Source: an uncultured Clostridia bacterium (lineage in GTDB: Bacteria > Bacillota > Clostridia > Oscillospirales > UBA644). Taken from it: DNA of 64,000 nt. The position numbers and the translations under genes are program-made. The notes below the pieces were generated by a model that worked only from the letters and a program-made list of their open reading frames with translations, was not told the DNA's origin and did not search any database. This document shows, in pieces, positions 1 through 64,000 of this stretch. Position 1 is the first letter of the stretch, and each line of letters begins with the position of its first letter. The DNA lies in NCBI GenBank assembly GCA_947305805.1, contig CAMZEM010000002.1, forward strand, positions 220 through 64,219, in the 5' to 3' direction.

Positions 1-668
1 ACAAATTCCGCGACGACGGCATGATGTTTGCTCCGTTTGCGGGCGAAAAGCTCAACGAAATGCTCGTTGAATTTTACAACAGAACGGGGAACGGCGATAT
101 TAACATAATAAGCGCATTCCGCGATATCGAAACTCAGCAGAGAATTTACAATTCAAGGCTTGAATATTATAACGGCAACGTTGAAACCACCGAAAAATGG
201 GTTGCCCTTCCCGGTGCGAGCGAACACCATACGGGGCTTGCGGTAGACTTCGGCATTTATACGTCGGACGGCGAGAGCTACGACTATGACGGAAAAGGCG
301 AATATGCCTGGATAAACGAAAACTGCTGGAAATACGGCTTTATCGTCCGTTACGATTCCGCAAAAACGGATATTACGGGCATTGCGTACGAACCGTGGCA
401 TTTCAGATATCTCGGTTTGCCGCATGCCGAAATAATATCGCATACGGATTTCTGTTATGAAGAATATATAGCTTACCTCAAAGCATATCCTCAAAACGGC
501 GAACATCTTTTCTTCACCTCGTATACAGGCGAGAAATACGAGATTTTCTTCGTCCGCAGCGAAGGCGAAAAAACGGAAATCAAAATTGAAAAAGGCGCGG
601 ATTACTTTATTTCGGGCAATAACGACGACGGATTTATAGTTACGGTGACGCTGCATGATAATTCGTAA
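1..668 (+). CDS. D-alanyl-D-alanine carboxypeptidase, VanY / peptidase M15B family (5' end probably outside window)
   Basis: ORF 21..668. The frame stays open back to base 3 (KFRDDG before the first Met). Blocks SAFRD..QQ, PGASEHHTGLAVDF and EPWHFRY match the Zn-ligand and active-site regions of VanY-type carboxypeptidases. Confidence 0.8.
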   Translation, partial: KFRDDGMMFAPFAGEKLNEMLVEFYNRTGNGDINIISAFRDIETQQRIYNSRLEYYNGNVETTEKWVALPGASEHHTGLAVDFGIYTSDGESYDYDGKGEYAWINENCWKYGFIVRYDSAKTDITGIAYEPWHFRYLGLPHAEIISHTDFCYEEYIAYLKAYPQNGEHLFFTSYTGEKYEIFFVRSEGEKTEIKIEKGADYFISGNNDDGFIVTVTLHDNS

Positions 669-1161
669 GGGCGAAAAAAGGGATATTGATCGGATCGTCT
701 CAATTTTAGATGCCGCGAAAAGATTTTTTCGGGAAAACGGGATAGATCAGTGGCAAAACGGAACCCCGAACAGGGAAACCGTTGAAAACGACATAAAAAA
801 CGGGGAGAGCTACGTTGCTGAAGAAAACGGCGAAATTCTTGCATGCGCCATGATTTCGCTGCGCGGAGAGCCGACGTACGCGAAAATCTATTCCGGCAAA
901 TGGCTGAGCAGTCTGCCTTACGGCGTTATTCACCGCGTAGCGGTGCGTCCCGACGTGAAAAAAAGCGGAATTGCCACGGCGCTCGTTAAAGAGGCGGAAA
1001 GAATAACGCTGAACGCAGGGTATTCGTCGCTCAGAATAGATACGCACCGCGACAATACTCCGATGCGGAAAATGATAGAGAAAAACGGGTTCGTTTTCTG
1101 CGGCGGAATTTTCCTTGCCGACGGTTCGCCGAGGATGGCGTTTGAAAAAATACTTAAATAA
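655..1161 (+). CDS. GNAT family N-acetyltransferase
   Basis: 168 aa. HRVAVRPDVKKSGIATALV..A is an acetyl-CoA binding motif A-like block (Q/R-x-x-G-x-A). Overlaps the upstream stop by 14 nt. Confidence 0.8.
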   Translation: MIIRKGEKRDIDRIVSILDAAKRFFRENGIDQWQNGTPNRETVENDIKNGESYVAEENGEILACAMISLRGEPTYAKIYSGKWLSSLPYGVIHRVAVRPDVKKSGIATALVKEAERITLNAGYSSLRIDTHRDNTPMRKMIEKNGFVFCGGIFLADGSPRMAFEKILK

Positions 1162-1251
1162 AATCGGTTGCCCGCATCAAAAAAAGGTTGACCTGCGGGC
1201 AACATTAGTTTATAATATAATTCATAATAAATACAGTCAGGAGAAAAAACC

Positions 1252-2295
1252 ATGTATAAGTATATGTCCGATATTCCCGAAAAATGCCTTGAATTCAAAC
1301 CGAGATCGTATGTCTGCCACCGCGCAACGCTTCCGCCGCAGATAGACGGCAGACTTGACAAGCCTTTCTGGGACGCCGCCGAGTGGAGCGAGGAGTTTGA
1401 GGATATAGAATGGAATTCCGTCCGTCCCGCGCCGTATCACAGAACACGCATGAAAATGCTTTGGGACGACAACGCCCTTTATATCGGCGCATATCTTGAA
1501 GAAGATAAGATATGGGGTACTTTAACCGAGCGCGACTGCGTTATTTTCAACGATAACGATTTTGAGATTTTTATAGACCCCGACAGCGATACCCACGCGT
1601 ATTTCGAATTTGAGATGAACGCGCTTAACACGATCTGGGACCTTCTTCTCGTAAAACCGTACAGAGATGAGAGAAACAAGGTTTTCAACGGTCTTGACAT
1701 TCACGGAATAAAAACCGCCGTTCATATAGACGGCGTAATAAACGACCCGACTAAAATTCCCGAAAACAGGGGCTGGTCCGTTGAGGTAATGATGCCGTGG
1801 ACAACTCTCAAAGAGGGCAATTACAATAAAATACCCGTTCCAGGAGATTACTGGAGAATAGATTTTTCTCGCGTTGAGTGGCGCACCGAAGTTAAAGACG
1901 GCAAATACTCCAAGGTAATCAATCCCGCAACGGGAATACGCTATCCCGAAGATAACTGGATCTGGTCTCCGATAGGTCTTGTAAATATGCATATGCCCGA
2001 ACTCTGGGGATTTCTGTGGTTTACGGACGGAAAGATTGGCGAAAAGAATTTCGTAATTCCCGAAAACGAATATCTTAAATGGGAACTCCGCAAGCTGTAT
2101 TATATGGAAAGAAACTATTACGCAAAACACGGCAGATTCTGCGCGGATTTCAAAGAGCTCTGCGGCGACGAAACACCCGCCATCAACCCCGTTATAGAAA
2201 CCACAAGCCACACCTACGAGGCGTATATCCCCGCTGCGGAAGGCGGCAGAGTATATATAAGACACGACGGTCTTGTATATGTTTCGGATAAATAA
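1252..2295 (+). CDS. carbohydrate-binding family 9-like protein (no signal peptide)
   Basis: 347 aa. IDGRLDKPFWDAAEW...LWDDNALYIGA resembles the CBM9/DOMON-like sugar-binding fold. The N-terminus is not hydrophobic. Confidence 0.55.
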   Translation: MYKYMSDIPEKCLEFKPRSYVCHRATLPPQIDGRLDKPFWDAAEWSEEFEDIEWNSVRPAPYHRTRMKMLWDDNALYIGAYLEEDKIWGTLTERDCVIFNDNDFEIFIDPDSDTHAYFEFEMNALNTIWDLLLVKPYRDERNKVFNGLDIHGIKTAVHIDGVINDPTKIPENRGWSVEVMMPWTTLKEGNYNKIPVPGDYWRIDFSRVEWRTEVKDGKYSKVINPATGIRYPEDNWIWSPIGLVNMHMPELWGFLWFTDGKIGEKNFVIPENEYLKWELRKLYYMERNYYAKHGRFCADFKELCGDETPAINPVIETTSHTYEAYIPAAEGGRVYIRHDGLVYVSDK

Positions 2296-2327
2296 CTCAT
2301 TTTTACGGTTACGGAAGGAATAAGAAA

Positions 2328-4901
2328 ATGATTGTTTTTACAAACGAACAGAAACAGCGGATTGACGACGCGTATGCTGTTGCCGAAAAATATGCCGGCG
2401 GCAGAAGATACGATATCTGCGAAGATCTCGGCAGATGCGAAAACGAAACGGAAGAATACTGCTTTAAATTCCTTGTTGCGTATCTTCCCATGACCGATAT
2501 CACAAACTGGACGGGCGAGCTTTTTTACAACCACGTCCACACGTGTCTGCAAAATTTCGAAAAAGTCTCCTGGAGCAGCGGAATAGATACCGAAACATTT
2601 CTCAACTTCGTTTTGATGATGCGTGTAAACAACGAGAATCTCGAGCATTACAACGCCGTTATTTTCAATGAAGTGTGGCCGAGAATAAAAGACCTCACAA
2701 TAGGCGAGGCGGCTATTGAAATAAACCTCTGGTGCTTTGAAAAAGCCACGTATGCCTCAACGGATATAAGAACGGTATCACCGCTTACCATGATGAGAAA
2801 CACAAACGGAAGATGCGGCGAAGAGTCAACGTTTTTAACTTCCGCCCTCCGTTCGTGCTGCATTCCCGCAAGACAGTGCTATACTCCGCGCTGGGCGGCT
2901 TCAGAGAGCAACCATGCGTGGGTGGAAGTGCTTGTAGACGGAAAATGGTGTTACATCGGTGCCTGCGAGCCCGACGCATTTTTAAACAGCGGCTGGTTCC
3001 GTATGCCCGCATCGCGAGCAATGCTTACGAATACCCGCGTTTTTTCGGGATTTATGCCCGCAGACGCGAAATTCGTTGCAACTTCCGAGAAAATAAAAGA
3101 ACTCAACACTCTCGATATTTACGCTCAGACCCGCGATATCTCCTGCACCGTGCTCGAAAACGGCGCGCCGAAAAAAGACGTCCGCGTTGAAATGGCGCTT
3201 ATTAATTTCGGAGAACTTTTCGACTTTTCGGACAGTCTTACCGATGAAAACGGAAAAACGTATTTCCGCACGGGTTACGGCGACCTTTTTATTACCGCAA
3301 CGAAGGACGATAAGATTCTTTACGGCAAAATAGACGTCAGAGAAACCGACAACGTTACTCTCAACTGGGAAAACGCGGCTTATTTTGAAGGACTGCCCGC
3401 GGAATTCGATTTTGATATTATTCCTCCCGCGCAAAAAGAGCTTCCCGAAATAAAGCGGCCCGACAATGCAAAAGAAATAGTCGAAGCTTTCTCTCTCCGT
3501 CAGAAAAAAGCGGAAAAAATACGCATAGACTATAAAAATACGTTCTTTAACGAAAACAGCGATTCGCCGCTTTTCAAAAAATATCCCGAATATGCGGCAG
3601 ATATAAAGCAGTTTCTTATCGATGCGCAGGGAAATGCCGCAAAAATCGAGGCGTTTATCGACGATCCGAAAAATATTGCCGATAAATGCGCATTTTTAAA
3701 GAGTCTGAGCCGCAAGGACTTCGGCGATGCGGACAATATCATTCTGGAAAAGCAGTTTGCACATCAGATTAAATATGCCGAACAGTTTGCCGATAACAGA
3801 CTTACTTTTGAAAGATTCGTTCTTCCCATACGCATAGCGAACGAGTGGCTTTCCGCATGGGGCGCTCCGATCGAAGCATTTTTCGACTGCGATACAAAGG
3901 CGGCATTCAGAGCCGATCCGTCGCAGATTCACAAATACGTTGAAAAAGAGATAGAAGACAGCAAAGATTACGACTATGAGTCTCTCGTTGCAATGCCTTA
4001 CAATCTTCTTTTAACAAAACGCGGCTCGCAGTTTTCAAAGTCCGTGCTTGAAACGGCAATCTGCCGAAGCCTCGGTATTCCCGCAAGAACATCGTTTACG
4101 GGCGAAGTTGAATACTGGAAAGACGGCGAATGGTTCAGCATGCGCGGCGTAGCTCTCAGCGCAGAGCGTTCCGCAACGCTTATCCCCGAATTTACCGGAG
4201 CGGAAGACGCCCACAGACACGCAAATCTCGAACGCTACGAAAACGGCGAATTTATACCCGTTCCGCTTTACAGACGCAGAAGAGGCGGCGACGAAAACGC
4301 TCCCGAGGAGGGTATTCCCCTTGTACCGGGTAAATACAGAATGATGACGAATTTCCGCATCAAAAACGGCGGAATTCAGGCAAAAATGTATCACTTCACG
4401 CTTGCTGACGGCGAAAAGCTCAAAGCCGAATTTGTAGTTCGCGGCACGGAACCCGCCGAAAAAGGCGAAAAGAAAAAGATTTTTGATGCGGAAATCAAAG
4501 ACGCAAACGGTAACGCGCACAAACTGTCCTCCCTTGTAAAAGAAGGAACAACGGTATTTGCATGGCTGGGCGTTCGCGAAGAGCCGACGGAGCATCTTTT
4601 CAATGAAATGCTTTCCGTAACCGATGCGTATAAACCGCTTGCGGACAGAGTATATTTCATCGTTAAAAACGACGGCGATCTGTCTCACGTAACTCTTAAA
4701 AAGCTCCTCGCCCGTCTGCCCGAAATTAATATTTATTATTTCGATTCTGTGCCCGAAGAAGTTTATGAATCGCTTGCAACAAAAGATAAGCGCCTTCCCC
4801 TTGCGGTTGCTGCAGACGGCGAACTTAACGTTTCCGTGATTTCCACGGGATACAATATCGGCAGCGCGGATCAGCTGCTTGCCGCGCTTGAAAACAAATA
4901 A
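2328..4901 (+). CDS. transglutaminase-like domain protein
   Basis: 857 aa. The RCGEESTFLTSALRSCCIPARQCYTPRWAASESNHAWVEVLVDGKWCYIGACEP block has the Cys...His...(Asp/Glu) transglutaminase-core layout. A second degenerate copy lies near ICRSLGIPART...YWKDGEW. Confidence 0.7.
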   Translation: MIVFTNEQKQRIDDAYAVAEKYAGGRRYDICEDLGRCENETEEYCFKFLVAYLPMTDITNWTGELFYNHVHTCLQNFEKVSWSSGIDTETFLNFVLMMRVNNENLEHYNAVIFNEVWPRIKDLTIGEAAIEINLWCFEKATYASTDIRTVSPLTMMRNTNGRCGEESTFLTSALRSCCIPARQCYTPRWAASESNHAWVEVLVDGKWCYIGACEPDAFLNSGWFRMPASRAMLTNTRVFSGFMPADAKFVATSEKIKELNTLDIYAQTRDISCTVLENGAPKKDVRVEMALINFGELFDFSDSLTDENGKTYFRTGYGDLFITATKDDKILYGKIDVRETDNVTLNWENAAYFEGLPAEFDFDIIPPAQKELPEIKRPDNAKEIVEAFSLRQKKAEKIRIDYKNTFFNENSDSPLFKKYPEYAADIKQFLIDAQGNAAKIEAFIDDPKNIADKCAFLKSLSRKDFGDADNIILEKQFAHQIKYAEQFADNRLTFERFVLPIRIANEWLSAWGAPIEAFFDCDTKAAFRADPSQIHKYVEKEIEDSKDYDYESLVAMPYNLLLTKRGSQFSKSVLETAICRSLGIPARTSFTGEVEYWKDGEWFSMRGVALSAERSATLIPEFTGAEDAHRHANLERYENGEFIPVPLYRRRRGGDENAPEEGIPLVPGKYRMMTNFRIKNGGIQAKMYHFTLADGEKLKAEFVVRGTEPAEKGEKKKIFDAEIKDANGNAHKLSSLVKEGTTVFAWLGVREEPTEHLFNEMLSVTDAYKPLADRVYFIVKNDGDLSHVTLKKLLARLPEINIYYFDSVPEEVYESLATKDKRLPLAVAADGELNVSVISTGYNIGSADQLLAALENK

Positions 4902-4931
4902 ACGGAAAAAAATACAACGGGAGGTTTTAAA

Positions 4932-5573
4932 ATGGCGGAATTATTCTCAATAACGATTGCCAGACAGTGCGGAAGCCACGGCAGATCGGTTGCAAAAAGA
5001 ATTGCCGAAAAACTCGGTATTGATTATTACGACAGGGAGCTTATTTCCCTTGCGGCAAAGAAGAGCGGAATGAATCAGAAAATTTTCGAAGATTTTGACG
5101 AAAAGCCCACTAATTCGCTTCTTTACTCGCTTGCCATGGGCGCATACGCCATGGACGGTCAGTACGTTTACTGGGGCGACTCCGCCGTACCTCTTTCCGA
5201 TAAGGTATACAATATTCAATCCGATCTCATCCGCAGCATAGCGGCGGAAAAATCATGCGTTTTTCTCGGCAGATGCGCGGACTATGCGCTGAGGGACAGT
5301 TACAGAAGCATTCACGTAATGGTGACAGACCTTTTGCAGAACCGCATAGATAACTATATGATAGAAAACGACATTTCAGACCGCAAAAAGGCGGAGGACG
5401 AAGTTGTTAAAATAGACAAAAAGCGCGCAAACTACTACAGCTTCCATACAAACAAATCATGGGACAGCGCAGACAGCTTCGATCTTTGCGTCCGCACAAG
5501 CATACTCGGCGTAAACGGCACCGCGGATATGATAATCGCTTTTGCCGAAAAAAAGCTCGGAAAGCTTATCTGA
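4932..5573 (+). CDS. cytidylate kinase-like family protein (P-loop NTPase)
   Basis: 213 aa. ITIARQCGSHGRSVAKRIAEKLGIDYYDRELI is the degenerate P-loop N-terminus typical of the cytidylate-kinase-like family. Confidence 0.65.
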   Translation: MAELFSITIARQCGSHGRSVAKRIAEKLGIDYYDRELISLAAKKSGMNQKIFEDFDEKPTNSLLYSLAMGAYAMDGQYVYWGDSAVPLSDKVYNIQSDLIRSIAAEKSCVFLGRCADYALRDSYRSIHVMVTDLLQNRIDNYMIENDISDRKKAEDEVVKIDKKRANYYSFHTNKSWDSADSFDLCVRTSILGVNGTADMIIAFAEKKLGKLI

Positions 5574-5574
5574 T

Positions 5575-5997
5575 ATGAAATGCGCCTATCAGAACTGCCG
5601 CGGCGAGACGGATAAATACGCCACGCTTGAAAGCGACGACGGAAACGGAAACATACGCAAAGAGACGGTCCCTGTCTGCGACGGATGTGTTGCCGTGTAT
5701 CTTACCGCGCTAAGCGAAAAATACAAATCGCTCAGAAAAGTATGCGTTTCTATTCTCGGTTACGGACTTGCGGCGCTTATTCTGCCCGCGCTGATATTCG
5801 AAATAATGCGCGTTCCGGCATATATCCTATGTCCGCTGATTGCCGCGGTGTTTATCCCGCTTACAGTGGTTTTCAGACGGAAAGAGATTGAATGCGGCAA
5901 CGACCTTATAGACGGAAATCTCGAAAAATACAGACCGAAAGCTGCGCTTGCGGCCCTTGAGGAAGAAAACGGAATAACGTATTCGATTCCGAAATAA
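5575..5997 (+). CDS. hypothetical membrane protein with N-terminal Cys-pair (zinc-ribbon-like) region
   Basis: Listed ORF is 5542..5997. I prefer the ATG at 5575, two nt after the upstream TGA. CxxC...CxxC (CAYQNC..CDGC) is followed by two hydrophobic helices. No family recognised. Confidence 0.45.
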   Translation: MKCAYQNCRGETDKYATLESDDGNGNIRKETVPVCDGCVAVYLTALSEKYKSLRKVCVSILGYGLAALILPALIFEIMRVPAYILCPLIAAVFIPLTVVFRRKEIECGNDLIDGNLEKYRPKAALAALEEENGITYSIPK

Positions 5998-6003
5998 AAA
6001 ATA

Positions 6004-6043
6004 CCGGCTGAAACATCTTTGCTTCAGCCGGTTTTAATTTTTT
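6004..6043. terminator. bidirectional intrinsic terminator between convergent genes
   Basis: Stem ccggctgaa / ttcagccgg (6004-6012 / 6023-6031). A T-run follows on the + strand and an A-run precedes it, giving a T-run on the - strand. Confidence 0.7.
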
Positions 6044-6077
6044 ATACTAAAACAGCACTCCGTTATATTTTATCTGT

Positions 6078-6239
6078 TTATTCTTCTTTGCTGAAATCGT
6101 CTTTTCCCACGCCGCAGACGGGGCATGCAAAATCTTCCGGAAGATCTTCGAATTTCGTTCCCGGTTCTATGCCGTTATCGGGATCGCCGAGCGCCTCGTC
6201 GTATTCCCAGCCGCATACGCTGCAAACATATTTTGCCAT
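6078..6239 (-). CDS. rubredoxin
   Basis: Absent from the ORF track (53 aa). My translation is [53 protein letters not shown], with the two CxxCG knuckles and W/Y/F core of rubredoxin. AGGAGG lies 8 nt upstream. Confidence 0.9.
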
Positions 6240-6258
6240 TTTTATTCCTCCTTATATG

Positions 6259-8049
6259 TTACTTTATTTCTTCAAAATCCGCCGCGCCGTGTTTGCACAA
6301 AGGACATACAAAATCGTCGGGCAGTTTATCGCCTTCGTAAACGTAGCCGCATACCTTGCAAACGTAACCTTTCTTTCCTTCCGTTTGCGGTTTCGGTTTT
6401 ACGTTGTTCTGATAATACGTATACGTCATTGTTTCGCTGTCGGATATAACTCTCGCTTCCGTAACAGCGCAGATAAACATTCCGTGAGTGTCGAGATCGA
6501 CGTACTGCTCAACTTTAAGGGACATAAACGCGTTTATGTATCTTTTCAGGAAAATCAGTCCGTTATCCGAGCGCAGCGGGTCGCAGTCTGCAAATTTATC
6601 AACGTTTCTTCCGCTTGAAAAGCCGAATTTTTTGAAAATCGAAAACGGAGCATCGGTTGAAAGACAGTTAACGTTCATAATACCCGTCTGTTTGATAATA
6701 TGATGCGAGTAATTCTGCTTGTTTACCGTTACGGCTATTCTGTTGGGCGTATTCGTTACCTGCGATACGGTGTTTACGATAAGTCCGTTATCTTTCTTTC
6801 CGTCGTTTGAAGTAACAACGTAAAGTCCGTAACCTATTTTGAAAAGCGCCGTTAAATCGTTTTTATTCGCCGTTTCTTCCTGACGCGCAAGATAGTCTTT
6901 GCAAAGCTCTTTTGCAAGTTCGTCGGTCTTTTTATTAGTTTCGTCGTTTGGGGAGGAGAGGATAGTTACGGAGTTTTCGGCAAATGTGAGATTTCTGCAC
7001 GGTTCGAGCAGATTTTTCATAACTTTTAACGCCATCGGCGCCCACGAACCGTTTTCTATAAGCGCAACGGTTCTGTTTTTAAAGCCGCGCTCGCAAAGGC
7101 CGGAAATAAACTCGCGCATATAGGGGAATATTTCCGCATTGTATGTTGTTGTGGCAAGAACGAGCTTGCTGTATCTGAAAGCGTCCGCTACCGCCTTAGA
7201 CATATCGCATCTTGCCAGGTCGTAAACCGTTACGGAAGGACAGCCGTTTTCGCGGAGTTTTTCGGCAAGACGTGATACAACTTTTTTCGTATTGCCGTAA
7301 ACGGACGTGTATGCTACAACAATGCCCTCTTTTTCGGGACGGTAGCCCGACCAGGTATCGTAAAGGTTTACATATTTTTCAAGATTTTCGGAAAGAACGG
7401 GGCCGTGACGCGGACAGATCTTTTTAATAACGAGTCCTCCCGCTTTTTTGAGAAGAGACTGAACCTGCGCGCCGTATTTACCTACTATTCCTATATAATA
7501 TCTGCATGCCTCGTCGTCCCACGGCTCGTTTGCGTTTAAATCGCCGAATTTTCCGAATGCGTCGGCGGAAAAGAGAACTTTGTCCGTGCCGTCGTAAGTA
7601 AGCATTACCTCAGGCCAGTGAACCATGGGCGCGGTAACGAAGGTGAGGTTGTGCTTTCCGAGCGACAGTGTGTTCATATCGCCTACGATTATCTGTCTGT
7701 CCTCAAAACCGTTTCCGAAAAAGTTTTTCATCATTGCAAACGCCTTTGCGGTGGCAACAACGGTTGTATCGGGATACACTTTAAGAAAATTTACTATATT
7801 TGCGGAATGGTCCGGCTCCATATGCTGGATAATCAGATATTTCGGCTTTTTTCCGTCAAGAACGGACTGGATATTATCGAGCCACTCGTGGGTGAAGGCG
7901 GCGTCAACGGTATCCATTACTGCGATTTCGTCGTCTAAAATCACGTATGAGTTATACGAAATACCGTTAGGTATCAGGTAATGTCCTTCAAAAAGATCGG
8001 TTTTTCTGTCGTTTACGCCAACGTATTTTATATCGTCTGAAATAATCAA
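6259..8049 (-). CDS. flavodiiron protein (FprA-type) fused to flavin-reductase-like and rubredoxin domains
   Basis: 596 aa. N-terminal metallo-beta-lactamase-like domain has the diiron motif HMEPDH, followed by a flavodoxin-like domain (VVAYTSVYGNT). Next comes an FMN split-barrel flavin-reductase-like segment (GLYVVTSNDGKKDNGLIVNTVSQV). A C-terminal rubredoxin (CKVCGYVYEG...CPLCKHG) ends the protein. Confidence 0.85.
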   Translation of the reverse strand: MIISDDIKYVGVNDRKTDLFEGHYLIPNGISYNSYVILDDEIAVMDTVDAAFTHEWLDNIQSVLDGKKPKYLIIQHMEPDHSANIVNFLKVYPDTTVVATAKAFAMMKNFFGNGFEDRQIIVGDMNTLSLGKHNLTFVTAPMVHWPEVMLTYDGTDKVLFSADAFGKFGDLNANEPWDDEACRYYIGIVGKYGAQVQSLLKKAGGLVIKKICPRHGPVLSENLEKYVNLYDTWSGYRPEKEGIVVAYTSVYGNTKKVVSRLAEKLRENGCPSVTVYDLARCDMSKAVADAFRYSKLVLATTTYNAEIFPYMREFISGLCERGFKNRTVALIENGSWAPMALKVMKNLLEPCRNLTFAENSVTILSSPNDETNKKTDELAKELCKDYLARQEETANKNDLTALFKIGYGLYVVTSNDGKKDNGLIVNTVSQVTNTPNRIAVTVNKQNYSHHIIKQTGIMNVNCLSTDAPFSIFKKFGFSSGRNVDKFADCDPLRSDNGLIFLKRYINAFMSLKVEQYVDLDTHGMFICAVTEARVISDSETMTYTYYQNNVKPKPQTEGKKGYVCKVCGYVYEGDKLPDDFVCPLCKHGAADFEEIK

Positions 8050-8076
8050 GATTCTGTCCTCCGTTTTATATGAGTT

Positions 8077-8122
8077 ATAAAAAGCCCGAAAGCGAAAACG
8101 CGTATGCGAAGGGCTTTCGGGC
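8077..8122 (-). terminator. intrinsic terminator after the 88-aa gene
   Basis: Stem gcccgaaagc / gctttcgggc (8084-8093 / 8113-8122), followed on the - strand by TTTTTATAA. Confidence 0.65.
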
Positions 8123-8133
8123 GGCTTTTCGGT

Positions 8134-8400
8134 TTATTTTTCAAACGTCAGGCGGATTTTGGGAAGTTCGCTTGCCTTATCCTCGAAAAATTCCTTTATC
8201 TTATCCGAATTTTTGTATATAACGTAGCCGCATGCCACCGCCGCGCCTATGCATATTATGTTGCGTATCATTTTTCTGCGGCGTTTTTTCAGTTCTTTCT
8301 GAACTTTCTCTTCAACGGCGGTTTTTACCGCCTCTTTTATCTTTGCTTTCGTTCCGTCTCCGAAATTTACAAGCAATTCGTCTATTTTGCTGTTTACCAT
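8134..8400 (-). CDS. hypothetical small membrane protein
   Basis: 88 aa. Charged helix, one TM segment (IICIGAAVACGYVIY) and a charged tail. Good SD (AAAGGAG) and its own consensus promoter. Confidence 0.5.
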   Translation of the reverse strand: MVNSKIDELLVNFGDGTKAKIKEAVKTAVEEKVQKELKKRRRKMIRNIICIGAAVACGYVIYKNSDKIKEFFEDKASELPKIRLTFEK

Positions 8401-8434
8401 GGTTATACTCCTTTGTATAATCTTTTCTTATTTA

Positions 8435-8463
8435 ATTATAACTGTAAATTTATATAATGTCAA
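8435..8463 (-). promoter_or_regulatory. sigma-70-type promoter, TTGACA-17-TATAAT
   Basis: On the - strand TTGACA is at 8463-8458, the spacer is 17 nt and TATAAT is at 8440-8435, about 35 nt upstream of the 88-aa ORF start. Confidence 0.6.
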
Positions 8464-8487
8464 GGGGAAAATCCGTTCTTTTTTATA

Positions 8488-9213
8488 TTAAAACTTCGCG
8501 CTCTCCGCAATTTCAATCCATCTTTTCGCCATCAGTCTGTGGCCGACAAACGTCGGGTGGATATTATCCCATACAAGATATGAAGGATGAACTTTTTTTG
8601 CCGCTTCGTCAAAAAGCGACTGAAACGGTACGAATACCGCGCCGTTTTTTTTTGCGAGCGCGGGCAGGGCCGCGCTTATTGCGTCAAGCTTTTCCCTGTA
8701 TTTTTTCATAACCTCTTCGGTATGGTTTTTGTTTCCGAATACAAAGTCCTGCTCACAGACGGGATGCGGGAAAAATTCATACTGATTTTCACGGTTTTTC
8801 GCATCGAGATAAAACGGCTCGCAGATAAAGAATTTAACGTCTGGCAGCGCAGCGAACGTTCTGCTTAAAATCGATTCCGCGGCGGAAATATAATTTTTTG
8901 TAAATATATCGGTGCTTTCGTCAAGCGATCTTGCAACGTCGTTTATGCCGGCAAGAAGACTTATCAGCGCAGGGCGGTAAAAAAGCGCGTCCATTTCCCA
9001 GTCTTCGCATATTTGCGCCATCGTTTTGCCCGAAACGCCCTTGTTATAAAATTTCGGCATGCTTTCAATATTGTTTTCGGCAAGATATCCGCATACGATT
9101 TCCTGATATCCGTGACCGAGAATATGGTTCCCGTCCATGCAGTTGCCTCTGCCGCCGTGTGTGATTGAGTCGCCCGTAAACAAAACGGTGTCTCCGCTTT
9201 TCAGTGTAATCAT
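8488..9213 (-). CDS. SGNH/GDSL hydrolase family protein
   Basis: 241 aa. Block I VLFTGDSITHGG (GDS), and a later DNIHPT resembling block V (DxxH). Confidence 0.8.
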   Translation of the reverse strand: MITLKSGDTVLFTGDSITHGGRGNCMDGNHILGHGYQEIVCGYLAENNIESMPKFYNKGVSGKTMAQICEDWEMDALFYRPALISLLAGINDVARSLDESTDIFTKNYISAAESILSRTFAALPDVKFFICEPFYLDAKNRENQYEFFPHPVCEQDFVFGNKNHTEEVMKKYREKLDAISAALPALAKKNGAVFVPFQSLFDEAAKKVHPSYLVWDNIHPTFVGHRLMAKRWIEIAESAKF

Positions 9214-9222
9214 TTTTTTCTC

Positions 9223-10551
9223 CTAAATTATCGTTTCAATATACTCGCAGAATTCGTCGGTAAGACCGAGATCAAAAACAAGGCGGGAAAGAATGTATTT
9301 ATCCCGTATATCCTTTGTTGCGGCGAACGTTTCGGGAACGGTTGAAGAGTCTATGCCTATTTCCTTCGGCGTTTTGGGACATCCTACGCTGTCAAGCAGC
9401 TTTTCAAGCGTTTTTCCGGACGGTATCTCCTGCGCAACTATCTTTTTTATTCCGTCAAAGTTTTTTATAATCGCATCAATTCTTTTTCCGTAATTTTCAA
9501 ACGAATATTTGTTTTCTTTCTTTTCAAGCTCAATCATTGTTTCCGCGCCTTTTCCGAGAAAACGGCGAAGGTCCTGCCAATGCTCTGACAGACTGAAATT
9601 ATTAACGGCATATACCGCCTTTTCTCTGTTTGGCTCAACGGTGCAAAGCTTTTCATAAAGTTTTGCGCAGATCAGAGTGCCTATTGCGCACTGTATGCCG
9701 TGCGTTGACGAGCTGCAGCCGAATTCAAGCGCGCGCATATCCCATATATGCGAAAAATAATGTTCGTTGCCCGATGCCGGTCTTGACGCGTTTGCAAAGC
9801 TCATAGCCGCACCGGCATAAACAAGACCGTTGAAAACGGCTTCGACGGCGGCGTCCTCGCGGTTTTTAAGCCCTTCGGCGTTATCTACGCAGAGTTTTAC
9901 CGATTTTCGTATAAGAGCCGCAATATCATCGCAGTAGTATTCTCCGTTTATAAGGTGCGATATCCGCCACTCGGCAATGCTTATATATTTTGCTATAATG
10001 TCTCCGAGACCCGAAACAAGCGATTTTTCGGGCGCATTTTTAAGTATTTCGGTATCTCCTATAATAATATCCGCGCATCTGGACTGCAACGATACTTTCA
10101 GCCCGTCGCGGTCCACTGAAGAGGTCGCTGAGGCATATCCGTCCATGGAAGGGGCGGTAGCGACTATGATATATTTACTTTTAGATACGTTTGCAAGTAT
10201 CTTGCTTATATCGTTTATAACGCCCGACCCAACGCCCACAACGATGTCGCAGGAGGTGTCAAAATGCATAATTGCCGCCCCGACCGCCTTTTCGTCGGGT
10301 TTAACGTCTCCGTGCGGAAAAACGTATGACGAATAAGCAATTTCTTCGTTTTTCAGTATTTCCGTAACCTTTTCCCCGCATGCGGCAAAAGTGTTTTTAT
10401 CGGCAAGAATAAACGGTTTTGCCCCTCCGAGAAGCCGAAGCTTTTCGGGCAAAAGATTAATTGCTCCGTTCCCCGTAACTACTTCCGAAACGTCGCAGAG
10501 GTGATCTTTTCCGCATTTGCATCCGTGCGGCTTTATTCCTTCAACAGTCAT
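9223..10551 (-). CDS. iron-containing alcohol dehydrogenase family protein, sn-glycerol-1-phosphate dehydrogenase-like
   Basis: 442 aa. Rossmann-like GVGSGVINDISK and metal-site His residues (NEHYFSHIWD..STHG) fit the DHQS-like polyol-phosphate dehydrogenase fold. N-terminal HGCKCGKDHLC extension. The subfamily call is from memory of similar clostridial proteins. Confidence 0.6.
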   Translation of the reverse strand: MTVEGIKPHGCKCGKDHLCDVSEVVTGNGAINLLPEKLRLLGGAKPFILADKNTFAACGEKVTEILKNEEIAYSSYVFPHGDVKPDEKAVGAAIMHFDTSCDIVVGVGSGVINDISKILANVSKSKYIIVATAPSMDGYASATSSVDRDGLKVSLQSRCADIIIGDTEILKNAPEKSLVSGLGDIIAKYISIAEWRISHLINGEYYCDDIAALIRKSVKLCVDNAEGLKNREDAAVEAVFNGLVYAGAAMSFANASRPASGNEHYFSHIWDMRALEFGCSSSTHGIQCAIGTLICAKLYEKLCTVEPNREKAVYAVNNFSLSEHWQDLRRFLGKGAETMIELEKKENKYSFENYGKRIDAIIKNFDGIKKIVAQEIPSGKTLEKLLDSVGCPKTPKEIGIDSSTVPETFAATKDIRDKYILSRLVFDLGLTDEFCEYIETII

Positions 10552-10607
10552 TTAATCCTCGAAAACTTTTTTTTCAATAATATCATAAAATCACGAAACC
10601 GTCAAGC

Positions 10608-10652
10608 GTAAAAACAGAAAAACGGAAGAAATTTCAAAAGAAATCTCCTCCG
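10608..10652 (-). terminator. intrinsic terminator of the gpx-ohrR operon
   Basis: On the - strand acggaggagatttc / gaaatttcttccgt forms a stem with G-U pairs, followed by TTTTTCTGTTTTT. Confidence 0.7.
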
Positions 10653-10657
10653 TTTAT

Positions 10658-11101
10658 TCAATCTTTCAGCGTGTCAAGCAATTTGTAAAGCAGGGTGTAA
10701 AGCTGCAGGGCGTCGCTTTGTTCCATAGAAACGCATTTTGCCATTTTGTTCGGAATTTCCGCCGCTTTGTCTTTAAGCTTTTCGCCGTTTTCCGTTAGAC
10801 CGACGGTTACGGTCCGCTCGTCGCTTTTATCTCTTGTTTTGAAAACAAGCCCTTTTTCTTCAAGACTTTTTATAACGGGTGAAATTGTTCCCGAATCGAG
10901 AAAAAGCTTTTCGCCGAGTGATTTTACGTTTATGCTTTTCTCTTCCCACAGCACCATCATGGCGATATACTGCGTGTATGTGAGACCTATTCCGTCAAGG
11001 AAAGGCCTGTATTTTTTGATTATTTCCCTCGATGCGGCGTAAAGAGGAAAACAGATCTGGTTTTCCAGCTTCAAAGCGTCGTATTTTTCTGCTTTTTTCA
11101 T
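10658..11101 (-). CDS. ohrR: MarR family organic-hydroperoxide-sensing repressor OhrR (2-Cys type layout)
   Basis: 147 aa. LKLENQICFPLYAASREIIKKYRPFL...TYTQYIAMMVLWE is near-collinear with Bacillus subtilis OhrR, including the sensing Cys in the QxCF context (C17). A second Cys is at 123. Confidence 0.85.
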   Translation of the reverse strand: MKKAEKYDALKLENQICFPLYAASREIIKKYRPFLDGIGLTYTQYIAMMVLWEEKSINVKSLGEKLFLDSGTISPVIKSLEEKGLVFKTRDKSDERTVTVGLTENGEKLKDKAAEIPNKMAKCVSMEQSDALQLYTLLYKLLDTLKD

Positions 11102-11110
11102 TTTTTTGCC

Positions 11111-11653
11111 CTATCCGATGCATTCGGCAATTTTATCATTGAGAGTTTTCATATCCGTCGGCTCGAAACGCGCAACGATATTTCCTTCGCGGTCGATGAG
11201 AAATTTTGTAAAATTCCATTTGATGTTGCCGTTGTTTTTGTAATCTTTGTCGTTTTTCTTAACAACGCCCGAAAGAATTATGCTCATGGGCGATTTGCCG
11301 AAGCCCTCGAATTTTGTGTTTTCGGTGAGCCATTTGTAAAGGGGAATTGCGTTTTCGCCGTTAACGTCGATTTTCGCAAACTGCGGGAACGTTATGCCGA
11401 AACGGCCTTTGCAGAAAGTGTGAATCTCCTCGTTGTCGCCCGGCGCCTGTTCTCCGAACTGATTGCACGGAAAATCGAGAATTTCAAAACCTTTGTCCTT
11501 GTATTCCTCGTAAATTTTCTGTAGTTCTTCATATTGCGGCGTAAATCCGCAGCCCGTTGCTGTGTTTACTACCAGAACAACCTTGCCTTTGTATTCCGAA
11601 AGCGCATGGTCTTCGCCTTTTCTTGTTTTAACCGTAAAATCGTATAAGTTCAT
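11111..11653 (-). CDS. glutathione peroxidase family thiol peroxidase
   Basis: 180 aa. VVNTATGCGFTPQY (peroxidatic Cys), FPCNQFG and WNFTKFL are the three Gpx signature blocks. Confidence 0.9.
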   Translation of the reverse strand: MNLYDFTVKTRKGEDHALSEYKGKVVLVVNTATGCGFTPQYEELQKIYEEYKDKGFEILDFPCNQFGEQAPGDNEEIHTFCKGRFGITFPQFAKIDVNGENAIPLYKWLTENTKFEGFGKSPMSIILSGVVKKNDKDYKNNGNIKWNFTKFLIDREGNIVARFEPTDMKTLNDKIAECIG

Positions 11654-11678
11654 TTTTATTCCTCCGTTTGATTTAGTT

Positions 11679-11728
11679 CAATTCAATTGAGTTCAATTTA
11701 TTTTAACCGATTTTTATCTGTTTGTCAA
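11679..11728 (-). promoter_or_regulatory. promoter TTGACA-17-TAAAAT with an OhrR-type operator (CAATT-n-AATTG) over the predicted transcription start
   Basis: On the - strand TTGACA is at 11728-11723 and TAAAAT at 11705-11700. The perfect inverted repeat CAATTgAATTG follows at 11689-11679, with a third CAATT half-site at 11698-11694. Confidence 0.6.
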
Positions 11729-11788
11729 CGGCGAAACGGAAACGAAAATGTAAAAAAATTATAAAATAGTATTATGACACAATAATAC

Positions 11789-11817
11789 TTGAAATAATAT
11801 AAACGATATGATATATT
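11789..11817 (+). promoter_or_regulatory. candidate promoter TTGAAA-17-TATATT for the homocysteine methyltransferase gene
   Basis: TTGAAA 11789-11794, 17-nt spacer, TATATT 11812-11817. ATG at 11855 is preceded by AAGGGGGA. Confidence 0.45.
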
Positions 11818-11854
11818 AAACATAACGGAATTACGAAAAAGGGGGAATATAATA

Positions 11855-12700
11855 ATGAAAAGAAAAATCACGCTTCTTGACGGCGCGGTAGGTACAACTC
11901 TCTGGGCAATTGCGGAATCGCACGGCGCAAAAAAGGAGCCCGTATGGAAATATAATATCGATCATCCCGAATTCGTGCGGGAACTTACCGAAAAATACCT
12001 TGAAGCGGGCAGCGAAATAATACTTGCAAACACTTTCGGCGCAAACGGTCCCGCGGTAAAGTATTCGTCGTCCTACGACCCGAAAGACGTTATAACGGCG
12101 GGCGTAAACATTGCAAAAGAAGTGCTGAAGGGCTCTTCCGCAAAGCTCTGCATGGCTGTGGGACCTCTAACGCAGATACTTGAACCCTACGGAGATCTTG
12201 AAGAGGACGAATGCTTTGCAATTTACGAGGAAATGATTTCCGCCGGCATTGAAGCGGGCTGCGAAATGATAATGGTCCAGACTTTTATGGATCTTTCAAT
12301 GATGCGCATTGCCGCAACCGTTGCAAAAAGATACGGAGTTCCCGTTTTTTGCACGATGACTTTCGAAAAAGCCGGCAAAACAATGTTCGGCAATTCCGTT
12401 CAGGACGTTATAGATACGCTCGTTCCGCTCGGCATAGACGCAATAGGACTGAACTGCTCTCTCGGCCCGGACCTTGCGCTGCCGATAATAAAGGAGTTTG
12501 CCGAAAAAACAACGCTGCCCATAGTTTTCAAGCCGAACGCAGGCAAACCGATACTCAGCGCGGACGGCTCGACCTCAACGGCATACAGCGCGGAGCAGTT
12601 TGCAGAGGACATAAAGCCCGCCCTTGAATACGTATCATATATCGGCGGCTGCTGCGGCTCGGACTCAACATACGTCAAAGAAATAAAGAAGCTGCTGTGA
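11855..12700 (+). CDS. homocysteine S-methyltransferase family protein (stand-alone Hcy-binding domain)
   Basis: 281 aa. LLDGAVGTTLW, NTFGAN, GLNCSLGP and the C-terminal GGCCGSD zinc-site cysteines are typical of the Pfam S-methyl_trans domain. Confidence 0.8.
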   Translation: MKRKITLLDGAVGTTLWAIAESHGAKKEPVWKYNIDHPEFVRELTEKYLEAGSEIILANTFGANGPAVKYSSSYDPKDVITAGVNIAKEVLKGSSAKLCMAVGPLTQILEPYGDLEEDECFAIYEEMISAGIEAGCEMIMVQTFMDLSMMRIAATVAKRYGVPVFCTMTFEKAGKTMFGNSVQDVIDTLVPLGIDAIGLNCSLGPDLALPIIKEFAEKTTLPIVFKPNAGKPILSADGSTSTAYSAEQFAEDIKPALEYVSYIGGCCGSDSTYVKEIKKLL

Positions 12701-12720
12701 AGTTATAATAATATGTTAAT

Positions 12721-12753
12721 CCCTCTTTGTATGAATTGCAAAGAGGGATTTTG
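12721..12753 (+). terminator. intrinsic terminator
   Basis: Stem ccctctttg / caaagaggg (12721-12729 / 12739-12747), then ATTTTG. Confidence 0.6.
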
Positions 12754-12754
12754 A

Positions 12755-12808
12755 AATATGCAGGTTAACGCCGAAACCCTCCCGGGTTCGAATCCGATAC
12801 AGTACATA
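12755..12808 (+). pseudogene. decayed tRNA fragment (3' two-thirds of a tRNA-Ser-like gene)
   Basis: Contains GGGTTCGAATCC (12784-12795), but the T-stem and acceptor stem cannot pair. It aligns with the reverse complement of the intact tRNA-Ser at 14572-14659, including the trailing ATAACAAAA-GACAGCC. Confidence 0.45.
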
Positions 12809-12821
12809 ATAACAAAAAGAC

Positions 12822-12871
12822 AGCCAAAGGGAGAGGCTACGTAAGGAAGCAGCTTCTCCCTTCGGCTTTTG
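12822..12871 (+). terminator. terminator-like hairpin homologous to the one following tRNA-Ser
   Basis: agccaaagggagaggct / agcttctcccttcggct with loop acgtaaggaagc, then TTTTGT. Same loop and flanks as 14511-14558 on the other strand, but with different, compensated stem bases. Confidence 0.5.
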
Positions 12872-13030
12872 TAATCAGCCGGTACGCTATGATACTTTGC
12901 GGTTCTGCTGAAAGTATCATAGTGGGTTACACACTTTGAAAAAAGCTGCGTAACGGCAGAGCGAACCATTGAAAAAAATCAAGAAAGGAGCGATGAAGCA
13001 TTATAGCTTTTTTCTTAGAAAACAATATAA

Positions 13031-14179
13031 TCATATTTCCTTGATACGGTCAACAAGAGAGACAAACCGTGGATCGTCGTGTAATTTATTATAATAAACG
13101 TCATTTTTGTCCATCAGTACAACGTCAAGAAATTGAGGTAATTGTTTTACAGCGTGAACACCCTCGGATTTATCTTTTAATTTGCACGTAAGCGGCGATG
13201 TATAACAGTATTCACCGGACGAGCGCAATTTATCAAGATATCTGTCAAAAGCTTCAGCGTGCTCAAATGCGCGTTCGAGCGAGTCAAAAGCTTCGTCAAA
13301 GTTCGATTGGCTTAACTGTATTTCCGCGGCGGCAAGATATATACCGTGGACAACAACGTGATAGAATCCGTAATCATCTCCGAATATAAACCCGTACATA
13401 TCGAGAAGCTTTTCCAAAGCCTTCAATTTAACTGTGTTATCTTTTGCCTGCTGGTATATTTGATGATTCAAATGATCAAGACCGTCGACCATCAGGCGCT
13501 GACTATACATATCAGCTTCATCATCGTAACTGTATCTGAATGCTGTGGATAAGAAATCGTTTTTTGAATCAGGATAATGTTCCGCCAACTCGACAGCGCG
13601 TTGTTTTTCACCGATAGTACCGTATAAATAAATCAATAATTGCGTGCATTCATAGCGTATACTATCATCAACAGAAGTTAAGAGAAGCTCTTCCATGATC
13701 CTGCTCGGCTCTTCCCAACCCGGTACAGACCTGATTTTGTTTAGATTGCGTCTGTATTTGCCGTCGATTGTTACGCCGATCCTGTCGCAGGAGCGCCATG
13801 TATCATTCCATTTATACCACAAAGCCTGAGCCAAACGGAAAAGCAGCCTTTCATTTGCGGGAAATTCGGCAAGTGCCTGACGCATAAGCTCTACGCGTTC
13901 CTCTGCCGGTGACCATTTTCTGTAAAGATCGTCATAACGGGCGCAGTAATCGTCTATTTTTCGCTGTTTTTCATCAAGATCGTGACCGAAAAGCTCGTCA
14001 ATTGTGACGTTGAAAAAGTTTGCGATCGGCGTGAGATATTCAAGGTCGGGATAACCGATCTCGCTCTCCCATTTGCTGACCGCCTGCGCTGTGACGCCCA
14101 ATGCGTCAGCCAGTTTTTCCTGCGTCACGCCGTCGCGCTTGCGCAGCGACTTGATTTTTGCTCCTATTTTGATATTCAT
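13031..14179 (-). CDS. XRE-family HTH transcriptional regulator with long helical-repeat (TPR-like) C-terminal domain
   Basis: 382 aa. IKSLRKRDGVTQEKLADALGVTAQAVSKWESEIGYPDLEYLTPIANFFNVTIDELFG is a classic Cro/C1 HTH. The remaining roughly 310 aa are helix-rich with Ala/Leu/Tyr periodicity. Confidence 0.8.
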   Translation of the reverse strand: MNIKIGAKIKSLRKRDGVTQEKLADALGVTAQAVSKWESEIGYPDLEYLTPIANFFNVTIDELFGHDLDEKQRKIDDYCARYDDLYRKWSPAEERVELMRQALAEFPANERLLFRLAQALWYKWNDTWRSCDRIGVTIDGKYRRNLNKIRSVPGWEEPSRIMEELLLTSVDDSIRYECTQLLIYLYGTIGEKQRAVELAEHYPDSKNDFLSTAFRYSYDDEADMYSQRLMVDGLDHLNHQIYQQAKDNTVKLKALEKLLDMYGFIFGDDYGFYHVVVHGIYLAAAEIQLSQSNFDEAFDSLERAFEHAEAFDRYLDKLRSSGEYCYTSPLTCKLKDKSEGVHAVKQLPQFLDVVLMDKNDVYYNKLHDDPRFVSLVDRIKEI

Positions 14180-14216
14180 GTTTCCTCCGAATATTTGAAT
14201 TCACCGGTGTAACTCT

Positions 14217-14244
14217 ATTATATCAGAATATAGAGCAAAGTCAA
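14217..14244 (-). promoter_or_regulatory. candidate promoter TTGACT-16-TGaTATAAT for the XRE regulator
   Basis: On the - strand TTGACT is at 14244-14239 and the extended -10 TATAAT at 14222-14217. The short inverted repeat ctctat/atagag overlaps the -10. Confidence 0.5.
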
Positions 14245-14510
14245 TTATCAATTTGTTGTTGTCAATACAACGAATCGTTGACGGCGTGTATCTTTTCACA
14301 CTTTTGATATAATCATTACCTTCAAAAAATGTACATTGACGGTCAGCGGGTACAGCTTATCGAAATTTACTTCAACGGCGTCGGCATCGTAGAAGAAATG
14401 ACGCCCGAACAGATGGAAGAAGCCTTTCAGCAACGCCACAACGCCACAAACAAAACGGCGTAACCGAAGCGGTCACGCCAAATTACCACAAATCAAATAT
14501 CAATTTAGAT

Positions 14511-14558
14511 ACAAAAGCCGCCTTGGGGCATCTTCCTTACGGAGGATGCCCCAAAGGC
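14511..14558 (-). terminator. intrinsic terminator after tRNA-Ser
   Basis: On the - strand gcctttggggcatc / gatgccccaaggcggc forms a stem with loop ctccgtaaggaa, followed by TTTTGT. Confidence 0.7.
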
Positions 14559-14571
14559 TGTCATTTTGTTA

Positions 14572-14659
14572 TGGCGCAGGAAGAGGGATTCGAACCCCCG
14601 TGGCTTTTGGCCAAACGGTTTTCAAGACCGCCTCGTTATGACCGCTTCGATATTCCTGC
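14572..14659 (-). tRNA. tRNA-Ser (anticodon UGA), class II with long variable arm, encoded CCA
   Basis: Reverse complement: GCAGGAA-TA-...GCGGT-CTTGAAA-ACCGT-TTGGCCAAAAGCCAC-GGGGG-TTCGAAT-CCCTC-TTCCTGC-G-CCA. The acceptor, anticodon and T stems all pair. It closely resembles Bacillus tRNA-Ser(UGA). Confidence 0.9.
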
Positions 14660-14690
14660 ATATTTGTACCGATCAACTTCGGTAATATAT

Positions 14691-14719
14691 ATTATACAAT
14701 AATCGTTGCGATTTGTCAA
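14691..14719 (-). promoter_or_regulatory. promoter TTGACA-17-TGtTATAAT for tRNA-Ser
   Basis: On the - strand TTGACA is at 14719-14714 and TATAAT at 14696-14691 with an upstream TG, about 30 nt before the mature tRNA 5' end. Confidence 0.65.
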
Positions 14720-14764
14720 TAATCGCAGTCAAAAGAATTATGAAATATTTTTGACTGCATAACG

Positions 14765-14800
14765 AAAAAATCTCCGGCAAACCCTTAAGATTTGCCGGAG
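14765..14800 (-). terminator. intrinsic terminator after rubrerythrin
   Basis: Stem ctccggcaaa / tttgccggag (14772-14781 / 14791-14800). U-runs are available on both strands. Confidence 0.75.
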
Positions 14801-14820
14801 TGTGTTTTTTTTGCTGTTTA

Positions 14821-15357
14821 TCAATAATTTTCCGCTTTAACTTCAAAGTAAGCCTGAGGGTGATTGCATACGGGGCAGACTTCGGGAGCGGCTTCGCCGT
14901 AGTGGATATGTCCGCAGTTTGCGCATTTCCATGCCGTCATTGTCGGCTTTTTAAACGCTCTGCCCGAATTGATGTTTTCAAGAAGCTTTAAATATCTTTC
15001 TTCGTGCTCTTTTTCTATTGCCGCTACGCCTTCAAAAAGCGCCGCAATGTCGTCAAAGCCCTCTTCTCTTGCTGTTTTTGCAAAGTCGGCATACATTTGA
15101 GTCCACTCAAAGTTTTCGCCCTGTGCCGCAGCGAGCAGGTTTTTATCCGTTTTTGCTACGCCGCCGTGAAGGAGCTTATACCAGAGTTTTGCATGTTCTT
15201 TTTCGTTGGCGGAAGTTTCCGCGAAAATGTTGCTTATCTGAACGTAGCCGTCCTTTTTTGCCTGAGAAGAATAATACTGATATTTAACGCATGCCTGAGA
15301 TTCGCCCGCAAATGCGGTTTCGAGATTTTTTTCGGTTTTACTGCCTTTAAGATCCAT
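14821..15357 (-). CDS. rbr: rubrerythrin
   Basis: 178 aa. N-terminal ferritin-like diiron domain ([15 protein letters not shown]...EKEHAKLW...EKEHEERY) plus a C-terminal rubredoxin-like CANCG...CPVC. Confidence 0.9.
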
Positions 15358-15385
15358 TTTATTGTCCTCCGTTGTTTAAATTGTT

Positions 15386-16909
15386 TTATTTTTCAGTAAT
15401 AAATCTGTGAGTGCTTACGCCGTCTATTTCCTCCGCCTTTGCATAAACAACTTCGCCTTCATAGCAAAGCTTGTCTTTAAGCTGCGAAAGGTGTTTTTTC
15501 ATATCGGGAAGGTGCGTTACGGCAATTACTCTTGCTTTGTAAAGCGCGGCAACGGCTATAAATTCGCTTAAAGCTATCGACGCCTCGTCAAACGAAGTTG
15601 ACTGATAAACCTCGTTGAAAAGCAGCATGTCGTTCGGCTTTATCATATCAAGGAAGCCCGAAACCGTTTCAACCTCTTCTTCAAAACGTCCCTGACCTAC
15701 GTCAAGAGCGGTAAAGTATGCGTATACGCCGGCAACGGGTGTGATTATCGCTTCGGTGCAGGGAACGGGCAGCGCCGCCTGTCCGAGCAGCTGAATTATG
15801 CCGACCGCTCTTAAAAAGACCGTCTTTCCGGCGTTGTTTTTACCGGTGATAACGTATGCCGCGCAGTCTTTGTCAAAAATCGCGTCGTTGGGAACAAGCA
15901 CGTCGCCGGGGCGTTCGTTTCTGTTTTTCTGATACTGTTTGAGAGAAAACCACAGATCGTATATGTTTTTGCATTCAAATCGGTTGCCTTCCGTGCAGAA
16001 TTCGGGGATGCACATGGGAAGACCGAGCCGCTCGTAGGTGCGTTCGAGTATCGCGGCAAAGTCGTAAAAATAAAATCCGTTACGTATTTTGTCAAACGGT
16101 TTTTTCATCTGATAAGTTACGGATTCCATAAAGGAAACGAGCTTAATCATACTTCTTTCGGCAAGGAACTGAAGCTGCTGATCCGAGTCTACGTCAAAAC
16201 CGATTGATATTACGGTTTTGTCTTTATCCTTCAATACCGGCGTATTCTGTCCGTAATTGTACGGATCGGAAGTGAGCGCAAACATCTCGCAGTCCAGAAT
16301 ACGGATGTATTTGTCAAGCTTAGTTAAAATAACGAATGAAGTGTTAAGATTAAGCGATTCGGCAAGCTCGGAAGCAACAGCTTTAAGCTCTGCAAATGCG
16401 GGATTTTCAACCTGCGCTGTAACAAATTCGCGCATTTTCAGCATAAGCTCCGAGCGAAGGTCTTTTTTCGCAAGCGTTTTGCCGTATTGCTCGTAAATTT
16501 CCTGTATCTTTAAAATACAGTCGGCAAGCGTCTGCACGGTGAATATGGAAGACTCTCTGTCTGAAGTGGTGGCTCTGCCGCCGGTTGTTGTGATTATCGA
16601 TGACGCGGAAGTTTTTACTATTTTCAGCGCGTCTTCAAGTTTAAGATTCAGTCTTTCGATAAGCTCAAACTCGTGAAGCAGCGATGCGTTGCGCCTGAAA
16701 TCGTCAAGTATCTCTTTTCTCCAGATAAGATTTTCCATATCCTGTTCGGGGTGGCTTAAAAGCGCAAACATCTTTTTCTGAAGAATAATATCTACCGTAA
16801 CTCCGCTTACAACCTCGTCAAGAAGCAGGCTTTTCATGGACATTTCAAGCTGTTTTGACGATTCTGTTTTCGAAGGGTTTTTGTAAAGAAGATCAAATTC
16901 GGGATACAT
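15386..16909 (-). CDS. MutS-related ATPase paralogue B (MutS domain V plus helical core only)
   Basis: Listed ORF extends to 16945. I prefer the ATG at 16909 (MYPEF...), 1 nt after the upstream stop and 8 nt after GGGAGGAAAAG. Motifs: Walker A TGKNNAGKT, QGRFEEE signature-like, Walker B LLFNE, H-loop VTHLP. 507 aa. Confidence 0.75.
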   Translation of the reverse strand: MYPEFDLLYKNPSKTESSKQLEMSMKSLLLDEVVSGVTVDIILQKKMFALLSHPEQDMENLIWRKEILDDFRRNASLLHEFELIERLNLKLEDALKIVKTSASSIITTTGGRATTSDRESSIFTVQTLADCILKIQEIYEQYGKTLAKKDLRSELMLKMREFVTAQVENPAFAELKAVASELAESLNLNTSFVILTKLDKYIRILDCEMFALTSDPYNYGQNTPVLKDKDKTVISIGFDVDSDQQLQFLAERSMIKLVSFMESVTYQMKKPFDKIRNGFYFYDFAAILERTYERLGLPMCIPEFCTEGNRFECKNIYDLWFSLKQYQKNRNERPGDVLVPNDAIFDKDCAAYVITGKNNAGKTVFLRAVGIIQLLGQAALPVPCTEAIITPVAGVYAYFTALDVGQGRFEEEVETVSGFLDMIKPNDMLLFNEVYQSTSFDEASIALSEFIAVAALYKARVIAVTHLPDMKKHLSQLKDKLCYEGEVVYAKAEEIDGVSTHRFITEK

Positions 16910-16910
16910 T

Positions 16911-18473
16911 TTACTTTTCCTCCCTCTTCTTCTGTATGCGTTCAAGCATCTGCTCTACCGTCATATCGTATTTCAGAAGAATATCTCTTGCAAACGATGA
17001 ATTCTGGGTGCTGAGCGGAACGATTTTGTAAAGCCGTTTTCCCGTTTTTTCGTCGTTCAACGCCGTTAACACGCCCGCGCAGTGCGGTCTGTCCGCCGTT
17101 TCCGCGGCGTAGTCTTTAAGACTGTGAAGATGCGTTACGAAAAGACCCGAAATATCGTGTTCGAGCACTTTGTCAACAAGCTCTGTTGAAAGCTTGTATG
17201 CGATATCCGCTTTCGTTGACGAATACGTTTCGTTGAAAAGCGCAAGACTCTGCCCGTCGGTAACATCGCGAAGAATTCTTTCAACTCTGCCCTGTTCCTC
17301 AACAAGTCTGCCCGAATTGTCGTTGTATTCCTCAACGGGGAAGTGGGTAAACATGCGTTTCATTATTTTTATCTTCGCCTTTTTTGCGGGAACGTGTCCG
17401 CACGCCTGGAAAAACAGCTGGCAAAGACCGACTGCGGAAAGATAAATCGTTTTTCCGCCCGCGTTCGGGCCGGTGATAAAGAAGAACGAGCTCTTTTCGT
17501 AAACGTAGTCGTTATATACTACCTGCTCGGGCGCAAGGCCTCTTTTAACAAGGAAAAGACTGTAAAAATCAAGGATATCCGTTGATTCTGCGGGAACTGC
17601 CTTGGCGCATGCAAAGCCTTTTTCGATTATTTCTCTGAAAATTCTGGCAAAGCCGATAACGGCATCGAGTTTCTTTATAAGGTCAAGCCATGCGGTATCG
17701 AATACGTCTTTGTATTTTTCGTGGAAAGTATCGATATTTTTGAAGATATCGTAATAAAGAGTGTAAAGCGATTTGAAAACGGGACGCGTAAACTCTCTCG
17801 GCTGATGAACCGCAGGCGCATACGCTTCGGAAACGTCAAGCCCGAGTCTGCCGGTAATTCCCGCAAGATTCATCATAAGCGATTTATCTTCGGTTTTGGG
17901 AATTATGCTGTTTTCAATGTTCTGCCCGCGTGAAAAAAATCTGTTTAAGCGTATTTCGCCTATCGTTTCAAGACTGTCGCGAAGACCCGCCATATCTTTG
18001 AGTATCGCTTCAAGCTCCTTCTTTTTGCCGTCGGAACACGCCTCGGCAAGAATTGCCTTTACGGGCTCCGAAAGTACGCTTTTATCGAGAGCTTCCGCTC
18101 CGTCCATAAATTTTTTGTATACTTCCGTGAATTTTTCTATTATGAGAAACGTTTTCATCGTTGCCATTTCAGGAACGTTTTTAAACATTTTAAGCTCGTA
18201 AAGCAGATTCAGATCCCACAGATCGGCGCGCAGATTGCAAAACAGCGAAAACAGTCCGTCGTTTTTAATCATATCGCCTATGATATCCGCGCGGTATGAT
18301 ATTATCTCTCTGTCGCTGCAAAACTGGTTAAGTATTTCCAGCGTTGCCTCTTCCTGCTCTTTTGACGCAAGAAAAGCGTTTAAAAGCTCTTCAAGCTGCA
18401 TATCAACGGCAACGCAGTAGTCAAGCGTTTTTACATCCGGCTGAGCTTTTATCGGATCGAAAAACAGTTTCAT
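16911..18473 (-). CDS. MutS-related ATPase paralogue A (MutS domain V plus helical core only)
   Basis: 520 aa. Motifs: Walker A TGPNAGGKT, SGRLVEEQ signature-like, Walker B LALFNE, H-loop VTHLHSL. The first roughly 320 aa are helical. No Smr or mismatch-binding domain is visible. Confidence 0.75.
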   Translation of the reverse strand: MKLFFDPIKAQPDVKTLDYCVAVDMQLEELLNAFLASKEQEEATLEILNQFCSDREIISYRADIIGDMIKNDGLFSLFCNLRADLWDLNLLYELKMFKNVPEMATMKTFLIIEKFTEVYKKFMDGAEALDKSVLSEPVKAILAEACSDGKKKELEAILKDMAGLRDSLETIGEIRLNRFFSRGQNIENSIIPKTEDKSLMMNLAGITGRLGLDVSEAYAPAVHQPREFTRPVFKSLYTLYYDIFKNIDTFHEKYKDVFDTAWLDLIKKLDAVIGFARIFREIIEKGFACAKAVPAESTDILDFYSLFLVKRGLAPEQVVYNDYVYEKSSFFFITGPNAGGKTIYLSAVGLCQLFFQACGHVPAKKAKIKIMKRMFTHFPVEEYNDNSGRLVEEQGRVERILRDVTDGQSLALFNETYSSTKADIAYKLSTELVDKVLEHDISGLFVTHLHSLKDYAAETADRPHCAGVLTALNDEKTGKRLYKIVPLSTQNSSFARDILLKYDMTVEQMLERIQKKREEK

Positions 18474-18476
18474 TTA

Positions 18477-19193
18477 TCAAAATCCTTTCTTCATCTCAAC
18501 ATAATGTTTCTTTCTCATGGCGCGGCGCGCGGCTTTGAATATCGCTCTTGCTTCTCTGCCCGAAACGGCGCTTTTTGCGGGTTTGGCGGGATAAAAGCTG
18601 TTTGCAACGGCTATGCCGTAATAAATCGTGTCTCCGTCAACAATATCTATATTGCTTTTTGTTCTGACAAACTTTACCGACGGATTTATAAGCACAACGG
18701 GCACGCACGATACGGGCATATCCTTTATTGCGTAGTTTACGCTCGCGGCGTATTTAACGAGCCCGACGGGGGATTTTCTTTTGCGTTTATGCACTGTAAA
18801 ATTGTGAAAAGCCATTGTCATCGTGCCGATAATACCTTCGTTTTCGGTAGGCGCAAGACCTCTGTGGCTTGATATCTCCCAGTAATCGGGTTCTGAAAAC
18901 ATTACCGTTGATTTAAGCTTGCGGTAGCTTCTGAGCTTTATTAAGTATAGCTTGTTTCCCGAAAGAAGCATATAGTCGGGTTTATGATTCCAGAAATGGG
19001 GGATTATAAATCCCGGCCAGCCGACCTTTGCGAATTTTGCACCGCAGAAAACGCACCTGAAAAACAGTATTATTCTTAATACGATATATCTTGTGAGCGG
19101 TATTATTACAAAACACAGCAAAGAGACCGTTGCGGCCGAAATGAGAATAACAAGTCCGAAAACCTGAAAAAACGACATCGCCAGGGGCAGCAT
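18477..19193 (-). CDS. membrane-anchored protein with NERD-like soluble domain (tentative)
   Basis: 238 aa. Hydrophobic N-terminus (aa 8-47), then KPDYMLLSGNKLYLIKLRSY...YWEI...VPVVLINPSV. This spacing resembles NERD / PD-(D/E)xK domains but has K-L-R where E-x-K is expected. The stop is 3 nt before the next ATG. Confidence 0.45.
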   Translation of the reverse strand: MLPLAMSFFQVFGLVILISAATVSLLCFVIIPLTRYIVLRIILFFRCVFCGAKFAKVGWPGFIIPHFWNHKPDYMLLSGNKLYLIKLRSYRKLKSTVMFSEPDYWEISSHRGLAPTENEGIIGTMTMAFHNFTVHKRKRKSPVGLVKYAASVNYAIKDMPVSCVPVVLINPSVKFVRTKSNIDIVDGDTIYYGIAVANSFYPAKPAKSAVSGREARAIFKAARRAMRKKHYVEMKKGF

Positions 19194-19228
19194 CTGTATT
19201 CAATCTCCGTTTCATATTGTCTCATTCT

Positions 19229-19257
19229 ATTATATCATATATTATCCGATAATTCAA
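19229..19257 (-). promoter_or_regulatory. promoter TTGAAT-17-TGaTATAAT for the NERD-like/MutS-like operon
   Basis: On the - strand TTGAAT is at 19257-19252 and TATAAT at 19234-19229 with an upstream TG, about 35 nt upstream of the ATG at 19193. Confidence 0.55.
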
Positions 19258-19321
19258 CTGTTATTTTATGTCATTTATCGTAAAAAGAAATAAAGAGTTT
19301 CGGGTATATCGCATTTCCGTA

Positions 19322-19350
19322 TTGATATTTGCTTTTTTTTATGCTATAAT
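19322..19350 (+). promoter_or_regulatory. promoter TTGATA-17-TGcTATAAT for the ABC exporter operon
   Basis: TTGATA 19322-19327 and TATAAT 19345-19350 preceded by TG. It lies inside the over-extended listed ORF 19268.., which supports the later start. Confidence 0.55.
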
Positions 19351-19399
19351 AAAACAATGGAAAATCATGATTTGTATTTGCGAAAAAAGGGACAGTGAC

Positions 19400-21112
19400 A
19401 TGATAAAACTGCTTCGCTATCTTAAAGGTCACCGCGCGGAAAGCATTCTCGGCCCGCTTTTCAAGTTTCTTGAAGCGTGCTTTGAGCTTGCCGTGCCGGT
19501 TATAGTGGCGAATATGATAGACGTCGGCATCAAAAACGGAGATACCGATTACGTTCTGATGTGCGGCGGAATTGTTGTTCTGATGGGGCTTCTCGGCTTT
19601 GTAAGCGCAATTACCGCGCAGTATTTTGCCGCAAAGGCGTCAATGGCGTTCGGCACGGAGCTGAGAAACGATCTTTACAGACATATCTCCTCTTTTTCTT
19701 CTTCCGAGCTTGACAGATTCGGCACGTCGTCGCTTATTACCCGTCTAGGCGCAGACGTTATTCAGACGCAGGCGGGCATAAATCTTATTTTGCGCCTTTT
19801 GCTGCGGTCTCCGTTTATAGTTATCGGTGCGGTTATAGCGTCGTTTCTTATAAACGTACGTCTTGCGCTGATATTCGTCGGAGCGGTTATATTCCTCTCG
19901 GCAACGGTCTGGATAATAATGAGAAAACTTTTGCCGCTTTATACAAAAACAAGAAAAAATCTTGACGGAATAACCGTAAAAACGCGCGAAAATCTTACCG
20001 GCGCAAGGGTTGTCCGTTCATTTGCGGCTCAGGAAAGCGAAAAAGAAGAGTTTGACGCGGCTGCGGACGGGCTTTATACGTCGCAGATAGTTTCGGGTAA
20101 AATATCAGCGCTTTTAAACCCGCTTTCGTATTCCGTTATAAATCTTGCCGCGGCATCGCTCATGTGGTACGGGGCATTTTCGGTCAATATCGGCGAAGTT
20201 ACGCAGGGGCAGATTATTGCGCTGCTTAATTATATGACTCAGATTCTTATCGCGCTGCTTGCGCTTGCCAATCTGATAGTAATGATAACAAAATCCACGT
20301 CGTCCGCCGCAAGAATAAACGAGGTGTTTGCCGTTTCTCCGTCGCTTGAAGACGGAAAGGAAGCGCTGGGCGAAGTGGAAAAAATAGAATTTAAAAACGT
20401 TTCGTATAAATACCCCGGCGCATCGGGATATTCCGTTAAAGATATATCTTTTACCGCAAAAAGAGGTATGACGGTAGGAATAGTGGGCAGTACAGGCTCG
20501 GGTAAATCAACGGTGGCGTCTTTGCTTCTGCGCGAGACGGACCCGACGGAGGGAACCGTTGAAATAAACGGACGCCGGCTTAAAGATTACACTTTTCAGT
20601 CGATTCGCTCCGCTTTCGCCGCAGTGCCTCAAAAGGCGTCTCTTTTTTCGGGAACGGTGCGCGAAAACCTTCTCTGGCGTGATAAAAACGCAACGGACGA
20701 AGAGCTTTTCGCGGCTCTTAAAACGGCAATGGCTTCGGAGTTTATAGGTAACGACCTTGACAGACAGGTTGCCAAGGCGGGAACAAATTTTTCGGGCGGA
20801 CAGAGACAGCGGCTTACAATTGCAAGAGCGCTCGTGGGCAGGTCCGACGTGCTGCTTCTTGACGACAGCGCTTCGGCTCTAGACTACGCAACCGATGCCG
20901 CGCTCAGAAAGGCGATATCGTCGCTTCCCGGCAATAAAACCGTCTTTATCGTTTCACAGCGTATTTCTGCGGTTAAAAATGCGGATATGATAATCGTGCT
21001 GGACGAGGGCAGACTTGCCGGAACGGGAACGCACGGGGAGCTTCTTGATTCCTGCCCCGTTTATGCGGAAATATGCGCATCGCAGACGTCGGAGGTGCGA
21101 AATGAAAAATAG
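19400..21112 (+). CDS. ABC transporter ATP-binding/permease protein (type I exporter half-transporter)
   Basis: Start moved to the ATG at 19400 (MIKLLRYLKG), downstream of the promoter and AAGGGA. Six-TM domain, then Walker A GSTGSGKST, signature FSGGQRQR and Walker B LLLDDS. Confidence 0.85.
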   Translation: MIKLLRYLKGHRAESILGPLFKFLEACFELAVPVIVANMIDVGIKNGDTDYVLMCGGIVVLMGLLGFVSAITAQYFAAKASMAFGTELRNDLYRHISSFSSSELDRFGTSSLITRLGADVIQTQAGINLILRLLLRSPFIVIGAVIASFLINVRLALIFVGAVIFLSATVWIIMRKLLPLYTKTRKNLDGITVKTRENLTGARVVRSFAAQESEKEEFDAAADGLYTSQIVSGKISALLNPLSYSVINLAAASLMWYGAFSVNIGEVTQGQIIALLNYMTQILIALLALANLIVMITKSTSSAARINEVFAVSPSLEDGKEALGEVEKIEFKNVSYKYPGASGYSVKDISFTAKRGMTVGIVGSTGSGKSTVASLLLRETDPTEGTVEINGRRLKDYTFQSIRSAFAAVPQKASLFSGTVRENLLWRDKNATDEELFAALKTAMASEFIGNDLDRQVAKAGTNFSGGQRQRLTIARALVGRSDVLLLDDSASALDYATDAALRKAISSLPGNKTVFIVSQRISAVKNADMIIVLDEGRLAGTGTHGELLDSCPVYAEICASQTSEVRNEK

Positions 21113-22856
21113 AAACGTTAAGTCCGACGGCGTTATAAAAAGAATAATCGCACTTGTTTCCCCTTACCGTATACAGCTCGTTTTCTCTCTTGTTTTTGCC
21201 TCGGCATACGTTGCGCTTTCGCTTTTTGCTCCGATTGTATCGGGAAAAGCCGTTGACGCGATGGTAACGAAAAACACGGTGGATTTTGATGCGGTATTCA
21301 GATACGCGGTAATTTACTCCTGCGTGGTTGCGGGAGCGTCGCTTTGTCAGTGGCTTATGACTCATCTGACGAATATAATAACTTACAAAACGGTTCTTAA
21401 ACTCAGAAAAGACCTTTTTGCAAAGATAACCGACCTTTCCGTGGGATATATCGATTCGCACGCTCACGGCGATATCTTATCGAGAGTGATAAATGATGTT
21501 GAGCAGCTTTCCGACGGACTTCTGATGGGCTTTTCGCAGCTTTTTACGGGGATACTGACCATAGTTGCAACGATAGGGTTTATGATTTCAATTAATATTC
21601 CCATTGCGCTCGTTGTTGTTGTATTTACTCCTCTTTCGCTTTTTGTTGCATCGTTTATCGCAAAAAACACGTATTCGATGTTTAAAAAGCAGTCCGAAAT
21701 ACGCGGCGATATGACATCCCTTATAGAGGAATCGGTAGGCGGTGCAAAAACAGTAAACGTTTTCGGCAAAGCGGACGACACGGCGGAAAAGATTGCGAGA
21801 ACGGGTGAAGAGCTCAGAAAATGCGGCGTTAAGGCGCTGTTTTTCTCATCGATAACAAACCCTGCAACACGGTTTGTAAACAATGCCGTGTATGCCGCAG
21901 TGGCTATCCTCGGCGCATTTTCCGCAATAAAAGGCGGAGGAATTACCGTAGGACAGCTTTCGTCGTTTTTAATGTATGCAAACCAGTATACAAAGCCGTT
22001 TAACGAAATTTCCGGAGTAATTGCGGAATTCGTGGGCGCGAAAGCATCTGCGGAGCGTATTTTCAACTTGCTTGACGAAAAGAGCGTTGAGTCGTCGCTT
22101 TCGGGAGAGATATTACCCGAAAATGTCCGGCATATCGATTTTGCGTCAGTATCTTTTTCGTATTCGCCCGAAAAACCGCTTATAGAGGATTTCTGCCTGT
22201 CCGTTCCGTACGGAAAGATGATAGCGATTGTCGGCCCCACGGGATGCGGAAAAACAACGCTTATAAATCTGCTGCTTCGTTTTTACGACGTTAATTCCGG
22301 CGAAATACGCCTTGGCGGCGTTCCTGTAAAAGAGCTTGAACTTAACGCTCTTCGCAGAAACTTCGGTATGGTATTGCAGGATACGTGGCTGAAAAACGGA
22401 ACGGTTGCGGAAAACATAGCGTACGGCAGAAAAAACGCAACGCGCGAGGAAATAGTTGCCGCGGCGGTACGCGCTCACGCCGACAGCTTTATTTCAAGCC
22501 TTGAAAACGGTTACGATACCGTAATAAAAGAGGACGGGGACAACCTTTCGCAGGGGCAGAAACAGATGCTTTGCATAAGCCGCGTTATGCTTTCGCTGCC
22601 GCCGATGCTTATTCTTGACGAGGCAACGTCTTCGATAGACACGCTTACGGAGCTCAGAATAAGAAACGCGTTTGACGAGATGACTGAGGGACGCACGAGC
22701 TTTGTTGTCGCTCACCGCCTTTCCACAATAACGAAAGCGGATCTCGTTCTTGTTATGAAAAGCGGAAAAATAGTGGAAAAAGGCACGCACACCGAGCTGC
22801 TTAAAGCAGGCGGATTTTACAAAACGCTTTACGAAAGCCAGTTTGAAACGGAATAA
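21102..22856 (+). CDS. ABC transporter ATP-binding/permease protein (heterodimer partner)
   Basis: Start at the ATG at 21102 (MKNRNVKSD), overlapping the upstream stop by 11 nt. Walker A GPTGCGKTT, signature LSQGQKQM and Walker B LILDEATS. Confidence 0.85.
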   Translation: MKNRNVKSDGVIKRIIALVSPYRIQLVFSLVFASAYVALSLFAPIVSGKAVDAMVTKNTVDFDAVFRYAVIYSCVVAGASLCQWLMTHLTNIITYKTVLKLRKDLFAKITDLSVGYIDSHAHGDILSRVINDVEQLSDGLLMGFSQLFTGILTIVATIGFMISINIPIALVVVVFTPLSLFVASFIAKNTYSMFKKQSEIRGDMTSLIEESVGGAKTVNVFGKADDTAEKIARTGEELRKCGVKALFFSSITNPATRFVNNAVYAAVAILGAFSAIKGGGITVGQLSSFLMYANQYTKPFNEISGVIAEFVGAKASAERIFNLLDEKSVESSLSGEILPENVRHIDFASVSFSYSPEKPLIEDFCLSVPYGKMIAIVGPTGCGKTTLINLLLRFYDVNSGEIRLGGVPVKELELNALRRNFGMVLQDTWLKNGTVAENIAYGRKNATREEIVAAAVRAHADSFISSLENGYDTVIKEDGDNLSQGQKQMLCISRVMLSLPPMLILDEATSSIDTLTELRIRNAFDEMTEGRTSFVVAHRLSTITKADLVLVMKSGKIVEKGTHTELLKAGGFYKTLYESQFETE

Positions 22857-22909
22857 TTCCCTTAAAACGGGTTTTAAGTAATATATATTAATCATTTACG
22901 GAGGAAAAG

Positions 22910-24007
22910 ATGAAAAAAACAGTTTCCATATTATTGGCGGTTTTATTGGTTGCAATTACCCTTACTTCCTGCAACGCGGAAGGGGAACCGAATGTCGTTA
23001 CAGACCCTGTTACGGGTCAGAAGGTCGATTACAGTCTTACAAATTATTCCGCAAGCGACGGACTTGACATAAACGGGTTTTTCAAGGATATCACCGCTTT
23101 GGATTACGTTACGCTTCCCGAATACAAGGGCGTAAAAGTCTCTTCTGAAGTCCTTGAAGCAAGCGAGGAAGACGTTGAAGCTCAGATTGCGGGCATACTT
23201 GAAGAGTATGCAACTTATGAGGAAATAACCGACAGGGCCGTTGAAGACGGAGACACGGTAAACATTGATTATATAGGCACGGTGGACGGCGTTGAGTTTG
23301 ACGGCGGTTCAACGGGCGGAATGGGCACAGACGTTACGATAGGAGTAACGAATTATATAGACGATTTTCTCGAACAGCTTATCGGCCATATGCCCGGAGA
23401 CGTATTTGACGTTTGCGTAACTTTCCCCGTAAATTACGGCGTTGATTCTCTTAACGGCAAAGACGCGATTTTCAGCACTACGATAAACTATATATGCGGC
23501 GATGCGGTTGAGGTTGAGCTTACCGACGAGATTGCCATGGATTACGGCTTTGAAACCGTGGAGGATTTAAAACAGGATATAAGGGACTGGCTTGTAACAC
23601 AGCAAAAGTCGGATTTCTTTACGGAGCTTATTTATGAAAGTGAGCTTAAAAATGATATTCCGCAGCAGGTTCTTAATTTTGTGGTAAAATCCGATCTTTC
23701 CAACTATCAGTATTATGCCGATGCTTACGGAGTAACGCTTGACGAATTTATGTATTCGTCTTTAGGTTACGAAAATACCGAAGTATACGTAGAAAACAAT
23801 ATGGAGTCATACAGAAACAATGCTCTTTACTGCCTTGCAATTCAGGCGATAGCAGAAAAAGAGGGCCTGACCGTTACCGATATGGACGTTTCGGATGCCG
23901 GACTTTCCGATTACGTTGAAACTTACGGTATGCCGTTTTTAAAACAGTATTTATTGCAGACGGTCGCCGTTCCTTCGTTCGTTACGGACAATGCAGCAGT
24001 CGAGTAA
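22910..24007 (+). CDS. lipoprotein, trigger-factor-like / FKBP-type peptidyl-prolyl isomerase
   Basis: 365 aa. Lipobox LTSC after a signal peptide. GDTVNIDYIGTVDGVEFDGGSTGG is the trigger-factor PPIase block, and the C-terminal helical arm resembles the TF C-domain. Confidence 0.7.
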   Translation: MKKTVSILLAVLLVAITLTSCNAEGEPNVVTDPVTGQKVDYSLTNYSASDGLDINGFFKDITALDYVTLPEYKGVKVSSEVLEASEEDVEAQIAGILEEYATYEEITDRAVEDGDTVNIDYIGTVDGVEFDGGSTGGMGTDVTIGVTNYIDDFLEQLIGHMPGDVFDVCVTFPVNYGVDSLNGKDAIFSTTINYICGDAVEVELTDEIAMDYGFETVEDLKQDIRDWLVTQQKSDFFTELIYESELKNDIPQQVLNFVVKSDLSNYQYYADAYGVTLDEFMYSSLGYENTEVYVENNMESYRNNALYCLAIQAIAEKEGLTVTDMDVSDAGLSDYVETYGMPFLKQYLLQTVAVPSFVTDNAAVE

Positions 24008-24027
24008 ATCCGTCTGTCAGTGTAAAA

Positions 24028-25122
24028 ATGAAAAAATACGATATTGCGGCGTATATCTGGCCGTCATACACCGGAAAAGAAGACAGAAGTCTTATTTTCT
24101 GGCCTGAAGGTGAGGGCGAGTGGCAGACGGTCAGAAACGCAGCGCCGAAATTTGACGGGCATCTTCTTCCGCGCATTCCTCTTCTTGGATATAAAGACGA
24201 GGCGGAGAGCGAAACGATGGAAGAGCAGATCGAACTTGCATCTTCGCACGGCGTAAACGTTTTTATATATGACTGGTACTGGTACGACAGACGGCCGTTT
24301 CTCGAATGCTGCTTAAACGACGGCTTTTTAAAGGCGAAAAACCGCGGGAAAATGAAATTTTATCTCATGTGGGCAAATCATGACGCAGGATACACCTGGG
24401 ATAAACGTCTTGCGGGCGGACGCGACGTTCCCGTCTGGCTCGGAGCGGTGGACAGAACGCAGTTTGACATTATTGCAGACAGGGTGACGGAGCGATATTT
24501 CAGTCTGCCCGAATACTATTTAACCGACGGAAAGCCCGTATTTGCAATATATGATATAGACAACCTGATAAACGGGCTCGGAGGAATTGAAAATACAAAA
24601 TCCGCCCTTGACTCTTTCAGGGAAAAAGCCGTAAGGGCGGGACATAAAGGGCTTAATCTTCAGCTTATACTCTGGGGCGAACGCATTCACAACTTTTCGG
24701 GCGTTGACGGAAAACGTCTTTATTCAAGCGAAATCGCAAAAACGCTCGGCTTTGACAGCGTAACAAATTATCAGTTCGTCCATTTCGTCAATATAGACAG
24801 AGATTACGCCGACGTGATGAAAGACGTTGAAGCATACTGGGAAAAATTTGCGTCGTTTGGCTTAACATATTATCCGCATGTATCTCTCGGGTGGGATAAC
24901 AATCCGCGGTTTAACTCTTTCAGAGGCGGAATACTGAAAAACAATACGCCCGAAAACGTTGAAAAAGCGCTTGTTGCGGCCAAAAATTTCGCAGACAGGC
25001 ACGGCGTAAATCTTATAACCGTAAACAGCTGGAACGAGTGGACAGAGATGAGCTATCTTTTGCCGGACAACGTTTACGGCACGGGGTATCTTGATGCGAT
25101 AAACCGCGTATTCAACATATAA
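24028..25122 (+). CDS. glycoside hydrolase family 99-like (WbsX-like) domain protein
   Basis: 364 aa. AAYIWPSY...GYKDE...SHGVNVFIYDWYWY...NSWNEW matches my memory of the WbsX / GH99-like family. No signal peptide. Confidence 0.6.
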   Translation: MKKYDIAAYIWPSYTGKEDRSLIFWPEGEGEWQTVRNAAPKFDGHLLPRIPLLGYKDEAESETMEEQIELASSHGVNVFIYDWYWYDRRPFLECCLNDGFLKAKNRGKMKFYLMWANHDAGYTWDKRLAGGRDVPVWLGAVDRTQFDIIADRVTERYFSLPEYYLTDGKPVFAIYDIDNLINGLGGIENTKSALDSFREKAVRAGHKGLNLQLILWGERIHNFSGVDGKRLYSSEIAKTLGFDSVTNYQFVHFVNIDRDYADVMKDVEAYWEKFASFGLTYYPHVSLGWDNNPRFNSFRGGILKNNTPENVEKALVAAKNFADRHGVNLITVNSWNEWTEMSYLLPDNVYGTGYLDAINRVFNI

Positions 25123-25126
25123 AAAA

Positions 25127-25153
25127 ATCAGCAGGGAATTAAACCCTGCTGAT
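25127..25153. terminator. bidirectional terminator between convergent genes
   Basis: Stem atcagcaggg / ccctgctgat, flanked by an A-run upstream and a T-rich tract downstream. Confidence 0.7.
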
Positions 25154-25170
25154 TTATTGTTTACAGTGTA

Positions 25171-26913
25171 TTATTCAACGATTTCAACAACAATCGATCT
25201 TGTTGCGGTATTTCCGTGACCGTCAGTACCGGTGAAGATGAGAATTGATGTTCCTGCTTTCTGTGTGGTTAAAACCGCGAGAGTGTTGCAGGAGCCCGTA
25301 AATACGGAGGTATCGTAAATCCAGTAACCGTTTACGTTCGGAACGAGGATAAGTTTTTCACCGACTTTGGTGCGGATGTAGTAATTGTCTTTCTTTACGC
25401 CGTTGAAAATTATATCGTCGGAAGTAAAGCTGCCGTCACCGCATGCGGGAGCGGGACCGGGAACGGGAGCAGGTCCGGGAACCGGAGAAGGACAGGGAAC
25501 GGGTGCAGGTGTGGGAACTGCGGTATCTTCAAGCATATCCTCGGTTACCGTAAGTACGTCGGAAGCTACGGGTCTGTAATAGTATTCGCTTGAAAGAATT
25601 ACTCTGTATTTATCGCCTGTTGCGGGAGCTACATCGAGAGTTTCGGTGTTGTAGCCAATGTTCTGCCAGCAGTCGCCAACGTATTTCTGCCACTGATAGT
25701 TAACGGCTGTTTCTTTAACGGTGGGAGCGGTGAGCGTTAAAACGCCGCCCTTTGTATTGTTGCGAATTTCGGAACCGTATACGAATTTAAGAAGATCGCC
25801 GAAGAAATACTGATATGCGAGAACGTTTTCGCTGATATTTGTTTCGGCAATGGGGTTCTTGCCACCGTTGAGGATATAATAGAAGAGGGTCGGATTCATT
25901 TCAAGGCCTCTGCCTTTGAGCAGATACCAGAGATAGTTTGTTCCGTCAACTTCGCCGAGTTTACCGGAGAAAAGCGAGTAGTAAAGGAATTTCTCGGACG
26001 GAGTCATATTTTCGTTGGTGTTGATGAAACTGTAGAAATAGAACCAGTTCTGGTTGTCAACGATATTGGAAACGGTTTCCTGGGTTGTGGTGTTGTTCTG
26101 ATTTAAGAGATACCAGAAAAGCCATGAGTCGTCAATAACGTCTTTGTTGTAAAGTCTCATGTAGTAGTAAAGCTGGGGATTGTACTTGTAAAGCGAAGCA
26201 AGACCCGTTGTGTAGTCGCCTGCCCAGAGGTTTCCGCCTACGGGAGCAGTGAGAGCGTCTACCGTTGCGGTTGTGCTGTCGGAATTGAAGGTAACGTTTG
26301 CAACGCTGATGTTGCCGGCAATATCGGTAACAACTACCATATAAGTTCCTACTGCGAGAACTTCGTGGTTAACGGCAAAAATCTTTTTGTCTTTAATTGT
26401 TCTGCTGTCCGCAATCGTTTTTCCGTTTACGGCAATTCTGTCAATTCCGTAGTTGTCGGAAGCGGCGATCGATATGATGCCTATGTTGAAGCCGTTTGCA
26501 AGTTTCGTACCGGAAACGCTGAGAACGGGGCGTGTCGGGTCGGTCATGAATCTTACTATTTTTTCAAACGTTGCGCTGCCTTTCTGATGAAGGTCGTAAA
26601 CGTAGAATCTGAGGCTGGATTCGGTAAGACCGAGAACGTAGGAACCTCTGTAAATGTAGGTATCGGTGCCAATCTTTTTGAATTCGGAAATCGAAATCGG
26701 TTTGTTTCCTACTTTGATTGTGCTTGCGCCGAGTCCGTGAAGAGTAATTTCATACTCGATTACGGCGCCGGGGAAATTGTATCCGTCCGCATTGCCGTTT
26801 GTTATAACAACTTCGGGCGCGTCGTACGTGCCGGTTAACTGTTCAGCAAAAGCCGGAACCGCAAACGCCACGATCATGACGAGAGTAAGGGCAAATGCTA
26901 TTGTTTTTTTCAT
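25171..26913 (-). CDS. secreted multi-domain protein of unknown function (Ig-like domains, aromatic repeat region, Pro-rich linker)
   Basis: 580 aa. Signal peptide ending AFA|EQ. Seven aromatic repeats at aa 240-375. Linker PTPAPVPCPSPVPGPAPVPGPAPA. The C-terminal beta-rich domain is Ig-like. Confidence 0.6.
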   Translation of the reverse strand: MKKTIAFALTLVMIVAFAVPAFAEQLTGTYDAPEVVITNGNADGYNFPGAVIEYEITLHGLGASTIKVGNKPISISEFKKIGTDTYIYRGSYVLGLTESSLRFYVYDLHQKGSATFEKIVRFMTDPTRPVLSVSGTKLANGFNIGIISIAASDNYGIDRIAVNGKTIADSRTIKDKKIFAVNHEVLAVGTYMVVVTDIAGNISVANVTFNSDSTTATVDALTAPVGGNLWAGDYTTGLASLYKYNPQLYYYMRLYNKDVIDDSWLFWYLLNQNNTTTQETVSNIVDNQNWFYFYSFINTNENMTPSEKFLYYSLFSGKLGEVDGTNYLWYLLKGRGLEMNPTLFYYILNGGKNPIAETNISENVLAYQYFFGDLLKFVYGSEIRNNTKGGVLTLTAPTVKETAVNYQWQKYVGDCWQNIGYNTETLDVAPATGDKYRVILSSEYYYRPVASDVLTVTEDMLEDTAVPTPAPVPCPSPVPGPAPVPGPAPACGDGSFTSDDIIFNGVKKDNYYIRTKVGEKLILVPNVNGYWIYDTSVFTGSCNTLAVLTTQKAGTSILIFTGTDGHGNTATRSIVVEIVE

Positions 26914-27059
26914 GTTCTACACTCCTATCTGTTTTGTTGTGTACATAATTAAAGCGGGTATTAAACCATTCTGATTATAATATGCAAATATTACAAAAAT
27001 GTGTCAATTTTGGCTGAAAATCAGAAAAAAGCCGAAGTTTCAGCATTTTTTTATAATAA

Positions 27060-28436
27060 TCAGCAGCAAAAATCAAGAATTACCTGCGCGTAAACCTCCG
27101 CGAGAGTTAAAAGCGCTTCTTCCGTGATGAATTCGTCGGGTCCGTGCATATTGCCGCAGACCGTTTTGTCGCTCTCGTCGGCGGGACCGAAAGCAACGCA
27201 TTTTCCATCAAACGCCTTTGCGTACGTCGATCCGCGTTCGCATACAAATCCGCACGGTTTGCCCGTAACTTTTTCGTAGCTTTTTGCAACCGACCGCATA
27301 AAAGGACTGTCTTCGGGAATCCGTATTCCGTTACCCGTTCTGTCGGGAACGTATTCCGCAGAGTTTTCCGCAGCTGTCTTTTTCAGCTTTTCAACGGTGT
27401 CAAAAGCGTTTACGCTTATGGGCACTCTGCTGTCAACAGATATTTCGGCGCAGCCGTTTTCGTAAGCGCAGATTCCGAAATTAACGGAAAGAGAGCCGGA
27501 AAAATCGTCACGGCAGTTTATGCCGAGCGCAGATCCGTCGGTACCTTTGATGAATTTTTCGGTAAAGGCAAGAAAACTGTTTTCGCAACCGAACTTCGCG
27601 TATGTTTTTTCAAGAAGCGAGAGCATGTCAAGCACGGCGCTTCTTCCTTTTTCGGGTACGGAGCCGTGCGCCGATATCCCGCGGCAAAGCACGGTAACGG
27701 TATTTCCGTCATATTTTATTTCGGGTTCAAGAAGTGTGCCGGAAAGGGAGGAGATATAGTCCGCAACGTCTTTGTCTGCGCAAAGAACGCATTCGCATTT
27801 TTCCGCAACGCAGTTTACGGCTCTGCCTCCGTTAATTCTTTTAAGCCTGATATTTCCCTTTTCGGAGATGTTGCCGAAAACAAATTTGCCGAAAATAAAA
27901 CCGAGCTCGGCATTCGTTACGGGAAAGCTTGCGTCGGGGGTAAGCGCATAGTCGGGCAGACCGTGGTCTTTAACGTACATATGCATGTCTTCCATGCCGC
28001 ATTCCTCGTCGCCGCCGACAACAAGCGATATCTTCATTTTCGGCTCTCTGCCGGAATTCTTAACCGCTGCAAGCGAATACATTGCCGCAACGGCAGCGCC
28101 CTTGTCGTCAAGAACGCCTCTTCCGTATAATACGCCGTTTTCTCTTGTGAGCTCATACGGAGGTTTTGTCCAGCCGTCGCCTGCGGGCACAACGTCGCCG
28201 TGCGCAACAACAAGAAATGTTTCGTCTCCGCTGCCTGCCGAGATTTTAAGAGCATAGCCGAGGTTTTCCGTTTCAAGCCCGAGCGCTTTTGCCTCGGACT
28301 CCAGAACGCCGAATGCATCAGCAACGGGTTTGCCGAATATTCCGAAGCTGTCCGCTTTTCCGCTTACGCTCGGAACTGCAACGAATTTTGAAAGATCGTT
28401 TATCAGATTCTCTCTGTTTTTGCGAATAAAATCCAT
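27060..28436 (-). CDS. M20 family dipeptidase (PepV / Sapep-like)
   Basis: 458 aa. VVAHGDVVPAG, GRGVLDDKG and GGDEECG are the M20 metal and catalytic blocks in PepV order. Confidence 0.8.
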   Translation of the reverse strand: MDFIRKNRENLINDLSKFVAVPSVSGKADSFGIFGKPVADAFGVLESEAKALGLETENLGYALKISAGSGDETFLVVAHGDVVPAGDGWTKPPYELTRENGVLYGRGVLDDKGAAVAAMYSLAAVKNSGREPKMKISLVVGGDEECGMEDMHMYVKDHGLPDYALTPDASFPVTNAELGFIFGKFVFGNISEKGNIRLKRINGGRAVNCVAEKCECVLCADKDVADYISSLSGTLLEPEIKYDGNTVTVLCRGISAHGSVPEKGRSAVLDMLSLLEKTYAKFGCENSFLAFTEKFIKGTDGSALGINCRDDFSGSLSVNFGICAYENGCAEISVDSRVPISVNAFDTVEKLKKTAAENSAEYVPDRTGNGIRIPEDSPFMRSVAKSYEKVTGKPCGFVCERGSTYAKAFDGKCVAFGPADESDKTVCGNMHGPDEFITEEALLTLAEVYAQVILDFCC

Positions 28437-28438
28437 AT

Positions 28439-29899
28439 TTATCTCACTTTCATATAATCGGCGTATTTCTTTTCCCAGAGTTCGGTGTCTTTCGGGAGAT
28501 ATTCCTTTATATCGCCCAGAAGCGTTCTTGCCTCGTCAATATCTTTTATCTCGCCCTTGGCAATAAGCTGAACGGCTATGTTTCCGAGCGCCGTTGCCTC
28601 TACGGGACCCGCGGTAACTCTTTTTTTCGTAGCGCATGCGGTAAAGCGGCAGAGATTTTCGTCTTTTGTGCCGCCGCCGATAAGGTGGACGGTATCTATT
28701 TTATAGCCGAGAAGTTTTTCGAGGTTTTCGATATAAAAGCGGTATGTAAGGGCAAGACTTTCAAGAATACAGAGCGCCTGCTGTCCCTTGGTTTTCGGCA
28801 GGGGCTGATTTGTTGACGCAAGATATTCTTCAATTCTCTTGGGCATATTGCCGGGAGAAGAGAAGGAATCGTTGTCGGGGTTTATGTAAACGTTTGCCGA
28901 AACCTCGGTTTCAAGCATCCTGTCAATATCCCTGAATGAAATGTTGTTGCCTTCCCTGTTCCACTGACGGCGTGTTTCCTGAATAAGCCAGAGGCCGGAA
29001 ATGTTTTTAAGAAACCTTATTGTTTCGGCATAGCCGCCTTCGTTTGTGAAATTCTCGGAAAAGCTCTGTTCGTTTATGAGCGGACTGTCGAGCTCAGCGC
29101 CGAGAAGCGACCATGTTCCGCAGGAAATATAGCAGCTTTTTTCTCCCTTGCCTATGGGCGCGGCAACAACCGCGGATGCGGTATCGTGAGATGCGCACGC
29201 AATAACGTCTACCGGTCGGTCGAATCCTACTTCTTCGGCTATTTCCGGAAGAAGCTGTCCCGTAACGGTTCCGGGCATGCGTATCTGCGGGAATATCGAT
29301 TTATTAATTCCGAGTTTTTCAATCAGAGCGTAATCCCAGTCGCGCTTTTCGGCGTTGAGAAGCTGGGAGGTGGACGCGATTGTATATTCAACGCTCATTT
29401 TGCCCGTAAGGAAATATGCGAGCAGGTCGGGAGTGAAAAGCAGGGTTTTTGCTCTGTCAAGCAGCTCTTTTCTGTTCTGAACAAGCGATGCAAGCTGGAA
29501 AATCGTGTTAAGTTTAACGAACTGTATGCCTGTTGACGAGTAAATCTCGTCTTTCGGTATCGTTTCAAAAACCTTTTCCATCATTCCGTCGCATCTCGCG
29601 TCACGGTAATGAACGGGATTTTCAAGAAGCTTCCCGTCTCCGTCGAGAAGTCCGAAATCAACTCCCCACGTATCTATGGCAATGCTTTCGATATCTTTGT
29701 GACCTGAATTTACGCACTTTAAAAGCCCCGTCTTAATCTCGTAAAAAAGGCGGAGTATATCCCAGTAAATCGTTCCGTTAACGGTTACGGGATCGTTTGA
29801 AAAGCGGTGGATTTCTTCCATCTGAAGCTTTCCGTTTTCGTAAATGCCGAGTATTGCGCGGCCCGAGGAGGCGCCGAGGTCAAAAGCGAGTACTTTCAT
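28439..29899 (-). CDS. rhaB: rhamnulokinase (FGGY carbohydrate kinase family)
   Basis: Start moved to the ATG at 29899 (MKVLAFDLGASSGR), 8 nt after GGAGAT. It is collinear with E. coli RhaB: DLGASSGR, HRF.N, IDTWGVDF, YRD.R, GIQF...NT..QL, SHDTASAV, GGG...LC. Confidence 0.8.
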   Translation of the reverse strand: MKVLAFDLGASSGRAILGIYENGKLQMEEIHRFSNDPVTVNGTIYWDILRLFYEIKTGLLKCVNSGHKDIESIAIDTWGVDFGLLDGDGKLLENPVHYRDARCDGMMEKVFETIPKDEIYSSTGIQFVKLNTIFQLASLVQNRKELLDRAKTLLFTPDLLAYFLTGKMSVEYTIASTSQLLNAEKRDWDYALIEKLGINKSIFPQIRMPGTVTGQLLPEIAEEVGFDRPVDVIACASHDTASAVVAAPIGKGEKSCYISCGTWSLLGAELDSPLINEQSFSENFTNEGGYAETIRFLKNISGLWLIQETRRQWNREGNNISFRDIDRMLETEVSANVYINPDNDSFSSPGNMPKRIEEYLASTNQPLPKTKGQQALCILESLALTYRFYIENLEKLLGYKIDTVHLIGGGTKDENLCRFTACATKKRVTAGPVEATALGNIAVQLIAKGEIKDIDEARTLLGDIKEYLPKDTELWEKKYADYMKVR

Positions 29900-30008
29900 A
29901 TTAACATCTCCATACATAAGATATGTTTTTTTCTATTATATCATCCGAAAGCCGATTTGTCAATTGTAAAGACGTTAAAAACGGCGAAATGTTCCCTTAC
30001 GGATTATA

Positions 30009-30037
30009 TTGACAAACGCTTTTTCGTATGATAAAAT
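30009..30037 (+). promoter_or_regulatory. promoter TTGACA-17-TAAAAT for pyrC-pyrF
   Basis: TTGACA 30009-30014 and TAAAAT 30032-30037 with TG two nt upstream. Confidence 0.55.
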
Positions 30038-30055
30038 AAAAGCAGGGTGATAAAT

Positions 30056-31261
30056 ATGATCTATTCCGGTATTTTGCTTAACGGGGAGATAAAAGATATT
30101 CTCGTAAAAGACGGAAAAATAAAAAAAATCGGCAATATAACCGGGCGCGATGAAATTATCGACTGCTCGGGGCTTGTTGCGCTCCCCGCATTTACGGACC
30201 TTCACGTTCATCTGCGCGAACCGGGGTTTGAGCATAAAGAAACAATTTATACGGGAACGCTGGCGGCAAGAAACGGCGGCTTTTCGGACGTTTTTTGCAT
30301 GCCTAACACAAAACCCGTCTGTGACAGCGTTGAAACAGTAAGATATATTCTTTCAAAAGAGGCGAATGTGCGCGTTCATCCGATAGGAGCGGTAACGAAA
30401 GGACAGAAATGCGAAGAGATCTGTGATTTTGCCTCCTACCGCGAAGAGGGGATTCTTGCCGTTTCCGACGACGGAATGCCCGTTCCCGACGATGAGATTC
30501 TAAAAAAGGCAATGATTTCTGCAAAAGAAAACGGGTTGCTTTTTATCTGCCACTGTGAAAACCGTTCGCTTGTTACAGACAGACTGAATATTCCGTCCGC
30601 CGCGGAGTACAGCGATGTTATAAGAGTTATTAAAATTGCCGCAAAAACCGGCGTAAGGCTTCATATAGCTCACGTCAGCACAAAAGAGAGCGTTAAAGCG
30701 GTGAGAGAAGCGAAAAGGGCGGGGGTAGACGTTACGGCCGAAACGTGTCCGCACTATTTTACGCTTACCGCCGACGCGGTTAAAAAATACGGCGCAAACG
30801 CAATGATGAACCCTCCGCTCAGGTTTGAAGATGATATAAACGCAATAACAGAAGCTTTGTGCGACGGAACTCTCGATATGATTTCCACGGACCATGCGCC
30901 GCACTCCGCAGAAGAAAAAGCCGTTGAAATGAGCAAGGCTCCTTTCGGAATAACGGGGCTTGAAACGGCATTTCCGCTTTCGTATACATATCTTGTAAAA
31001 ACGGGAATTATCACTCTTGACCGTCTTTTGCATCTTATGAACGTTGCGCCGTCCGAAAGAGCGGGCAAAGAGGCAAATGAAATAAAAGAGGGGAAAGAAG
31101 CGAATTTCATTGCCGCGGATTTAAACACGCCGTTTGTTTTTAACAAAGAAAAAAGTCTTTCAAAATCAAAAAATACGCCCTTTGACGGCATGGAGATGAC
31201 GGGGCGGGCGGTTTACAGCATACTGAAGGGAGAGCTTTACAAATGTCAACAGATATTTTAA
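30056..31261 (+). CDS. pyrC: dihydroorotase
   Basis: Listed ORF starts at a GTG at 30047, only about 10 nt after the -10. The ATG at 30056 is more likely. DLHVHLREPG, a lysine region and DHAPH are amidohydrolase / dihydroorotase signatures. Confidence 0.85.
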   Translation: MIYSGILLNGEIKDILVKDGKIKKIGNITGRDEIIDCSGLVALPAFTDLHVHLREPGFEHKETIYTGTLAARNGGFSDVFCMPNTKPVCDSVETVRYILSKEANVRVHPIGAVTKGQKCEEICDFASYREEGILAVSDDGMPVPDDEILKKAMISAKENGLLFICHCENRSLVTDRLNIPSAAEYSDVIRVIKIAAKTGVRLHIAHVSTKESVKAVREAKRAGVDVTAETCPHYFTLTADAVKKYGANAMMNPPLRFEDDINAITEALCDGTLDMISTDHAPHSAEEKAVEMSKAPFGITGLETAFPLSYTYLVKTGIITLDRLLHLMNVAPSERAGKEANEIKEGKEANFIAADLNTPFVFNKEKSLSKSKNTPFDGMEMTGRAVYSILKGELYKCQQIF

Positions 31262-32097
31262 TAGAAAAAATAACCGAGAAGAAAAATCCCACCGTTGCGG
31301 GCCTCGATCCGCTTTGCGACTATCTGCCGCAGTCGATGATAACGGGCAATTCGCCTGCCGAAAAGGCGGACGCGATACTTAGATTCAACAAAGAGCTTAT
31401 AGACGCGCTTTGCGATATCGTTCCCGCGGTAAAACCGCAGGCGGCGTATTACGAACTTCTCGGCGCGGACGGATACCGCGCATTCTGCGAAACGGTAAAA
31501 TACGCAAAAAGCAAGGGGTTATACGTTATTTCGGACGGCAAAAGAAACGATATCGGCTCAACCGCATCGGCATATTCAAAAGGGTTTTTTGACTGCATAG
31601 GCACCGATGCGCTTACCGTAAACGCATATCTCGGTTTTGACGGCGTAGAGCCGTTTCTCGTTGAAGGAAAGGCAATATATATACTTGTAAAAACGTCCAA
31701 CAAGGGAAGCGGACAGCTTCAGGATCTTGAACTGACAAACGGAAAAAAGGTTTACGAACATATTGGCGACCTCGTGGCGGAATGGGGTGAAAAGTCCGTC
31801 GGAAAATACGGATATTCCGACGTCGGTGCGGTTGTAGGGGCAACGTATCCAGAACAGCTTTCCGCTTTGCGCGAAAGACTGCCGCATACGTTTTTCCTCG
31901 TTCCGGGCTACGGAGCTCAGGGCGGCGCGGCAAAGGACGTTGCCGGAGCTTTCAGAAACGGACTCGGCGCAATAGTCAACTCGTCAAGGGGAATAATGTG
32001 CGCATATAAAAAGCAGGGGCTTCCGCCGGAAAAATTCGCCGAGGCGGCAAGAAAAGAAGCGATAAGAATGCGTGACGAGATAATGGGCGAGATATAA
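31243..32097 (+). CDS. pyrF: orotidine 5'-phosphate decarboxylase (type 2, long form)
   Basis: 284 aa. VAGLDP, KPQAAYYE, DGKRNDIGST and LVPGYGAQGG. Overlaps the pyrC stop by 19 nt. Confidence 0.85.
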   Translation: MSTDILIEKITEKKNPTVAGLDPLCDYLPQSMITGNSPAEKADAILRFNKELIDALCDIVPAVKPQAAYYELLGADGYRAFCETVKYAKSKGLYVISDGKRNDIGSTASAYSKGFFDCIGTDALTVNAYLGFDGVEPFLVEGKAIYILVKTSNKGSGQLQDLELTNGKKVYEHIGDLVAEWGEKSVGKYGYSDVGAVVGATYPEQLSALRERLPHTFFLVPGYGAQGGAAKDVAGAFRNGLGAIVNSSRGIMCAYKKQGLPPEKFAEAARKEAIRMRDEIMGEI

Positions 32098-32116
32098 ACG
32101 GTTTATTTGCATAAAA

Positions 32117-32160
32117 AAGGAACAGACTGAAAAAAATCACTCTGTTCCTTTTTATTTTTC
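32117..32160. terminator. bidirectional terminator (pyrF / htrA convergent)
   Basis: Stem aggaacag / ctgttcct, with a T-run after it and an A-run before it. Confidence 0.7.
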
Positions 32161-32180
32161 TTTTCTGTGAATTGCTTTTA

Positions 32181-33596
32181 TCAGCCTTTGGCGGGGGCCT
32201 GAAGAACTACTTTTGTTACAACAACGTCAACGTCACGCAGAAGAGTTATTTCAACCTCTTCGCCGATCTGGCATTTGCCGAGCTTTGCTATAAGTTCGTC
32301 AATGGATCTTACTCTTTCGCCGTTGAGTTTGGTGATTATATCGCCTACCTGAATATCGGCGCCCGAAGTATCTGCCGCGCCTCCGGGAATGATTTCCGCA
32401 ACGTATACGCCGCCTATCATTTCCTCGGTTGCGCCTTTTATGCCTATCTGCGGACGCTGAACTTTACCTTCGTTAATAATCTGCTCAACTACGGGGAGCG
32501 CCGTTTCAATCTGAATGGCAAAACCGATATCTTCGTAAGTTGCGTATTCTTCCGCCATGATTTTAACGGAGTTTATGCCAACGACCTGTCCGTACATATT
32601 AACGAGCGGACCGCCCGAGTTGCCGGGGTTTATTGTTGCGGAGTGCTGAATAAGATCGAGCGTAAGCCCGAGGTCGTCAAGTTTGTATGCGTCTCTTCTT
32701 GAAGAAACTATGCCTTCCGTTACGGTATAGGCGAGGTTGCGCTCGTAAGGCGTGCCTATTGCAACTACCTGTTCTCCCGGAACGAGCTTGTGCGATTCTC
32801 CGAATTCCGCTGCGGGCAGACCTTTAAGGTCAACTTTCAGAACGCCTATGTCCGTATAGGTGTCAAATCCGATAACTTCTGCGGGATATGCCGTTTTGTC
32901 GTCTCCGTAAAGATATACCGAAACGCTTGTTGCATCGTCAATAACGTGCGCGCAGGTGATTATATATCCGTCTTCCGTAAAAATAACGCCTGTGCCGAGG
33001 CTTCCGCCTTCATCAGATTTTGTGAGAATAACAACAACGCTTTTATTGACCTTTTCTGCAACTCCGGGAACGTCAAGTCTGCCTTCCGCAGTGTTTTGCG
33101 AGGCGGGAACGTAATCGGGAGTCGTAACCGTTACAATCTTAGTGGTCTGTTCCGCTGCCGGAGCAACGGGTTGTTCGGCGTTTGCCCTTCCGTAAAGAAT
33201 ACCCACCGCAAAAGACGACGTCATTATGCAGACTGCCGCGAGAATTGCGGTAGCAATTACCCAGAAGCTCTTGCCGCTTTTCTTCTTTTTCTTTTCGGGC
33301 GCAGGAGTATATACGGGAACAGCGGAATAATAAGCCGGCGCCTCGTATCTCGGCGCATAATATCCGTTTTGCTGCGGCTGAGAATACTGTGCGGGCTGCG
33401 CCGTCTGCGGCTGATAAACGGGTTCGGAGGGTTCTGCGGTTTCTTCCGCTTTTTCTGCCGTCTCTTCCGTAAATTCAGCGGTGTTATCTTCAGTATCCGC
33501 AGTGATTTCTTCGTTAACTTCGGCTTCGTTTGCTGAGGTTTCTTCGGTGTTTGTCTGTTCGGTTTCGTTTATTTCGTTTGTCTCTTCGTAATCCAT
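32181..33596 (-). CDS. HtrA/DegP-type trypsin-like serine protease with PDZ domain
   Basis: 471 aa. Acidic low-complexity N-terminus, a TM helix, catalytic blocks TCAHV...D...GNSGGPL and a C-terminal PDZ domain. Confidence 0.85.
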   Translation of the reverse strand: MDYEETNEINETEQTNTEETSANEAEVNEEITADTEDNTAEFTEETAEKAEETAEPSEPVYQPQTAQPAQYSQPQQNGYYAPRYEAPAYYSAVPVYTPAPEKKKKKSGKSFWVIATAILAAVCIMTSSFAVGILYGRANAEQPVAPAAEQTTKIVTVTTPDYVPASQNTAEGRLDVPGVAEKVNKSVVVILTKSDEGGSLGTGVIFTEDGYIITCAHVIDDATSVSVYLYGDDKTAYPAEVIGFDTYTDIGVLKVDLKGLPAAEFGESHKLVPGEQVVAIGTPYERNLAYTVTEGIVSSRRDAYKLDDLGLTLDLIQHSATINPGNSGGPLVNMYGQVVGINSVKIMAEEYATYEDIGFAIQIETALPVVEQIINEGKVQRPQIGIKGATEEMIGGVYVAEIIPGGAADTSGADIQVGDIITKLNGERVRSIDELIAKLGKCQIGEEVEITLLRDVDVVVTKVVLQAPAKG

Positions 33597-33675
33597 AACT
33601 AAAACCTCCTATTTTGTATTACAAGCTGATTATACCCCGTTTTTTTGTTTGACGGGTGACGCATCTGTGGCAGGA

Positions 33676-34218
33676 TTACGGGAAAATTGTATACATAAAT
33701 ACGTCGGAAAGCTTTGATTTGTCAACGTTCAGTCTAACATATTTTTCAAGCAGCGCCTCTTTTTTCATTCCCGCTTTTTCAAGTACTTTTACTGAAGGCG
33801 CGTTTTCAACGGCGCAGAGCGACTGAATACGCTCAAAGCCGAGAGACGAAAAACCGTAGTTTATCATCGCTTTTGCCGCCTCGGTGGCGTAGCCCATATT
33901 TCTGTATTTCTTTACGATCCAGAATCCGAGATCGGCGCGCGCATGAAGCGGATATATATCGTGAAAGCAGATCATTCCGACGGGCGTTTTATCCGAGCGT
34001 CGTTCGACGGTCCAGTCAAAATATATGCCTTTTTCGTATTTCTTAAAGATTTTTGCGAGAAAATCGACGGTGTCTTCATACGTCCTGTGCGGTTCCCAGA
34101 ATTCGTAACGGGAAGTTTCCGGGTCGGAAAGAGTGTTGTAAAAAACAACGTCCTCCGGCTTTACTTTGCGCATAACGAGACTGTCTGTTTTAATTTCGGG
34201 AAATGCGCTTCTGAACAT
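33676..34218 (-). CDS. GNAT family N-acetyltransferase (RimJ/RimL-like)
   Basis: Start moved to the ATG at 34218 (MFRSAFPEIKT), 11 nt after the upstream stop. WIVKKYRNMGYATEAAKAMINYGF is the acetyl-CoA motif. Confidence 0.75.
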   Translation of the reverse strand: MFRSAFPEIKTDSLVMRKVKPEDVVFYNTLSDPETSRYEFWEPHRTYEDTVDFLAKIFKKYEKGIYFDWTVERRSDKTPVGMICFHDIYPLHARADLGFWIVKKYRNMGYATEAAKAMINYGFSSLGFERIQSLCAVENAPSVKVLEKAGMKKEALLEKYVRLNVDKSKLSDVFMYTIFP

Positions 34219-34229
34219 TTTTAAACCTT

Positions 34230-34859
34230 CTATTCCTCTTTCATTTTGCCTACAATCAGCTCTTTTGCATACGGCAAAGTCTCTATCCAGGCGGCATATT
34301 CGTGCCACTCGTCAAGCTTGTGGTTTTTTCTTAAAGCGTACATGCCTATAAGATTTTCGTAATTCATCGTGCAGGTGCGCATCTGATTGTAGCTTGACGG
34401 CAAAAACTGAATTATATCGTACCAGTATTTTTTATCTTTGTTTTCAAGATATTTCAGACGCAGTTTTTCGAGATATTCAATATTTTTGTCAAGCATTTCA
34501 AGAGTTTCGGGAGTCATCTTGTCGTGCGAAAAATCGTCCCGTGAAAACTCTTTCGAATGTATTTTATGCATTGTGCTCGTTGAATTTGCAACGGTACCTA
34601 CTTTATACGTGTCAAACTCTTTCCACCAGTAAAGCGGCGCGGTTATATCAACCGAAACGAATACCTGCCTTAAAAATTTTCTGTGCGTACTGCCTGCCGA
34701 AGCGAGACGGACGGCAAAATCGAGGTCTGCGGGACCTAAAACGAATTTACCCGATTCATCATAGTAGCTGTCGCTTTTCGCCCAGCTGTTCATCGGATTT
34801 CTCGCGCCTCTTATTGCGTTGTCAAAATTCATTACGGACGTTCTTTCAAGTTTTATCAT
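34230..34859 (-). CDS. ThyX-fold (Thy1-like) protein lacking the RHR-x7-S ThyX motif
   Basis: 209 aa. VFVSVDITAPLYWWKEF aligns with ThyX VFTFHVKAPIFVARQWF, and LPSSYNQMRTCTMNYENLIGMYALR aligns with [25 protein letters not shown]. The position of RHRIASYNELS is occupied by DTYKVGTVANS. GGAGG lies 9 nt upstream, inside addA. Confidence 0.55.
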   Translation of the reverse strand: MIKLERTSVMNFDNAIRGARNPMNSWAKSDSYYDESGKFVLGPADLDFAVRLASAGSTHRKFLRQVFVSVDITAPLYWWKEFDTYKVGTVANSTSTMHKIHSKEFSRDDFSHDKMTPETLEMLDKNIEYLEKLRLKYLENKDKKYWYDIIQFLPSSYNQMRTCTMNYENLIGMYALRKNHKLDEWHEYAAWIETLPYAKELIVGKMKEE

Positions 34860-37800
34860 TTTCTCTTCCTCCGTTTAATTCGATTTTAATTGCCTGTGAA
34901 AGACAAAAAGACCACAGATATATTTCTTTTACGGGTTTTGCAAAGCTCTTTTCTGCCGCCAGAGCGTAATATTCAAGCTGTTTACCGTATCTGTTTATCA
35001 GTTCTTCGCGCGACGCCCTGTCGGTTTTATAGTCTATAACCATCAGCCCGTCGGCATACTCGCAAAGCACGTCGATTGCGCCCTGAAGTATAATCTCGCC
35101 GTTTCCGTCCGCATCGCAAGAATACTCTTTTGCGGGAATACGGCAAACAAAATACTCTTCTTTTCTTACTGTTTCGGCGGACATCATATTTGCAAACAGC
35201 GCGCTGTCTTTAAACGCCTCCGCCTTTTTACGGTTTTTGCGTATTACTTCCGCCTGATTTTCGGCGATAAACTTTTCATTTAAAAGACGTGAAATCTCTT
35301 CTTCAACGGGAAGAGAAAGATCTGCAAGCGAGAAGAAAAGATGCATTGCCGTGCCTGCCTGCGCGCCGGTAAGTTCTCCGCTTTCCGTCAGAAAAGCGGG
35401 CGGACGCATATCGGTGCCGCCTTCCGGCAGCGGTTTTACAAGCTCTTCGCTGTCTTCGGACGCAAGTTTGTTTTTTACAAGCTCCGTAACGCTGATTTTT
35501 GCGGGAATGCGGGCGGTTTTTTCGGAAGGAAGACATCTGCGGATTATTTCTTCGGGAGAAATCGGTATTTCAATACCTTCTTCACCGTATTCTCCGCCCG
35601 TGTATTCGGGAAGATCCTCGTTAATAAAAACGTCTATCGGTTCGCGGCCGGGATTTGCAACGTCCGAAAAATCCGTAATCAGTCCTCTGCACATCGGGTG
35701 GCACGTTAAACAGCTTAAAAGCAGTTCTTCGGGCGTTGACGCGTCAAACGTCTTTAACGGGTTTACTTTTCCGTTCTCGCAGAAAAGAGACTCGGCAAGA
35801 AATCTGTTTTCATCGTATTTTTTGCCGCCCGAAACGAGAATAAGCTTTTCCTTTGCGCGGGTAAACGCAACGTATAATATTCTCAGCGTTTCGGAAAGCT
35901 CTTTTCTCTTCTTTCTGCGCGATACAAGCTCGTGCATAAAGGTGGTCTGTTCAAAAACCATCTCTCTGTCGCGCATTTTCGTGGCAAGTCCTGCGTTTAT
36001 ATCTATAATGAGCGGCGACGTAAGCGAACTGTAATTAAAGCTTTTGTTCAGCTGCGGGAGAAAGACTATCGGGAATTCAAGTCCCTTTGACGCGTGAACG
36101 GTCATTATTTTAACAAAATTGCCCGACGGCATACCGTCGTTTGTTTTTACGCTTCCCGTTTCAACTGCGTTTTCGGTGAATTTAATAAATTCGTAGAGCG
36201 TTCCGCCTCTGCTGTCCGAAAAAGATCGTGAAAACGCGTAAAAAATATTCAGTCTTTCTTTTTTAAGATATCCGAGCGGCATAGTTGACACGAAAGACGG
36301 ATACCCCGTGCGATCGTAAATTTCGAGCACAAGACTGTGGACGGGAAGATTTCTCGCAAGAAGACGCATTTTTGAAAAGAGCGATAAAAACTCTTTTGCA
36401 TGGGCATCTTCTTTTGCAGCCTCCGTAAGATTGGAGTAAAGCGGAGCGGATTTATCCAATAAACGTATTTTTGCGGCTTCTTCCGCGGAAAAACCGCCTA
36501 TCGGCGAAAACATCGATGCAAAAAGCGAAAGATCGTCGTAAGGATTGTCTATCGCTTTCATAAAAGCGAATACGGTTGAAGTTTCGGGCGCGTCAAGAAA
36601 CGTTCCTCCGCCCGAGCCGTAACACGGCACTCCCTCTTCGAAAAATATGCGTTCGTAATGCGGGAGGTTTGCGCGGTCTCTGACAATAATTGCAAAATCG
36701 GAAAAATCGGCTTTTCTTTCGTGGGACGAAAGAGTAACCCCGTCTTTTATCAGCTGTTTGATTTTTCTTGCGCAGAATCTTGCCTGTGTTTCATAGTTGC
36801 TCTCGTCTTCGCTGTCTTTAAGAAGGTGAAGCTCAACGTCCGCTCCGTCATTTTCGGGATATTCCGCCCCGGGGTTGAGCGCTTCGCTCTCTCCGTATTC
36901 CATTTCGCCCGTGCGGACGGAAAAAAGGCGTTCAAACACAAAATTGCAGAAATCGAGAATTCCCTTGCGGCTCCTGAAATTGCTGTTCAGGTAAATAACG
37001 GGGAAAGCGCCGAGTTTTTTTGCGAAATTATCGGGGTTTGCCTGGCGGAACATATAAATGCTCTGCTTTATATCTCCGACGGCAAAACAGTTGTTTCTCG
37101 ATATTGAAGTAAAAAAACAGTCCTGCAAATCGTTTACGTCCTGATATTCGTCTATCAGTATTTCGTCGAAAGACTCCGCAAGCTTTTCAGCGTATTCCGT
37201 AGGCTTCGGACGCCCGTCTTCGTCGGTTTTAACCGTGAGGTCAAGCGCAAAATGAGCAATTGCGTCAAAAGAATATGCGTTTCTGCGCTTCATTTCGGCG
37301 TTTACAAGTGCAATGTATTCAAGAGTTATATCTATCAGCGCAAAAACGCCCTGTCTTACCTCGTCAAGATCTGAGCGCAGTATATCGCCGGTCATTGAAA
37401 AAACCGGTTTTGCGATAAATGTTTTTAATTTGTTGCGGTACGTTTTGTATTTCTGCTTCGTTCTGTCGTCTGCGGCGCACGTGGGACTTGTTTTGAATGT
37501 AAAGCCGCTTATTTTTTTCTGCGCTCCGTCCCAGTCGTTTTTTTCGAGAAGAGAAACGACTGACGATAAGAAATCCGCTTCTTCTTCAACGGTTTCGGCG
37601 CCTTTGCCCGTAAACGGAGCTTCGTTTACGATTTCTCTGTAAATTTCAAGATATTCCTTAAAGTCCGGAAGGAATTCCCCGCACGCGCCGCAAAGCCATT
37701 TTTCGGGATTTGAATATTCCGTTTTCTGCTCATCCGCCCATTTTTCGGGAAATGGGAGCGACTGCAAAAAAGTATAAAGCGTGTTTATCTGTTTTGAAAG

Positions 37801-38289
37801 CTCTTCATTCTGGCCTTCTCCGCCGAAAAGACGAAGAAGTTCCGCAAAACCTACGGGAAAATCCTTATAGCGCTGTTCGAGAACCGAGCTTAAAACATCC
37901 GACCTGATAAATCCGTACTCGGCGTCGTCGAGCATGCGGAAATCGGGGGAAATGCCGAGCGTTTTGAAGTTTTCACGGACTATTTCCCCGAAAAAACTGT
38001 CTATCGTTGAAATTCTGGCTTTGTAAAGCAGCAGTTTCTGACGGCGAAGCGATTCTTTGTTTTCAAATTTGGCTTCCGATAAGAGTTTGCCTATTCTTTC
38101 GCGCATCTCGCTTGCCGCAAGCCTGGTAAAGGTAACTACGAGCAGTCTGTCAAGACTTCCGCCGCCGGCGGCATACTCAACCACTCTGTTTGTAAGTACG
38201 GTGGTTTTTCCGGATCCCGCAGCCGCGCTTACAAGCAGATTTCCGTTTCTTTGATGAATAGCTCTGTTTTGTTCTTCCGTCCAGCTCAT
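34846..38289 (-). CDS. addA: ATP-dependent helicase/nuclease subunit A (AddA)
   Basis: 1147 aa. UvrD-type helicase motifs (AAAGSGKTTVL, DEYQDVN, VHASKGLEFP) and a C-terminal PD-(D/E)xK nuclease (GAIDVL...VIDYKTD). Confidence 0.9.
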   Translation of the reverse strand: MSWTEEQNRAIHQRNGNLLVSAAAGSGKTTVLTNRVVEYAAGGGSLDRLLVVTFTRLAASEMRERIGKLLSEAKFENKESLRRQKLLLYKARISTIDSFFGEIVRENFKTLGISPDFRMLDDAEYGFIRSDVLSSVLEQRYKDFPVGFAELLRLFGGEGQNEELSKQINTLYTFLQSLPFPEKWADEQKTEYSNPEKWLCGACGEFLPDFKEYLEIYREIVNEAPFTGKGAETVEEEADFLSSVVSLLEKNDWDGAQKKISGFTFKTSPTCAADDRTKQKYKTYRNKLKTFIAKPVFSMTGDILRSDLDEVRQGVFALIDITLEYIALVNAEMKRRNAYSFDAIAHFALDLTVKTDEDGRPKPTEYAEKLAESFDEILIDEYQDVNDLQDCFFTSISRNNCFAVGDIKQSIYMFRQANPDNFAKKLGAFPVIYLNSNFRSRKGILDFCNFVFERLFSVRTGEMEYGESEALNPGAEYPENDGADVELHLLKDSEDESNYETQARFCARKIKQLIKDGVTLSSHERKADFSDFAIIVRDRANLPHYERIFFEEGVPCYGSGGGTFLDAPETSTVFAFMKAIDNPYDDLSLFASMFSPIGGFSAEEAAKIRLLDKSAPLYSNLTEAAKEDAHAKEFLSLFSKMRLLARNLPVHSLVLEIYDRTGYPSFVSTMPLGYLKKERLNIFYAFSRSFSDSRGGTLYEFIKFTENAVETGSVKTNDGMPSGNFVKIMTVHASKGLEFPIVFLPQLNKSFNYSSLTSPLIIDINAGLATKMRDREMVFEQTTFMHELVSRRKKRKELSETLRILYVAFTRAKEKLILVSGGKKYDENRFLAESLFCENGKVNPLKTFDASTPEELLLSCLTCHPMCRGLITDFSDVANPGREPIDVFINEDLPEYTGGEYGEEGIEIPISPEEIIRRCLPSEKTARIPAKISVTELVKNKLASEDSEELVKPLPEGGTDMRPPAFLTESGELTGAQAGTAMHLFFSLADLSLPVEEEISRLLNEKFIAENQAEVIRKNRKKAEAFKDSALFANMMSAETVRKEEYFVCRIPAKEYSCDADGNGEIILQGAIDVLCEYADGLMVIDYKTDRASREELINRYGKQLEYYALAAEKSFAKPVKEIYLWSFCLSQAIKIELNGGRENDKT

Positions 38290-38318
38290 TTTTTACCCGT
38301 GATACCTTTTCAGGCGTA

Positions 38319-41300
38319 TTATGTTTCTTCGCCGTCTATTTTGCCGAAAATATTGTCAAGTCCTATTTTCTCCATGCCTCTGCCCATACCGTTGTAAAAG
38401 CAGAAGCTGTTGTAAACGCAGTATTCGCAACCGTCTTTTTTTCTCGTTTTTATGGGGTTTTTGTCGGTGTTTCCGCTGAGAAGCGAGGTTGCCATATCTT
38501 TAAGCAGCTTTTTAATGTGTGAAAAAAGCTTGCCGAATTCCTCCTCCGTAACGAGAGGAGGGGAGGACTGTTTGAGCTTTACGGGAATGTATTTGCCGCC
38601 AAGCCCGTTTTCCATGGCGTTTAAAACGGCGGTGTTGTTTAAAAACAGTCCCGAACGCGGATGCTTTTTCCAGAGTTCCTCTTCCGCCTCGGCGTAGCCC
38701 TCGTTCTTTTTTATCGCAACGATTTTCGGATTTGCGCCTACGTACATACATCCCGCAGGCGTTGTTTTTCCGTAAAGCGAAACTCCGTTTTCGGAAAGCG
38801 CATAAAGATACATAAGCATCTGAACGTCAAGTCCGTAATAAACGTATTGAAGATCAAACGTTTTGCTTCCGCTTTTATAGTCTGCAATGCGTATGTATTT
38901 CCGTCCGTCTTTTTCGAATACGTCTACTCTGTCGGCAATGCCCACAAGGCAGACCGAGCCGTTTTCAATCGGGATTTCCACGGGTTTGACCTTGCCGTTG
39001 AAGCCGATTTCTACTTCGAAACCTACCGGAACGAATTTGGACTGTTCAAACTCATCGCGAAACATTTCAAGCAGACGCGTGGCTTTCTGAACGAGTCTTG
39101 CGTAATATGTCATAAATCCCGCAGGCGGCGCTGCGTTTCCGAAAAGCGAAAGAAGGTATTCGGACGACAGCCTTTGAGTCATTGCCCTTATTTCTTCGTT
39201 GCTGCCCAGCCCTTCCGCGATGGCGTGCTGTAAAATGAAATGCATGTAGTTGCCCGTTTCGAGCGCTCCGAGAAGATCGTCTCTTGTCTTTCTCAGCTTC
39301 AGACCGTATTCGCAGAAATACGAAAAACCGCATTCGTAGTATTTTGCAACTCTCGATGCGGAAAGCCGCATATTCTTTCCGAAAAGATTTGCCGCGGTTT
39401 CTTTTTCGAGCCGTGTGCTTTCGGAAACGTGCATAAACCGTCCGTATTCCGTAGTTTCAAGATAATCTTTAAGCTTTTCGGAACCGAACCTCGCGTAAAT
39501 ATCAAATGCCGAAGAAACGTTCTGAATTCTTTCGGCTATCATTTGCGGATCGTTTTCCGAAAGCGGCCGGATAACTTCAATGTCCGGGAAAATGCGCTTG
39601 ATCTCCGTAACTGCGCTTGAAGGCCGTGTCTGTCCCGAAGAAGCGGACGGATACGAAACAAAAAGCTTTTCCGTGGGTGAGGTCAACGCTTTATACGAAA
39701 GGTACTGTTCATGTATTAGTTTTTCTTCCTCGGTTTTTCCGAGAGAAATATCGTATTTTTCAAGCAGCGCCCTGTCGCTGTCGTCAAAAAGCGAAAAACC
39801 GCTGTCCGTACGTGGAAACGTTCCGTCGGAAAGACCGAAAACAAAGGTGACTTTCCGTCTGTTTAACGGAACCGAATCTATGCTGCCGGCAGTTACTTCG
39901 TTTACCGCAGTGGGAATAATACCTATATCGTTTTCTTCAACAACCGCAAAAAGCAGTTCTCTGAATTCCTGCAGCGATACGGTATCTCCGCCCGCAACGG
40001 AAACAAGCTCGTCAAGAGCGTTTATTATAAGGTTGTAAATCTGTTTTTGCTGCTCAAAAAGAGCATCTTCGCCGCTTAATGCATAATCTTCTGCGGCAAC
40101 GTCAAGGGCATCTTTCAGCGATATCGAAATATAAAAATCATAAAGCGCTTTTGATATCTTTTTTATGTCTCCGTCCTCGGCAGCTTCTCTGAACGACTCT
40201 GCTCTTGAAACGACGTATCTTCTTACGCCGTTTATTTTTTCAAGCGTTTCGGCGCTGCGGTCATCGGAGGACAGTGTGAAATCCGAAAGAAAACCGTTAT
40301 ATGATATCCGCCATTTTTCTATGTATCTTTCAAACAGCGCAACGTCGTTTTCGTCAGGCGAGGTAAGCCCGGTTTTTAAAAATGCGAGCACGTGCTCGCG
40401 CCTGTATCCTTCGCAGACAATCGAAAAAAGAGCGTCTGTGAGCGAACAGAGCGGTTTTATGCGCAAAGGCACTCTTCTGTGGCAGAAAAGCGGAACTCCG
40501 TATTTTGCGAAAGTGGGTTCGAGAACGGGGGCGTACGTATCGCTGTCACGCATTATTATCGTAAAATCGCCGTAACGGTATCCTCCGTCCCTTACGAGAG
40601 CGGCGATTTTTGCCGCCGCCATATCCGCCTCGTCCGCAATATCGGCTGCATTGTAAACGGAAATGTTTTCGGGCGGGCAGTCTGCAACCCCGTCTCTGTA
40701 AAGACAGTTTTCCAGCGCCGCCAGGTCTTTCGCTCTTCCGCTGTCCGGTTCCAGAGTAACGGTTTCGAATTCAAGGCCGTTTTTTATCGCTTTTGCCCTG
40801 AAAGACGCGGCATTGTCCGATATTACCGAGAAAAGCGAATATTTAGGCTCGTTGAGCGAAGGCGCGGGGAACGATACGCAGACGTTTGCCCCCGCTTTTG
40901 CAAGAGCGAGCAAAACTTCGGTTTCGGAATAAAGAAAAACCGAGAATTTATCGCATATAATATCGCAGTCTTTAAAAAGACCGAAAGACTCTATATCTTT
41001 TGCAAGCACGCCCAGACGGTTATCTTTTTCGAAGCTTCCTTCTTCCAGAAGCGCACGGTATGCCGAAACAAAAAGTGAAATATCGTGAAGTTTTAAGTTT
41101 TGCTCAATCTGAGCCGCGCGCATAAGGTCTTCGGCGGAAAGGCCGCTTATCTCCATTTCCGTAATTGCTCCGGAAACAAGCGATATAAACGAATACGAGC
41201 GCACGTTTTCGGGGTAGTATCTGAGCAGAGGGCCCACTTCGGAAACGGCTTTGAGAATAAGCGCGTTTTTCCCGCCCTCTCCGATAAATTCGTGACGGAG

Positions 41301-41540
41301 CGGACCTGTTGCGGAAAAAGTAAGATTTGCGAGTCTTTTGAAGGACAGCACCGAAATTCTGCGCATGGCCTTTTCCCCGAACAGTTCAAGGAAACGGCGC
41401 TCCGTTTCGAACGTATACTGTTCGGGTACTATGACTGTTATTTTTTTGCCGTTTTCGGGTCTTTTTAAAAGTCCCGCAATCTTTTCTTCAACAAATTCCT
41501 TCCGTTTCAGATCGGAAAGGCCGAGAATCAGCTTGTTCAT
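38319..41540 (-). CDS. addB: helicase-exonuclease AddAB subunit B (AddB)
   Basis: 1073 aa. Degenerate N-terminal P-loop (VPEQYTFETER family layout), C-terminal RecB-like nuclease (IADRVD...IADYKSG) and Fe-S cysteines (YYECGFSYFC ... DGCEYCVYNSFC). Confidence 0.85.
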   Translation of the reverse strand: MNKLILGLSDLKRKEFVEEKIAGLLKRPENGKKITVIVPEQYTFETERRFLELFGEKAMRRISVLSFKRLANLTFSATGPLRHEFIGEGGKNALILKAVSEVGPLLRYYPENVRSYSFISLVSGAITEMEISGLSAEDLMRAAQIEQNLKLHDISLFVSAYRALLEEGSFEKDNRLGVLAKDIESFGLFKDCDIICDKFSVFLYSETEVLLALAKAGANVCVSFPAPSLNEPKYSLFSVISDNAASFRAKAIKNGLEFETVTLEPDSGRAKDLAALENCLYRDGVADCPPENISVYNAADIADEADMAAAKIAALVRDGGYRYGDFTIIMRDSDTYAPVLEPTFAKYGVPLFCHRRVPLRIKPLCSLTDALFSIVCEGYRREHVLAFLKTGLTSPDENDVALFERYIEKWRISYNGFLSDFTLSSDDRSAETLEKINGVRRYVVSRAESFREAAEDGDIKKISKALYDFYISISLKDALDVAAEDYALSGEDALFEQQKQIYNLIINALDELVSVAGGDTVSLQEFRELLFAVVEENDIGIIPTAVNEVTAGSIDSVPLNRRKVTFVFGLSDGTFPRTDSGFSLFDDSDRALLEKYDISLGKTEEEKLIHEQYLSYKALTSPTEKLFVSYPSASSGQTRPSSAVTEIKRIFPDIEVIRPLSENDPQMIAERIQNVSSAFDIYARFGSEKLKDYLETTEYGRFMHVSESTRLEKETAANLFGKNMRLSASRVAKYYECGFSYFCEYGLKLRKTRDDLLGALETGNYMHFILQHAIAEGLGSNEEIRAMTQRLSSEYLLSLFGNAAPPAGFMTYYARLVQKATRLLEMFRDEFEQSKFVPVGFEVEIGFNGKVKPVEIPIENGSVCLVGIADRVDVFEKDGRKYIRIADYKSGSKTFDLQYVYYGLDVQMLMYLYALSENGVSLYGKTTPAGCMYVGANPKIVAIKKNEGYAEAEEELWKKHPRSGLFLNNTAVLNAMENGLGGKYIPVKLKQSSPPLVTEEEFGKLFSHIKKLLKDMATSLLSGNTDKNPIKTRKKDGCEYCVYNSFCFYNGMGRGMEKIGLDNIFGKIDGEET

Positions 41541-41558
41541 TTGAAATCAGTTAACTGT

Positions 41559-44495
41559 TTATCCGATATTTTCAATGCTTCCGAACATATCGGAGTTGTC
41601 TTTTATTTTCTGTGCGTTTCCTACGCAGCATTTGTAGTTTTGCGAAAGAACGTCTTTTATGAGTTTTGCTTTTCCGCGCATCGTATCGAGGGTAACGTCG
41701 AGTATCTGCTCGCGGACTTTCTGAACGTCCTCAAACTTTCTGCCCGTAAAATATGCGGAAAGCGAATATCCGATTTTTCCGCTTATAGACTTGGGAGTGT
41801 CTATACCGCTGAACGTGCCTACGATATATTTCGTCAGTTCGGCGTCGTCAGGGTTGAGAGAAGAGACAAAGTCGGGAGCGTTAAGATAAACTTCGTCGGT
41901 TTCGGTAAGTTTGGGGTCTCTGTATGAATAGAAGAATACGTCGCCCGTATCTGCCGCAAAATCGCATCCGCAGCCGTATGCGCCGCCTTTAAGACGGATT
42001 AAATTGTAAAGATAATCGCAGTTGAGAGCGGTTTTAACAACGCAAAGCGCACCGTCAAACTCATATCCCGCATCAAAGAGGTTGCCTCCGCGAACAAGGA
42101 ACTGTATGAGGGCGGGCGTCATAAACGCCTCGTTTTTCTTTTCGGGTACAATTGCGGTTTTTTCGCCCAGACTGTCGTGCGACAGCGTATCTGCCGCTTT
42201 AACGAAATCGGGAAGCGCCTTTTCGGCGGCTTTCATACCTGCTTCGTCGGCAGCAATGCTTACGGTAATGTTTTCAGGATTGAAAATATATCCCGCAGCG
42301 GCACGCAAAGAAGCGCAGAGGTCGGCTTTGCAGACGTCGTAATTATCGTAAATATTCTTTTTGAATTTGTAATTGTCTACGCCGCCGAGATATTCGTCAA
42401 TAACGCCTCTTTCGGTATAGTATGATTTTATTCTCGCTATGCCTACGGAGTTTCCTCTGCCGATAAACTGCCTCTGTTTTGAGGAGATATCCTCGCCGAG
42501 TATTTCTTTAAGACGTTTTGCGTCGTCATAATTCGAAGACGTTATGATTTCTGCGGCAAGATCGAGCGCATAGGGTATTTTATCGGCAAACGCCTTGATG
42601 TTTACAACAAATACAAGCCTTGTTTCGTCTCTTTTGCCGTAAAGTTTGTAATTTACTACTCCGAAAGATACGTCGCCCGTGTTAATCTTTATTTCGCTCG
42701 AAAGATCGGATGCGGTGTGCTTTGCGGTGTCTATCTGACCGAGAACGCCCGATAAAAAGCTTATATACGGGAGTTTTTCAACGGGAACGGGGCCTATATC
42801 GAAAAGAAGTTTCAGATAAGTTATGCCGTTGGTTTCGTATTGATGGCATACTGCGGGCAGTCCGGCAAGAGTAAACTCTTCGTTTGAGAAGTTTTCCGCC
42901 TCGCGCTTAATATCTGTTCTTTCTATCGAAGGAATGCAGGCAAGCTCTTCTTCGGTGGTTTCGGCTGTCTGATACGCAATGAGTTTCTTTGTAGACGCTA
43001 CGATTTCGTCAATCTGCTCTTTTGAAAGCGATGATTTGTAATCCGCGAGTTTTTTTGCAAGTTCCGCGTTTTTCTTTTCGGTAAGTCCTTTTTCGGGTTC
43101 GAGCGAAAGAAGAACGGCGTGAGTATTGGAGAGAAATCTCTTTCTGATGAGATCTGCGTAGTAGTTTGTGCCTATAAGCTCGCGAAGATGTTTGTATCTG
43201 CTGTTTTTGTTTAGAGAATCAAATACTTTTTCATCGTCGTAAAGCCATGTCTGAAGCATATCTATAACGTAGTATATGCCTTTTGAGGTTCCTCCGTAGT
43301 CGGATTCTCTCCAGCGGTATTCCGCGCTGTTAACCGAACCGAGCAGAGCTTTTTCGTTTATGCCTTCGTTAACTATCTTTTCGAGCGTTTCGAAAATAAT
43401 ATCCTTAAAGCGCTGTTTATCCTCTTTTTTCGCATTTTTTGCTATGATGAAAAATGCGGGCGTGAGAAGCGCGCTTTCAAAGCCGCCGTAGATATCCTGA
43501 CCTATTCCTGCGTCAAGCAGCGCCTGTTTTAACGGAGCGCCGGGCATATCGAGCAATACTTCGCCTATCATATCCCATGCCTCTCTCTCCGCTCTGTCGA
43601 GAGTGGAGTCGAAAGAAACCGCAAACGAAAGATATGTTTTGCCTTCTTCGTCCTCGTTTTCGGCGATCGGGTATTTTTTAACGGTTTCTCTGATTTTATC
43701 AAACGGTTTCGACGTTTTTATCGACGAATCTATTTCAAGACGGTCGAAGCGCGAAAGGTAATGCTCGTCTATCCAGTTGAGTTTTTCGGCAACGTCCATA
43801 TCACCGTAAAGGAAAATATAGCTGTTTGACGGATGATAGTATCTTCTGTGAAAATCCGTATAATACTCGTATGTAAGCGACGGAATAACGTCTGGATCTC
43901 CGCCGGAATTAACGCCGTAAGTGCCGTCGGGATAAAGCGCCGCGGTGAGCTCGTCAAAAACCGTGCTGTCGGGCGACGACATCGCGCCTTTCATCTCGCT
44001 GTAAACAACGCCGTTTATTTCGAGCGGCTTGTCTGCGTCTTCAAGATGGTAATGCCAGCCCTCCTGCATGAATATTTCTTTTCTCTTGTGGAGATTCGGG
44101 AAAAATACCGCGTCGAGATATACATGCATAAGATTCTGAAAATCCTTGTCGTTGTAGCTCGCAACTGGGTAGAGCGTTTTGTCGGGATACGTCATTGCGT
44201 TTAAGAACGTGTGAAGCGAGCCCTTTGCAAGCTGCATAAACGGATCTCTTGCGGGGAACTCGTCGGAGCCGCAAAGAACCGTGTGCTCGATTATGTGCGG
44301 AACGCCCGTGCTGTTTTCGGGCGGTGTTCTGAAAGTGGCGCAGAACGTTTTGTTGGGGTCGTCGTTTGAGATAACGCAAATGCGCGCCCCCGTCTTTTTG
44401 TGACGGAAAACGAGCCCGAGGCTGTTTATATCTTCAAGAAACTGCTGCTGTGTTTTTTCGTAAGCGGGAATTGCGGAAAAATCGATGTCTTTCAT
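41559..44495 (-). CDS. insulinase family (M16C, PreP-like) metallopeptidase
   Basis: 978 aa. The inverted zinc motif HxxEH appears as GVPHIIEHTVLCGS, and the length matches presequence-protease-like M16C enzymes. Confidence 0.8.
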   Translation of the reverse strand: MKDIDFSAIPAYEKTQQQFLEDINSLGLVFRHKKTGARICVISNDDPNKTFCATFRTPPENSTGVPHIIEHTVLCGSDEFPARDPFMQLAKGSLHTFLNAMTYPDKTLYPVASYNDKDFQNLMHVYLDAVFFPNLHKRKEIFMQEGWHYHLEDADKPLEINGVVYSEMKGAMSSPDSTVFDELTAALYPDGTYGVNSGGDPDVIPSLTYEYYTDFHRRYYHPSNSYIFLYGDMDVAEKLNWIDEHYLSRFDRLEIDSSIKTSKPFDKIRETVKKYPIAENEDEEGKTYLSFAVSFDSTLDRAEREAWDMIGEVLLDMPGAPLKQALLDAGIGQDIYGGFESALLTPAFFIIAKNAKKEDKQRFKDIIFETLEKIVNEGINEKALLGSVNSAEYRWRESDYGGTSKGIYYVIDMLQTWLYDDEKVFDSLNKNSRYKHLRELIGTNYYADLIRKRFLSNTHAVLLSLEPEKGLTEKKNAELAKKLADYKSSLSKEQIDEIVASTKKLIAYQTAETTEEELACIPSIERTDIKREAENFSNEEFTLAGLPAVCHQYETNGITYLKLLFDIGPVPVEKLPYISFLSGVLGQIDTAKHTASDLSSEIKINTGDVSFGVVNYKLYGKRDETRLVFVVNIKAFADKIPYALDLAAEIITSSNYDDAKRLKEILGEDISSKQRQFIGRGNSVGIARIKSYYTERGVIDEYLGGVDNYKFKKNIYDNYDVCKADLCASLRAAAGYIFNPENITVSIAADEAGMKAAEKALPDFVKAADTLSHDSLGEKTAIVPEKKNEAFMTPALIQFLVRGGNLFDAGYEFDGALCVVKTALNCDYLYNLIRLKGGAYGCGCDFAADTGDVFFYSYRDPKLTETDEVYLNAPDFVSSLNPDDAELTKYIVGTFSGIDTPKSISGKIGYSLSAYFTGRKFEDVQKVREQILDVTLDTMRGKAKLIKDVLSQNYKCCVGNAQKIKDNSDMFGSIENIG

Positions 44496-44633
44496 AGCTT
44501 TCTTTCCTTTATAAATTATTTATTTTATTTTAACATATAAAAAAATAAAAGTCAACAGAAAATTGCTGTATTTTTCCGATTGAACAAAACAGAATCCGTT
44601 TTTTCGCATAATCGCTTTGTATGAATGACAATA

Positions 44634-44662
44634 TTGACATTTCCGTATGAATATGCTAAAAT
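44634..44662 (+). promoter_or_regulatory. promoter TTGACA-17-TAAAAT for cimA
   Basis: TTGACA 44634-44639, TAAAAT 44657-44662, and ATG at 44723 preceded by AAGGTGG. Confidence 0.55.
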
Positions 44663-44722
44663 GATAACATGGTATATGTTTATAAAAAAAGATGAAGTTT
44701 TTAAGGCGCAAAAGGTGGCTTT

Positions 44723-46291
44723 ATGAAGATATTTACTTACGATACCACGCTTCGCGACGGCGCGCAGTCGGACACAGTGCAGTATTCAAAAAACGACAGG
44801 CTTAATATTATCCGTCTGCTTGACTCTCTCGGCGTTGATTTTATCGAAGTTGACAATCCCGTTTACAATCCGTATGACGACGGTTTTTTCGAAGATCTGA
44901 AAAAAATGAATCTTCTTCATTCAAAAATCGTTGCCTTCGGCAGCACCGTAAAAGTAGGTTCGCTGCCCGAAAACGACCCTGTTCTGGAGTTTCTTTCTTC
45001 TTATTCGGACTGCTGCGCCATTTTCGGCAAGGCGTGGGACCTTCACGTTTCGGACGTCCTTAAAACAACGAAGGAAGAAAACCTTCGCATGATTGCCGAA
45101 AGCGTGAAATATCTGAAAAACAGGGGCAAATACGTCTTTTTTGATGCGGAACACTTTTTTGACGGATGGCTGTCTTCGCCCGAATACGCTTTAAGCGTGC
45201 TTGAAACGGCGCAAAGCGCGGGCGCAGACGAGATAGTGCTTTGCGACACAAACGGAGGAACGTTCCCTAAAGATATAGCCAGAGCCGTTAACGACGTTAA
45301 AAAACACGTCTCCGTCCGTATCGGCATTCACACTCACAACGACTGCGATCTTGCGGTTGCAAACGCTCTTGAAGCGGTAAACGCAGGCGCAACGCTCGTT
45401 CAGGGCACGATAAACGGCATAGGTGAGAGATGCGGTAACGCAAATCTTTCGGCGCTGATTGCGAATTTACAGTTAAAATCCGGTTTTGACGTCCTGCCCG
45501 ACGGCAGAATAAGAAGTCTTACGGGAATTGCAAGGGCAATAGCGCAGATAACGAATATTTCAACGCAGGGCATGCCGTATATAAGCCGCGCCGCGTTTTC
45601 ACACAAGGCGGGCACCCACGCCGACGCAGTGCTGAAAAATCCCGCAACGTTTGAGCATATCGACCCGTCGCTCATAGGCAATAAACGGACGATACTTCTT
45701 TCTGAAATAAGCGGAAAAAGCGCGATTTTGCCTATCATTCGCCGTGTTGTGCCGGATATGGACAAAAACTCGGACAAGGTGGATATGCTGCTTGCCGCAA
45801 TGAAAGACAAAGAGGCGCACGGTTACCGCTACGAGGCTGCCCAGGCATCTTTTGAGCTTCTTATCCGGAAAATGCTGGGTATGTATACGCCGCATTTCGA
45901 GGTTGAATTATACAAACTGATAAACGAGGAAAAGCTGGGCGAAGAATGCAAGAGCTACGTTTTTACGGAAGTGCGCGTGGAAAATCAGAAAGAGATTGCC
46001 GCAACAACGAGCGACGGTCCCGTTCACGCAATAGACGAGGCGCTGCGCAAGGCTTTGCGTCCGTTCTTCCCGTCGCTTGACAAGGTTCAGCTTATAGATT
46101 ACAAGGTCCGCGTTATGGATAACCGCTCCGCCACGGGGTCTACCGTCCAGGTTCTTATAGATTCAACGGACGGTAAGGACGTCTGGACAACTGTGGGAGT
46201 ATCGATAGACATAATAAAGGCTTCTCAGGAAGCGCTTATCGATTCGATAGAATACAAACTGTTAAAAGACGATAAAACCGAAACAAAGTAA
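44723..46291 (+). CDS. cimA: citramalate synthase (2-isopropylmalate synthase family)
   Basis: 522 aa. YDTTLRDGAQS, HTHND, GIGERCGNA and a C-terminal LeuA-dimer regulatory domain. The length and N-terminus fit CimA better than LeuA. Confidence 0.7.
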   Translation: MKIFTYDTTLRDGAQSDTVQYSKNDRLNIIRLLDSLGVDFIEVDNPVYNPYDDGFFEDLKKMNLLHSKIVAFGSTVKVGSLPENDPVLEFLSSYSDCCAIFGKAWDLHVSDVLKTTKEENLRMIAESVKYLKNRGKYVFFDAEHFFDGWLSSPEYALSVLETAQSAGADEIVLCDTNGGTFPKDIARAVNDVKKHVSVRIGIHTHNDCDLAVANALEAVNAGATLVQGTINGIGERCGNANLSALIANLQLKSGFDVLPDGRIRSLTGIARAIAQITNISTQGMPYISRAAFSHKAGTHADAVLKNPATFEHIDPSLIGNKRTILLSEISGKSAILPIIRRVVPDMDKNSDKVDMLLAAMKDKEAHGYRYEAAQASFELLIRKMLGMYTPHFEVELYKLINEEKLGEECKSYVFTEVRVENQKEIAATTSDGPVHAIDEALRKALRPFFPSLDKVQLIDYKVRVMDNRSATGSTVQVLIDSTDGKDVWTTVGVSIDIIKASQEALIDSIEYKLLKDDKTETK

Positions 46292-46311
46292 AAGAAAGTG
46301 AGGATACGCCG

Positions 46312-47799
46312 ATGAAAAACAGGAAGGTTATTTTAATAATGACCGATTCTCAGCGCTGGGATATGGTAGGTTGCTACCGAAACACGGGTCTTCTTACCCC
46401 GAATATAGACAGTCTTGCCGAAAACGGGATCCGCTGCGAGCGCGCATATACAACTCAGCCCGTCTGCCAGGCTGCGCGCGCGGGCATTTTTACCGGAAAG
46501 TATCCCCATTCTACGGGCTGCTGGTCAAATCTTGAAGGACTTTCGGACAACGTACGCACGCTCGGCGAAAGACTTCAGGATAAAGGCGTGCATACCGCAT
46601 ATATAGGCAAGTGGCATCTTGACGGAAGCGACTATTTCGGGCTGGGCAGAGCTCCCGCGGGCTGGGACAGCCGCTACTGGTTTGATATGAGAAACTATCT
46701 TGAAAATATGTCCGAGGAAGACAGGGTAAAATCAAGAAAAAACGGCGCGGAAGACGTTTCCGCGGAGTTTACTTTCGGGCATCAGTGTTCGGACAGGGCA
46801 ATAGATTTTCTTTATAACCACGGCAGCGAAGACTTCTTCCTCGCGGTTTCGTATGACGAGCCGCACGATCCTTCGCTCTGTCCCGAACCGTACAGAAGCA
46901 TGTATAACGAATTTGATTTTCCGAAAAGCGAAAACATATACGACAGTCTCGAAAACAAGCCGTCGCACCAGAAAGTGTGGGCAAACGGAAGAAACAGAGA
47001 GGATAAATCAAATATCCGTCTTCGCGCGCCGAGGTTTTTCGGCTGCAACACGTTTATAGATAAAGAGATAGGCAGGGTTGTTGCGGCGGCGGATAAATAC
47101 GCGCCGGACTGCGTTATCATATACACGTCCGATCACGGCGACATGCTCTCTTCGCATTCGCTTTTCGGAAAAGGTCCCGCGGCGTATGACGAAATAACTA
47201 GAATTCCGCTTATTATAAGAGGGGCGGGAATACCGAAAGGGGTTGTAGACCCGAACCCCGTTTCGCATATCGATATCGCTCCCACCGTTATGGACATTAT
47301 GGGCTTTGAAATTCCGAAGGCGTTTGACGGTCACAGTCTGCTGCCCTCGATAGAAAATCCCGGAAAACGCATTAACGACAAGGTTTTCATCGAGTTTGGG
47401 CGTTACGAGACCGACCACGACGGATTCGGAGGCTTTCAGCCGATGCGCGCGGTTTTTGACGGCAGATACAAGCTTGTTGTAAACCTTCTTTCCGAAGACG
47501 AGCTTTATGATCTTGATACAGACCCCGCTGAAAACAACAATCTCATAAACAGCGCCGAGCTTGCCGCTGTAAGAGACGTCCTTCACGATGCGCTGCTTGA
47601 AAATATGAACCGCACCCGCGACCCGTTCCGCGGATATTACTGGGAGGACAGACCCTGGCGAAAAGACGCGCGCGAACCTTCGTGGAATTACACGCTTATG
47701 ACCCGTCAGCGCGAGGAGGACGGATTTTACGAACCGCGTCAGCTTGACTACGCAACGGGGCTTGAAATGACGGACGCCGTGAGGAAGAAAAATGCATAA
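46312..47799 (+). CDS. sulfatase family protein (Cys-type, C-x-A-x-R formylglycine motif)
   Basis: 495 aa. MTDSQRWD, PVCQAARAGIFTGKYPHSTG, GKWHL and YTSDHGD are sulfatase blocks. Confidence 0.8.
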   Translation: MKNRKVILIMTDSQRWDMVGCYRNTGLLTPNIDSLAENGIRCERAYTTQPVCQAARAGIFTGKYPHSTGCWSNLEGLSDNVRTLGERLQDKGVHTAYIGKWHLDGSDYFGLGRAPAGWDSRYWFDMRNYLENMSEEDRVKSRKNGAEDVSAEFTFGHQCSDRAIDFLYNHGSEDFFLAVSYDEPHDPSLCPEPYRSMYNEFDFPKSENIYDSLENKPSHQKVWANGRNREDKSNIRLRAPRFFGCNTFIDKEIGRVVAAADKYAPDCVIIYTSDHGDMLSSHSLFGKGPAAYDEITRIPLIIRGAGIPKGVVDPNPVSHIDIAPTVMDIMGFEIPKAFDGHSLLPSIENPGKRINDKVFIEFGRYETDHDGFGGFQPMRAVFDGRYKLVVNLLSEDELYDLDTDPAENNNLINSAELAAVRDVLHDALLENMNRTRDPFRGYYWEDRPWRKDAREPSWNYTLMTRQREEDGFYEPRQLDYATGLEMTDAVRKKNA

Positions 47800-48511
47800 A
47801 CTCTTTGTTTCTCCCGAAGATATAAACGGAAACACTATAACCGTAACGGGCGAGGACGTCGAACATCTTCACGCGCTAAGAATGCGTGAAGGCGAAAGGA
47901 TTTTTATAAGCGACGGAGAAAAAACCGTATATGATGCCGCGCTTTCGCAAATGCGGAAAAACTCCGCCGTATTTGAGATAAAATCGCAAAGACCGTTTGA
48001 AAACGAACCGCAGACGGATATAACCGTATGTATCGCTCTTTTAAAAGGCGGAGCATGCGAAGACGTTATAAAGCAGTCCGTAGAGCTCGGAGCAAACAGG
48101 ATAATAATTTTTTCCTCTTCAAACTGTATAGCAAAAGAGAGAGAAAAAGACGGAAAGTATTACAAAACCGCAAGACAGGCGGCAATGCAGTCCGGCAGAG
48201 ACACCGTGCCGAAGTTATTAACGGGCTTTTCGTTTGACGAAATGCTTGAAGAGCTTAAAAAAGCTGAGATTTCGCTGTTTTTCCATGAGAAGGCAACAGA
48301 GCATTTTTACGACGTTTTAGAAAAAAACAGTCTCCCTCGAAGCGCGGCTTTTGCCGTAGGCCCCGAGGGAGGATTTACCGATACTGAAGCGGAAAGCGCG
48401 GAAAAAAACGGAATAAAGGTAGTATTTATGGGAAAACGGATTCTTCGCGCCGTTACCGCGCCGCTTTGCGCTCTTTCGGTTATTGCCGCTTTATACGATC
48501 GGCAGCGTTGA
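47792..48511 (+). CDS. rsmE: 16S rRNA (uracil1498-N3)-methyltransferase
   Basis: 239 aa. N-terminal PUA-like region (HRFFV-like MHKLFV...HL..LR) and a C-terminal SPOUT knot (AVGPEGGFTD.E..LG.RILR). Confidence 0.8.
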   Translation: MHKLFVSPEDINGNTITVTGEDVEHLHALRMREGERIFISDGEKTVYDAALSQMRKNSAVFEIKSQRPFENEPQTDITVCIALLKGGACEDVIKQSVELGANRIIIFSSSNCIAKEREKDGKYYKTARQAAMQSGRDTVPKLLTGFSFDEMLEELKKAEISLFFHEKATEHFYDVLEKNSLPRSAAFAVGPEGGFTDTEAESAEKNGIKVVFMGKRILRAVTAPLCALSVIAALYDRQR

Positions 48512-49820
48512 AATATGAAAGTTTCTTTGCGGTTTCAATAACGTCTTTATCTCTGCCGTATCTGCCCAGGTATTCCGATAAAATCATGCGGAAATATCCG
48601 TGTCTTACATACGAAAGAAAGCTGCGGCTGTCTGTAAGCATTCCGAAAATCGCGCCTATGTGACCGAGCGCGGAAAAAGTTTCAAGAAGCTCGAAAATGC
48701 CGCTTTTATGGTCGCAAAACCACCACGGAACGCCTATTATGCTGCCCGGAAACGCTCCGCACATGGTTATAAGCTCGTAATACATCGTCGGGTTTAAAGT
48801 GTAAACTAGCGTTGCGGGCAAAAGTCCGTCGGAATACATTTTATCGAAAACATCCGTAACACCGTTTATGTCAAGCGATTTTCCCACACAGTCAAATCCG
48901 CTGTCTTTTCCGATCAGTTCAAGCATTTTTGAGTTGCTGTTTCTCTTTGCGCCCAGATGCAGCTGCATAATCATATTTCTTTTTGCGTATTCTTCGCCCA
49001 GAAAAACAAATAAATAACCCTGAAGCCCTTCCGCTTCCTCTGCGGTAAGGGGCTTTTTTTCTATTATCTTCAAAAACGCTTCTTCTGCGGACTTTTTGTC
49101 GGATATTCTGTTCGGAAAGCCCTGAATACCCACATCGGAGAATTTACAGCCGTGTTTTACAAAGAAATCAAGACGGTTTTTTACGGCGGTTTCAAACGAA
49201 CCGAGAGAGTTTATCTCAGTGCCGCTCGCATCTTCGAGTTTTTTCAGATAATCTGTATAGCTGTCTCCGAAAACAAGAAGGTTGTCTACCCTGAAAGTGG
49301 GGACGACTTTTGTTTTAATATTTCCCTCTTCGCGTATCTTTCTGTGATATTCAAGACTGTCGCAGGGGTCGTCGGTTGTTGCAACGTATTCAACGCTGAA
49401 CATTTCGAATATTTTTTTCGGACAGAGTCCTTCTTTTTTTATCTTTTCGTTTGCCTCATTCCAGATATCCGCTGCGTTTTCCTTGCAAAGAGGCTTTTTA
49501 ATTCCGAAAACTGCGTCAAGTTCAAGCTCGCACCAGTCCCGTATCGGATTGCCGTATGCGGTTGAAACAACCTCTGCGAATTTCAGAAATTTTTCCTTCA
49601 TCGGAGCGTTGCCCGTAATGTATTTTTCGTCAACGCCGTAAAACCGCATGAGCCGCCATTTGTAATGGTCGCCCGCAAGCCACATCTCGCCTATATTGCC
49701 GAAAACCTTGTTTTCGTATATCTCTTTCGGGCTGAGATGACAGTGATAGTCTATTATAGGTAGATCTTTGATTTCCGAATATATTTTTTCGGCGTTTTCT
49801 GAAGTGATTATATTTTCCAT
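48480..49820 (-). CDS. uxaC: glucuronate isomerase
   Basis: 446 aa. LPIIDYHCHLSPKEI, WLAGDHYKWRLMR and the TIM-barrel amidohydrolase-like layout are characteristic of UxaC. Confidence 0.8.
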   Translation of the reverse strand: MENIITSENAEKIYSEIKDLPIIDYHCHLSPKEIYENKVFGNIGEMWLAGDHYKWRLMRFYGVDEKYITGNAPMKEKFLKFAEVVSTAYGNPIRDWCELELDAVFGIKKPLCKENAADIWNEANEKIKKEGLCPKKIFEMFSVEYVATTDDPCDSLEYHRKIREEGNIKTKVVPTFRVDNLLVFGDSYTDYLKKLEDASGTEINSLGSFETAVKNRLDFFVKHGCKFSDVGIQGFPNRISDKKSAEEAFLKIIEKKPLTAEEAEGLQGYLFVFLGEEYAKRNMIMQLHLGAKRNSNSKMLELIGKDSGFDCVGKSLDINGVTDVFDKMYSDGLLPATLVYTLNPTMYYELITMCGAFPGSIIGVPWWFCDHKSGIFELLETFSALGHIGAIFGMLTDSRSFLSYVRHGYFRMILSEYLGRYGRDKDVIETAKKLSYFNAADRIKRQ

Positions 49821-49882
49821 ACGTTACCTGCCGTTTTTCTTTGATTATATCACTTTTTTGATCCGTCTGTCAAGATGAAAAC

Positions 49883-49915
49883 GAAAAAAAGAACGGTCCC
49901 CGAAAGGACCGTTCT
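49883..49915 (-). terminator. intrinsic terminator after the surface protein gene
   Basis: Stem agaacggtcc / ggaccgttct, followed on the - strand by TTTTTTTCG. Confidence 0.75.
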
Positions 49916-49945
49916 TAATTATATTCAATTTATAATCTTATCCGA

Positions 49946-51109
49946 TTATTTTCTCTTGAATACGGAGATACCACCGATAGCGGAAACAGCGGCGAGAGCA
50001 TAGAAGAGAATGCTTACGTCAGCGGTCTTCGGGTTGGTGTTGGTGGTAGTGGTGGTTGTTGTCGGAGCCGGAGTTACGGTTTCTTCAACAGTGGTGGTTT
50101 CTTCAACGGTTGTTGTTTCTTCAACAGTGGTAGTTTCTTCAACGGTTGTGGTTTCTTCTACGGGAGCTTCTACCTGTTTAGAGGATTTTTCAGCGGGTGT
50201 AGCAGAGAGAGAATAGAAGTCGTAGTTTCTCCAACCCTGAGCGTTGGTGAGCTTCATTCTGGGCTGTTCGTCATCAGTAGAACGAACGGAGTAGATAAGA
50301 CCAGCGGTGAAAGTTGTGCCTGCTTTGCCAACTTCGCCTTTGATTTCTATATTGCCGTCGTCATCACGGATACCGTTGATGTAATCCCACGGAATAAAGA
50401 TTTCCTGGCTGAACGGATGGTAACCGTTTTCATCAGCTTCAGCAGCGAGACGCTGACCCTGTTTAAACTGTTTAGCAAGATCAGAGAGGGGCTGATCAGC
50501 AGAAGTGATGTCAGGATAGTCTGCATACCAGCAGGGTGTGTTTTCGGGAATTGTACCCATAAAGAAGTTCGGCCAATGTCCGTCGGGATCGTTAACGTAT
50601 GCATCTGCGGAGTCGTTGCAGCAGATCATAAGTTCGAGATGGAAACCGAGAGCACCGTCGTAGGAATCTTTTCTGCCCATGAGGTAGTCAAGATAATCCT
50701 GTGCGGTGTAAGCGCCACGGTAAACTTTGCAGTCATCGCATTTTGTAGCGATGTAAAGACCGTTGTCATCCCAAAGGAAGTATGTGTTGATGGTCATGTT
50801 CCACATCGGGTCACATTCATCATAAGAGTTGAAGTTGAAGGAGCCGTTCCAAACGCCCTGAGGCCAAAGGGTAACTTCTTCATAGGTTTTGGAGTCTTCC
50901 GAGAAGTCGATGGGGACGCATACAGCGCCGTTCCATTCGCCTTCGAGGTCAACGTAACCATCAAAGTTGATCGCGGGGTTTTCGGGGTTAATCTTGGGAA
51001 CTGTCCATTCATACTGTTCTCTCTGTCCGTCAACGTGAGCGAAAGAAACTGCAGAGAATACAATGGAAAGAACAAACACAAGAGCAAGAACGAGTGAAAG
51101 TTTTTTCAT
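49946..51109 (-). CDS. secreted CBM9/DOMON-like protein with Thr-rich stalk and C-terminal membrane or cell-wall anchor
   Basis: 387 aa. Signal peptide (VSFA|HV), LWDDNGLYIATKCDD block, VEETTT repeats, poly-Thr, NPKTAD, a hydrophobic helix and a KRK tail. Confidence 0.6.
   Translation of the reverse strand: MKKLSLVLALVFVLSIVFSAVSFAHVDGQREQYEWTVPKINPENPAINFDGYVDLEGEWNGAVCVPIDFSEDSKTYEEVTLWPQGVWNGSFNFNSYDECDPMWNMTINTYFLWDDNGLYIATKCDDCKVYRGAYTAQDYLDYLMGRKDSYDGALGFHLELMICCNDSADAYVNDPDGHWPNFFMGTIPENTPCWYADYPDITSADQPLSDLAKQFKQGQRLAAEADENGYHPFSQEIFIPWDYINGIRDDDGNIEIKGEVGKAGTTFTAGLIYSVRSTDDEQPRMKLTNAQGWRNYDFYSLSATPAEKSSKQVEAPVEETTTVEETTTVEETTTVEETTTVEETVTPAPTTTTTTTNTNPKTADVSILFYALAAVSAIGGISVFKRK
50072..50161 (-). 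repeat. in-frame 18-bp tandem repeat, 5 copies (VEETTT x4 + VEETVT)
   Basis: Units ggtttcttcaacRgtKgt are directly visible at 50078-50160, alternating between two variants. Confidence 0.9.
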
Positions 51110-51163
51110 GTTTTTTCCTCCTAAAATTTCAAAGTCCGGTTTTTTGACTTTGTATCCTTAGTT

Positions 51164-51192
51164 ATTATATAGTAAAATTCGTCTGTTGTCAA
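51164..51192 (-). promoter_or_regulatory. consensus promoter TTGACA-17-TATAAT for the surface protein gene
   Basis: On the - strand TTGACA is at 51192-51187 and TATAAT at 51169-51164. The 5' UTR contains a caaagtc/gactttg hairpin. Confidence 0.6.
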
Positions 51193-51349
51193 GTATTTTT
51201 TTGATATTTTTTTCCGAAAAACAAAAAAATACGGGATTTCGGCGGAAAAAACGAAAAACGGATACGAAAAAGACCGATTTTTATTAATATTATACATAAT
51301 TAATAACGCCTTTATGTGCAAATCAGTCATGAAAAAAGGCGTATACAGC

Positions 51350-51378
51350 TTGACATTGTGCCGTAAAAATGATATAAT
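51350..51378 (+). promoter_or_regulatory. consensus promoter TTGACA-17-TATAAT for the lipoprotein gene
   Basis: TTGACA 51350-51355 and TATAAT 51373-51378. It lies inside the over-extended listed ORF 51314.., which supports the ATG at 51407. Confidence 0.6.
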
Positions 51379-51406
51379 CCCGTTATACGGTATGACGGAG
51401 GATGAA

Positions 51407-52165
51407 ATGAAAAAGTTATTTGTGCTTTTAACCGTTTTTTTGATGGTTTTTGCGGCAGGATGCGAAAAAGAGGGCGGAAAAGAGACCGCGGAGCCGAAAA
51501 AAACGCCTTACGAAATTGAAATAGAGAGCGTTTACCGCTCGTATACGGCGGAAGACGGCATGGAAATCATTTATATAAATGCGGAATATCCGATAATAGT
51601 AAATTCCGAAGAAAACGAAGACATAGCCGCTTTCAACGAAATGTACAGGCAAAACGCCGACGACTATATAAACGCCGTTATCGCGGATTTTTCCGAAAGA
51701 GCAAAAAACGCCTATGCCGAGTCTCCCGAAGATTTTGAAGAATATCTGTTTACACAGCAGTGCGAAGTAACATTCAACAAAAACGGATATCTTTCGATAA
51801 AGCGGGACTACACCGAAGAATACAGCGATTTTACGGGCGAGGAAACGTATGCGGACGTATACGATATGAACGCCGTGAGAGCGCTTTACGCAAACGAGGT
51901 TATTTCCGCAAGCGCGGACGATACAATGCAGATAATATTTCTCGGCTATACCGCAGTGGCGGACGAATATCCCGAAAGATTTAAGGAAGGGTACGTGGAT
52001 ATTTTAAACTCGGCGATAACCGAAACGGAATTCTATCTCACTGATACCGCAATGGTCTTCGTTTTGCAGCCGGGGATAGCGACTTATCCCGAATACGGAT
52101 GTTTGATGTTTGAAATGCCTTATGAAGGCAACGAAGCGTTTTTCAAAAAGATTCTGGATGAATAA
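51407..52165 (+). CDS. lipoprotein of unknown function (DUF3298/DUF4163-like, tentative)
   Basis: Start at 51407 (MKKLFVLLTVFLMVFAAGC, lipobox AAGC) after GGAGGA. The family assignment is from general resemblance only. Confidence 0.5.
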   Translation: MKKLFVLLTVFLMVFAAGCEKEGGKETAEPKKTPYEIEIESVYRSYTAEDGMEIIYINAEYPIIVNSEENEDIAAFNEMYRQNADDYINAVIADFSERAKNAYAESPEDFEEYLFTQQCEVTFNKNGYLSIKRDYTEEYSDFTGEETYADVYDMNAVRALYANEVISASADDTMQIIFLGYTAVADEYPERFKEGYVDILNSAITETEFYLTDTAMVFVLQPGIATYPEYGCLMFEMPYEGNEAFFKKILDE

Positions 52166-52171
52166 AACAGC

Positions 52172-52213
52172 AAAAAAACAGCCGGCCGTTTACGGTCGGC
52201 TGTTATGTTTTTT
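52172..52213. terminator. bidirectional terminator between convergent genes
   Basis: Stem acagccg / cggctgt (52178-52184 / 52197-52203), with an A-run before it and a T-run after it. Confidence 0.7.
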
Positions 52214-52218
52214 AGAAT

Positions 52219-52698
52219 CTATTCTTCGACGTCGCTTTTTAAAAACTTCTCTCCGCAAAACGGACATGAAAGCTCTTCGTCTTCCGTATTTATGAAAATA
52301 ACGGTGTTGCAGAAGGGACAGCGGATAAACGACGTTTCGTTTTCGTCTTCATCGCCGTCGTCTTCGTCCTCGTCTTCATCTTCGCAGCCGCAGTCGCAGC
52401 CGTCGCCGTGATGATGGTGATGCCCGTGTTCGTCGTCATCGTCAAAATCAAGATCGTCGAGATTTTCGGCTTTTTTTAGAAGAAGCGACTGAATATCGTA
52501 GATATCCATGCTTATTATATCCGAAAAATCTTCAAGCTTCATAAGGCGGTCTTCCAAATCTCCGAGCCGCGTTTCCGTCCTTTTAAGAGCGTCAAGAAGC
52601 GCTCCGGCAAGAGACAGTGCTTCTCCGGAAAGTGAGCCGCTCGCTTCCATTTCGCGGCAGCGTTTTTCGAGATCGATGAATTCGTCGCTTTTTTTCAT
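52219..52698 (-). CDS. hypothetical protein: coiled-coil N-terminus, His/Asp/Glu-rich segment, C-terminal zinc ribbon
   Basis: 159 aa. DDLDFDDDDEHGHHHHHGDGCDCGCEDEDEDEDDGDEDE is followed by CPFC-x19-CPFC. The start is 10 nt after the efp stop. Confidence 0.55.
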   Translation of the reverse strand: MKKSDEFIDLEKRCREMEASGSLSGEALSLAGALLDALKRTETRLGDLEDRLMKLEDFSDIISMDIYDIQSLLLKKAENLDDLDFDDDDEHGHHHHHGDGCDCGCEDEDEDEDDGDEDENETSFIRCPFCNTVIFINTEDEELSCPFCGEKFLKSDVEE

Positions 52699-52708
52699 AA
52701 TAAATCCG

Positions 52709-53266
52709 TTATGCGCGCTGGAGATATTCGCCTGTTCTTGTATCGATTCTGATTGTTTCGCCTTCTTCGATAAAGAGGGGAACTCTTATTTCGGCGCCAG
52801 TTTCGAGAGTTGCGTATTTAAGAGCGTTTGTTGAGGTATCGCCTCTTACGGCGGGCTCTGTTTCGGTTACTTTGAGGTCCATAAAGAACGGAGGCTCAAC
52901 CGAGAATACGCTGCCTTTTACGGAAAGGATTTTAACAATCGTGTTTTCCTTAACAAATTTGAAGTTGTCGGGAAGAATATCCGCATTGAGAGGCATCTGC
53001 TCGTAAGTTTCCTGATCCATGAAATAGTAAAGTTCACCGTCGTTGTAAAGGTATTCCATATCTTTTCTTTCAACGAATGCTGCGGGGAATTTTTCGGTGG
53101 GGCTGAATGTTTTTTCAACAACGCCGCCGGTAACTACGTTTCTTATTTTTGTTCTTACAAAAGCGGCGCCTTTGCCGGGTTTAACGTGCTGGAATTCCAC
53201 TACGGAATAAACCGTGCCGTCCATCTCGAAGGTAAGACCGTTTCTGAAATCACCTGCAGAATACAT
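52709..53266 (-). CDS. efp: elongation factor P
   Basis: Start moved to the ATG at 53266 ([17 protein letters not shown]), 9 nt after GGAGG, giving 185 aa. The [12 protein letters not shown] loop carries the modified-Lys position. Confidence 0.9.
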
Positions 53267-53423
53267 TAATATAACCTCCAAAAACTGATTATCGGTAATT
53301 TTTTTATATTATACTATATTTTATTCGAAATTTCAATCCCCCAAGATGAAAAAAATGAAAACATTTGTAATTTTTTTATCTTTTCGGGTCGGTTTTTGCG
53401 TTATTTCCCACCGAATCGTCGTC

Positions 53424-53452
53424 TTGACAATAATCCCGCGTTATGATATACT
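53424..53452 (+). promoter_or_regulatory. promoter TTGACA-17-TGaTATACT
   Basis: TTGACA 53424-53429 and TATACT 53447-53452 with an upstream TG. ATG at 53508. Confidence 0.5.
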
Positions 53453-53507
53453 TTAAGCACACACGGAATTTGCTTGTAAAGCAGCCCGATAAGTTACGGA
53501 GAATAAT

Positions 53508-54098
53508 ATGAACAAATATAAAGTTGCGGATACCGTTGTAACAATGCTTGTAATTCTTATCGCCGCGGCGGCGGTAATTGCCGGAATAGTTTTTACGGTG
53601 CAGTGGCTTTCAAACCACGAAGAGCCCGAAGGCAGAGAATACAAAAGCGTGAAAATTTACGAAGAAGATCAGATTCCCTCAAAATTAACGGTTAAAAAGG
53701 ACAGAACCGTTGCCGTTTATTTCAACGCGCTCGTTCCGTTTTCGGGAATGGACGTGATTTGCTCGGGTCCTGAAAAAAACAGGCTTGAAATTACGCTTTA
53801 TTCGTTTGATACGGACTATGCGACGACTGTTGCCGGAAAAAAACTCTCCGACGTTAAATTTACGGATTTTGAAGACGGCGCAAGCCTTGCGGTCAGCTTC
53901 GGCACAATGCCCGAGGGACAGTATCTTGCCGTGTTTTCTTCCGACAGAACCGCGGAGATTTACTGCTCGTATTATCAGTCCGAAACGGCGGACAATTCGG
54001 TAGTTGTTTACGATAACGGAGATCTTCTTTTGAATTGTGTTCCTTATATGAGCGTAATTTTTGACAGGACTGCGGAAAACGGCAGTTATTTCGGATAA
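53508..54098 (+). CDS. hypothetical N-terminally anchored protein
   Basis: 196 aa. One TM helix (VVTMLVILIAAAAVIAGIVFTV), then a beta-rich domain. No family recognised. Confidence 0.5.
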   Translation: MNKYKVADTVVTMLVILIAAAAVIAGIVFTVQWLSNHEEPEGREYKSVKIYEEDQIPSKLTVKKDRTVAVYFNALVPFSGMDVICSGPEKNRLEITLYSFDTDYATTVAGKKLSDVKFTDFEDGASLAVSFGTMPEGQYLAVFSSDRTAEIYCSYYQSETADNSVVVYDNGDLLLNCVPYMSVIFDRTAENGSYFG

Positions 54099-54105
54099 TC
54101 GGTAA

Positions 54106-54141
54106 AAAACACAAGGATGCGGGAACCGCATCCTTTTTTTA
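54106..54141. terminator. bidirectional terminator
   Basis: Stem aaggatgcgg / ccgcatcctt (54113-54122 / 54126-54135), with a T-run after it and an A-run before it. Confidence 0.75.
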
Positions 54142-54145
54142 TTTT

Positions 54146-55945
54146 TCAGTCGTCGGCGGAAAGCTCTGCTTTTATGCGCTCTGCAAGAGAGGGAGAGATA
54201 CCTTTTACCGTGCAAAGCTCCTCAATGCCCGCCTCCGCGATTTTTTCAACGCTTTTGAATTTTAAAAAGAGATCTTTCGCTCTTTTTTTGCCTATTCCGT
54301 CAATCTGCGTAAGGCGCGTTTGCTGCGTGAGCCTGTCCCTGAGATTTCTGTGGTATTCTATTGCGTAGCGGTGAACCTCTTCCTGAAGTCTGCCGCAGAA
54401 TGCAAACACTTCGGGTTCGGACGAAAGCAGCTTATCGGGAACGAGCGGATCGGCAAACGATACGGCTTTCGTTCTGTGTTTGCTGTCCTTTTTAAAACCG
54501 ATTACGGGTATTGAAAGTCCGTTGTCGCTTACCGCGCGCAAAGCGGCGTTAATCTGTCCTCTGCCGCCGTCGCAGACTATAAGATCGGGCGCGGGCGCAA
54601 ATTTTTCGTCGCCGTCGCAGAATCTCGCAAGACGACGGTAAATCGCCTCGTACATATACGCGGTATCGTCATAACCTTCCATTTTACCGATTTTAAGACG
54701 TCTGTACGATTTCTTTTCAAAGTTTCCGTCAACGCTTACAACCATTCCGCAAACGGTTTCTTCGCCCGCAATATGGCTTATATCGTAAATTTCGATTCTG
54801 CGTACGCTGTCAAGCCCCACAAAACGGTTGAAAAGTCTCTGAATGCGCTGTCCTTTTTTCGTACGTCCCTCGTATTGCAGAAGTCTTTCCTCCGCATTTT
54901 TTTTCGAGACGGAAAGAAGCGTTTTATCGGAATCGAAAGACGGAGTTGTAACTATTCCTCCGAGCCACTCGTTTATAAGCGGCATCCATTCGTGCTTTTC
55001 TTCAATATAAATTCTGGTGGGAAGCTGTGTTTCTTCTGTATAAAAACGCTCGACGTATTCGCGTAGCAGATCCGAAGACATTTTTTCGGAAAAAATATTG
55101 CAGTTTTCTCCGATGACGTAGCCGTTGCGTATTCTCAGCATAAAAACGGCGCAGTGCCCTTCCGTTTCGCCGCAGGCGATATAGTCCGCATTCCTTTTCT
55201 GCGATACCATGGGGCGCTGTTTTTCGGTTATAAGCGAAACGGAACGGAGAACGTCACGAAGCTCCGCGGCTTTTTCAAATTCAAGCCCCTGTGACGCTTC
55301 TTCCATTTCTTTCTTCGTTTTTTCGTAAAGTTCGTCGGCGTCGCCCGACATTACGGAAACTATGTTTTCGTAAACCCTGTCGCTTTCTTCCTGCGAAATA
55401 TCCCCCATGCACCAGCCCGCGCATTTTGACATCTGTCTTTCAATGCAGCCTTTGCCCGTTCGCGCGCTGTTTTTGCCGCATCTCGGGAGTTTGAATGCGT
55501 TGGAAAGAAGAGATATGAGATTTTTTGCGTTGAACCGTGAAATAAACGGGCCGAAATATTTGCCGTCCGCGGTTTTCTGAAATGATGTTTCAAGCATCGG
55601 AGCGTAAATATCTCCGATTTTTTCTTTGTAAAGACGGATATACGGATATCCCGAGCCCTTGCCCTGCTTTAATTTAATATTGTAAAACGGGGCGTGGTGA
55701 CGGATAAGACTGCATTCGGTTAAAAGCGCGTCAAGCTCAGACTCGCAGATAATAACGTCAAAATCCGCAACTTCACTGACGAGCTTTTCGGTTTTGGGCG
55801 TGTGTTCGCCGTTTCTGAAATAGCTCGTTACCCTGTTTCTGAGTATTTTCGCCTTTCCGACGTAAATTATACGTCCTTCGGCGTTATGCATTATGTAAAC
55901 GCCCGGCTTTTCGGGCAGTTCAAGCGCTTTTTGTAATAAATCCAT
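54146..55945 (-). CDS. uvrC: excinuclease ABC subunit C
   Basis: Start moved to the ATG at 55945 (MDLLQKALELPEKPGVYIMHN...IYVGKA, GIY-YIG). It forms TAATG with the cupin stop. UvrBC-interaction, Endo V-like and C-terminal (HhH)2 regions are present. 599 aa. Confidence 0.9.
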   Translation of the reverse strand: MDLLQKALELPEKPGVYIMHNAEGRIIYVGKAKILRNRVTSYFRNGEHTPKTEKLVSEVADFDVIICESELDALLTECSLIRHHAPFYNIKLKQGKGSGYPYIRLYKEKIGDIYAPMLETSFQKTADGKYFGPFISRFNAKNLISLLSNAFKLPRCGKNSARTGKGCIERQMSKCAGWCMGDISQEESDRVYENIVSVMSGDADELYEKTKKEMEEASQGLEFEKAAELRDVLRSVSLITEKQRPMVSQKRNADYIACGETEGHCAVFMLRIRNGYVIGENCNIFSEKMSSDLLREYVERFYTEETQLPTRIYIEEKHEWMPLINEWLGGIVTTPSFDSDKTLLSVSKKNAEERLLQYEGRTKKGQRIQRLFNRFVGLDSVRRIEIYDISHIAGEETVCGMVVSVDGNFEKKSYRRLKIGKMEGYDDTAYMYEAIYRRLARFCDGDEKFAPAPDLIVCDGGRGQINAALRAVSDNGLSIPVIGFKKDSKHRTKAVSFADPLVPDKLLSSEPEVFAFCGRLQEEVHRYAIEYHRNLRDRLTQQTRLTQIDGIGKKRAKDLFLKFKSVEKIAEAGIEELCTVKGISPSLAERIKAELSADD

Positions 55946-56304
55946 TATGAAAATCTGATAACGGCCGCAAAAAGACGGAGCGTTTTTTCGCCGATATTCT
56001 CTATTCCGTGGCATCTTCCTCCGCCCGTAAGCAGAGAATCGCCCGCGGCAAGAATAACGTCATTTCCGTTGTCGTTCGCTTTTGCGGTTCCTTCGATTAT
56101 ATAGAATATTTCCTCTTCGTTTTCGTGAATATGAGTTCCGATTGAGCATCCGGGTTCGATATCTATCTCGGCGCAAAGACGCGCGGGACTTTGAAGCTCG
56201 GCATCGGAAAACGAATGAATGATTTTAACGTCGCCTTTTCCGCCCTTCATTTCGTGGCGTATTTCGGTTTCTCTTTCTTTGGCTTTTCTGTACATTTTTA
56301 TCAC
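55945..56304 (-). CDS. cupin domain protein
   Basis: 119 aa. The G.H.H...E..Y...G cupin motif appears as IGTHIHENEEEIFYIIEG, plus a second motif GG.H...N. Confidence 0.7.
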   Translation of the reverse strand: MIKMYRKAKERETEIRHEMKGGKGDVKIIHSFSDAELQSPARLCAEIDIEPGCSIGTHIHENEEEIFYIIEGTAKANDNGNDVILAAGDSLLTGGGRCHGIENIGEKTLRLFAAVIRFS

Positions 56305-56319
56305 CCTTTTTGTTGATTG

Positions 56320-57363
56320 TCAAACTATAACGCCCGAACAGAGAAGTTCGTTTCCGGAATATGCAACGGCAAACTGTCCGGGAGTTGCGGCGCGCTGCGG
56401 CTCGGAAAAAACGATTCTCAGTCTGCCGTTTTTTTCGTTTATTATTTTCGCCTTTGCGCCTTTATGCGCGTAGCGGATTTTAACTTCCGCATCCGTTTCG
56501 GTGAAATTTTCGTCAAGCAGCTGAAAAACGGGGTTTTCGCAGATAAGTTCCGTGCAGTTTACAACGTCCGTTTTAGTAAGGACGACACGGTTGTTTTCAA
56601 CGTCTGTTCCCTGTACGTAAAGCGGTACTCCGAGCGCAATGCCCAGTTTTTTGGACTGTCCGACGGTATAGCGGATTATTCCTTTATGTCTGCCTACGGC
56701 GCGGTTTTCGTCTTCAAGCCAGAAATCGCCTTCGGGGAACGCTCCGATGCGGGATTCTATAAACGACGCATAGTCGTTATCGGGGATAAAGCAGATTTCC
56801 TGACTGTCCTTTTTTTGCGCGGACGAAAGCCCCGCTTTTTCGGCTTCGGCTCTGTTTTCGGATTTCAGCGTTCCGAAAAGAGGGAAAATACATCTTGAAA
56901 GCTGGCTTTGAGAAAGACCGCAAAGCATGTAGCTCTGATCTTTGAATTCCGATTTTACCGCAAAATATCTGCCGTTTCTCTCCCCGATGCCTGCATAGTG
57001 TCCCGTTGCGATTTTTTCCGCTCCGATGCCGTCCGCATAATCGCAAAGCACACGGAATTTAACGTTGGGGTTGCATACTGCGCAGGGATTCGGCGTTTTT
57101 CCTGAGGAATAACTCTCTATAAAGTTTTTTACCACTGTTTTTTCAAAGCGGTCCGTTGCGTCGAAAACGTCAAACTCAATGCCCGCTTCCTTTGCAACCT
57201 GCCTTGCCGCTTCAATACCGTCTTTGCCGTGTTCGTGCATAACGATGTAAAGCCCGTATACGGCATATCCCGCATCCTTAAGCTTTTTTGCGGCAACAGA
57301 ACTGTCAACCCCGCCCGAAAGACCCAGAACGACTTTGGGAAGTTTTTTTTCTGAAATAACCAT
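56320..57363 (-). CDS. mnmA: tRNA 2-thiouridine(34) synthase
   Basis: Start moved to the ATG at 57363 after AGGAGA. PP-loop LGLSGGVDSSVAA, catalytic NPCAVCN and ATGHYA blocks. Confidence 0.9.
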   Translation of the reverse strand: MVISEKKLPKVVLGLSGGVDSSVAAKKLKDAGYAVYGLYIVMHEHGKDGIEAARQVAKEAGIEFDVFDATDRFEKTVVKNFIESYSSGKTPNPCAVCNPNVKFRVLCDYADGIGAEKIATGHYAGIGERNGRYFAVKSEFKDQSYMLCGLSQSQLSRCIFPLFGTLKSENRAEAEKAGLSSAQKKDSQEICFIPDNDYASFIESRIGAFPEGDFWLEDENRAVGRHKGIIRYTVGQSKKLGIALGVPLYVQGTDVENNRVVLTKTDVVNCTELICENPVFQLLDENFTETDAEVKIRYAHKGAKAKIINEKNGRLRIVFSEPQRAATPGQFAVAYSGNELLCSGVIV

Positions 57364-57385
57364 TTTCTCTCCTGTTCCGTTTTCC

Positions 57386-58534
57386 CTATATTCGCGACAA
57401 ATCACGGAGTTTTTTTGCTATATCGGGAAAAACGCTGAGAATTGTATCTGCATCTTTTTCGGTTGTGTATCTGTCAAAACTGAAACGGACCGCTCCGTGC
57501 GCCGTTTTTTCGTCAAGACCCATTGCCGTAAGCACGTGCGACGGGTCTTTTGTTCCGGACATGCACGCAGAGCCGGACGACGCCGTGATTCCCTTTAAAT
57601 CAAGCATTAATACGAGAGCTTCGCCCTCCGCAAAGGGAAGGGAAACGTTTGCAATGCCGGGAAGCGAGTTTTTTTCGGGTGTGTTTCTTACGCATCCGTC
57701 AATACCTGACAAAAGACCGCAAATCAGCTTTTCTCTCAGCGTTTCAAGACGGGCGCTTTCCGTTTTCATCTCTTTTGCGGCTATTTCCGCCGCCGCGCCC
57801 ATTCCCACAATCGCCGCAGCGTTTTCAGTGCCTGCGCGCCTTCCGTTTTCCTGTTTTCCGCCGTAAATAAGATTCGGCAGCATAACGCCTCTTTTTATAT
57901 AAAGTCCGCCGACGCCTTTCGGACCGTTGAATTTATGCCCCGAAAAAGAGAGCATATCGATATTCGTTTTTTTAACGTTTATGGGCAGATGTCCGAACGC
58001 CTGAACGACATCGGAATGAAAAAGAACACCGTGTTTTTTTGCGATTTTGCCTATTTCGTCCGTCGGCTGCACGGCTCCCGTTTCGTTGTTTGCAAACATA
58101 ACGGTTATAAGCGCCGTATCGGGTCTTATCGCTTTTTCGAGAGACTCGGGTGAAACGAATCCGTTGCGGTCAACATCGAGATACGTAATTTCAAAGCCGT
58201 CTTTTTCAAGGGATTTCAATGTGTTCAGAACGGCATTATGCTCGATTTTCGACGAAATAATATGCTTTTTTCCGTTTGAAAGACGGGCTGCGCCTCTTAT
58301 CGCCCAGTTGTCGCTCTCCGTGCCGCCCGACGTGAAGTATATTTCCGCTGCGTCGCAATCGATTACGGATGCGATTTTTTTACGCGCGTTTTCTATTGCA
58401 ACCCGTACTTCCCTGCCCGCCGAGTGGTATGAGCTCGGGTTTGCAAAGTTTTCTTTTAAAAACGGCATCATTGCCGCCAGTACTTCGTCCGAAATCCTTG
58501 TCGTTGCGGCGTTATCCGCATAAATTCTTTCCAT
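57386..58534 (-). CDS. nifS: cysteine desulfurase (NifS/IscS class)
   Basis: Start moved to the ATG at 58534 (MERIYADNAATT). The PLP lysine is in SFSGHKFNGPKG and the active-site Cys in SSGSACMSG. Confidence 0.85.
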   Translation of the reverse strand: MERIYADNAATTRISDEVLAAMMPFLKENFANPSSYHSAGREVRVAIENARKKIASVIDCDAAEIYFTSGGTESDNWAIRGAARLSNGKKHIISSKIEHNAVLNTLKSLEKDGFEITYLDVDRNGFVSPESLEKAIRPDTALITVMFANNETGAVQPTDEIGKIAKKHGVLFHSDVVQAFGHLPINVKKTNIDMLSFSGHKFNGPKGVGGLYIKRGVMLPNLIYGGKQENGRRAGTENAAAIVGMGAAAEIAAKEMKTESARLETLREKLICGLLSGIDGCVRNTPEKNSLPGIANVSLPFAEGEALVLMLDLKGITASSGSACMSGTKDPSHVLTAMGLDEKTAHGAVRFSFDRYTTEKDADTILSVFPDIAKKLRDLSRI

Positions 58535-58599
58535 AAAAACTCCGAAAAAGCTGATTCGAAAGTATTTTAGCATACGGGCATAAAAAAGTCAATACCGCG

Positions 58600-59244
58600 T
58601 TATCTGCCTTTACCGTCGCAGACTTTCATGCATATTCCGCAGACCGACCCTCTGCCTATGAGCTGAAATTCCTTTTTCATATACTCCGAGCATGCTTTCG
58701 GGTCAAACCCATCGGGCGTTATCGCCTGCGCGGGGCATGCCGCAATGCATTTTCCGCATTCGCTGCATATTCTGTAATCGCTTCTGTCCATAACGTGCGC
58801 CTGATTATCTGTTACGGGACAGTCCGTAAAAACGGTGGCCAGCCTTACCTTCGGCCCGAACTCGTTATGAATAAAAAGATTGTTGAGCCCCACAAAGCCG
58901 AGACCGCAGTAAACCGCCGCCTGCTTGTGGGAATATACGCCTTTAAACTGATTTCCGTCCGTGTTTACGGACTGCGATGCCGCTACGGGGAAATAGTCAT
59001 AGCCGTTTTGCTGCAAATAAAGCCCGAGCGCCTGCGCCGCATCGTCAAGCGCACGGTTTACCGAACGGTAATGGTGAAAATACGTGTGGGACGGCTTGTC
59101 GGTTATTGTGTCAACAACGGAATCTGAAAGCTTTATGCATAAACTTATCACATACCCGAGCCCCATAAAAGGCTCGGGTAATTTTGCGGCCCCAACGTCG
59201 CTTACGCGACAGTCAAGAAACCGTTTTATGTCGTTTACAGTCAT
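58600..59244 (-). CDS. 4Fe-4S double-cluster protein, epoxyqueuosine reductase (QueG)/reductive dehalogenase-like, short form
   Basis: 214 aa. CSECGKCIAACP and CGICMKVC ferredoxin-type motifs follow a QueG-like core (GLGFVGLNNLFIHNEFGP..RL). Confidence 0.55.
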   Translation of the reverse strand: MTVNDIKRFLDCRVSDVGAAKLPEPFMGLGYVISLCIKLSDSVVDTITDKPSHTYFHHYRSVNRALDDAAQALGLYLQQNGYDYFPVAASQSVNTDGNQFKGVYSHKQAAVYCGLGFVGLNNLFIHNEFGPKVRLATVFTDCPVTDNQAHVMDRSDYRICSECGKCIAACPAQAITPDGFDPKACSEYMKKEFQLIGRGSVCGICMKVCDGKGR

Positions 59245-60266
59245 CAGAATGCAAATCCTTCTTTGCAGAGAGCTACTATAAGCTCAACGCACGATACGCA
59301 GTCCGCAAGAGACGCTTCTTCGGTGGGAGTATGTATGTAGCGCGTTGCTATCGATATCCCGCCCGCGTAAGCGCCGGCGCGCGATCTCTGCATCGCAGCC
59401 GCATCCGTACCGCCGTAAAGGAGTATTTCCGTCTGATGTTTTATGCCCGCTTTTTCCGCAACCGCATTCATGAATTCCGTCATTTTCGGCGAGCAGATAA
59501 CGCTGCCGTCCATATATTTGATGCATGCGCCTTCGCCGAGTTTCATATTCATCGGGTCACATTTCGGGGTATCTGCGGCTCCCGTAACGTCAAGTGCAAC
59601 GCCGTAAACCGGTTCGATACCGAACGCTGCGGTCGTTGCGCCTCTTAAGCCGACCTCTTCCTGAACGGAGAATACGAAATATACTTCGTTTTTGAGCTCG
59701 TCGGCGCATTCCGAAAGCTTTTTGATCGCTTCAATCTGAATTGCAACTGCAATTCTGTCGTCAAGAAACGGAGATACGATTTTCGGGTCGCTTTCCCCGC
59801 CCGTTTTGAATACTTCGCCCACAACGGATGCCGCCGTGCCGAGCGAAACGAGCTTTTCCGCCTCTTCTTTAGTTGCGGCGCCGATATCGACGTATGCGGT
59901 TCTCATATTCTGATCGCCCGTTTCAAAGAAGAGAAGTCCGTTTACGCCGTTTGTGAAGCGGACCTGTCTGCCGCGCAGAGTCTGAGTGTTTATTCCTCCG
60001 AGAGGAGATACTTTAACGAAACCTTTGTCGTCTATAAAATACGCAACGAATCCTATCGTGTCAGAATGGGCGGAAAACATTGCTTTTTCGCCTTTGCCTC
60101 TGCCGAGAACGGCAATAAGGTTGCCCATTTTGTCAAAACGGATATTGTCTTCGCCGACAAACGGTGTTATCTCTTTTTTTACGTATTCAAGCTCTTCGCG
60201 TTCGTGAGCGGACGGCGATACAAAGCCGTTGAGAGCCTTCATTGTATTGAATATACTGTCCTTCAT
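59244..60266 (-). CDS. M42 family metallopeptidase (paralogue 3)
   Basis: 340 aa. SAHSDTIGF, LDDRIA, QEEVGLRGA and the IHTP block are M42 (FrvX/TET) signatures. Confidence 0.8.
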   Translation of the reverse strand: MKDSIFNTMKALNGFVSPSAHEREELEYVKKEITPFVGEDNIRFDKMGNLIAVLGRGKGEKAMFSAHSDTIGFVAYFIDDKGFVKVSPLGGINTQTLRGRQVRFTNGVNGLLFFETGDQNMRTAYVDIGAATKEEAEKLVSLGTAASVVGEVFKTGGESDPKIVSPFLDDRIAVAIQIEAIKKLSECADELKNEVYFVFSVQEEVGLRGATTAAFGIEPVYGVALDVTGAADTPKCDPMNMKLGEGACIKYMDGSVICSPKMTEFMNAVAEKAGIKHQTEILLYGGTDAAAMQRSRAGAYAGGISIATRYIHTPTEEASLADCVSCVELIVALCKEGFAF

Positions 60267-60278
60267 GTCGTTATCTCC

Positions 60279-61346
60279 TTAATTAATATCGAAAAGTCTG
60301 TACATAGATTCGCTTACCGCTTTGCAGAAGTCGAACATGCTGTCCGTATCTTCCGGCGCGCAAACGGAAATTCTCGAATGCAGATAGCGCACGGGTATTG
60401 AAAGCGTGCAGACGAGAGTGCCGTCTGCGGATCGCTGAATGTTTCCCGCGTCGTTACCGCCCGAAACAAACGTTTTTACCTGCCATTTTACACCGGCTTC
60501 GGTTGCGATATCCGTTACCGCTTTAATAAATCTCGGATTGTAAATAGTCGAACGGTCCATAAACGATACAGCAACGCCGTTTCCGAGTATGCAGACTTTT
60601 CCGTCTTCGTCAACGCCGCCTATGTCCGCCGCGGTCGTGCCTTCAAGAGTAAAGGAAATATCGGGGTTTATTCTGTGAGCTGCTGCTCTCGAACCGCGGC
60701 ATCCCGTTTCTTCCTGAACGGTGAACGCAAACCACGTATCGTATTCAAGCTCGGTTTTTATAAGCCGTATCATGGCAAAACAGCCCGCGCGGTCGTCTAT
60801 CGCCTTTGCTTTTATGAAATCGCCGAAAGAGCCGAATTCGCCGTTGAAATATACGCTGTCGCCAAGACAGACTTTGCCTTCCGCCTCATCTTTTTTCTTT
60901 GCGCCAATATCGACGCAGAGCGATTTTATCGGAGGGATTTCGGCTGAATTGGAGGCGAGATGTACGGGGCATACGCCTATAACGCCTTTTATCAGCTTAG
61001 GTTCGTCTCCTGCGGTTGCCTTTACAAACACGGTTTTTCCCGGTGTTACGGACGGGGATACGCCGATGGAATCTATTCTGAGACCTCCGTCGTCGTCTAT
61101 GCTTTTAACGTAATATCCCGTTTCGTCCATATGCGCCTGAAACATTATTTTTTTAGGGGGAGTTTTTCTGCCTTTTTTGTGAGCAAGCAGATTGCCGAGG
61201 TTGTCAACGGTTATTTCGTCGCAGTACTGCTCGATTTCGCCTTTTATAAAGTCGCGTACTTCGTCTTCCTCGCCGCTCAGTCCGTTAAGGTTGCAGAGTT
61301 TACCGAGAAGCTCGTAATTAGCGGTATCAGCCATTTTAATCCTCAA
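60279..61346 (-). CDS. M42 family metallopeptidase (paralogue 2)
   Basis: 355 aa. QAHMDETGY, IDDRAG, QEETGCRGS and YLHS. Confidence 0.8.
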   Translation of the reverse strand: MRIKMADTANYELLGKLCNLNGLSGEEDEVRDFIKGEIEQYCDEITVDNLGNLLAHKKGRKTPPKKIMFQAHMDETGYYVKSIDDDGGLRIDSIGVSPSVTPGKTVFVKATAGDEPKLIKGVIGVCPVHLASNSAEIPPIKSLCVDIGAKKKDEAEGKVCLGDSVYFNGEFGSFGDFIKAKAIDDRAGCFAMIRLIKTELEYDTWFAFTVQEETGCRGSRAAAHRINPDISFTLEGTTAADIGGVDEDGKVCILGNGVAVSFMDRSTIYNPRFIKAVTDIATEAGVKWQVKTFVSGGNDAGNIQRSADGTLVCTLSIPVRYLHSRISVCAPEDTDSMFDFCKAVSESMYRLFDIN

Positions 61347-62370
61347 CTCCTGTCTCGTATGTTCTTATATACGCCTCAAGTATGTTTGCCGCGCTTTCAA
61401 CGTCTTCCATATCTCCGACTTCGACGGGGGTGTGCATATAGCGGATGGGAATGGAAATAAGCCCCGTTCTCACTCCGTTGCCTATATACGGTATTGTATC
61501 CGCATCGGTGCCGTAAGCCGCTCCGTTTGCTTCATACTGGTGTTTTATGTTGTTTTCTTTTGCGGCTTTGTCTACGGCTTTCATAAGCTTTCTGTCAAAA
61601 AAGCTCGAGAACTCAATAACAGCGCCTTCGCCGAGACCGTGACCCTGAGCATCCGCCTGCTTTGCAAAAGTAACGTCCAAAACGAGCGCTTCGTCGGGCT
61701 CAATGCCGTATGTTCCCACCGTGGCGCCTCTCGAACCGACTTCTTCTTCGGATGCGAAAAGCACAACTATGCAGCAGTCGAGCTCTTTGTGGTCTATAAG
61801 CTTCTTAAGCTTTTTAAGCGCTGTGAGAATAGCAAAGCAGCAGAGCTTGTTGTCAAGCGCTTTTGATGCGAATCTTCCGTTCAGAAGCTCCGTTACGGGC
61901 GCTTTTACCCGAACTCTGTCACCGATTTTTACAAGTTTTTTAACCTCTTCAGCTTTAAGACCGAGGTCAATATAGATATCCTTGTATTCGGGTACTTTGT
62001 TTGCCTGACCGGGTTTTGCGAGATGCGGAGGCGTTGAACAGATTATTCCGTCCAAACCCGCAACGGTAACCTCGGCGGAAGCAAGCGTTCTTCTGTCTAC
62101 GCCGCCAACCTTGTATACGTTGAGAAAACCTTCGTCCGTAATACCGGTAACGATCATGGAAAGCTCGTCCTGGTGAGCGGTCAGCATTATTTTCTTTTTC
62201 GTGCGGTCGCCGATATAGGCGATCACGTTGTGCATTCTGTCAATGCTTATGTTTTCGGGACCGGTGTATTTTTCGAGCAGTTTTGCGCAGTATTCCGCAA
62301 ATTCGCGTTCGTTGCCGCATTCCGACTCAACGAGAAGCAGCTGCTCGAGATCCTTGAATTTTGCCGTCAC
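61336..62370 (-). CDS. M42 family metallopeptidase (paralogue 1)
   Basis: 344 aa. TAHQDELSM, LDNKLC (the usual Asp-Asp-Arg is altered to DNK), SEEEVGSRGA and YMHTP. Overlaps the next gene by 11 nt. Confidence 0.75.
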   Translation of the reverse strand: MTAKFKDLEQLLLVESECGNEREFAEYCAKLLEKYTGPENISIDRMHNVIAYIGDRTKKKIMLTAHQDELSMIVTGITDEGFLNVYKVGGVDRRTLASAEVTVAGLDGIICSTPPHLAKPGQANKVPEYKDIYIDLGLKAEEVKKLVKIGDRVRVKAPVTELLNGRFASKALDNKLCCFAILTALKKLKKLIDHKELDCCIVVLFASEEEVGSRGATVGTYGIEPDEALVLDVTFAKQADAQGHGLGEGAVIEFSSFFDRKLMKAVDKAAKENNIKHQYEANGAAYGTDADTIPYIGNGVRTGLISIPIRYMHTPVEVGDMEDVESAANILEAYIRTYETGVED

Positions 62371-62408
62371 TTTATCACCTTTTTTCCTTTATTTTGCAGT
62401 TATGCTGT

Positions 62409-63779
62409 TTACAGCCCGTTTACAAGCTGTTTGTAATGTTTTCCGCGTTCCTCAAAGTTTTTGTAGCAGTCAAACGACGCGGAAATGGGGGAAAGATAAA
62501 CTATGTCGCCGCTTTTTGCGCAGTTGTGAGCCTTTTTTACCGCATCTGCCATGCCGTCGGCAAATTCGATAACGGTTGCGGCGGGATCGTATCCTTCGCA
62601 CTCGGTTACGGCTTTGTATATCTTCTGAGCCGTCTGCCCCGTAAGAATCATATGTTTTACGTATTTTACGATATACGGAGCAACGTCCGCATAATTGAGG
62701 TTTTTATCCGAACCTCCGCTTATGGTTATTATGCGCTGTTTCTGGCTTTTAAGACATGCTATAACGGCGGTGGGGGAGGTGGCTATGGAATCGTTGTAAT
62801 ACTTTACGCCGTCCTTTTCCCTTACAAACTCCATTCTGTGTTCAACGCCCGAAAACTCTTTTGCCACTTTTCTTAAAGTTGAAATATCCGCAAACCCCCA
62901 CGTTGCGCATACGGCAGCCATGAAATTTTCAACGTTGTGGTCTCCGGGGAGTTTTATCGTATCTCTGTGGAAAAGAAGTACGGAGCCCGTTTCGTCTTTA
63001 TGAACGATAAACCCGTTTTCGTTTAAAAACGCTCCTCTGTCCTGCGGCGTTTTCATAGAGAAAAACTCCGTTTTTCCGTTTGCGTCTGCCGCAAGGGCAA
63101 GCGTTGTGGCGTAATCGGCGTTAAGAATGAGCTTTCCGTTTTTATTCTGATATCTGAAAACGTTCTTTTTCGCTTCGGTATACTCTTCCATGGATTTATG
63201 CCAGTTCAGATGCTCTTCAACGATATTCGTTATTACCGCGGTATCCGCGCTGACAGTCATATCGGACAGCTGAAACGACGAAAGCTCCGCAACGACGATA
63301 TCGTCTTTTTTTATCTGCGCTATGCGGGGAAGAAGAGGAGTGCCTATATTGCCGCCGAGAAAAACGTTATATCCCTGCTCTTTAAGAATTGTGTAAATAA
63401 GCGTGGTGGTTGTAGTTTTTCCTTCGCTTCCCGTAACGGCGATTATTCTGCACGGGCAAAGCTCGAAAAAAAGCTGCATTTCGCTCGTTATTTTCGTGCC
63501 GTTTTTCTCCGCCGCGGCAAATTCGGGGATATCTCTTCTCATGCCGGGCGTTTTGAAAATAAGAGTATCGGTGAGATTTTCAAGATATTTTTCGCCCGTA
63601 ACGAAATTTACGCCGTCAAATTCCGCAAAAGCTTCTTTTTCCGGCTCTTTTCTGTCTCTTACGGTTACGTACGCTCCGTATTCCGAAAGCATTTTCACAA
63701 AAGGACGGTTGCTTACGCCGAAGCCGACGACCGTAACGCTTTTGCCTTTCAGAGAGGAAAAGTACTCTTTGTAGTCCAT
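62409..63779 (-). CDS. murD: UDP-N-acetylmuramoyl-L-alanine--D-glutamate ligase
   Basis: 456 aa. N-terminal Rossmann VVGFGVSN, P-loop VTGSEGKTTTT and the Mur ligase central and C-terminal domains. Confidence 0.9.
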   Translation of the reverse strand: MDYKEYFSSLKGKSVTVVGFGVSNRPFVKMLSEYGAYVTVRDRKEPEKEAFAEFDGVNFVTGEKYLENLTDTLIFKTPGMRRDIPEFAAAEKNGTKITSEMQLFFELCPCRIIAVTGSEGKTTTTTLIYTILKEQGYNVFLGGNIGTPLLPRIAQIKKDDIVVAELSSFQLSDMTVSADTAVITNIVEEHLNWHKSMEEYTEAKKNVFRYQNKNGKLILNADYATTLALAADANGKTEFFSMKTPQDRGAFLNENGFIVHKDETGSVLLFHRDTIKLPGDHNVENFMAAVCATWGFADISTLRKVAKEFSGVEHRMEFVREKDGVKYYNDSIATSPTAVIACLKSQKQRIITISGGSDKNLNYADVAPYIVKYVKHMILTGQTAQKIYKAVTECEGYDPAATVIEFADGMADAVKKAHNCAKSGDIVYLSPISASFDCYKNFEERGKHYKQLVNGL

Positions 63780-63804
63780 AATTATCTCCGTAACGGAATA
63801 CGGT

Positions 63805-64000
63805 TTATTCCGCCGCTCTTACAATTGCGGCAAAGTCGTCGGATTTAAGGCTTGCGCCGCCGATAAGTCCGCCGTCAACGTCGTATTTTTCAAGAAGCTC
63901 TTTTGCGTTTTTCGCATTCATCGAACCGCCGTACTGAATAGTTGTGCCCTCCGCAGTCTCTTCGTCGTAAAGACCGCAAAGCACGTCTCTTAATATTTTG
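63805..64000 (-). CDS. tpiA: triosephosphate isomerase (3' part only; gene continues beyond window)
   Basis: Not in the ORF track. The reverse strand reads ...[45 protein letters not shown], which is the conserved TIM C-terminus ([14 protein letters not shown]). Confidence 0.85.

Follow-up and report, generated by a model that had tools for sequence, protein, structure and literature searches.

MutS homologues without the mismatch-binding domain I and without a nuclease include MutSγ (MSH4–MSH5) and archaeal MutS5. MutSγ is a heterodimer of two diverged paralogues, and branched recombination intermediates are the proposed substrates that both MutSγ and MutS5 would clamp. Some MutS-core ATPases do not act on DNA, namely MutS2 and KamC. 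KamC is annotated in NCBIfam as an aminomutase reactivase, with lysine 5,6-aminomutase as the client in this precedent, and MutS2 acts on collided ribosomes (PMC10897456). The MutS4A/MutS4B subfamily was named in 2007 by Lin, Nei & Ma (PMC2190696). Mycobacterium colombiense and Mycobacterium sp. 141 are named as MutS4 carriers in PMC5742357, according to which expression of the M. yongonense MutS4 operon in M. smegmatis increases recombination. This is the sole functional paper on MutS4; the host is heterologous and the effect modest.

The window analysed here (the whole stretch of DNA, 64,000 nucleotides, from an uncultured Clostridia bacterium) carries a trio of minus-strand open reading frames: gene 1 (19193→18477, 238 aa), gene 2 or A (18473→16911, 520 aa) and gene 3 or B (16909→15386, 507 aa when counted from its ATG, a TTG start at 16945 being an over-call). 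The close coupling described in the original prediction is seen in the sequence. Genes 1 and 2 are separated by 3 nt (TGA-TAA-ATG) and genes 2 and 3 by 1 nt (TAA-A-ATG), and Shine–Dalgarno-like sequences (GGAG, AAAGGA and GGGAGG) precede the three ATG codons at a distance of 9–12 nt. The promoter at the head of the operon (19229..19257, minus strand) is of the sigma-70 type with an extended −10, TTGAAT-17-(TG)TATAAT, and agrees with the consensus at 10/12 positions in addition to the TG extension. The trio would be expressed from this predicted sigma-A-type promoter of its own; extended −10, sigma-A promoters lie directly 5′ of gene 1 in relatives as well. The palindrome ATTATCgGATAAT (19241–19253), overlapping the −35 element and the spacer, is specific to the window and shows no conservation in relatives. 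The rubrerythrin gene (15357→14821, minus strand) is located 28 nt 3′ of gene 3 with no terminator between, and it is probably co-transcribed with the trio in the window. The first terminator 3′ of the operon is an intrinsic-terminator-like hairpin with a T-run (14772..14800, minus strand; 13 pairs, 7 GC). Rubrerythrin is not a conserved member of the unit; the 3′ genes in relatives vary (thioredoxin, TrmO, convergent genes).

Both large proteins contain a MutS-type ATPase domain, as had been proposed: MutS_V (PF00488) matches A at residues 332–484 (E = 3.6e-15; nt 17022–17480) and B at residues 353–479 (E = 3.4e-15; nt 15473–15853). The motifs quoted earlier are all present, GPNAGGKT/GKNNAGKT as Walker A (G335–T342 in A), SGRLVEE/QGRFEEE, and THLH/THLP, with THLP as the H-loop of B. 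Walker B is N414–E415 in A (nt 17229–17234) and N432–E433 in B, and this Asn-Glu in place of Asp-Glu is invariant in 79/79 family members. In E. coli MutS, Mg2+ is coordinated more weakly and switching is slower once the Walker B Asp is mutated (PMC2857095). The profiles MutS_I, II, III, IV and Smr match neither protein, in line with the predicted absence of mismatch-recognition and Smr domains. A lever-like region had been suspected before the ATPase domain. Residues 40–486 of the family profile align with MSH2 residues 338–816 (E = 2e-19), and the AF2 model of A (pLDDT 81) matches MSH2/MSH3, MutS and MutS2 over >500 aligned columns (E about 1e-16). Judged from profile and model, the N-terminal region really is the MutS lever/core. 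In the predicted architecture of A, MutS domain III (lever/core) is followed by a clamp region of reduced size and by domain V, which ends in a helix-turn-helix. B likewise has the lever/core, a reduced clamp and an ABC-type ATPase domain. Note that the loop NRFFSRGQNIENS (residues 176–190), specific to the clade of close-relative trios, falls in a low-confidence stretch of the model (residues 174–194, pLDDT < 50). Since this low-confidence loop stands in place of the canonical beta-rich clamp domain, encirclement of DNA is not assured.

The two ATPases belong to the MutS4A/MutS4B subfamily, whose short MutS proteins are encoded by neighbouring, translationally coupled genes in many phyla; A is of the MutS4A type and B of a divergent MutS4B type. 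Gene order, phylogeny and profile matches over the full length agree in this assignment. Family profiles were made separately from the first and the second genes of distant pairs. A scores 185 bits against the first-gene and 164 against the second-gene profile, while B scores 175 bits against the second-gene and 121 against the first-gene profile, all matches being full length. In a neighbour-joining tree (138 sequences, 479 columns, 100 bootstraps) all short MutS proteins form one clade with 100% bootstrap, MutS1 and MutS2 staying outside. All first genes (58/58), including A of the window and a Mycobacterium MutS4A, form one clade with 79% bootstrap; B takes no stable position relative to the other 44 second genes (26% bootstrap). 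The MutS4 sequences of M. colombiense and Mycobacterium sp. 141 were retrieved for comparison. A is 24% identical to the M. colombiense first gene over 292 aa (E = 5e-20), and B is 25% identical to its second gene over 436 aa (E = 3e-26).

A and B are paralogues of each other (31% identity across 179 aa, E = 2e-16), as stated in the original prediction. We found 61 tandem pairs, 33 of them with an ATGA overlap, and the distances of A and B are correlated with a Mantel r of 0.97 (permutation maximum 0.25, n=1000). At locus L040 the two are naturally fused into a protein of 1059 aa; this fusion is from one MAG, and a frameshift artefact is possible there. Translational coupling, an ancient order-conserved duplication, the Mantel correlation and the fusion together indicate that A and B are probably an obligate heterodimer, as the original prediction had it.

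On balance we favour, by a small degree of belief over doubt, a nuclease-free heterodimeric ATP-switched clamp that is tethered to the membrane by gene 1 and acts on structured DNA, the trio being a chromosomal module and not mobile defence. A and B would heterodimerise via their ATPase domains and form two composite ATP sites, as in every structurally known MutS. The heterodimer would then hold structured nucleic acid as a slow clamp switched by ATP. The analogy to the domain-I-less MutSγ (MSH4–MSH5), archaeal MutS5 and the MutS2 core makes branched or heteroduplex DNA its most likely substrate. Such a clamp would signal or stabilise and not cut, and the product of the adjacent gene 1 would tether or regulate it at the inner face of the membrane.

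It is unlikely that the heterodimer is instead an ATP-driven remodeller of a non-DNA substrate, such as ribosomes or a damaged enzyme, with gene 1 localising the activity at the membrane. B. subtilis MutS2 on the collided disome (7qv3) is among the best structural matches, but KOW and Smr, the ribosome-recruiting domains of MutS2, are absent. The KamC model of NCBIfam, a 508-aa MutS-like ATPase of equal size, matches no worse than the MutS1 and MutS2 models do, but with 45–47 bits against a cut-off of 300, which is reached by 0/79 family members. The reduced canonical clamp domain would suit a remodeller, as would the fluoride operons of other phyla in which family members occur with enolase, a fluoride-poisoned enzyme. 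However, no client gene candidate is conserved beside the trio, and the sole MutS4 experiment gives a DNA-recombination phenotype (PMC5742357).

The tethering part of the clamp reading depends on gene 1. A transmembrane helix at about residues 8–31 (nt 19101–19172) bears out the predicted membrane anchor. It is followed by a basic juxtamembrane helix, in which P32, R35, R40 and R46 are invariant, then by an alpha/beta domain and, at the C-terminus, by a further basic helix. Because of the basic juxtamembrane segment the globular domain is predicted to be cytoplasmic. The family of gene 1 numbers 389 clusters (50% identity). Alignments show the core motif D73-x12-K86-L-(K/R)88 (PDYMLLSGNKLYLIKLR, 18930..18977, minus strand), D73 and K86 being invariant in both sub-families. 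We take its register to resemble the NERD/PD-(D/E)xK core D...ExK, with Lys replacing the catalytic Glu. No model in Pfam, NCBIfam or PADLOC matches gene 1, the PDB holds neither a sequence nor a fold match, and HMM searches match none of 14 family members at E <= 10 and none of 65 diverse members at E <= 0.1. A phage 'Nuclease-related domain protein' is among the best Foldseek matches but sub-threshold (E = 0.19, TM 0.31). With a motif without the catalytic acid and a sub-threshold fold match as its basis, the label 'NERD-like' is tentative. The globular domain may be a catalytically dead NERD/PD-(D/E)xK-like fold; if the fold is related, the domain is no nuclease, given the invariant Lys at the catalytic Glu position. 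There is no further effector domain.

Gene 1 could also be a regulatory membrane protein (anti-sigma-like or signalling) that shares the operon with the MutS4 pair and is no physical partner of it, although we consider this very unlikely. The gene 1 homologue of the P0112 lineage starts exactly where an ECF-like sigma protein (553 aa, Sigma70_r2/r4 and a long C-terminal extension) ends, and the couple of sigma and gene 1 occurs without a MutS pair in 4–5 loci. Adjacency to a sigma gene and MutS-less homologues hint at a regulatory rather than a tethering role. However, the window and its closer relatives have no adjacent sigma gene, gene 1 shares 4 nt with A at many loci, and its divergence parallels that of A and B (r = 0.95). 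Classical anti-sigma factors also differ in topology from a protein with an N-terminal anchor and a cytoplasmic body.

The clamp reading further holds that the trio is a chromosomal module. Close and distant homologues exist for all three genes, and the synteny extends over many genomes: gene 1 accompanies the MutS4 pair at about 30 diverged loci of gut and rumen Clostridia. Its homologues lie directly 5′ of the pair in the window and at L001, L003, L005, L131–133, L023–25 and L090–91, and also in 20/27 loci found with P0112. The three genes have diverged in parallel (r = 0.95–0.99), as expected if they are inherited together. The original prediction viewed the operon as accessory or defence cargo at a tRNA hotspot, possibly enriched near defence islands or mobile elements. 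This did not hold up: in relatives, 10 or more trio loci are flanked by housekeeping genes of various kinds and by no integrase, transposase or defence gene, and the GC content of the trio equals that of its flanks. As a chromosomal module whose genes diverge together, the trio fits vertical inheritance.

We therefore give little credence to anti-phage or anti-plasmid defence, in which gene 1 would be an anchored sensor or effector, A and B an ABC-type ATPase pair, and foreign DNA would trigger abortion or an entry block. The distribution of MutS4 is patchy overall, with horizontal transfer proposed in both PMC2190696 and PMC5742357, and some genomes have two or three copies (L010, L019, L047). 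The combination of an ABC-type ATPase, a small membrane protein and a possible nuclease-like fold recalls the parts lists of several defence systems, but gene 1 has Lys at the catalytic position. As the original prediction stated, no named anti-phage system is matched: PADLOC gives nothing for gene 1 and A, and for B only ATPase-motif-level matches (E >= 0.002). The few PADLOC-matching neighbours in other phyla are scattered WIN-domain-free singletons (WYL, RT, Cas12f/TnpB-like, mad2/3/8), and no partner recurs.

After its description, the crcB motif is said to have been recognised as a fluoride riboswitch by Baker et al. in 2012. mutS-like genes under crcB-motif riboswitches were known already (Weinberg et al. 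2010, PMC2864571), and in agreement the MutS4 pair directly follows a fluoride riboswitch (RF01734) in 14/25 loci of other phyla, where CrcB, DUF190 and enolase are neighbours. Since these riboswitches switch on the gene-1-less pair, MutS4 taken as one family has the look of a stress response. It is nevertheless quite improbable that the trio, expressed constitutively in the Clostridia lineage, mitigates fluoride or metal-fluoride poisoning: A and B are orthologous by position and profile to those pairs, and Mg2+ coordination, the chemistry that fluoride would attack, is altered by the Asp-to-Asn change seen in Walker B throughout the family (PMC2857095), but riboswitches are missing from the window, from 14 near-clade Clostridia loci and from 14 Lachnospiraceae-type loci, the window has no crcB, DUF190 or enolase gene, and gene 1 is never present in riboswitch-controlled loci.

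The clamp reading can be compared with known systems as follows. Gene 1 shares with NERD/PD-(D/E)xK proteins an N-terminal anchor before an alpha/beta domain and the motif register, and differs in its invariant Lys and the missing HMM match. The likeness to MutSγ and MutS5 concerns the mode of action only; A and B are outside both clades, lack domain II, have a clamp region of reduced size, and have no gene for a MutL-type partner nearby. The MutS2 core (T. thermophilus 7vuf/7vuk, B. subtilis 7qv3) is the best match in sequence and structure, with the same domain III–V architecture and, taken alone, a similar size. MutS2 is, however, a homodimer with KOW and Smr, the aligned MutS2 chain has Asp-Glu in Walker B, and the NCBIfam mutS2 model gives 45–60 bits against a cut-off of 400. 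The fluoride-riboswitch 'mutS' genes belong to the same protein family as A and B, have the Asn-Glu Walker B in common, and form pairs orthologous to A and B by position in Pseudomonadota, Chloroflexota, Actinomycetota and Ca. Formimonas; gene 1 takes the place of the riboswitch and its associated neighbours in the window and its Clostridia relatives. With MutS4A/MutS4B the window shares two adjacent, co-oriented, coupled short paralogues consisting of core and C-terminal ATPase region only, and A groups with mycobacterial MutS4A. The window differs in having a 1-nt spacer where the subfamily has its 'signature' stop/start overlap, and the second-gene clade of B is divergent and specific to Clostridia. 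The claim of an undescribed system is not valid for the pair. A third, membrane-anchored gene is absent from the MutS4 pairs of other phyla retrieved for comparison and is not mentioned in the available parts of PMC2190696 and PMC5742357. Novelty appears limited to gene 1 as a partner and to the three-gene unit, in which the window adds a membrane-anchored gene before the MutS4 pair.

Profile scores, tree position, gene order and the recovery of reference carriers assign the two tandem ATPase genes of the operon, on sequence grounds, to MutS4A and MutS4B, with a divergent B; the original prediction that the pair is undescribed does not hold. The genes themselves had been read accurately. The coordinates and lengths of all three ORFs were reproduced exactly (gene 1, 238 aa, 19193->18477; gene 2, here A, 520 aa, 18473->16911; gene 3, here B, 507 aa, 16909->15386; all on the minus strand), and the quoted MutS motifs were all found. 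MutS domain V is the single Pfam match in each (E = 3.6e-15 in A and 3.4e-15 in B); no Pfam match to the mismatch-binding domain MutS_I (PF01624), to MutS-II or to the Smr nuclease domain (PF01713) was found in either. NCBIfam matches to MutS1, MutS2 and KamC are all sub-threshold and restricted to the ATPase domain, and no dedicated NCBIfam model for the short-MutS family was found. Identity as MutS1 (TIGR01070, 40–42 bits against a cut-off of 641.7), MutS2 (TIGR01069, 45–60 bits against 400) or the lysine 5,6-aminomutase reactivase ATPase KamC (NF052383, 45.5 bits for A and 47.4 for B against 300) can be dismissed; among 79 members of the wider family the best KamC match has E = 2.2e-30, under the cut-off, and none is KamC.

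In their passages on this subfamily, Lin, Nei & Ma (2007, PMC2190696) define MutS4A and MutS4B as MutSac-only proteins of adjacent genes with overlapping A stop and B start codons, known at that time from a few distant bacteria and Thermoplasmata and with unknown function. The subfamily is defined there by phylogeny, and the stop/start overlap describes the original small sample (PMC2190696). A 2017 paper places MutS4 in 15 mycobacterial species and describes how, in M. smegmatis, the M. yongonense MutS4 operon made a homeologous rpoB fragment recombine more often (PMC5742357). At least 261 related loci were confirmed when a single genome of each GTDB species was scanned with the family alignment. 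The loci analysed are the best 80 of these by similarity, which is not a random sample, together with earlier ones; most sequences are MAGs and ORFs were called by a simple longest-ORF script. ORF analysis of this set gave 61 tandem pairs of about 480–570 aa proteins, all 61 in A-then-B order, in Bacillota, Actinomycetota, Chloroflexota, Pseudomonadota, Spirochaetia, Bacteroidota and one thaumarchaeon. A and B of the window likewise lie adjacent on the same strand, A before B, as in MutS4A/MutS4B. The "signature" overlap is absent in the window, where one nucleotide separates stop and start, and it varies across the family: an ATGA overlap is present in 33 of the 61 pairs as called, and the others range from −68 to +34 nt.

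Profiles built solely from distant first-gene or second-gene sequences match the A and B proteins end to end, each preferring its own type: A scores 185 bits on the first-gene profile against 164 on the second-gene profile, B 175 bits on the second-gene profile against 121 on the first. A neighbour-joining tree (p-distance-derived Kimura distances, 100 bootstraps) unites all short MutS proteins in a single clade (100%) apart from MutS1 and MutS2. Within it all 58 first genes, including A of the window and Mycobacterium MutS4A, form a clade (79%), and B of the window falls in a 14-member Clostridia second-gene clade (100%) whose link to the other 44 second genes reaches only 26%. Placement on a MutS-family tree, proposed originally as a check, comes out for the short-MutS clade as a whole and for A; B lies within the family, its connection to the main MutS4B clade carrying that 26%. 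Both reference carriers, M. colombiense and Mycobacterium sp. 141 (named in PMC5742357), were recovered. B of the window aligns with the M. colombiense second gene at 25% identity over 436 aa (E = 3e-26), and its match to A next door is weaker and shorter (31% over 179 aa, E = 2e-16). The set also contains unpaired short MutS genes of 544–619 aa that group with the first-gene clade (L007:214-2994, L015, L017, L020-L022, L033 and L038; L-numbers denote homologous loci fetched from other genomes). They may be homodimeric relatives; the one in L007 follows an HTH_5/HTH_20 protein gene with a gap of 4 nt. Two MutS4 pairs stand in tandem in L047:1294-8080, and a third short-MutS gene lies close to the pair in L010:697-8143 and L019:4818-9691.

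The AF2 model of the 520-aa A protein (26-sequence alignment, pLDDT 81, pTM 0.77) is all-helical to about residue 285 and continues with an ABC-type ATPase and a C-terminal helix pair. In Foldseek against PDB it matches MSH2/MSH3, bacterial MutS and MutS2 (E ~1e-16, more than 500 aligned columns), and in a sequence-profile alignment its residues 40-486 correspond to 338-816 of MSH2, i.e. domains III–V. Because of these two alignments, the description of the N-terminal region as lever/clamp-like is right for the lever. The expected position of the beta-rich clamp, residues 170-230, is short and of low confidence in the model. At this position the A proteins of the trio clade share a clade-specific conserved loop, NRFFSRGQNIENS, which we speculate could be a contact site.

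In all 79 aligned members, A-type and B-type alike, Walker B reads hhhh-Asn-Glu in place of Asp-Glu. In gene 2 the Asn-Glu codons lie at 17229-17234 on the minus strand, and the equivalent in gene 3 is N432-E433. In E. coli MutS, where the Walker B Asp is an Mg2+ ligand, weakening of this coordination by mutation slows both ATP binding and switching and leaves the protein repair-deficient (PMC2857095). Given the Asn-Glu motif and the behaviour of these Asp mutants, MutS4 is, by analogy, probably a slow or differently gated switch. First genes of the non-Clostridia clade lack the H-loop Thr-His and have F-I-D-E-L in its place.

Distances among A proteins follow those among B proteins very closely (58 loci, r = 0.97; the maximum of 1000 permutations is 0.25). 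In an alphaproteobacterial MAG a single 1059-aa ORF directly behind a fluoride riboswitch (L040:2535-5714) joins residues 23-471 of MutS4A type to residues 534-1034 of MutS4B type; this is either a natural fusion or a MAG frameshift artefact. Long ORFs in L035, L043, L059 and L073 are over-calls in high-GC DNA, and L040 alone is an A-B fusion. To our knowledge all solved MutS proteins have an obligate dimer architecture. From this architecture, the co-divergence, the L040 fusion and the translational coupling we infer that A and B form a heterodimer.

The pair has a third companion in Clostridia. A gene-1 homologue lies directly upstream of the MutS4 pair in closer relatives (37–98% identity in A), in loci of a 203-aa sub-family (L023-25, L090, L091) and in 20 of the 27 loci retrieved with a 188-aa member (P0112), mostly with 4-nt overlaps, so the expected synteny of the three genes beyond the window is borne out. 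Pairwise distances for the three genes, compared over 17 trio loci, correlate with r = 0.95–0.99, gene 1 being the fastest-evolving. The trio is a conserved, co-diverging unit. For pairs in other phyla a conserved third partner was rejected, as the upstream genes there are heterogeneous and not related to gene 1. Two copies of the gene-1 homologue stand ahead of one pair in L090:7001-8356. The gene junctions of the window had also been given correctly: on the minus strand genes 1 and 2 meet at TGA-TAA-ATG and genes 2 and 3 at TAA-A-ATG, with SD-like purine-rich elements 9–12 nt ahead of all three ATGs.

The gene 1 protein begins with a hydrophobic helix; an invariant basic segment (P32, R35, R40, R46) comes next, and by the positive-inside rule the bulk of it is predicted to be cytoplasmic. 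It has no match in Pfam, NCBIfam, PADLOC or PDB sequences, and no Pfam domain was found in any of 65 diverse family members. An exhaustive profile search gave 389 clusters at 50% identity with E <= 1e-3, 196 of them with E <= 1e-10, nearly all stand-alone proteins of 180–200 aa. NERD membership of gene 1, which was called NERD-like originally, was not recovered: the NERD HMM (PF08378) gave no match at E <= 10 in 14 members nor at E <= 0.1 in the 65, and HMM scans, a PDB profile search and Foldseek against PDB and BFVD together yielded one sub-threshold NERD match. The AF2 model is of modest confidence (pLDDT 68.5). Foldseek found nothing in PDB better than E = 0.048 (TM < 0.2); in the viral models of BFVD the highest TM-scores, likewise sub-threshold, belong to an unnamed protein and to a phage "Nuclease-related domain protein" (E = 0.19, TM 0.31, probability 0.51). 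The core motif of the family is D73-x12-K86-L-(K/R), in which D73 and K86 are invariant and the acidic residue of (D/E)xK is missing. We take its register to match that of NERD D...ExK, Lys replacing Glu. What is left of the suggestion is that the modelled domain is possibly a degenerate nuclease fold; if the NERD fold is true, gene 1 would not be a nuclease, because an invariant Lys occupies the Glu position.

A rival explanation is that gene 1 has a regulatory role. We keep it because in one Clostridia lineage an ECF-like sigma protein adjoins gene 1, sometimes without the MutS pair. This 553-aa protein consists of Sigma70_r2/r4 and a C-terminal extension of about 380 aa, and its gene ends exactly at the start of the gene-1 homologue (L139:3339-5000, L148:3339-5000, L153:533-2194, L158:3338-4999 and others). 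No MutS pair lies downstream of the couple in L148, L153, L156 and L158. On the other side stands the co-divergence of gene 1 with A and B in the 17 trio loci.

MutS4 pairs of other phyla lie in a fluoride context. A Pfam search of 148 neighbours of pairs found enolase, DUF190, CrcB, CBS and HAD hydrolases to be commonest; these are the classic fluoride-response genes. Of 25 loci from other phyla, 14 (L040, L041, L045, L054, L055, L058, L059, L034, L047, L051, L053, L063, L066, L072) have the fluoride riboswitch RF01734 (Rfam) immediately ahead of the first MutS gene and in the same orientation, and in one further locus a single gene intervenes. CrcB, DUF190, enolase and a Na+/H+ exchanger are found near these pairs; in Ca. 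Formimonas warabiya (L054) the riboswitch (4100-4157) is followed by A (4296-5831), B (5804-7360), CrcB (7621-8067) and DUF190 (8015-8389). Baker et al. 2012 reportedly count mutS among the genes controlled by the crcB motif. The placement of RF01734 ahead of MutS4 pairs agrees with Weinberg et al. 2010, where "DNA repair (mutS)" appears among crcB-motif-controlled genes (PMC2864571). In the literature searched we found no paper linking the fluoride-riboswitch mutS genes to the MutS4 nomenclature. Membership of the Clostridia trio itself in a fluoride regulon was rejected: RF01734 is missing from the window, where the only Rfam match is a tRNA, and from 14 near-clade Clostridia loci and 14 Lachnospiraceae-type loci; genes for crcB, DUF190 and enolase are likewise missing from the 64-kb window and from the neighbourhood of the trio in Clostridia relatives.

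A conserved redox link fares no better. A rubrerythrin gene (14821-15357) starts 28 nt past gene 3 with no terminator in between, the first terminator downstream of the trio lying beyond it, and a thioredoxin gene is present in L001; in three further trio contexts the downstream genes are unrelated. A flavodiiron-type protein with metallo-beta-lactamase/ODP, flavodoxin, flavin reductase and rubredoxin-like domains is encoded at 6259-8049. Together with rubrerythrin it makes up a local oxygen-stress cluster, an adjacency that is not kept in relatives. The operon is headed by the promoter TTGAAT-17-TATAAT with a TG extension (19257-19229, minus strand), and a leader of about 35 nt separates the −10 element from the ATG. 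The −35/spacer region is overlapped by a perfect 6-1-6 palindrome, ATTATCgGATAAT (19241-19253), whose half-sites look like Fur-family hexamers in inverted order. No conserved SOS-, PerR- or Fur-like operator was found upstream of gene 1, the palindrome being window-specific and missing from the promoters of relatives. In most of these, gene 1 is preceded by an extended −10 sigma-A promoter of their own, with no operator in common. Two ABC exporter genes (19268-22856; 614 and about 600 aa) are transcribed divergently from the promoter region. Transmembrane and ATPase domains were confirmed in the first gene only, and the second ORF, with a TTG start at 21015 overlapping the first gene, is probably over-called.

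That the trio is defence cargo at a tRNA hotspot, as had been proposed, is not supported: the flanks in relatives are varied housekeeping genes (aminotransferase, citrate synthase, glutamate dehydrogenase, Mur ligase, TrmO, GlnA) with no integrase or defence gene seen among them, the GC content of the trio is that of its flanks, the promoters of relatives are their own, and rubrerythrin stands between the trio and tRNA-Ser(TGA). This tRNA (14572-14659) is the only one found by ARAGORN and Rfam in 13900-15400, and neither these tools nor a repeat finder detected the supposed decayed duplicate in that interval. A defence island was also rejected as the leading idea on PADLOC evidence: in PADLOC-DB v2 gene 1 and A have no match and B matches only at P-loop level (E >= 0.002), and the 148 neighbours of related pairs include no recurring defence partner.

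Returning to gene 1 as a membrane partner of MutS4, the A/B heterodimer would act as a nuclease-free, ATP-switched clamp on structured DNA, and gene 1 would tether it at the membrane. We put forward, as an idea to which we give a low probability, that a dead-nuclease (NERD-derived) adaptor holds MutS4A/B at the cytoplasmic face of the membrane to survey DNA handled there, and that the fluoride-induced pairs of other phyla apply this core reaction to a lesion induced by stress. Such DNA could be incoming transforming or conjugative DNA, the chromosome translocated during sporulation, or membrane-attached replication/recombination intermediates. If this were true, the orphan MutS4 family would obtain a defined substrate. 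A fixed partner and a defined location are handles for MutS4 function, and they would help to explain why a MutS-like ATPase is induced under fluoride stress.

Set against known systems, few MutS subfamilies besides MutS4 still lack a biochemical function. It is widespread (at least 261 loci in species-representative genomes), comes in pairs, has an unusual Asn-Glu Walker B and is wired to fluoride riboswitches in many phyla. In the Clostridia trio the pair is joined by a dedicated membrane partner that co-evolves with it and belongs to a sizeable family without a database model. The evidence found does not tie the trio to phage defence, and it is not a new kind of system: the pair is of a known, functionally orphan kind, and what is new is the membrane partner and the three-gene module.
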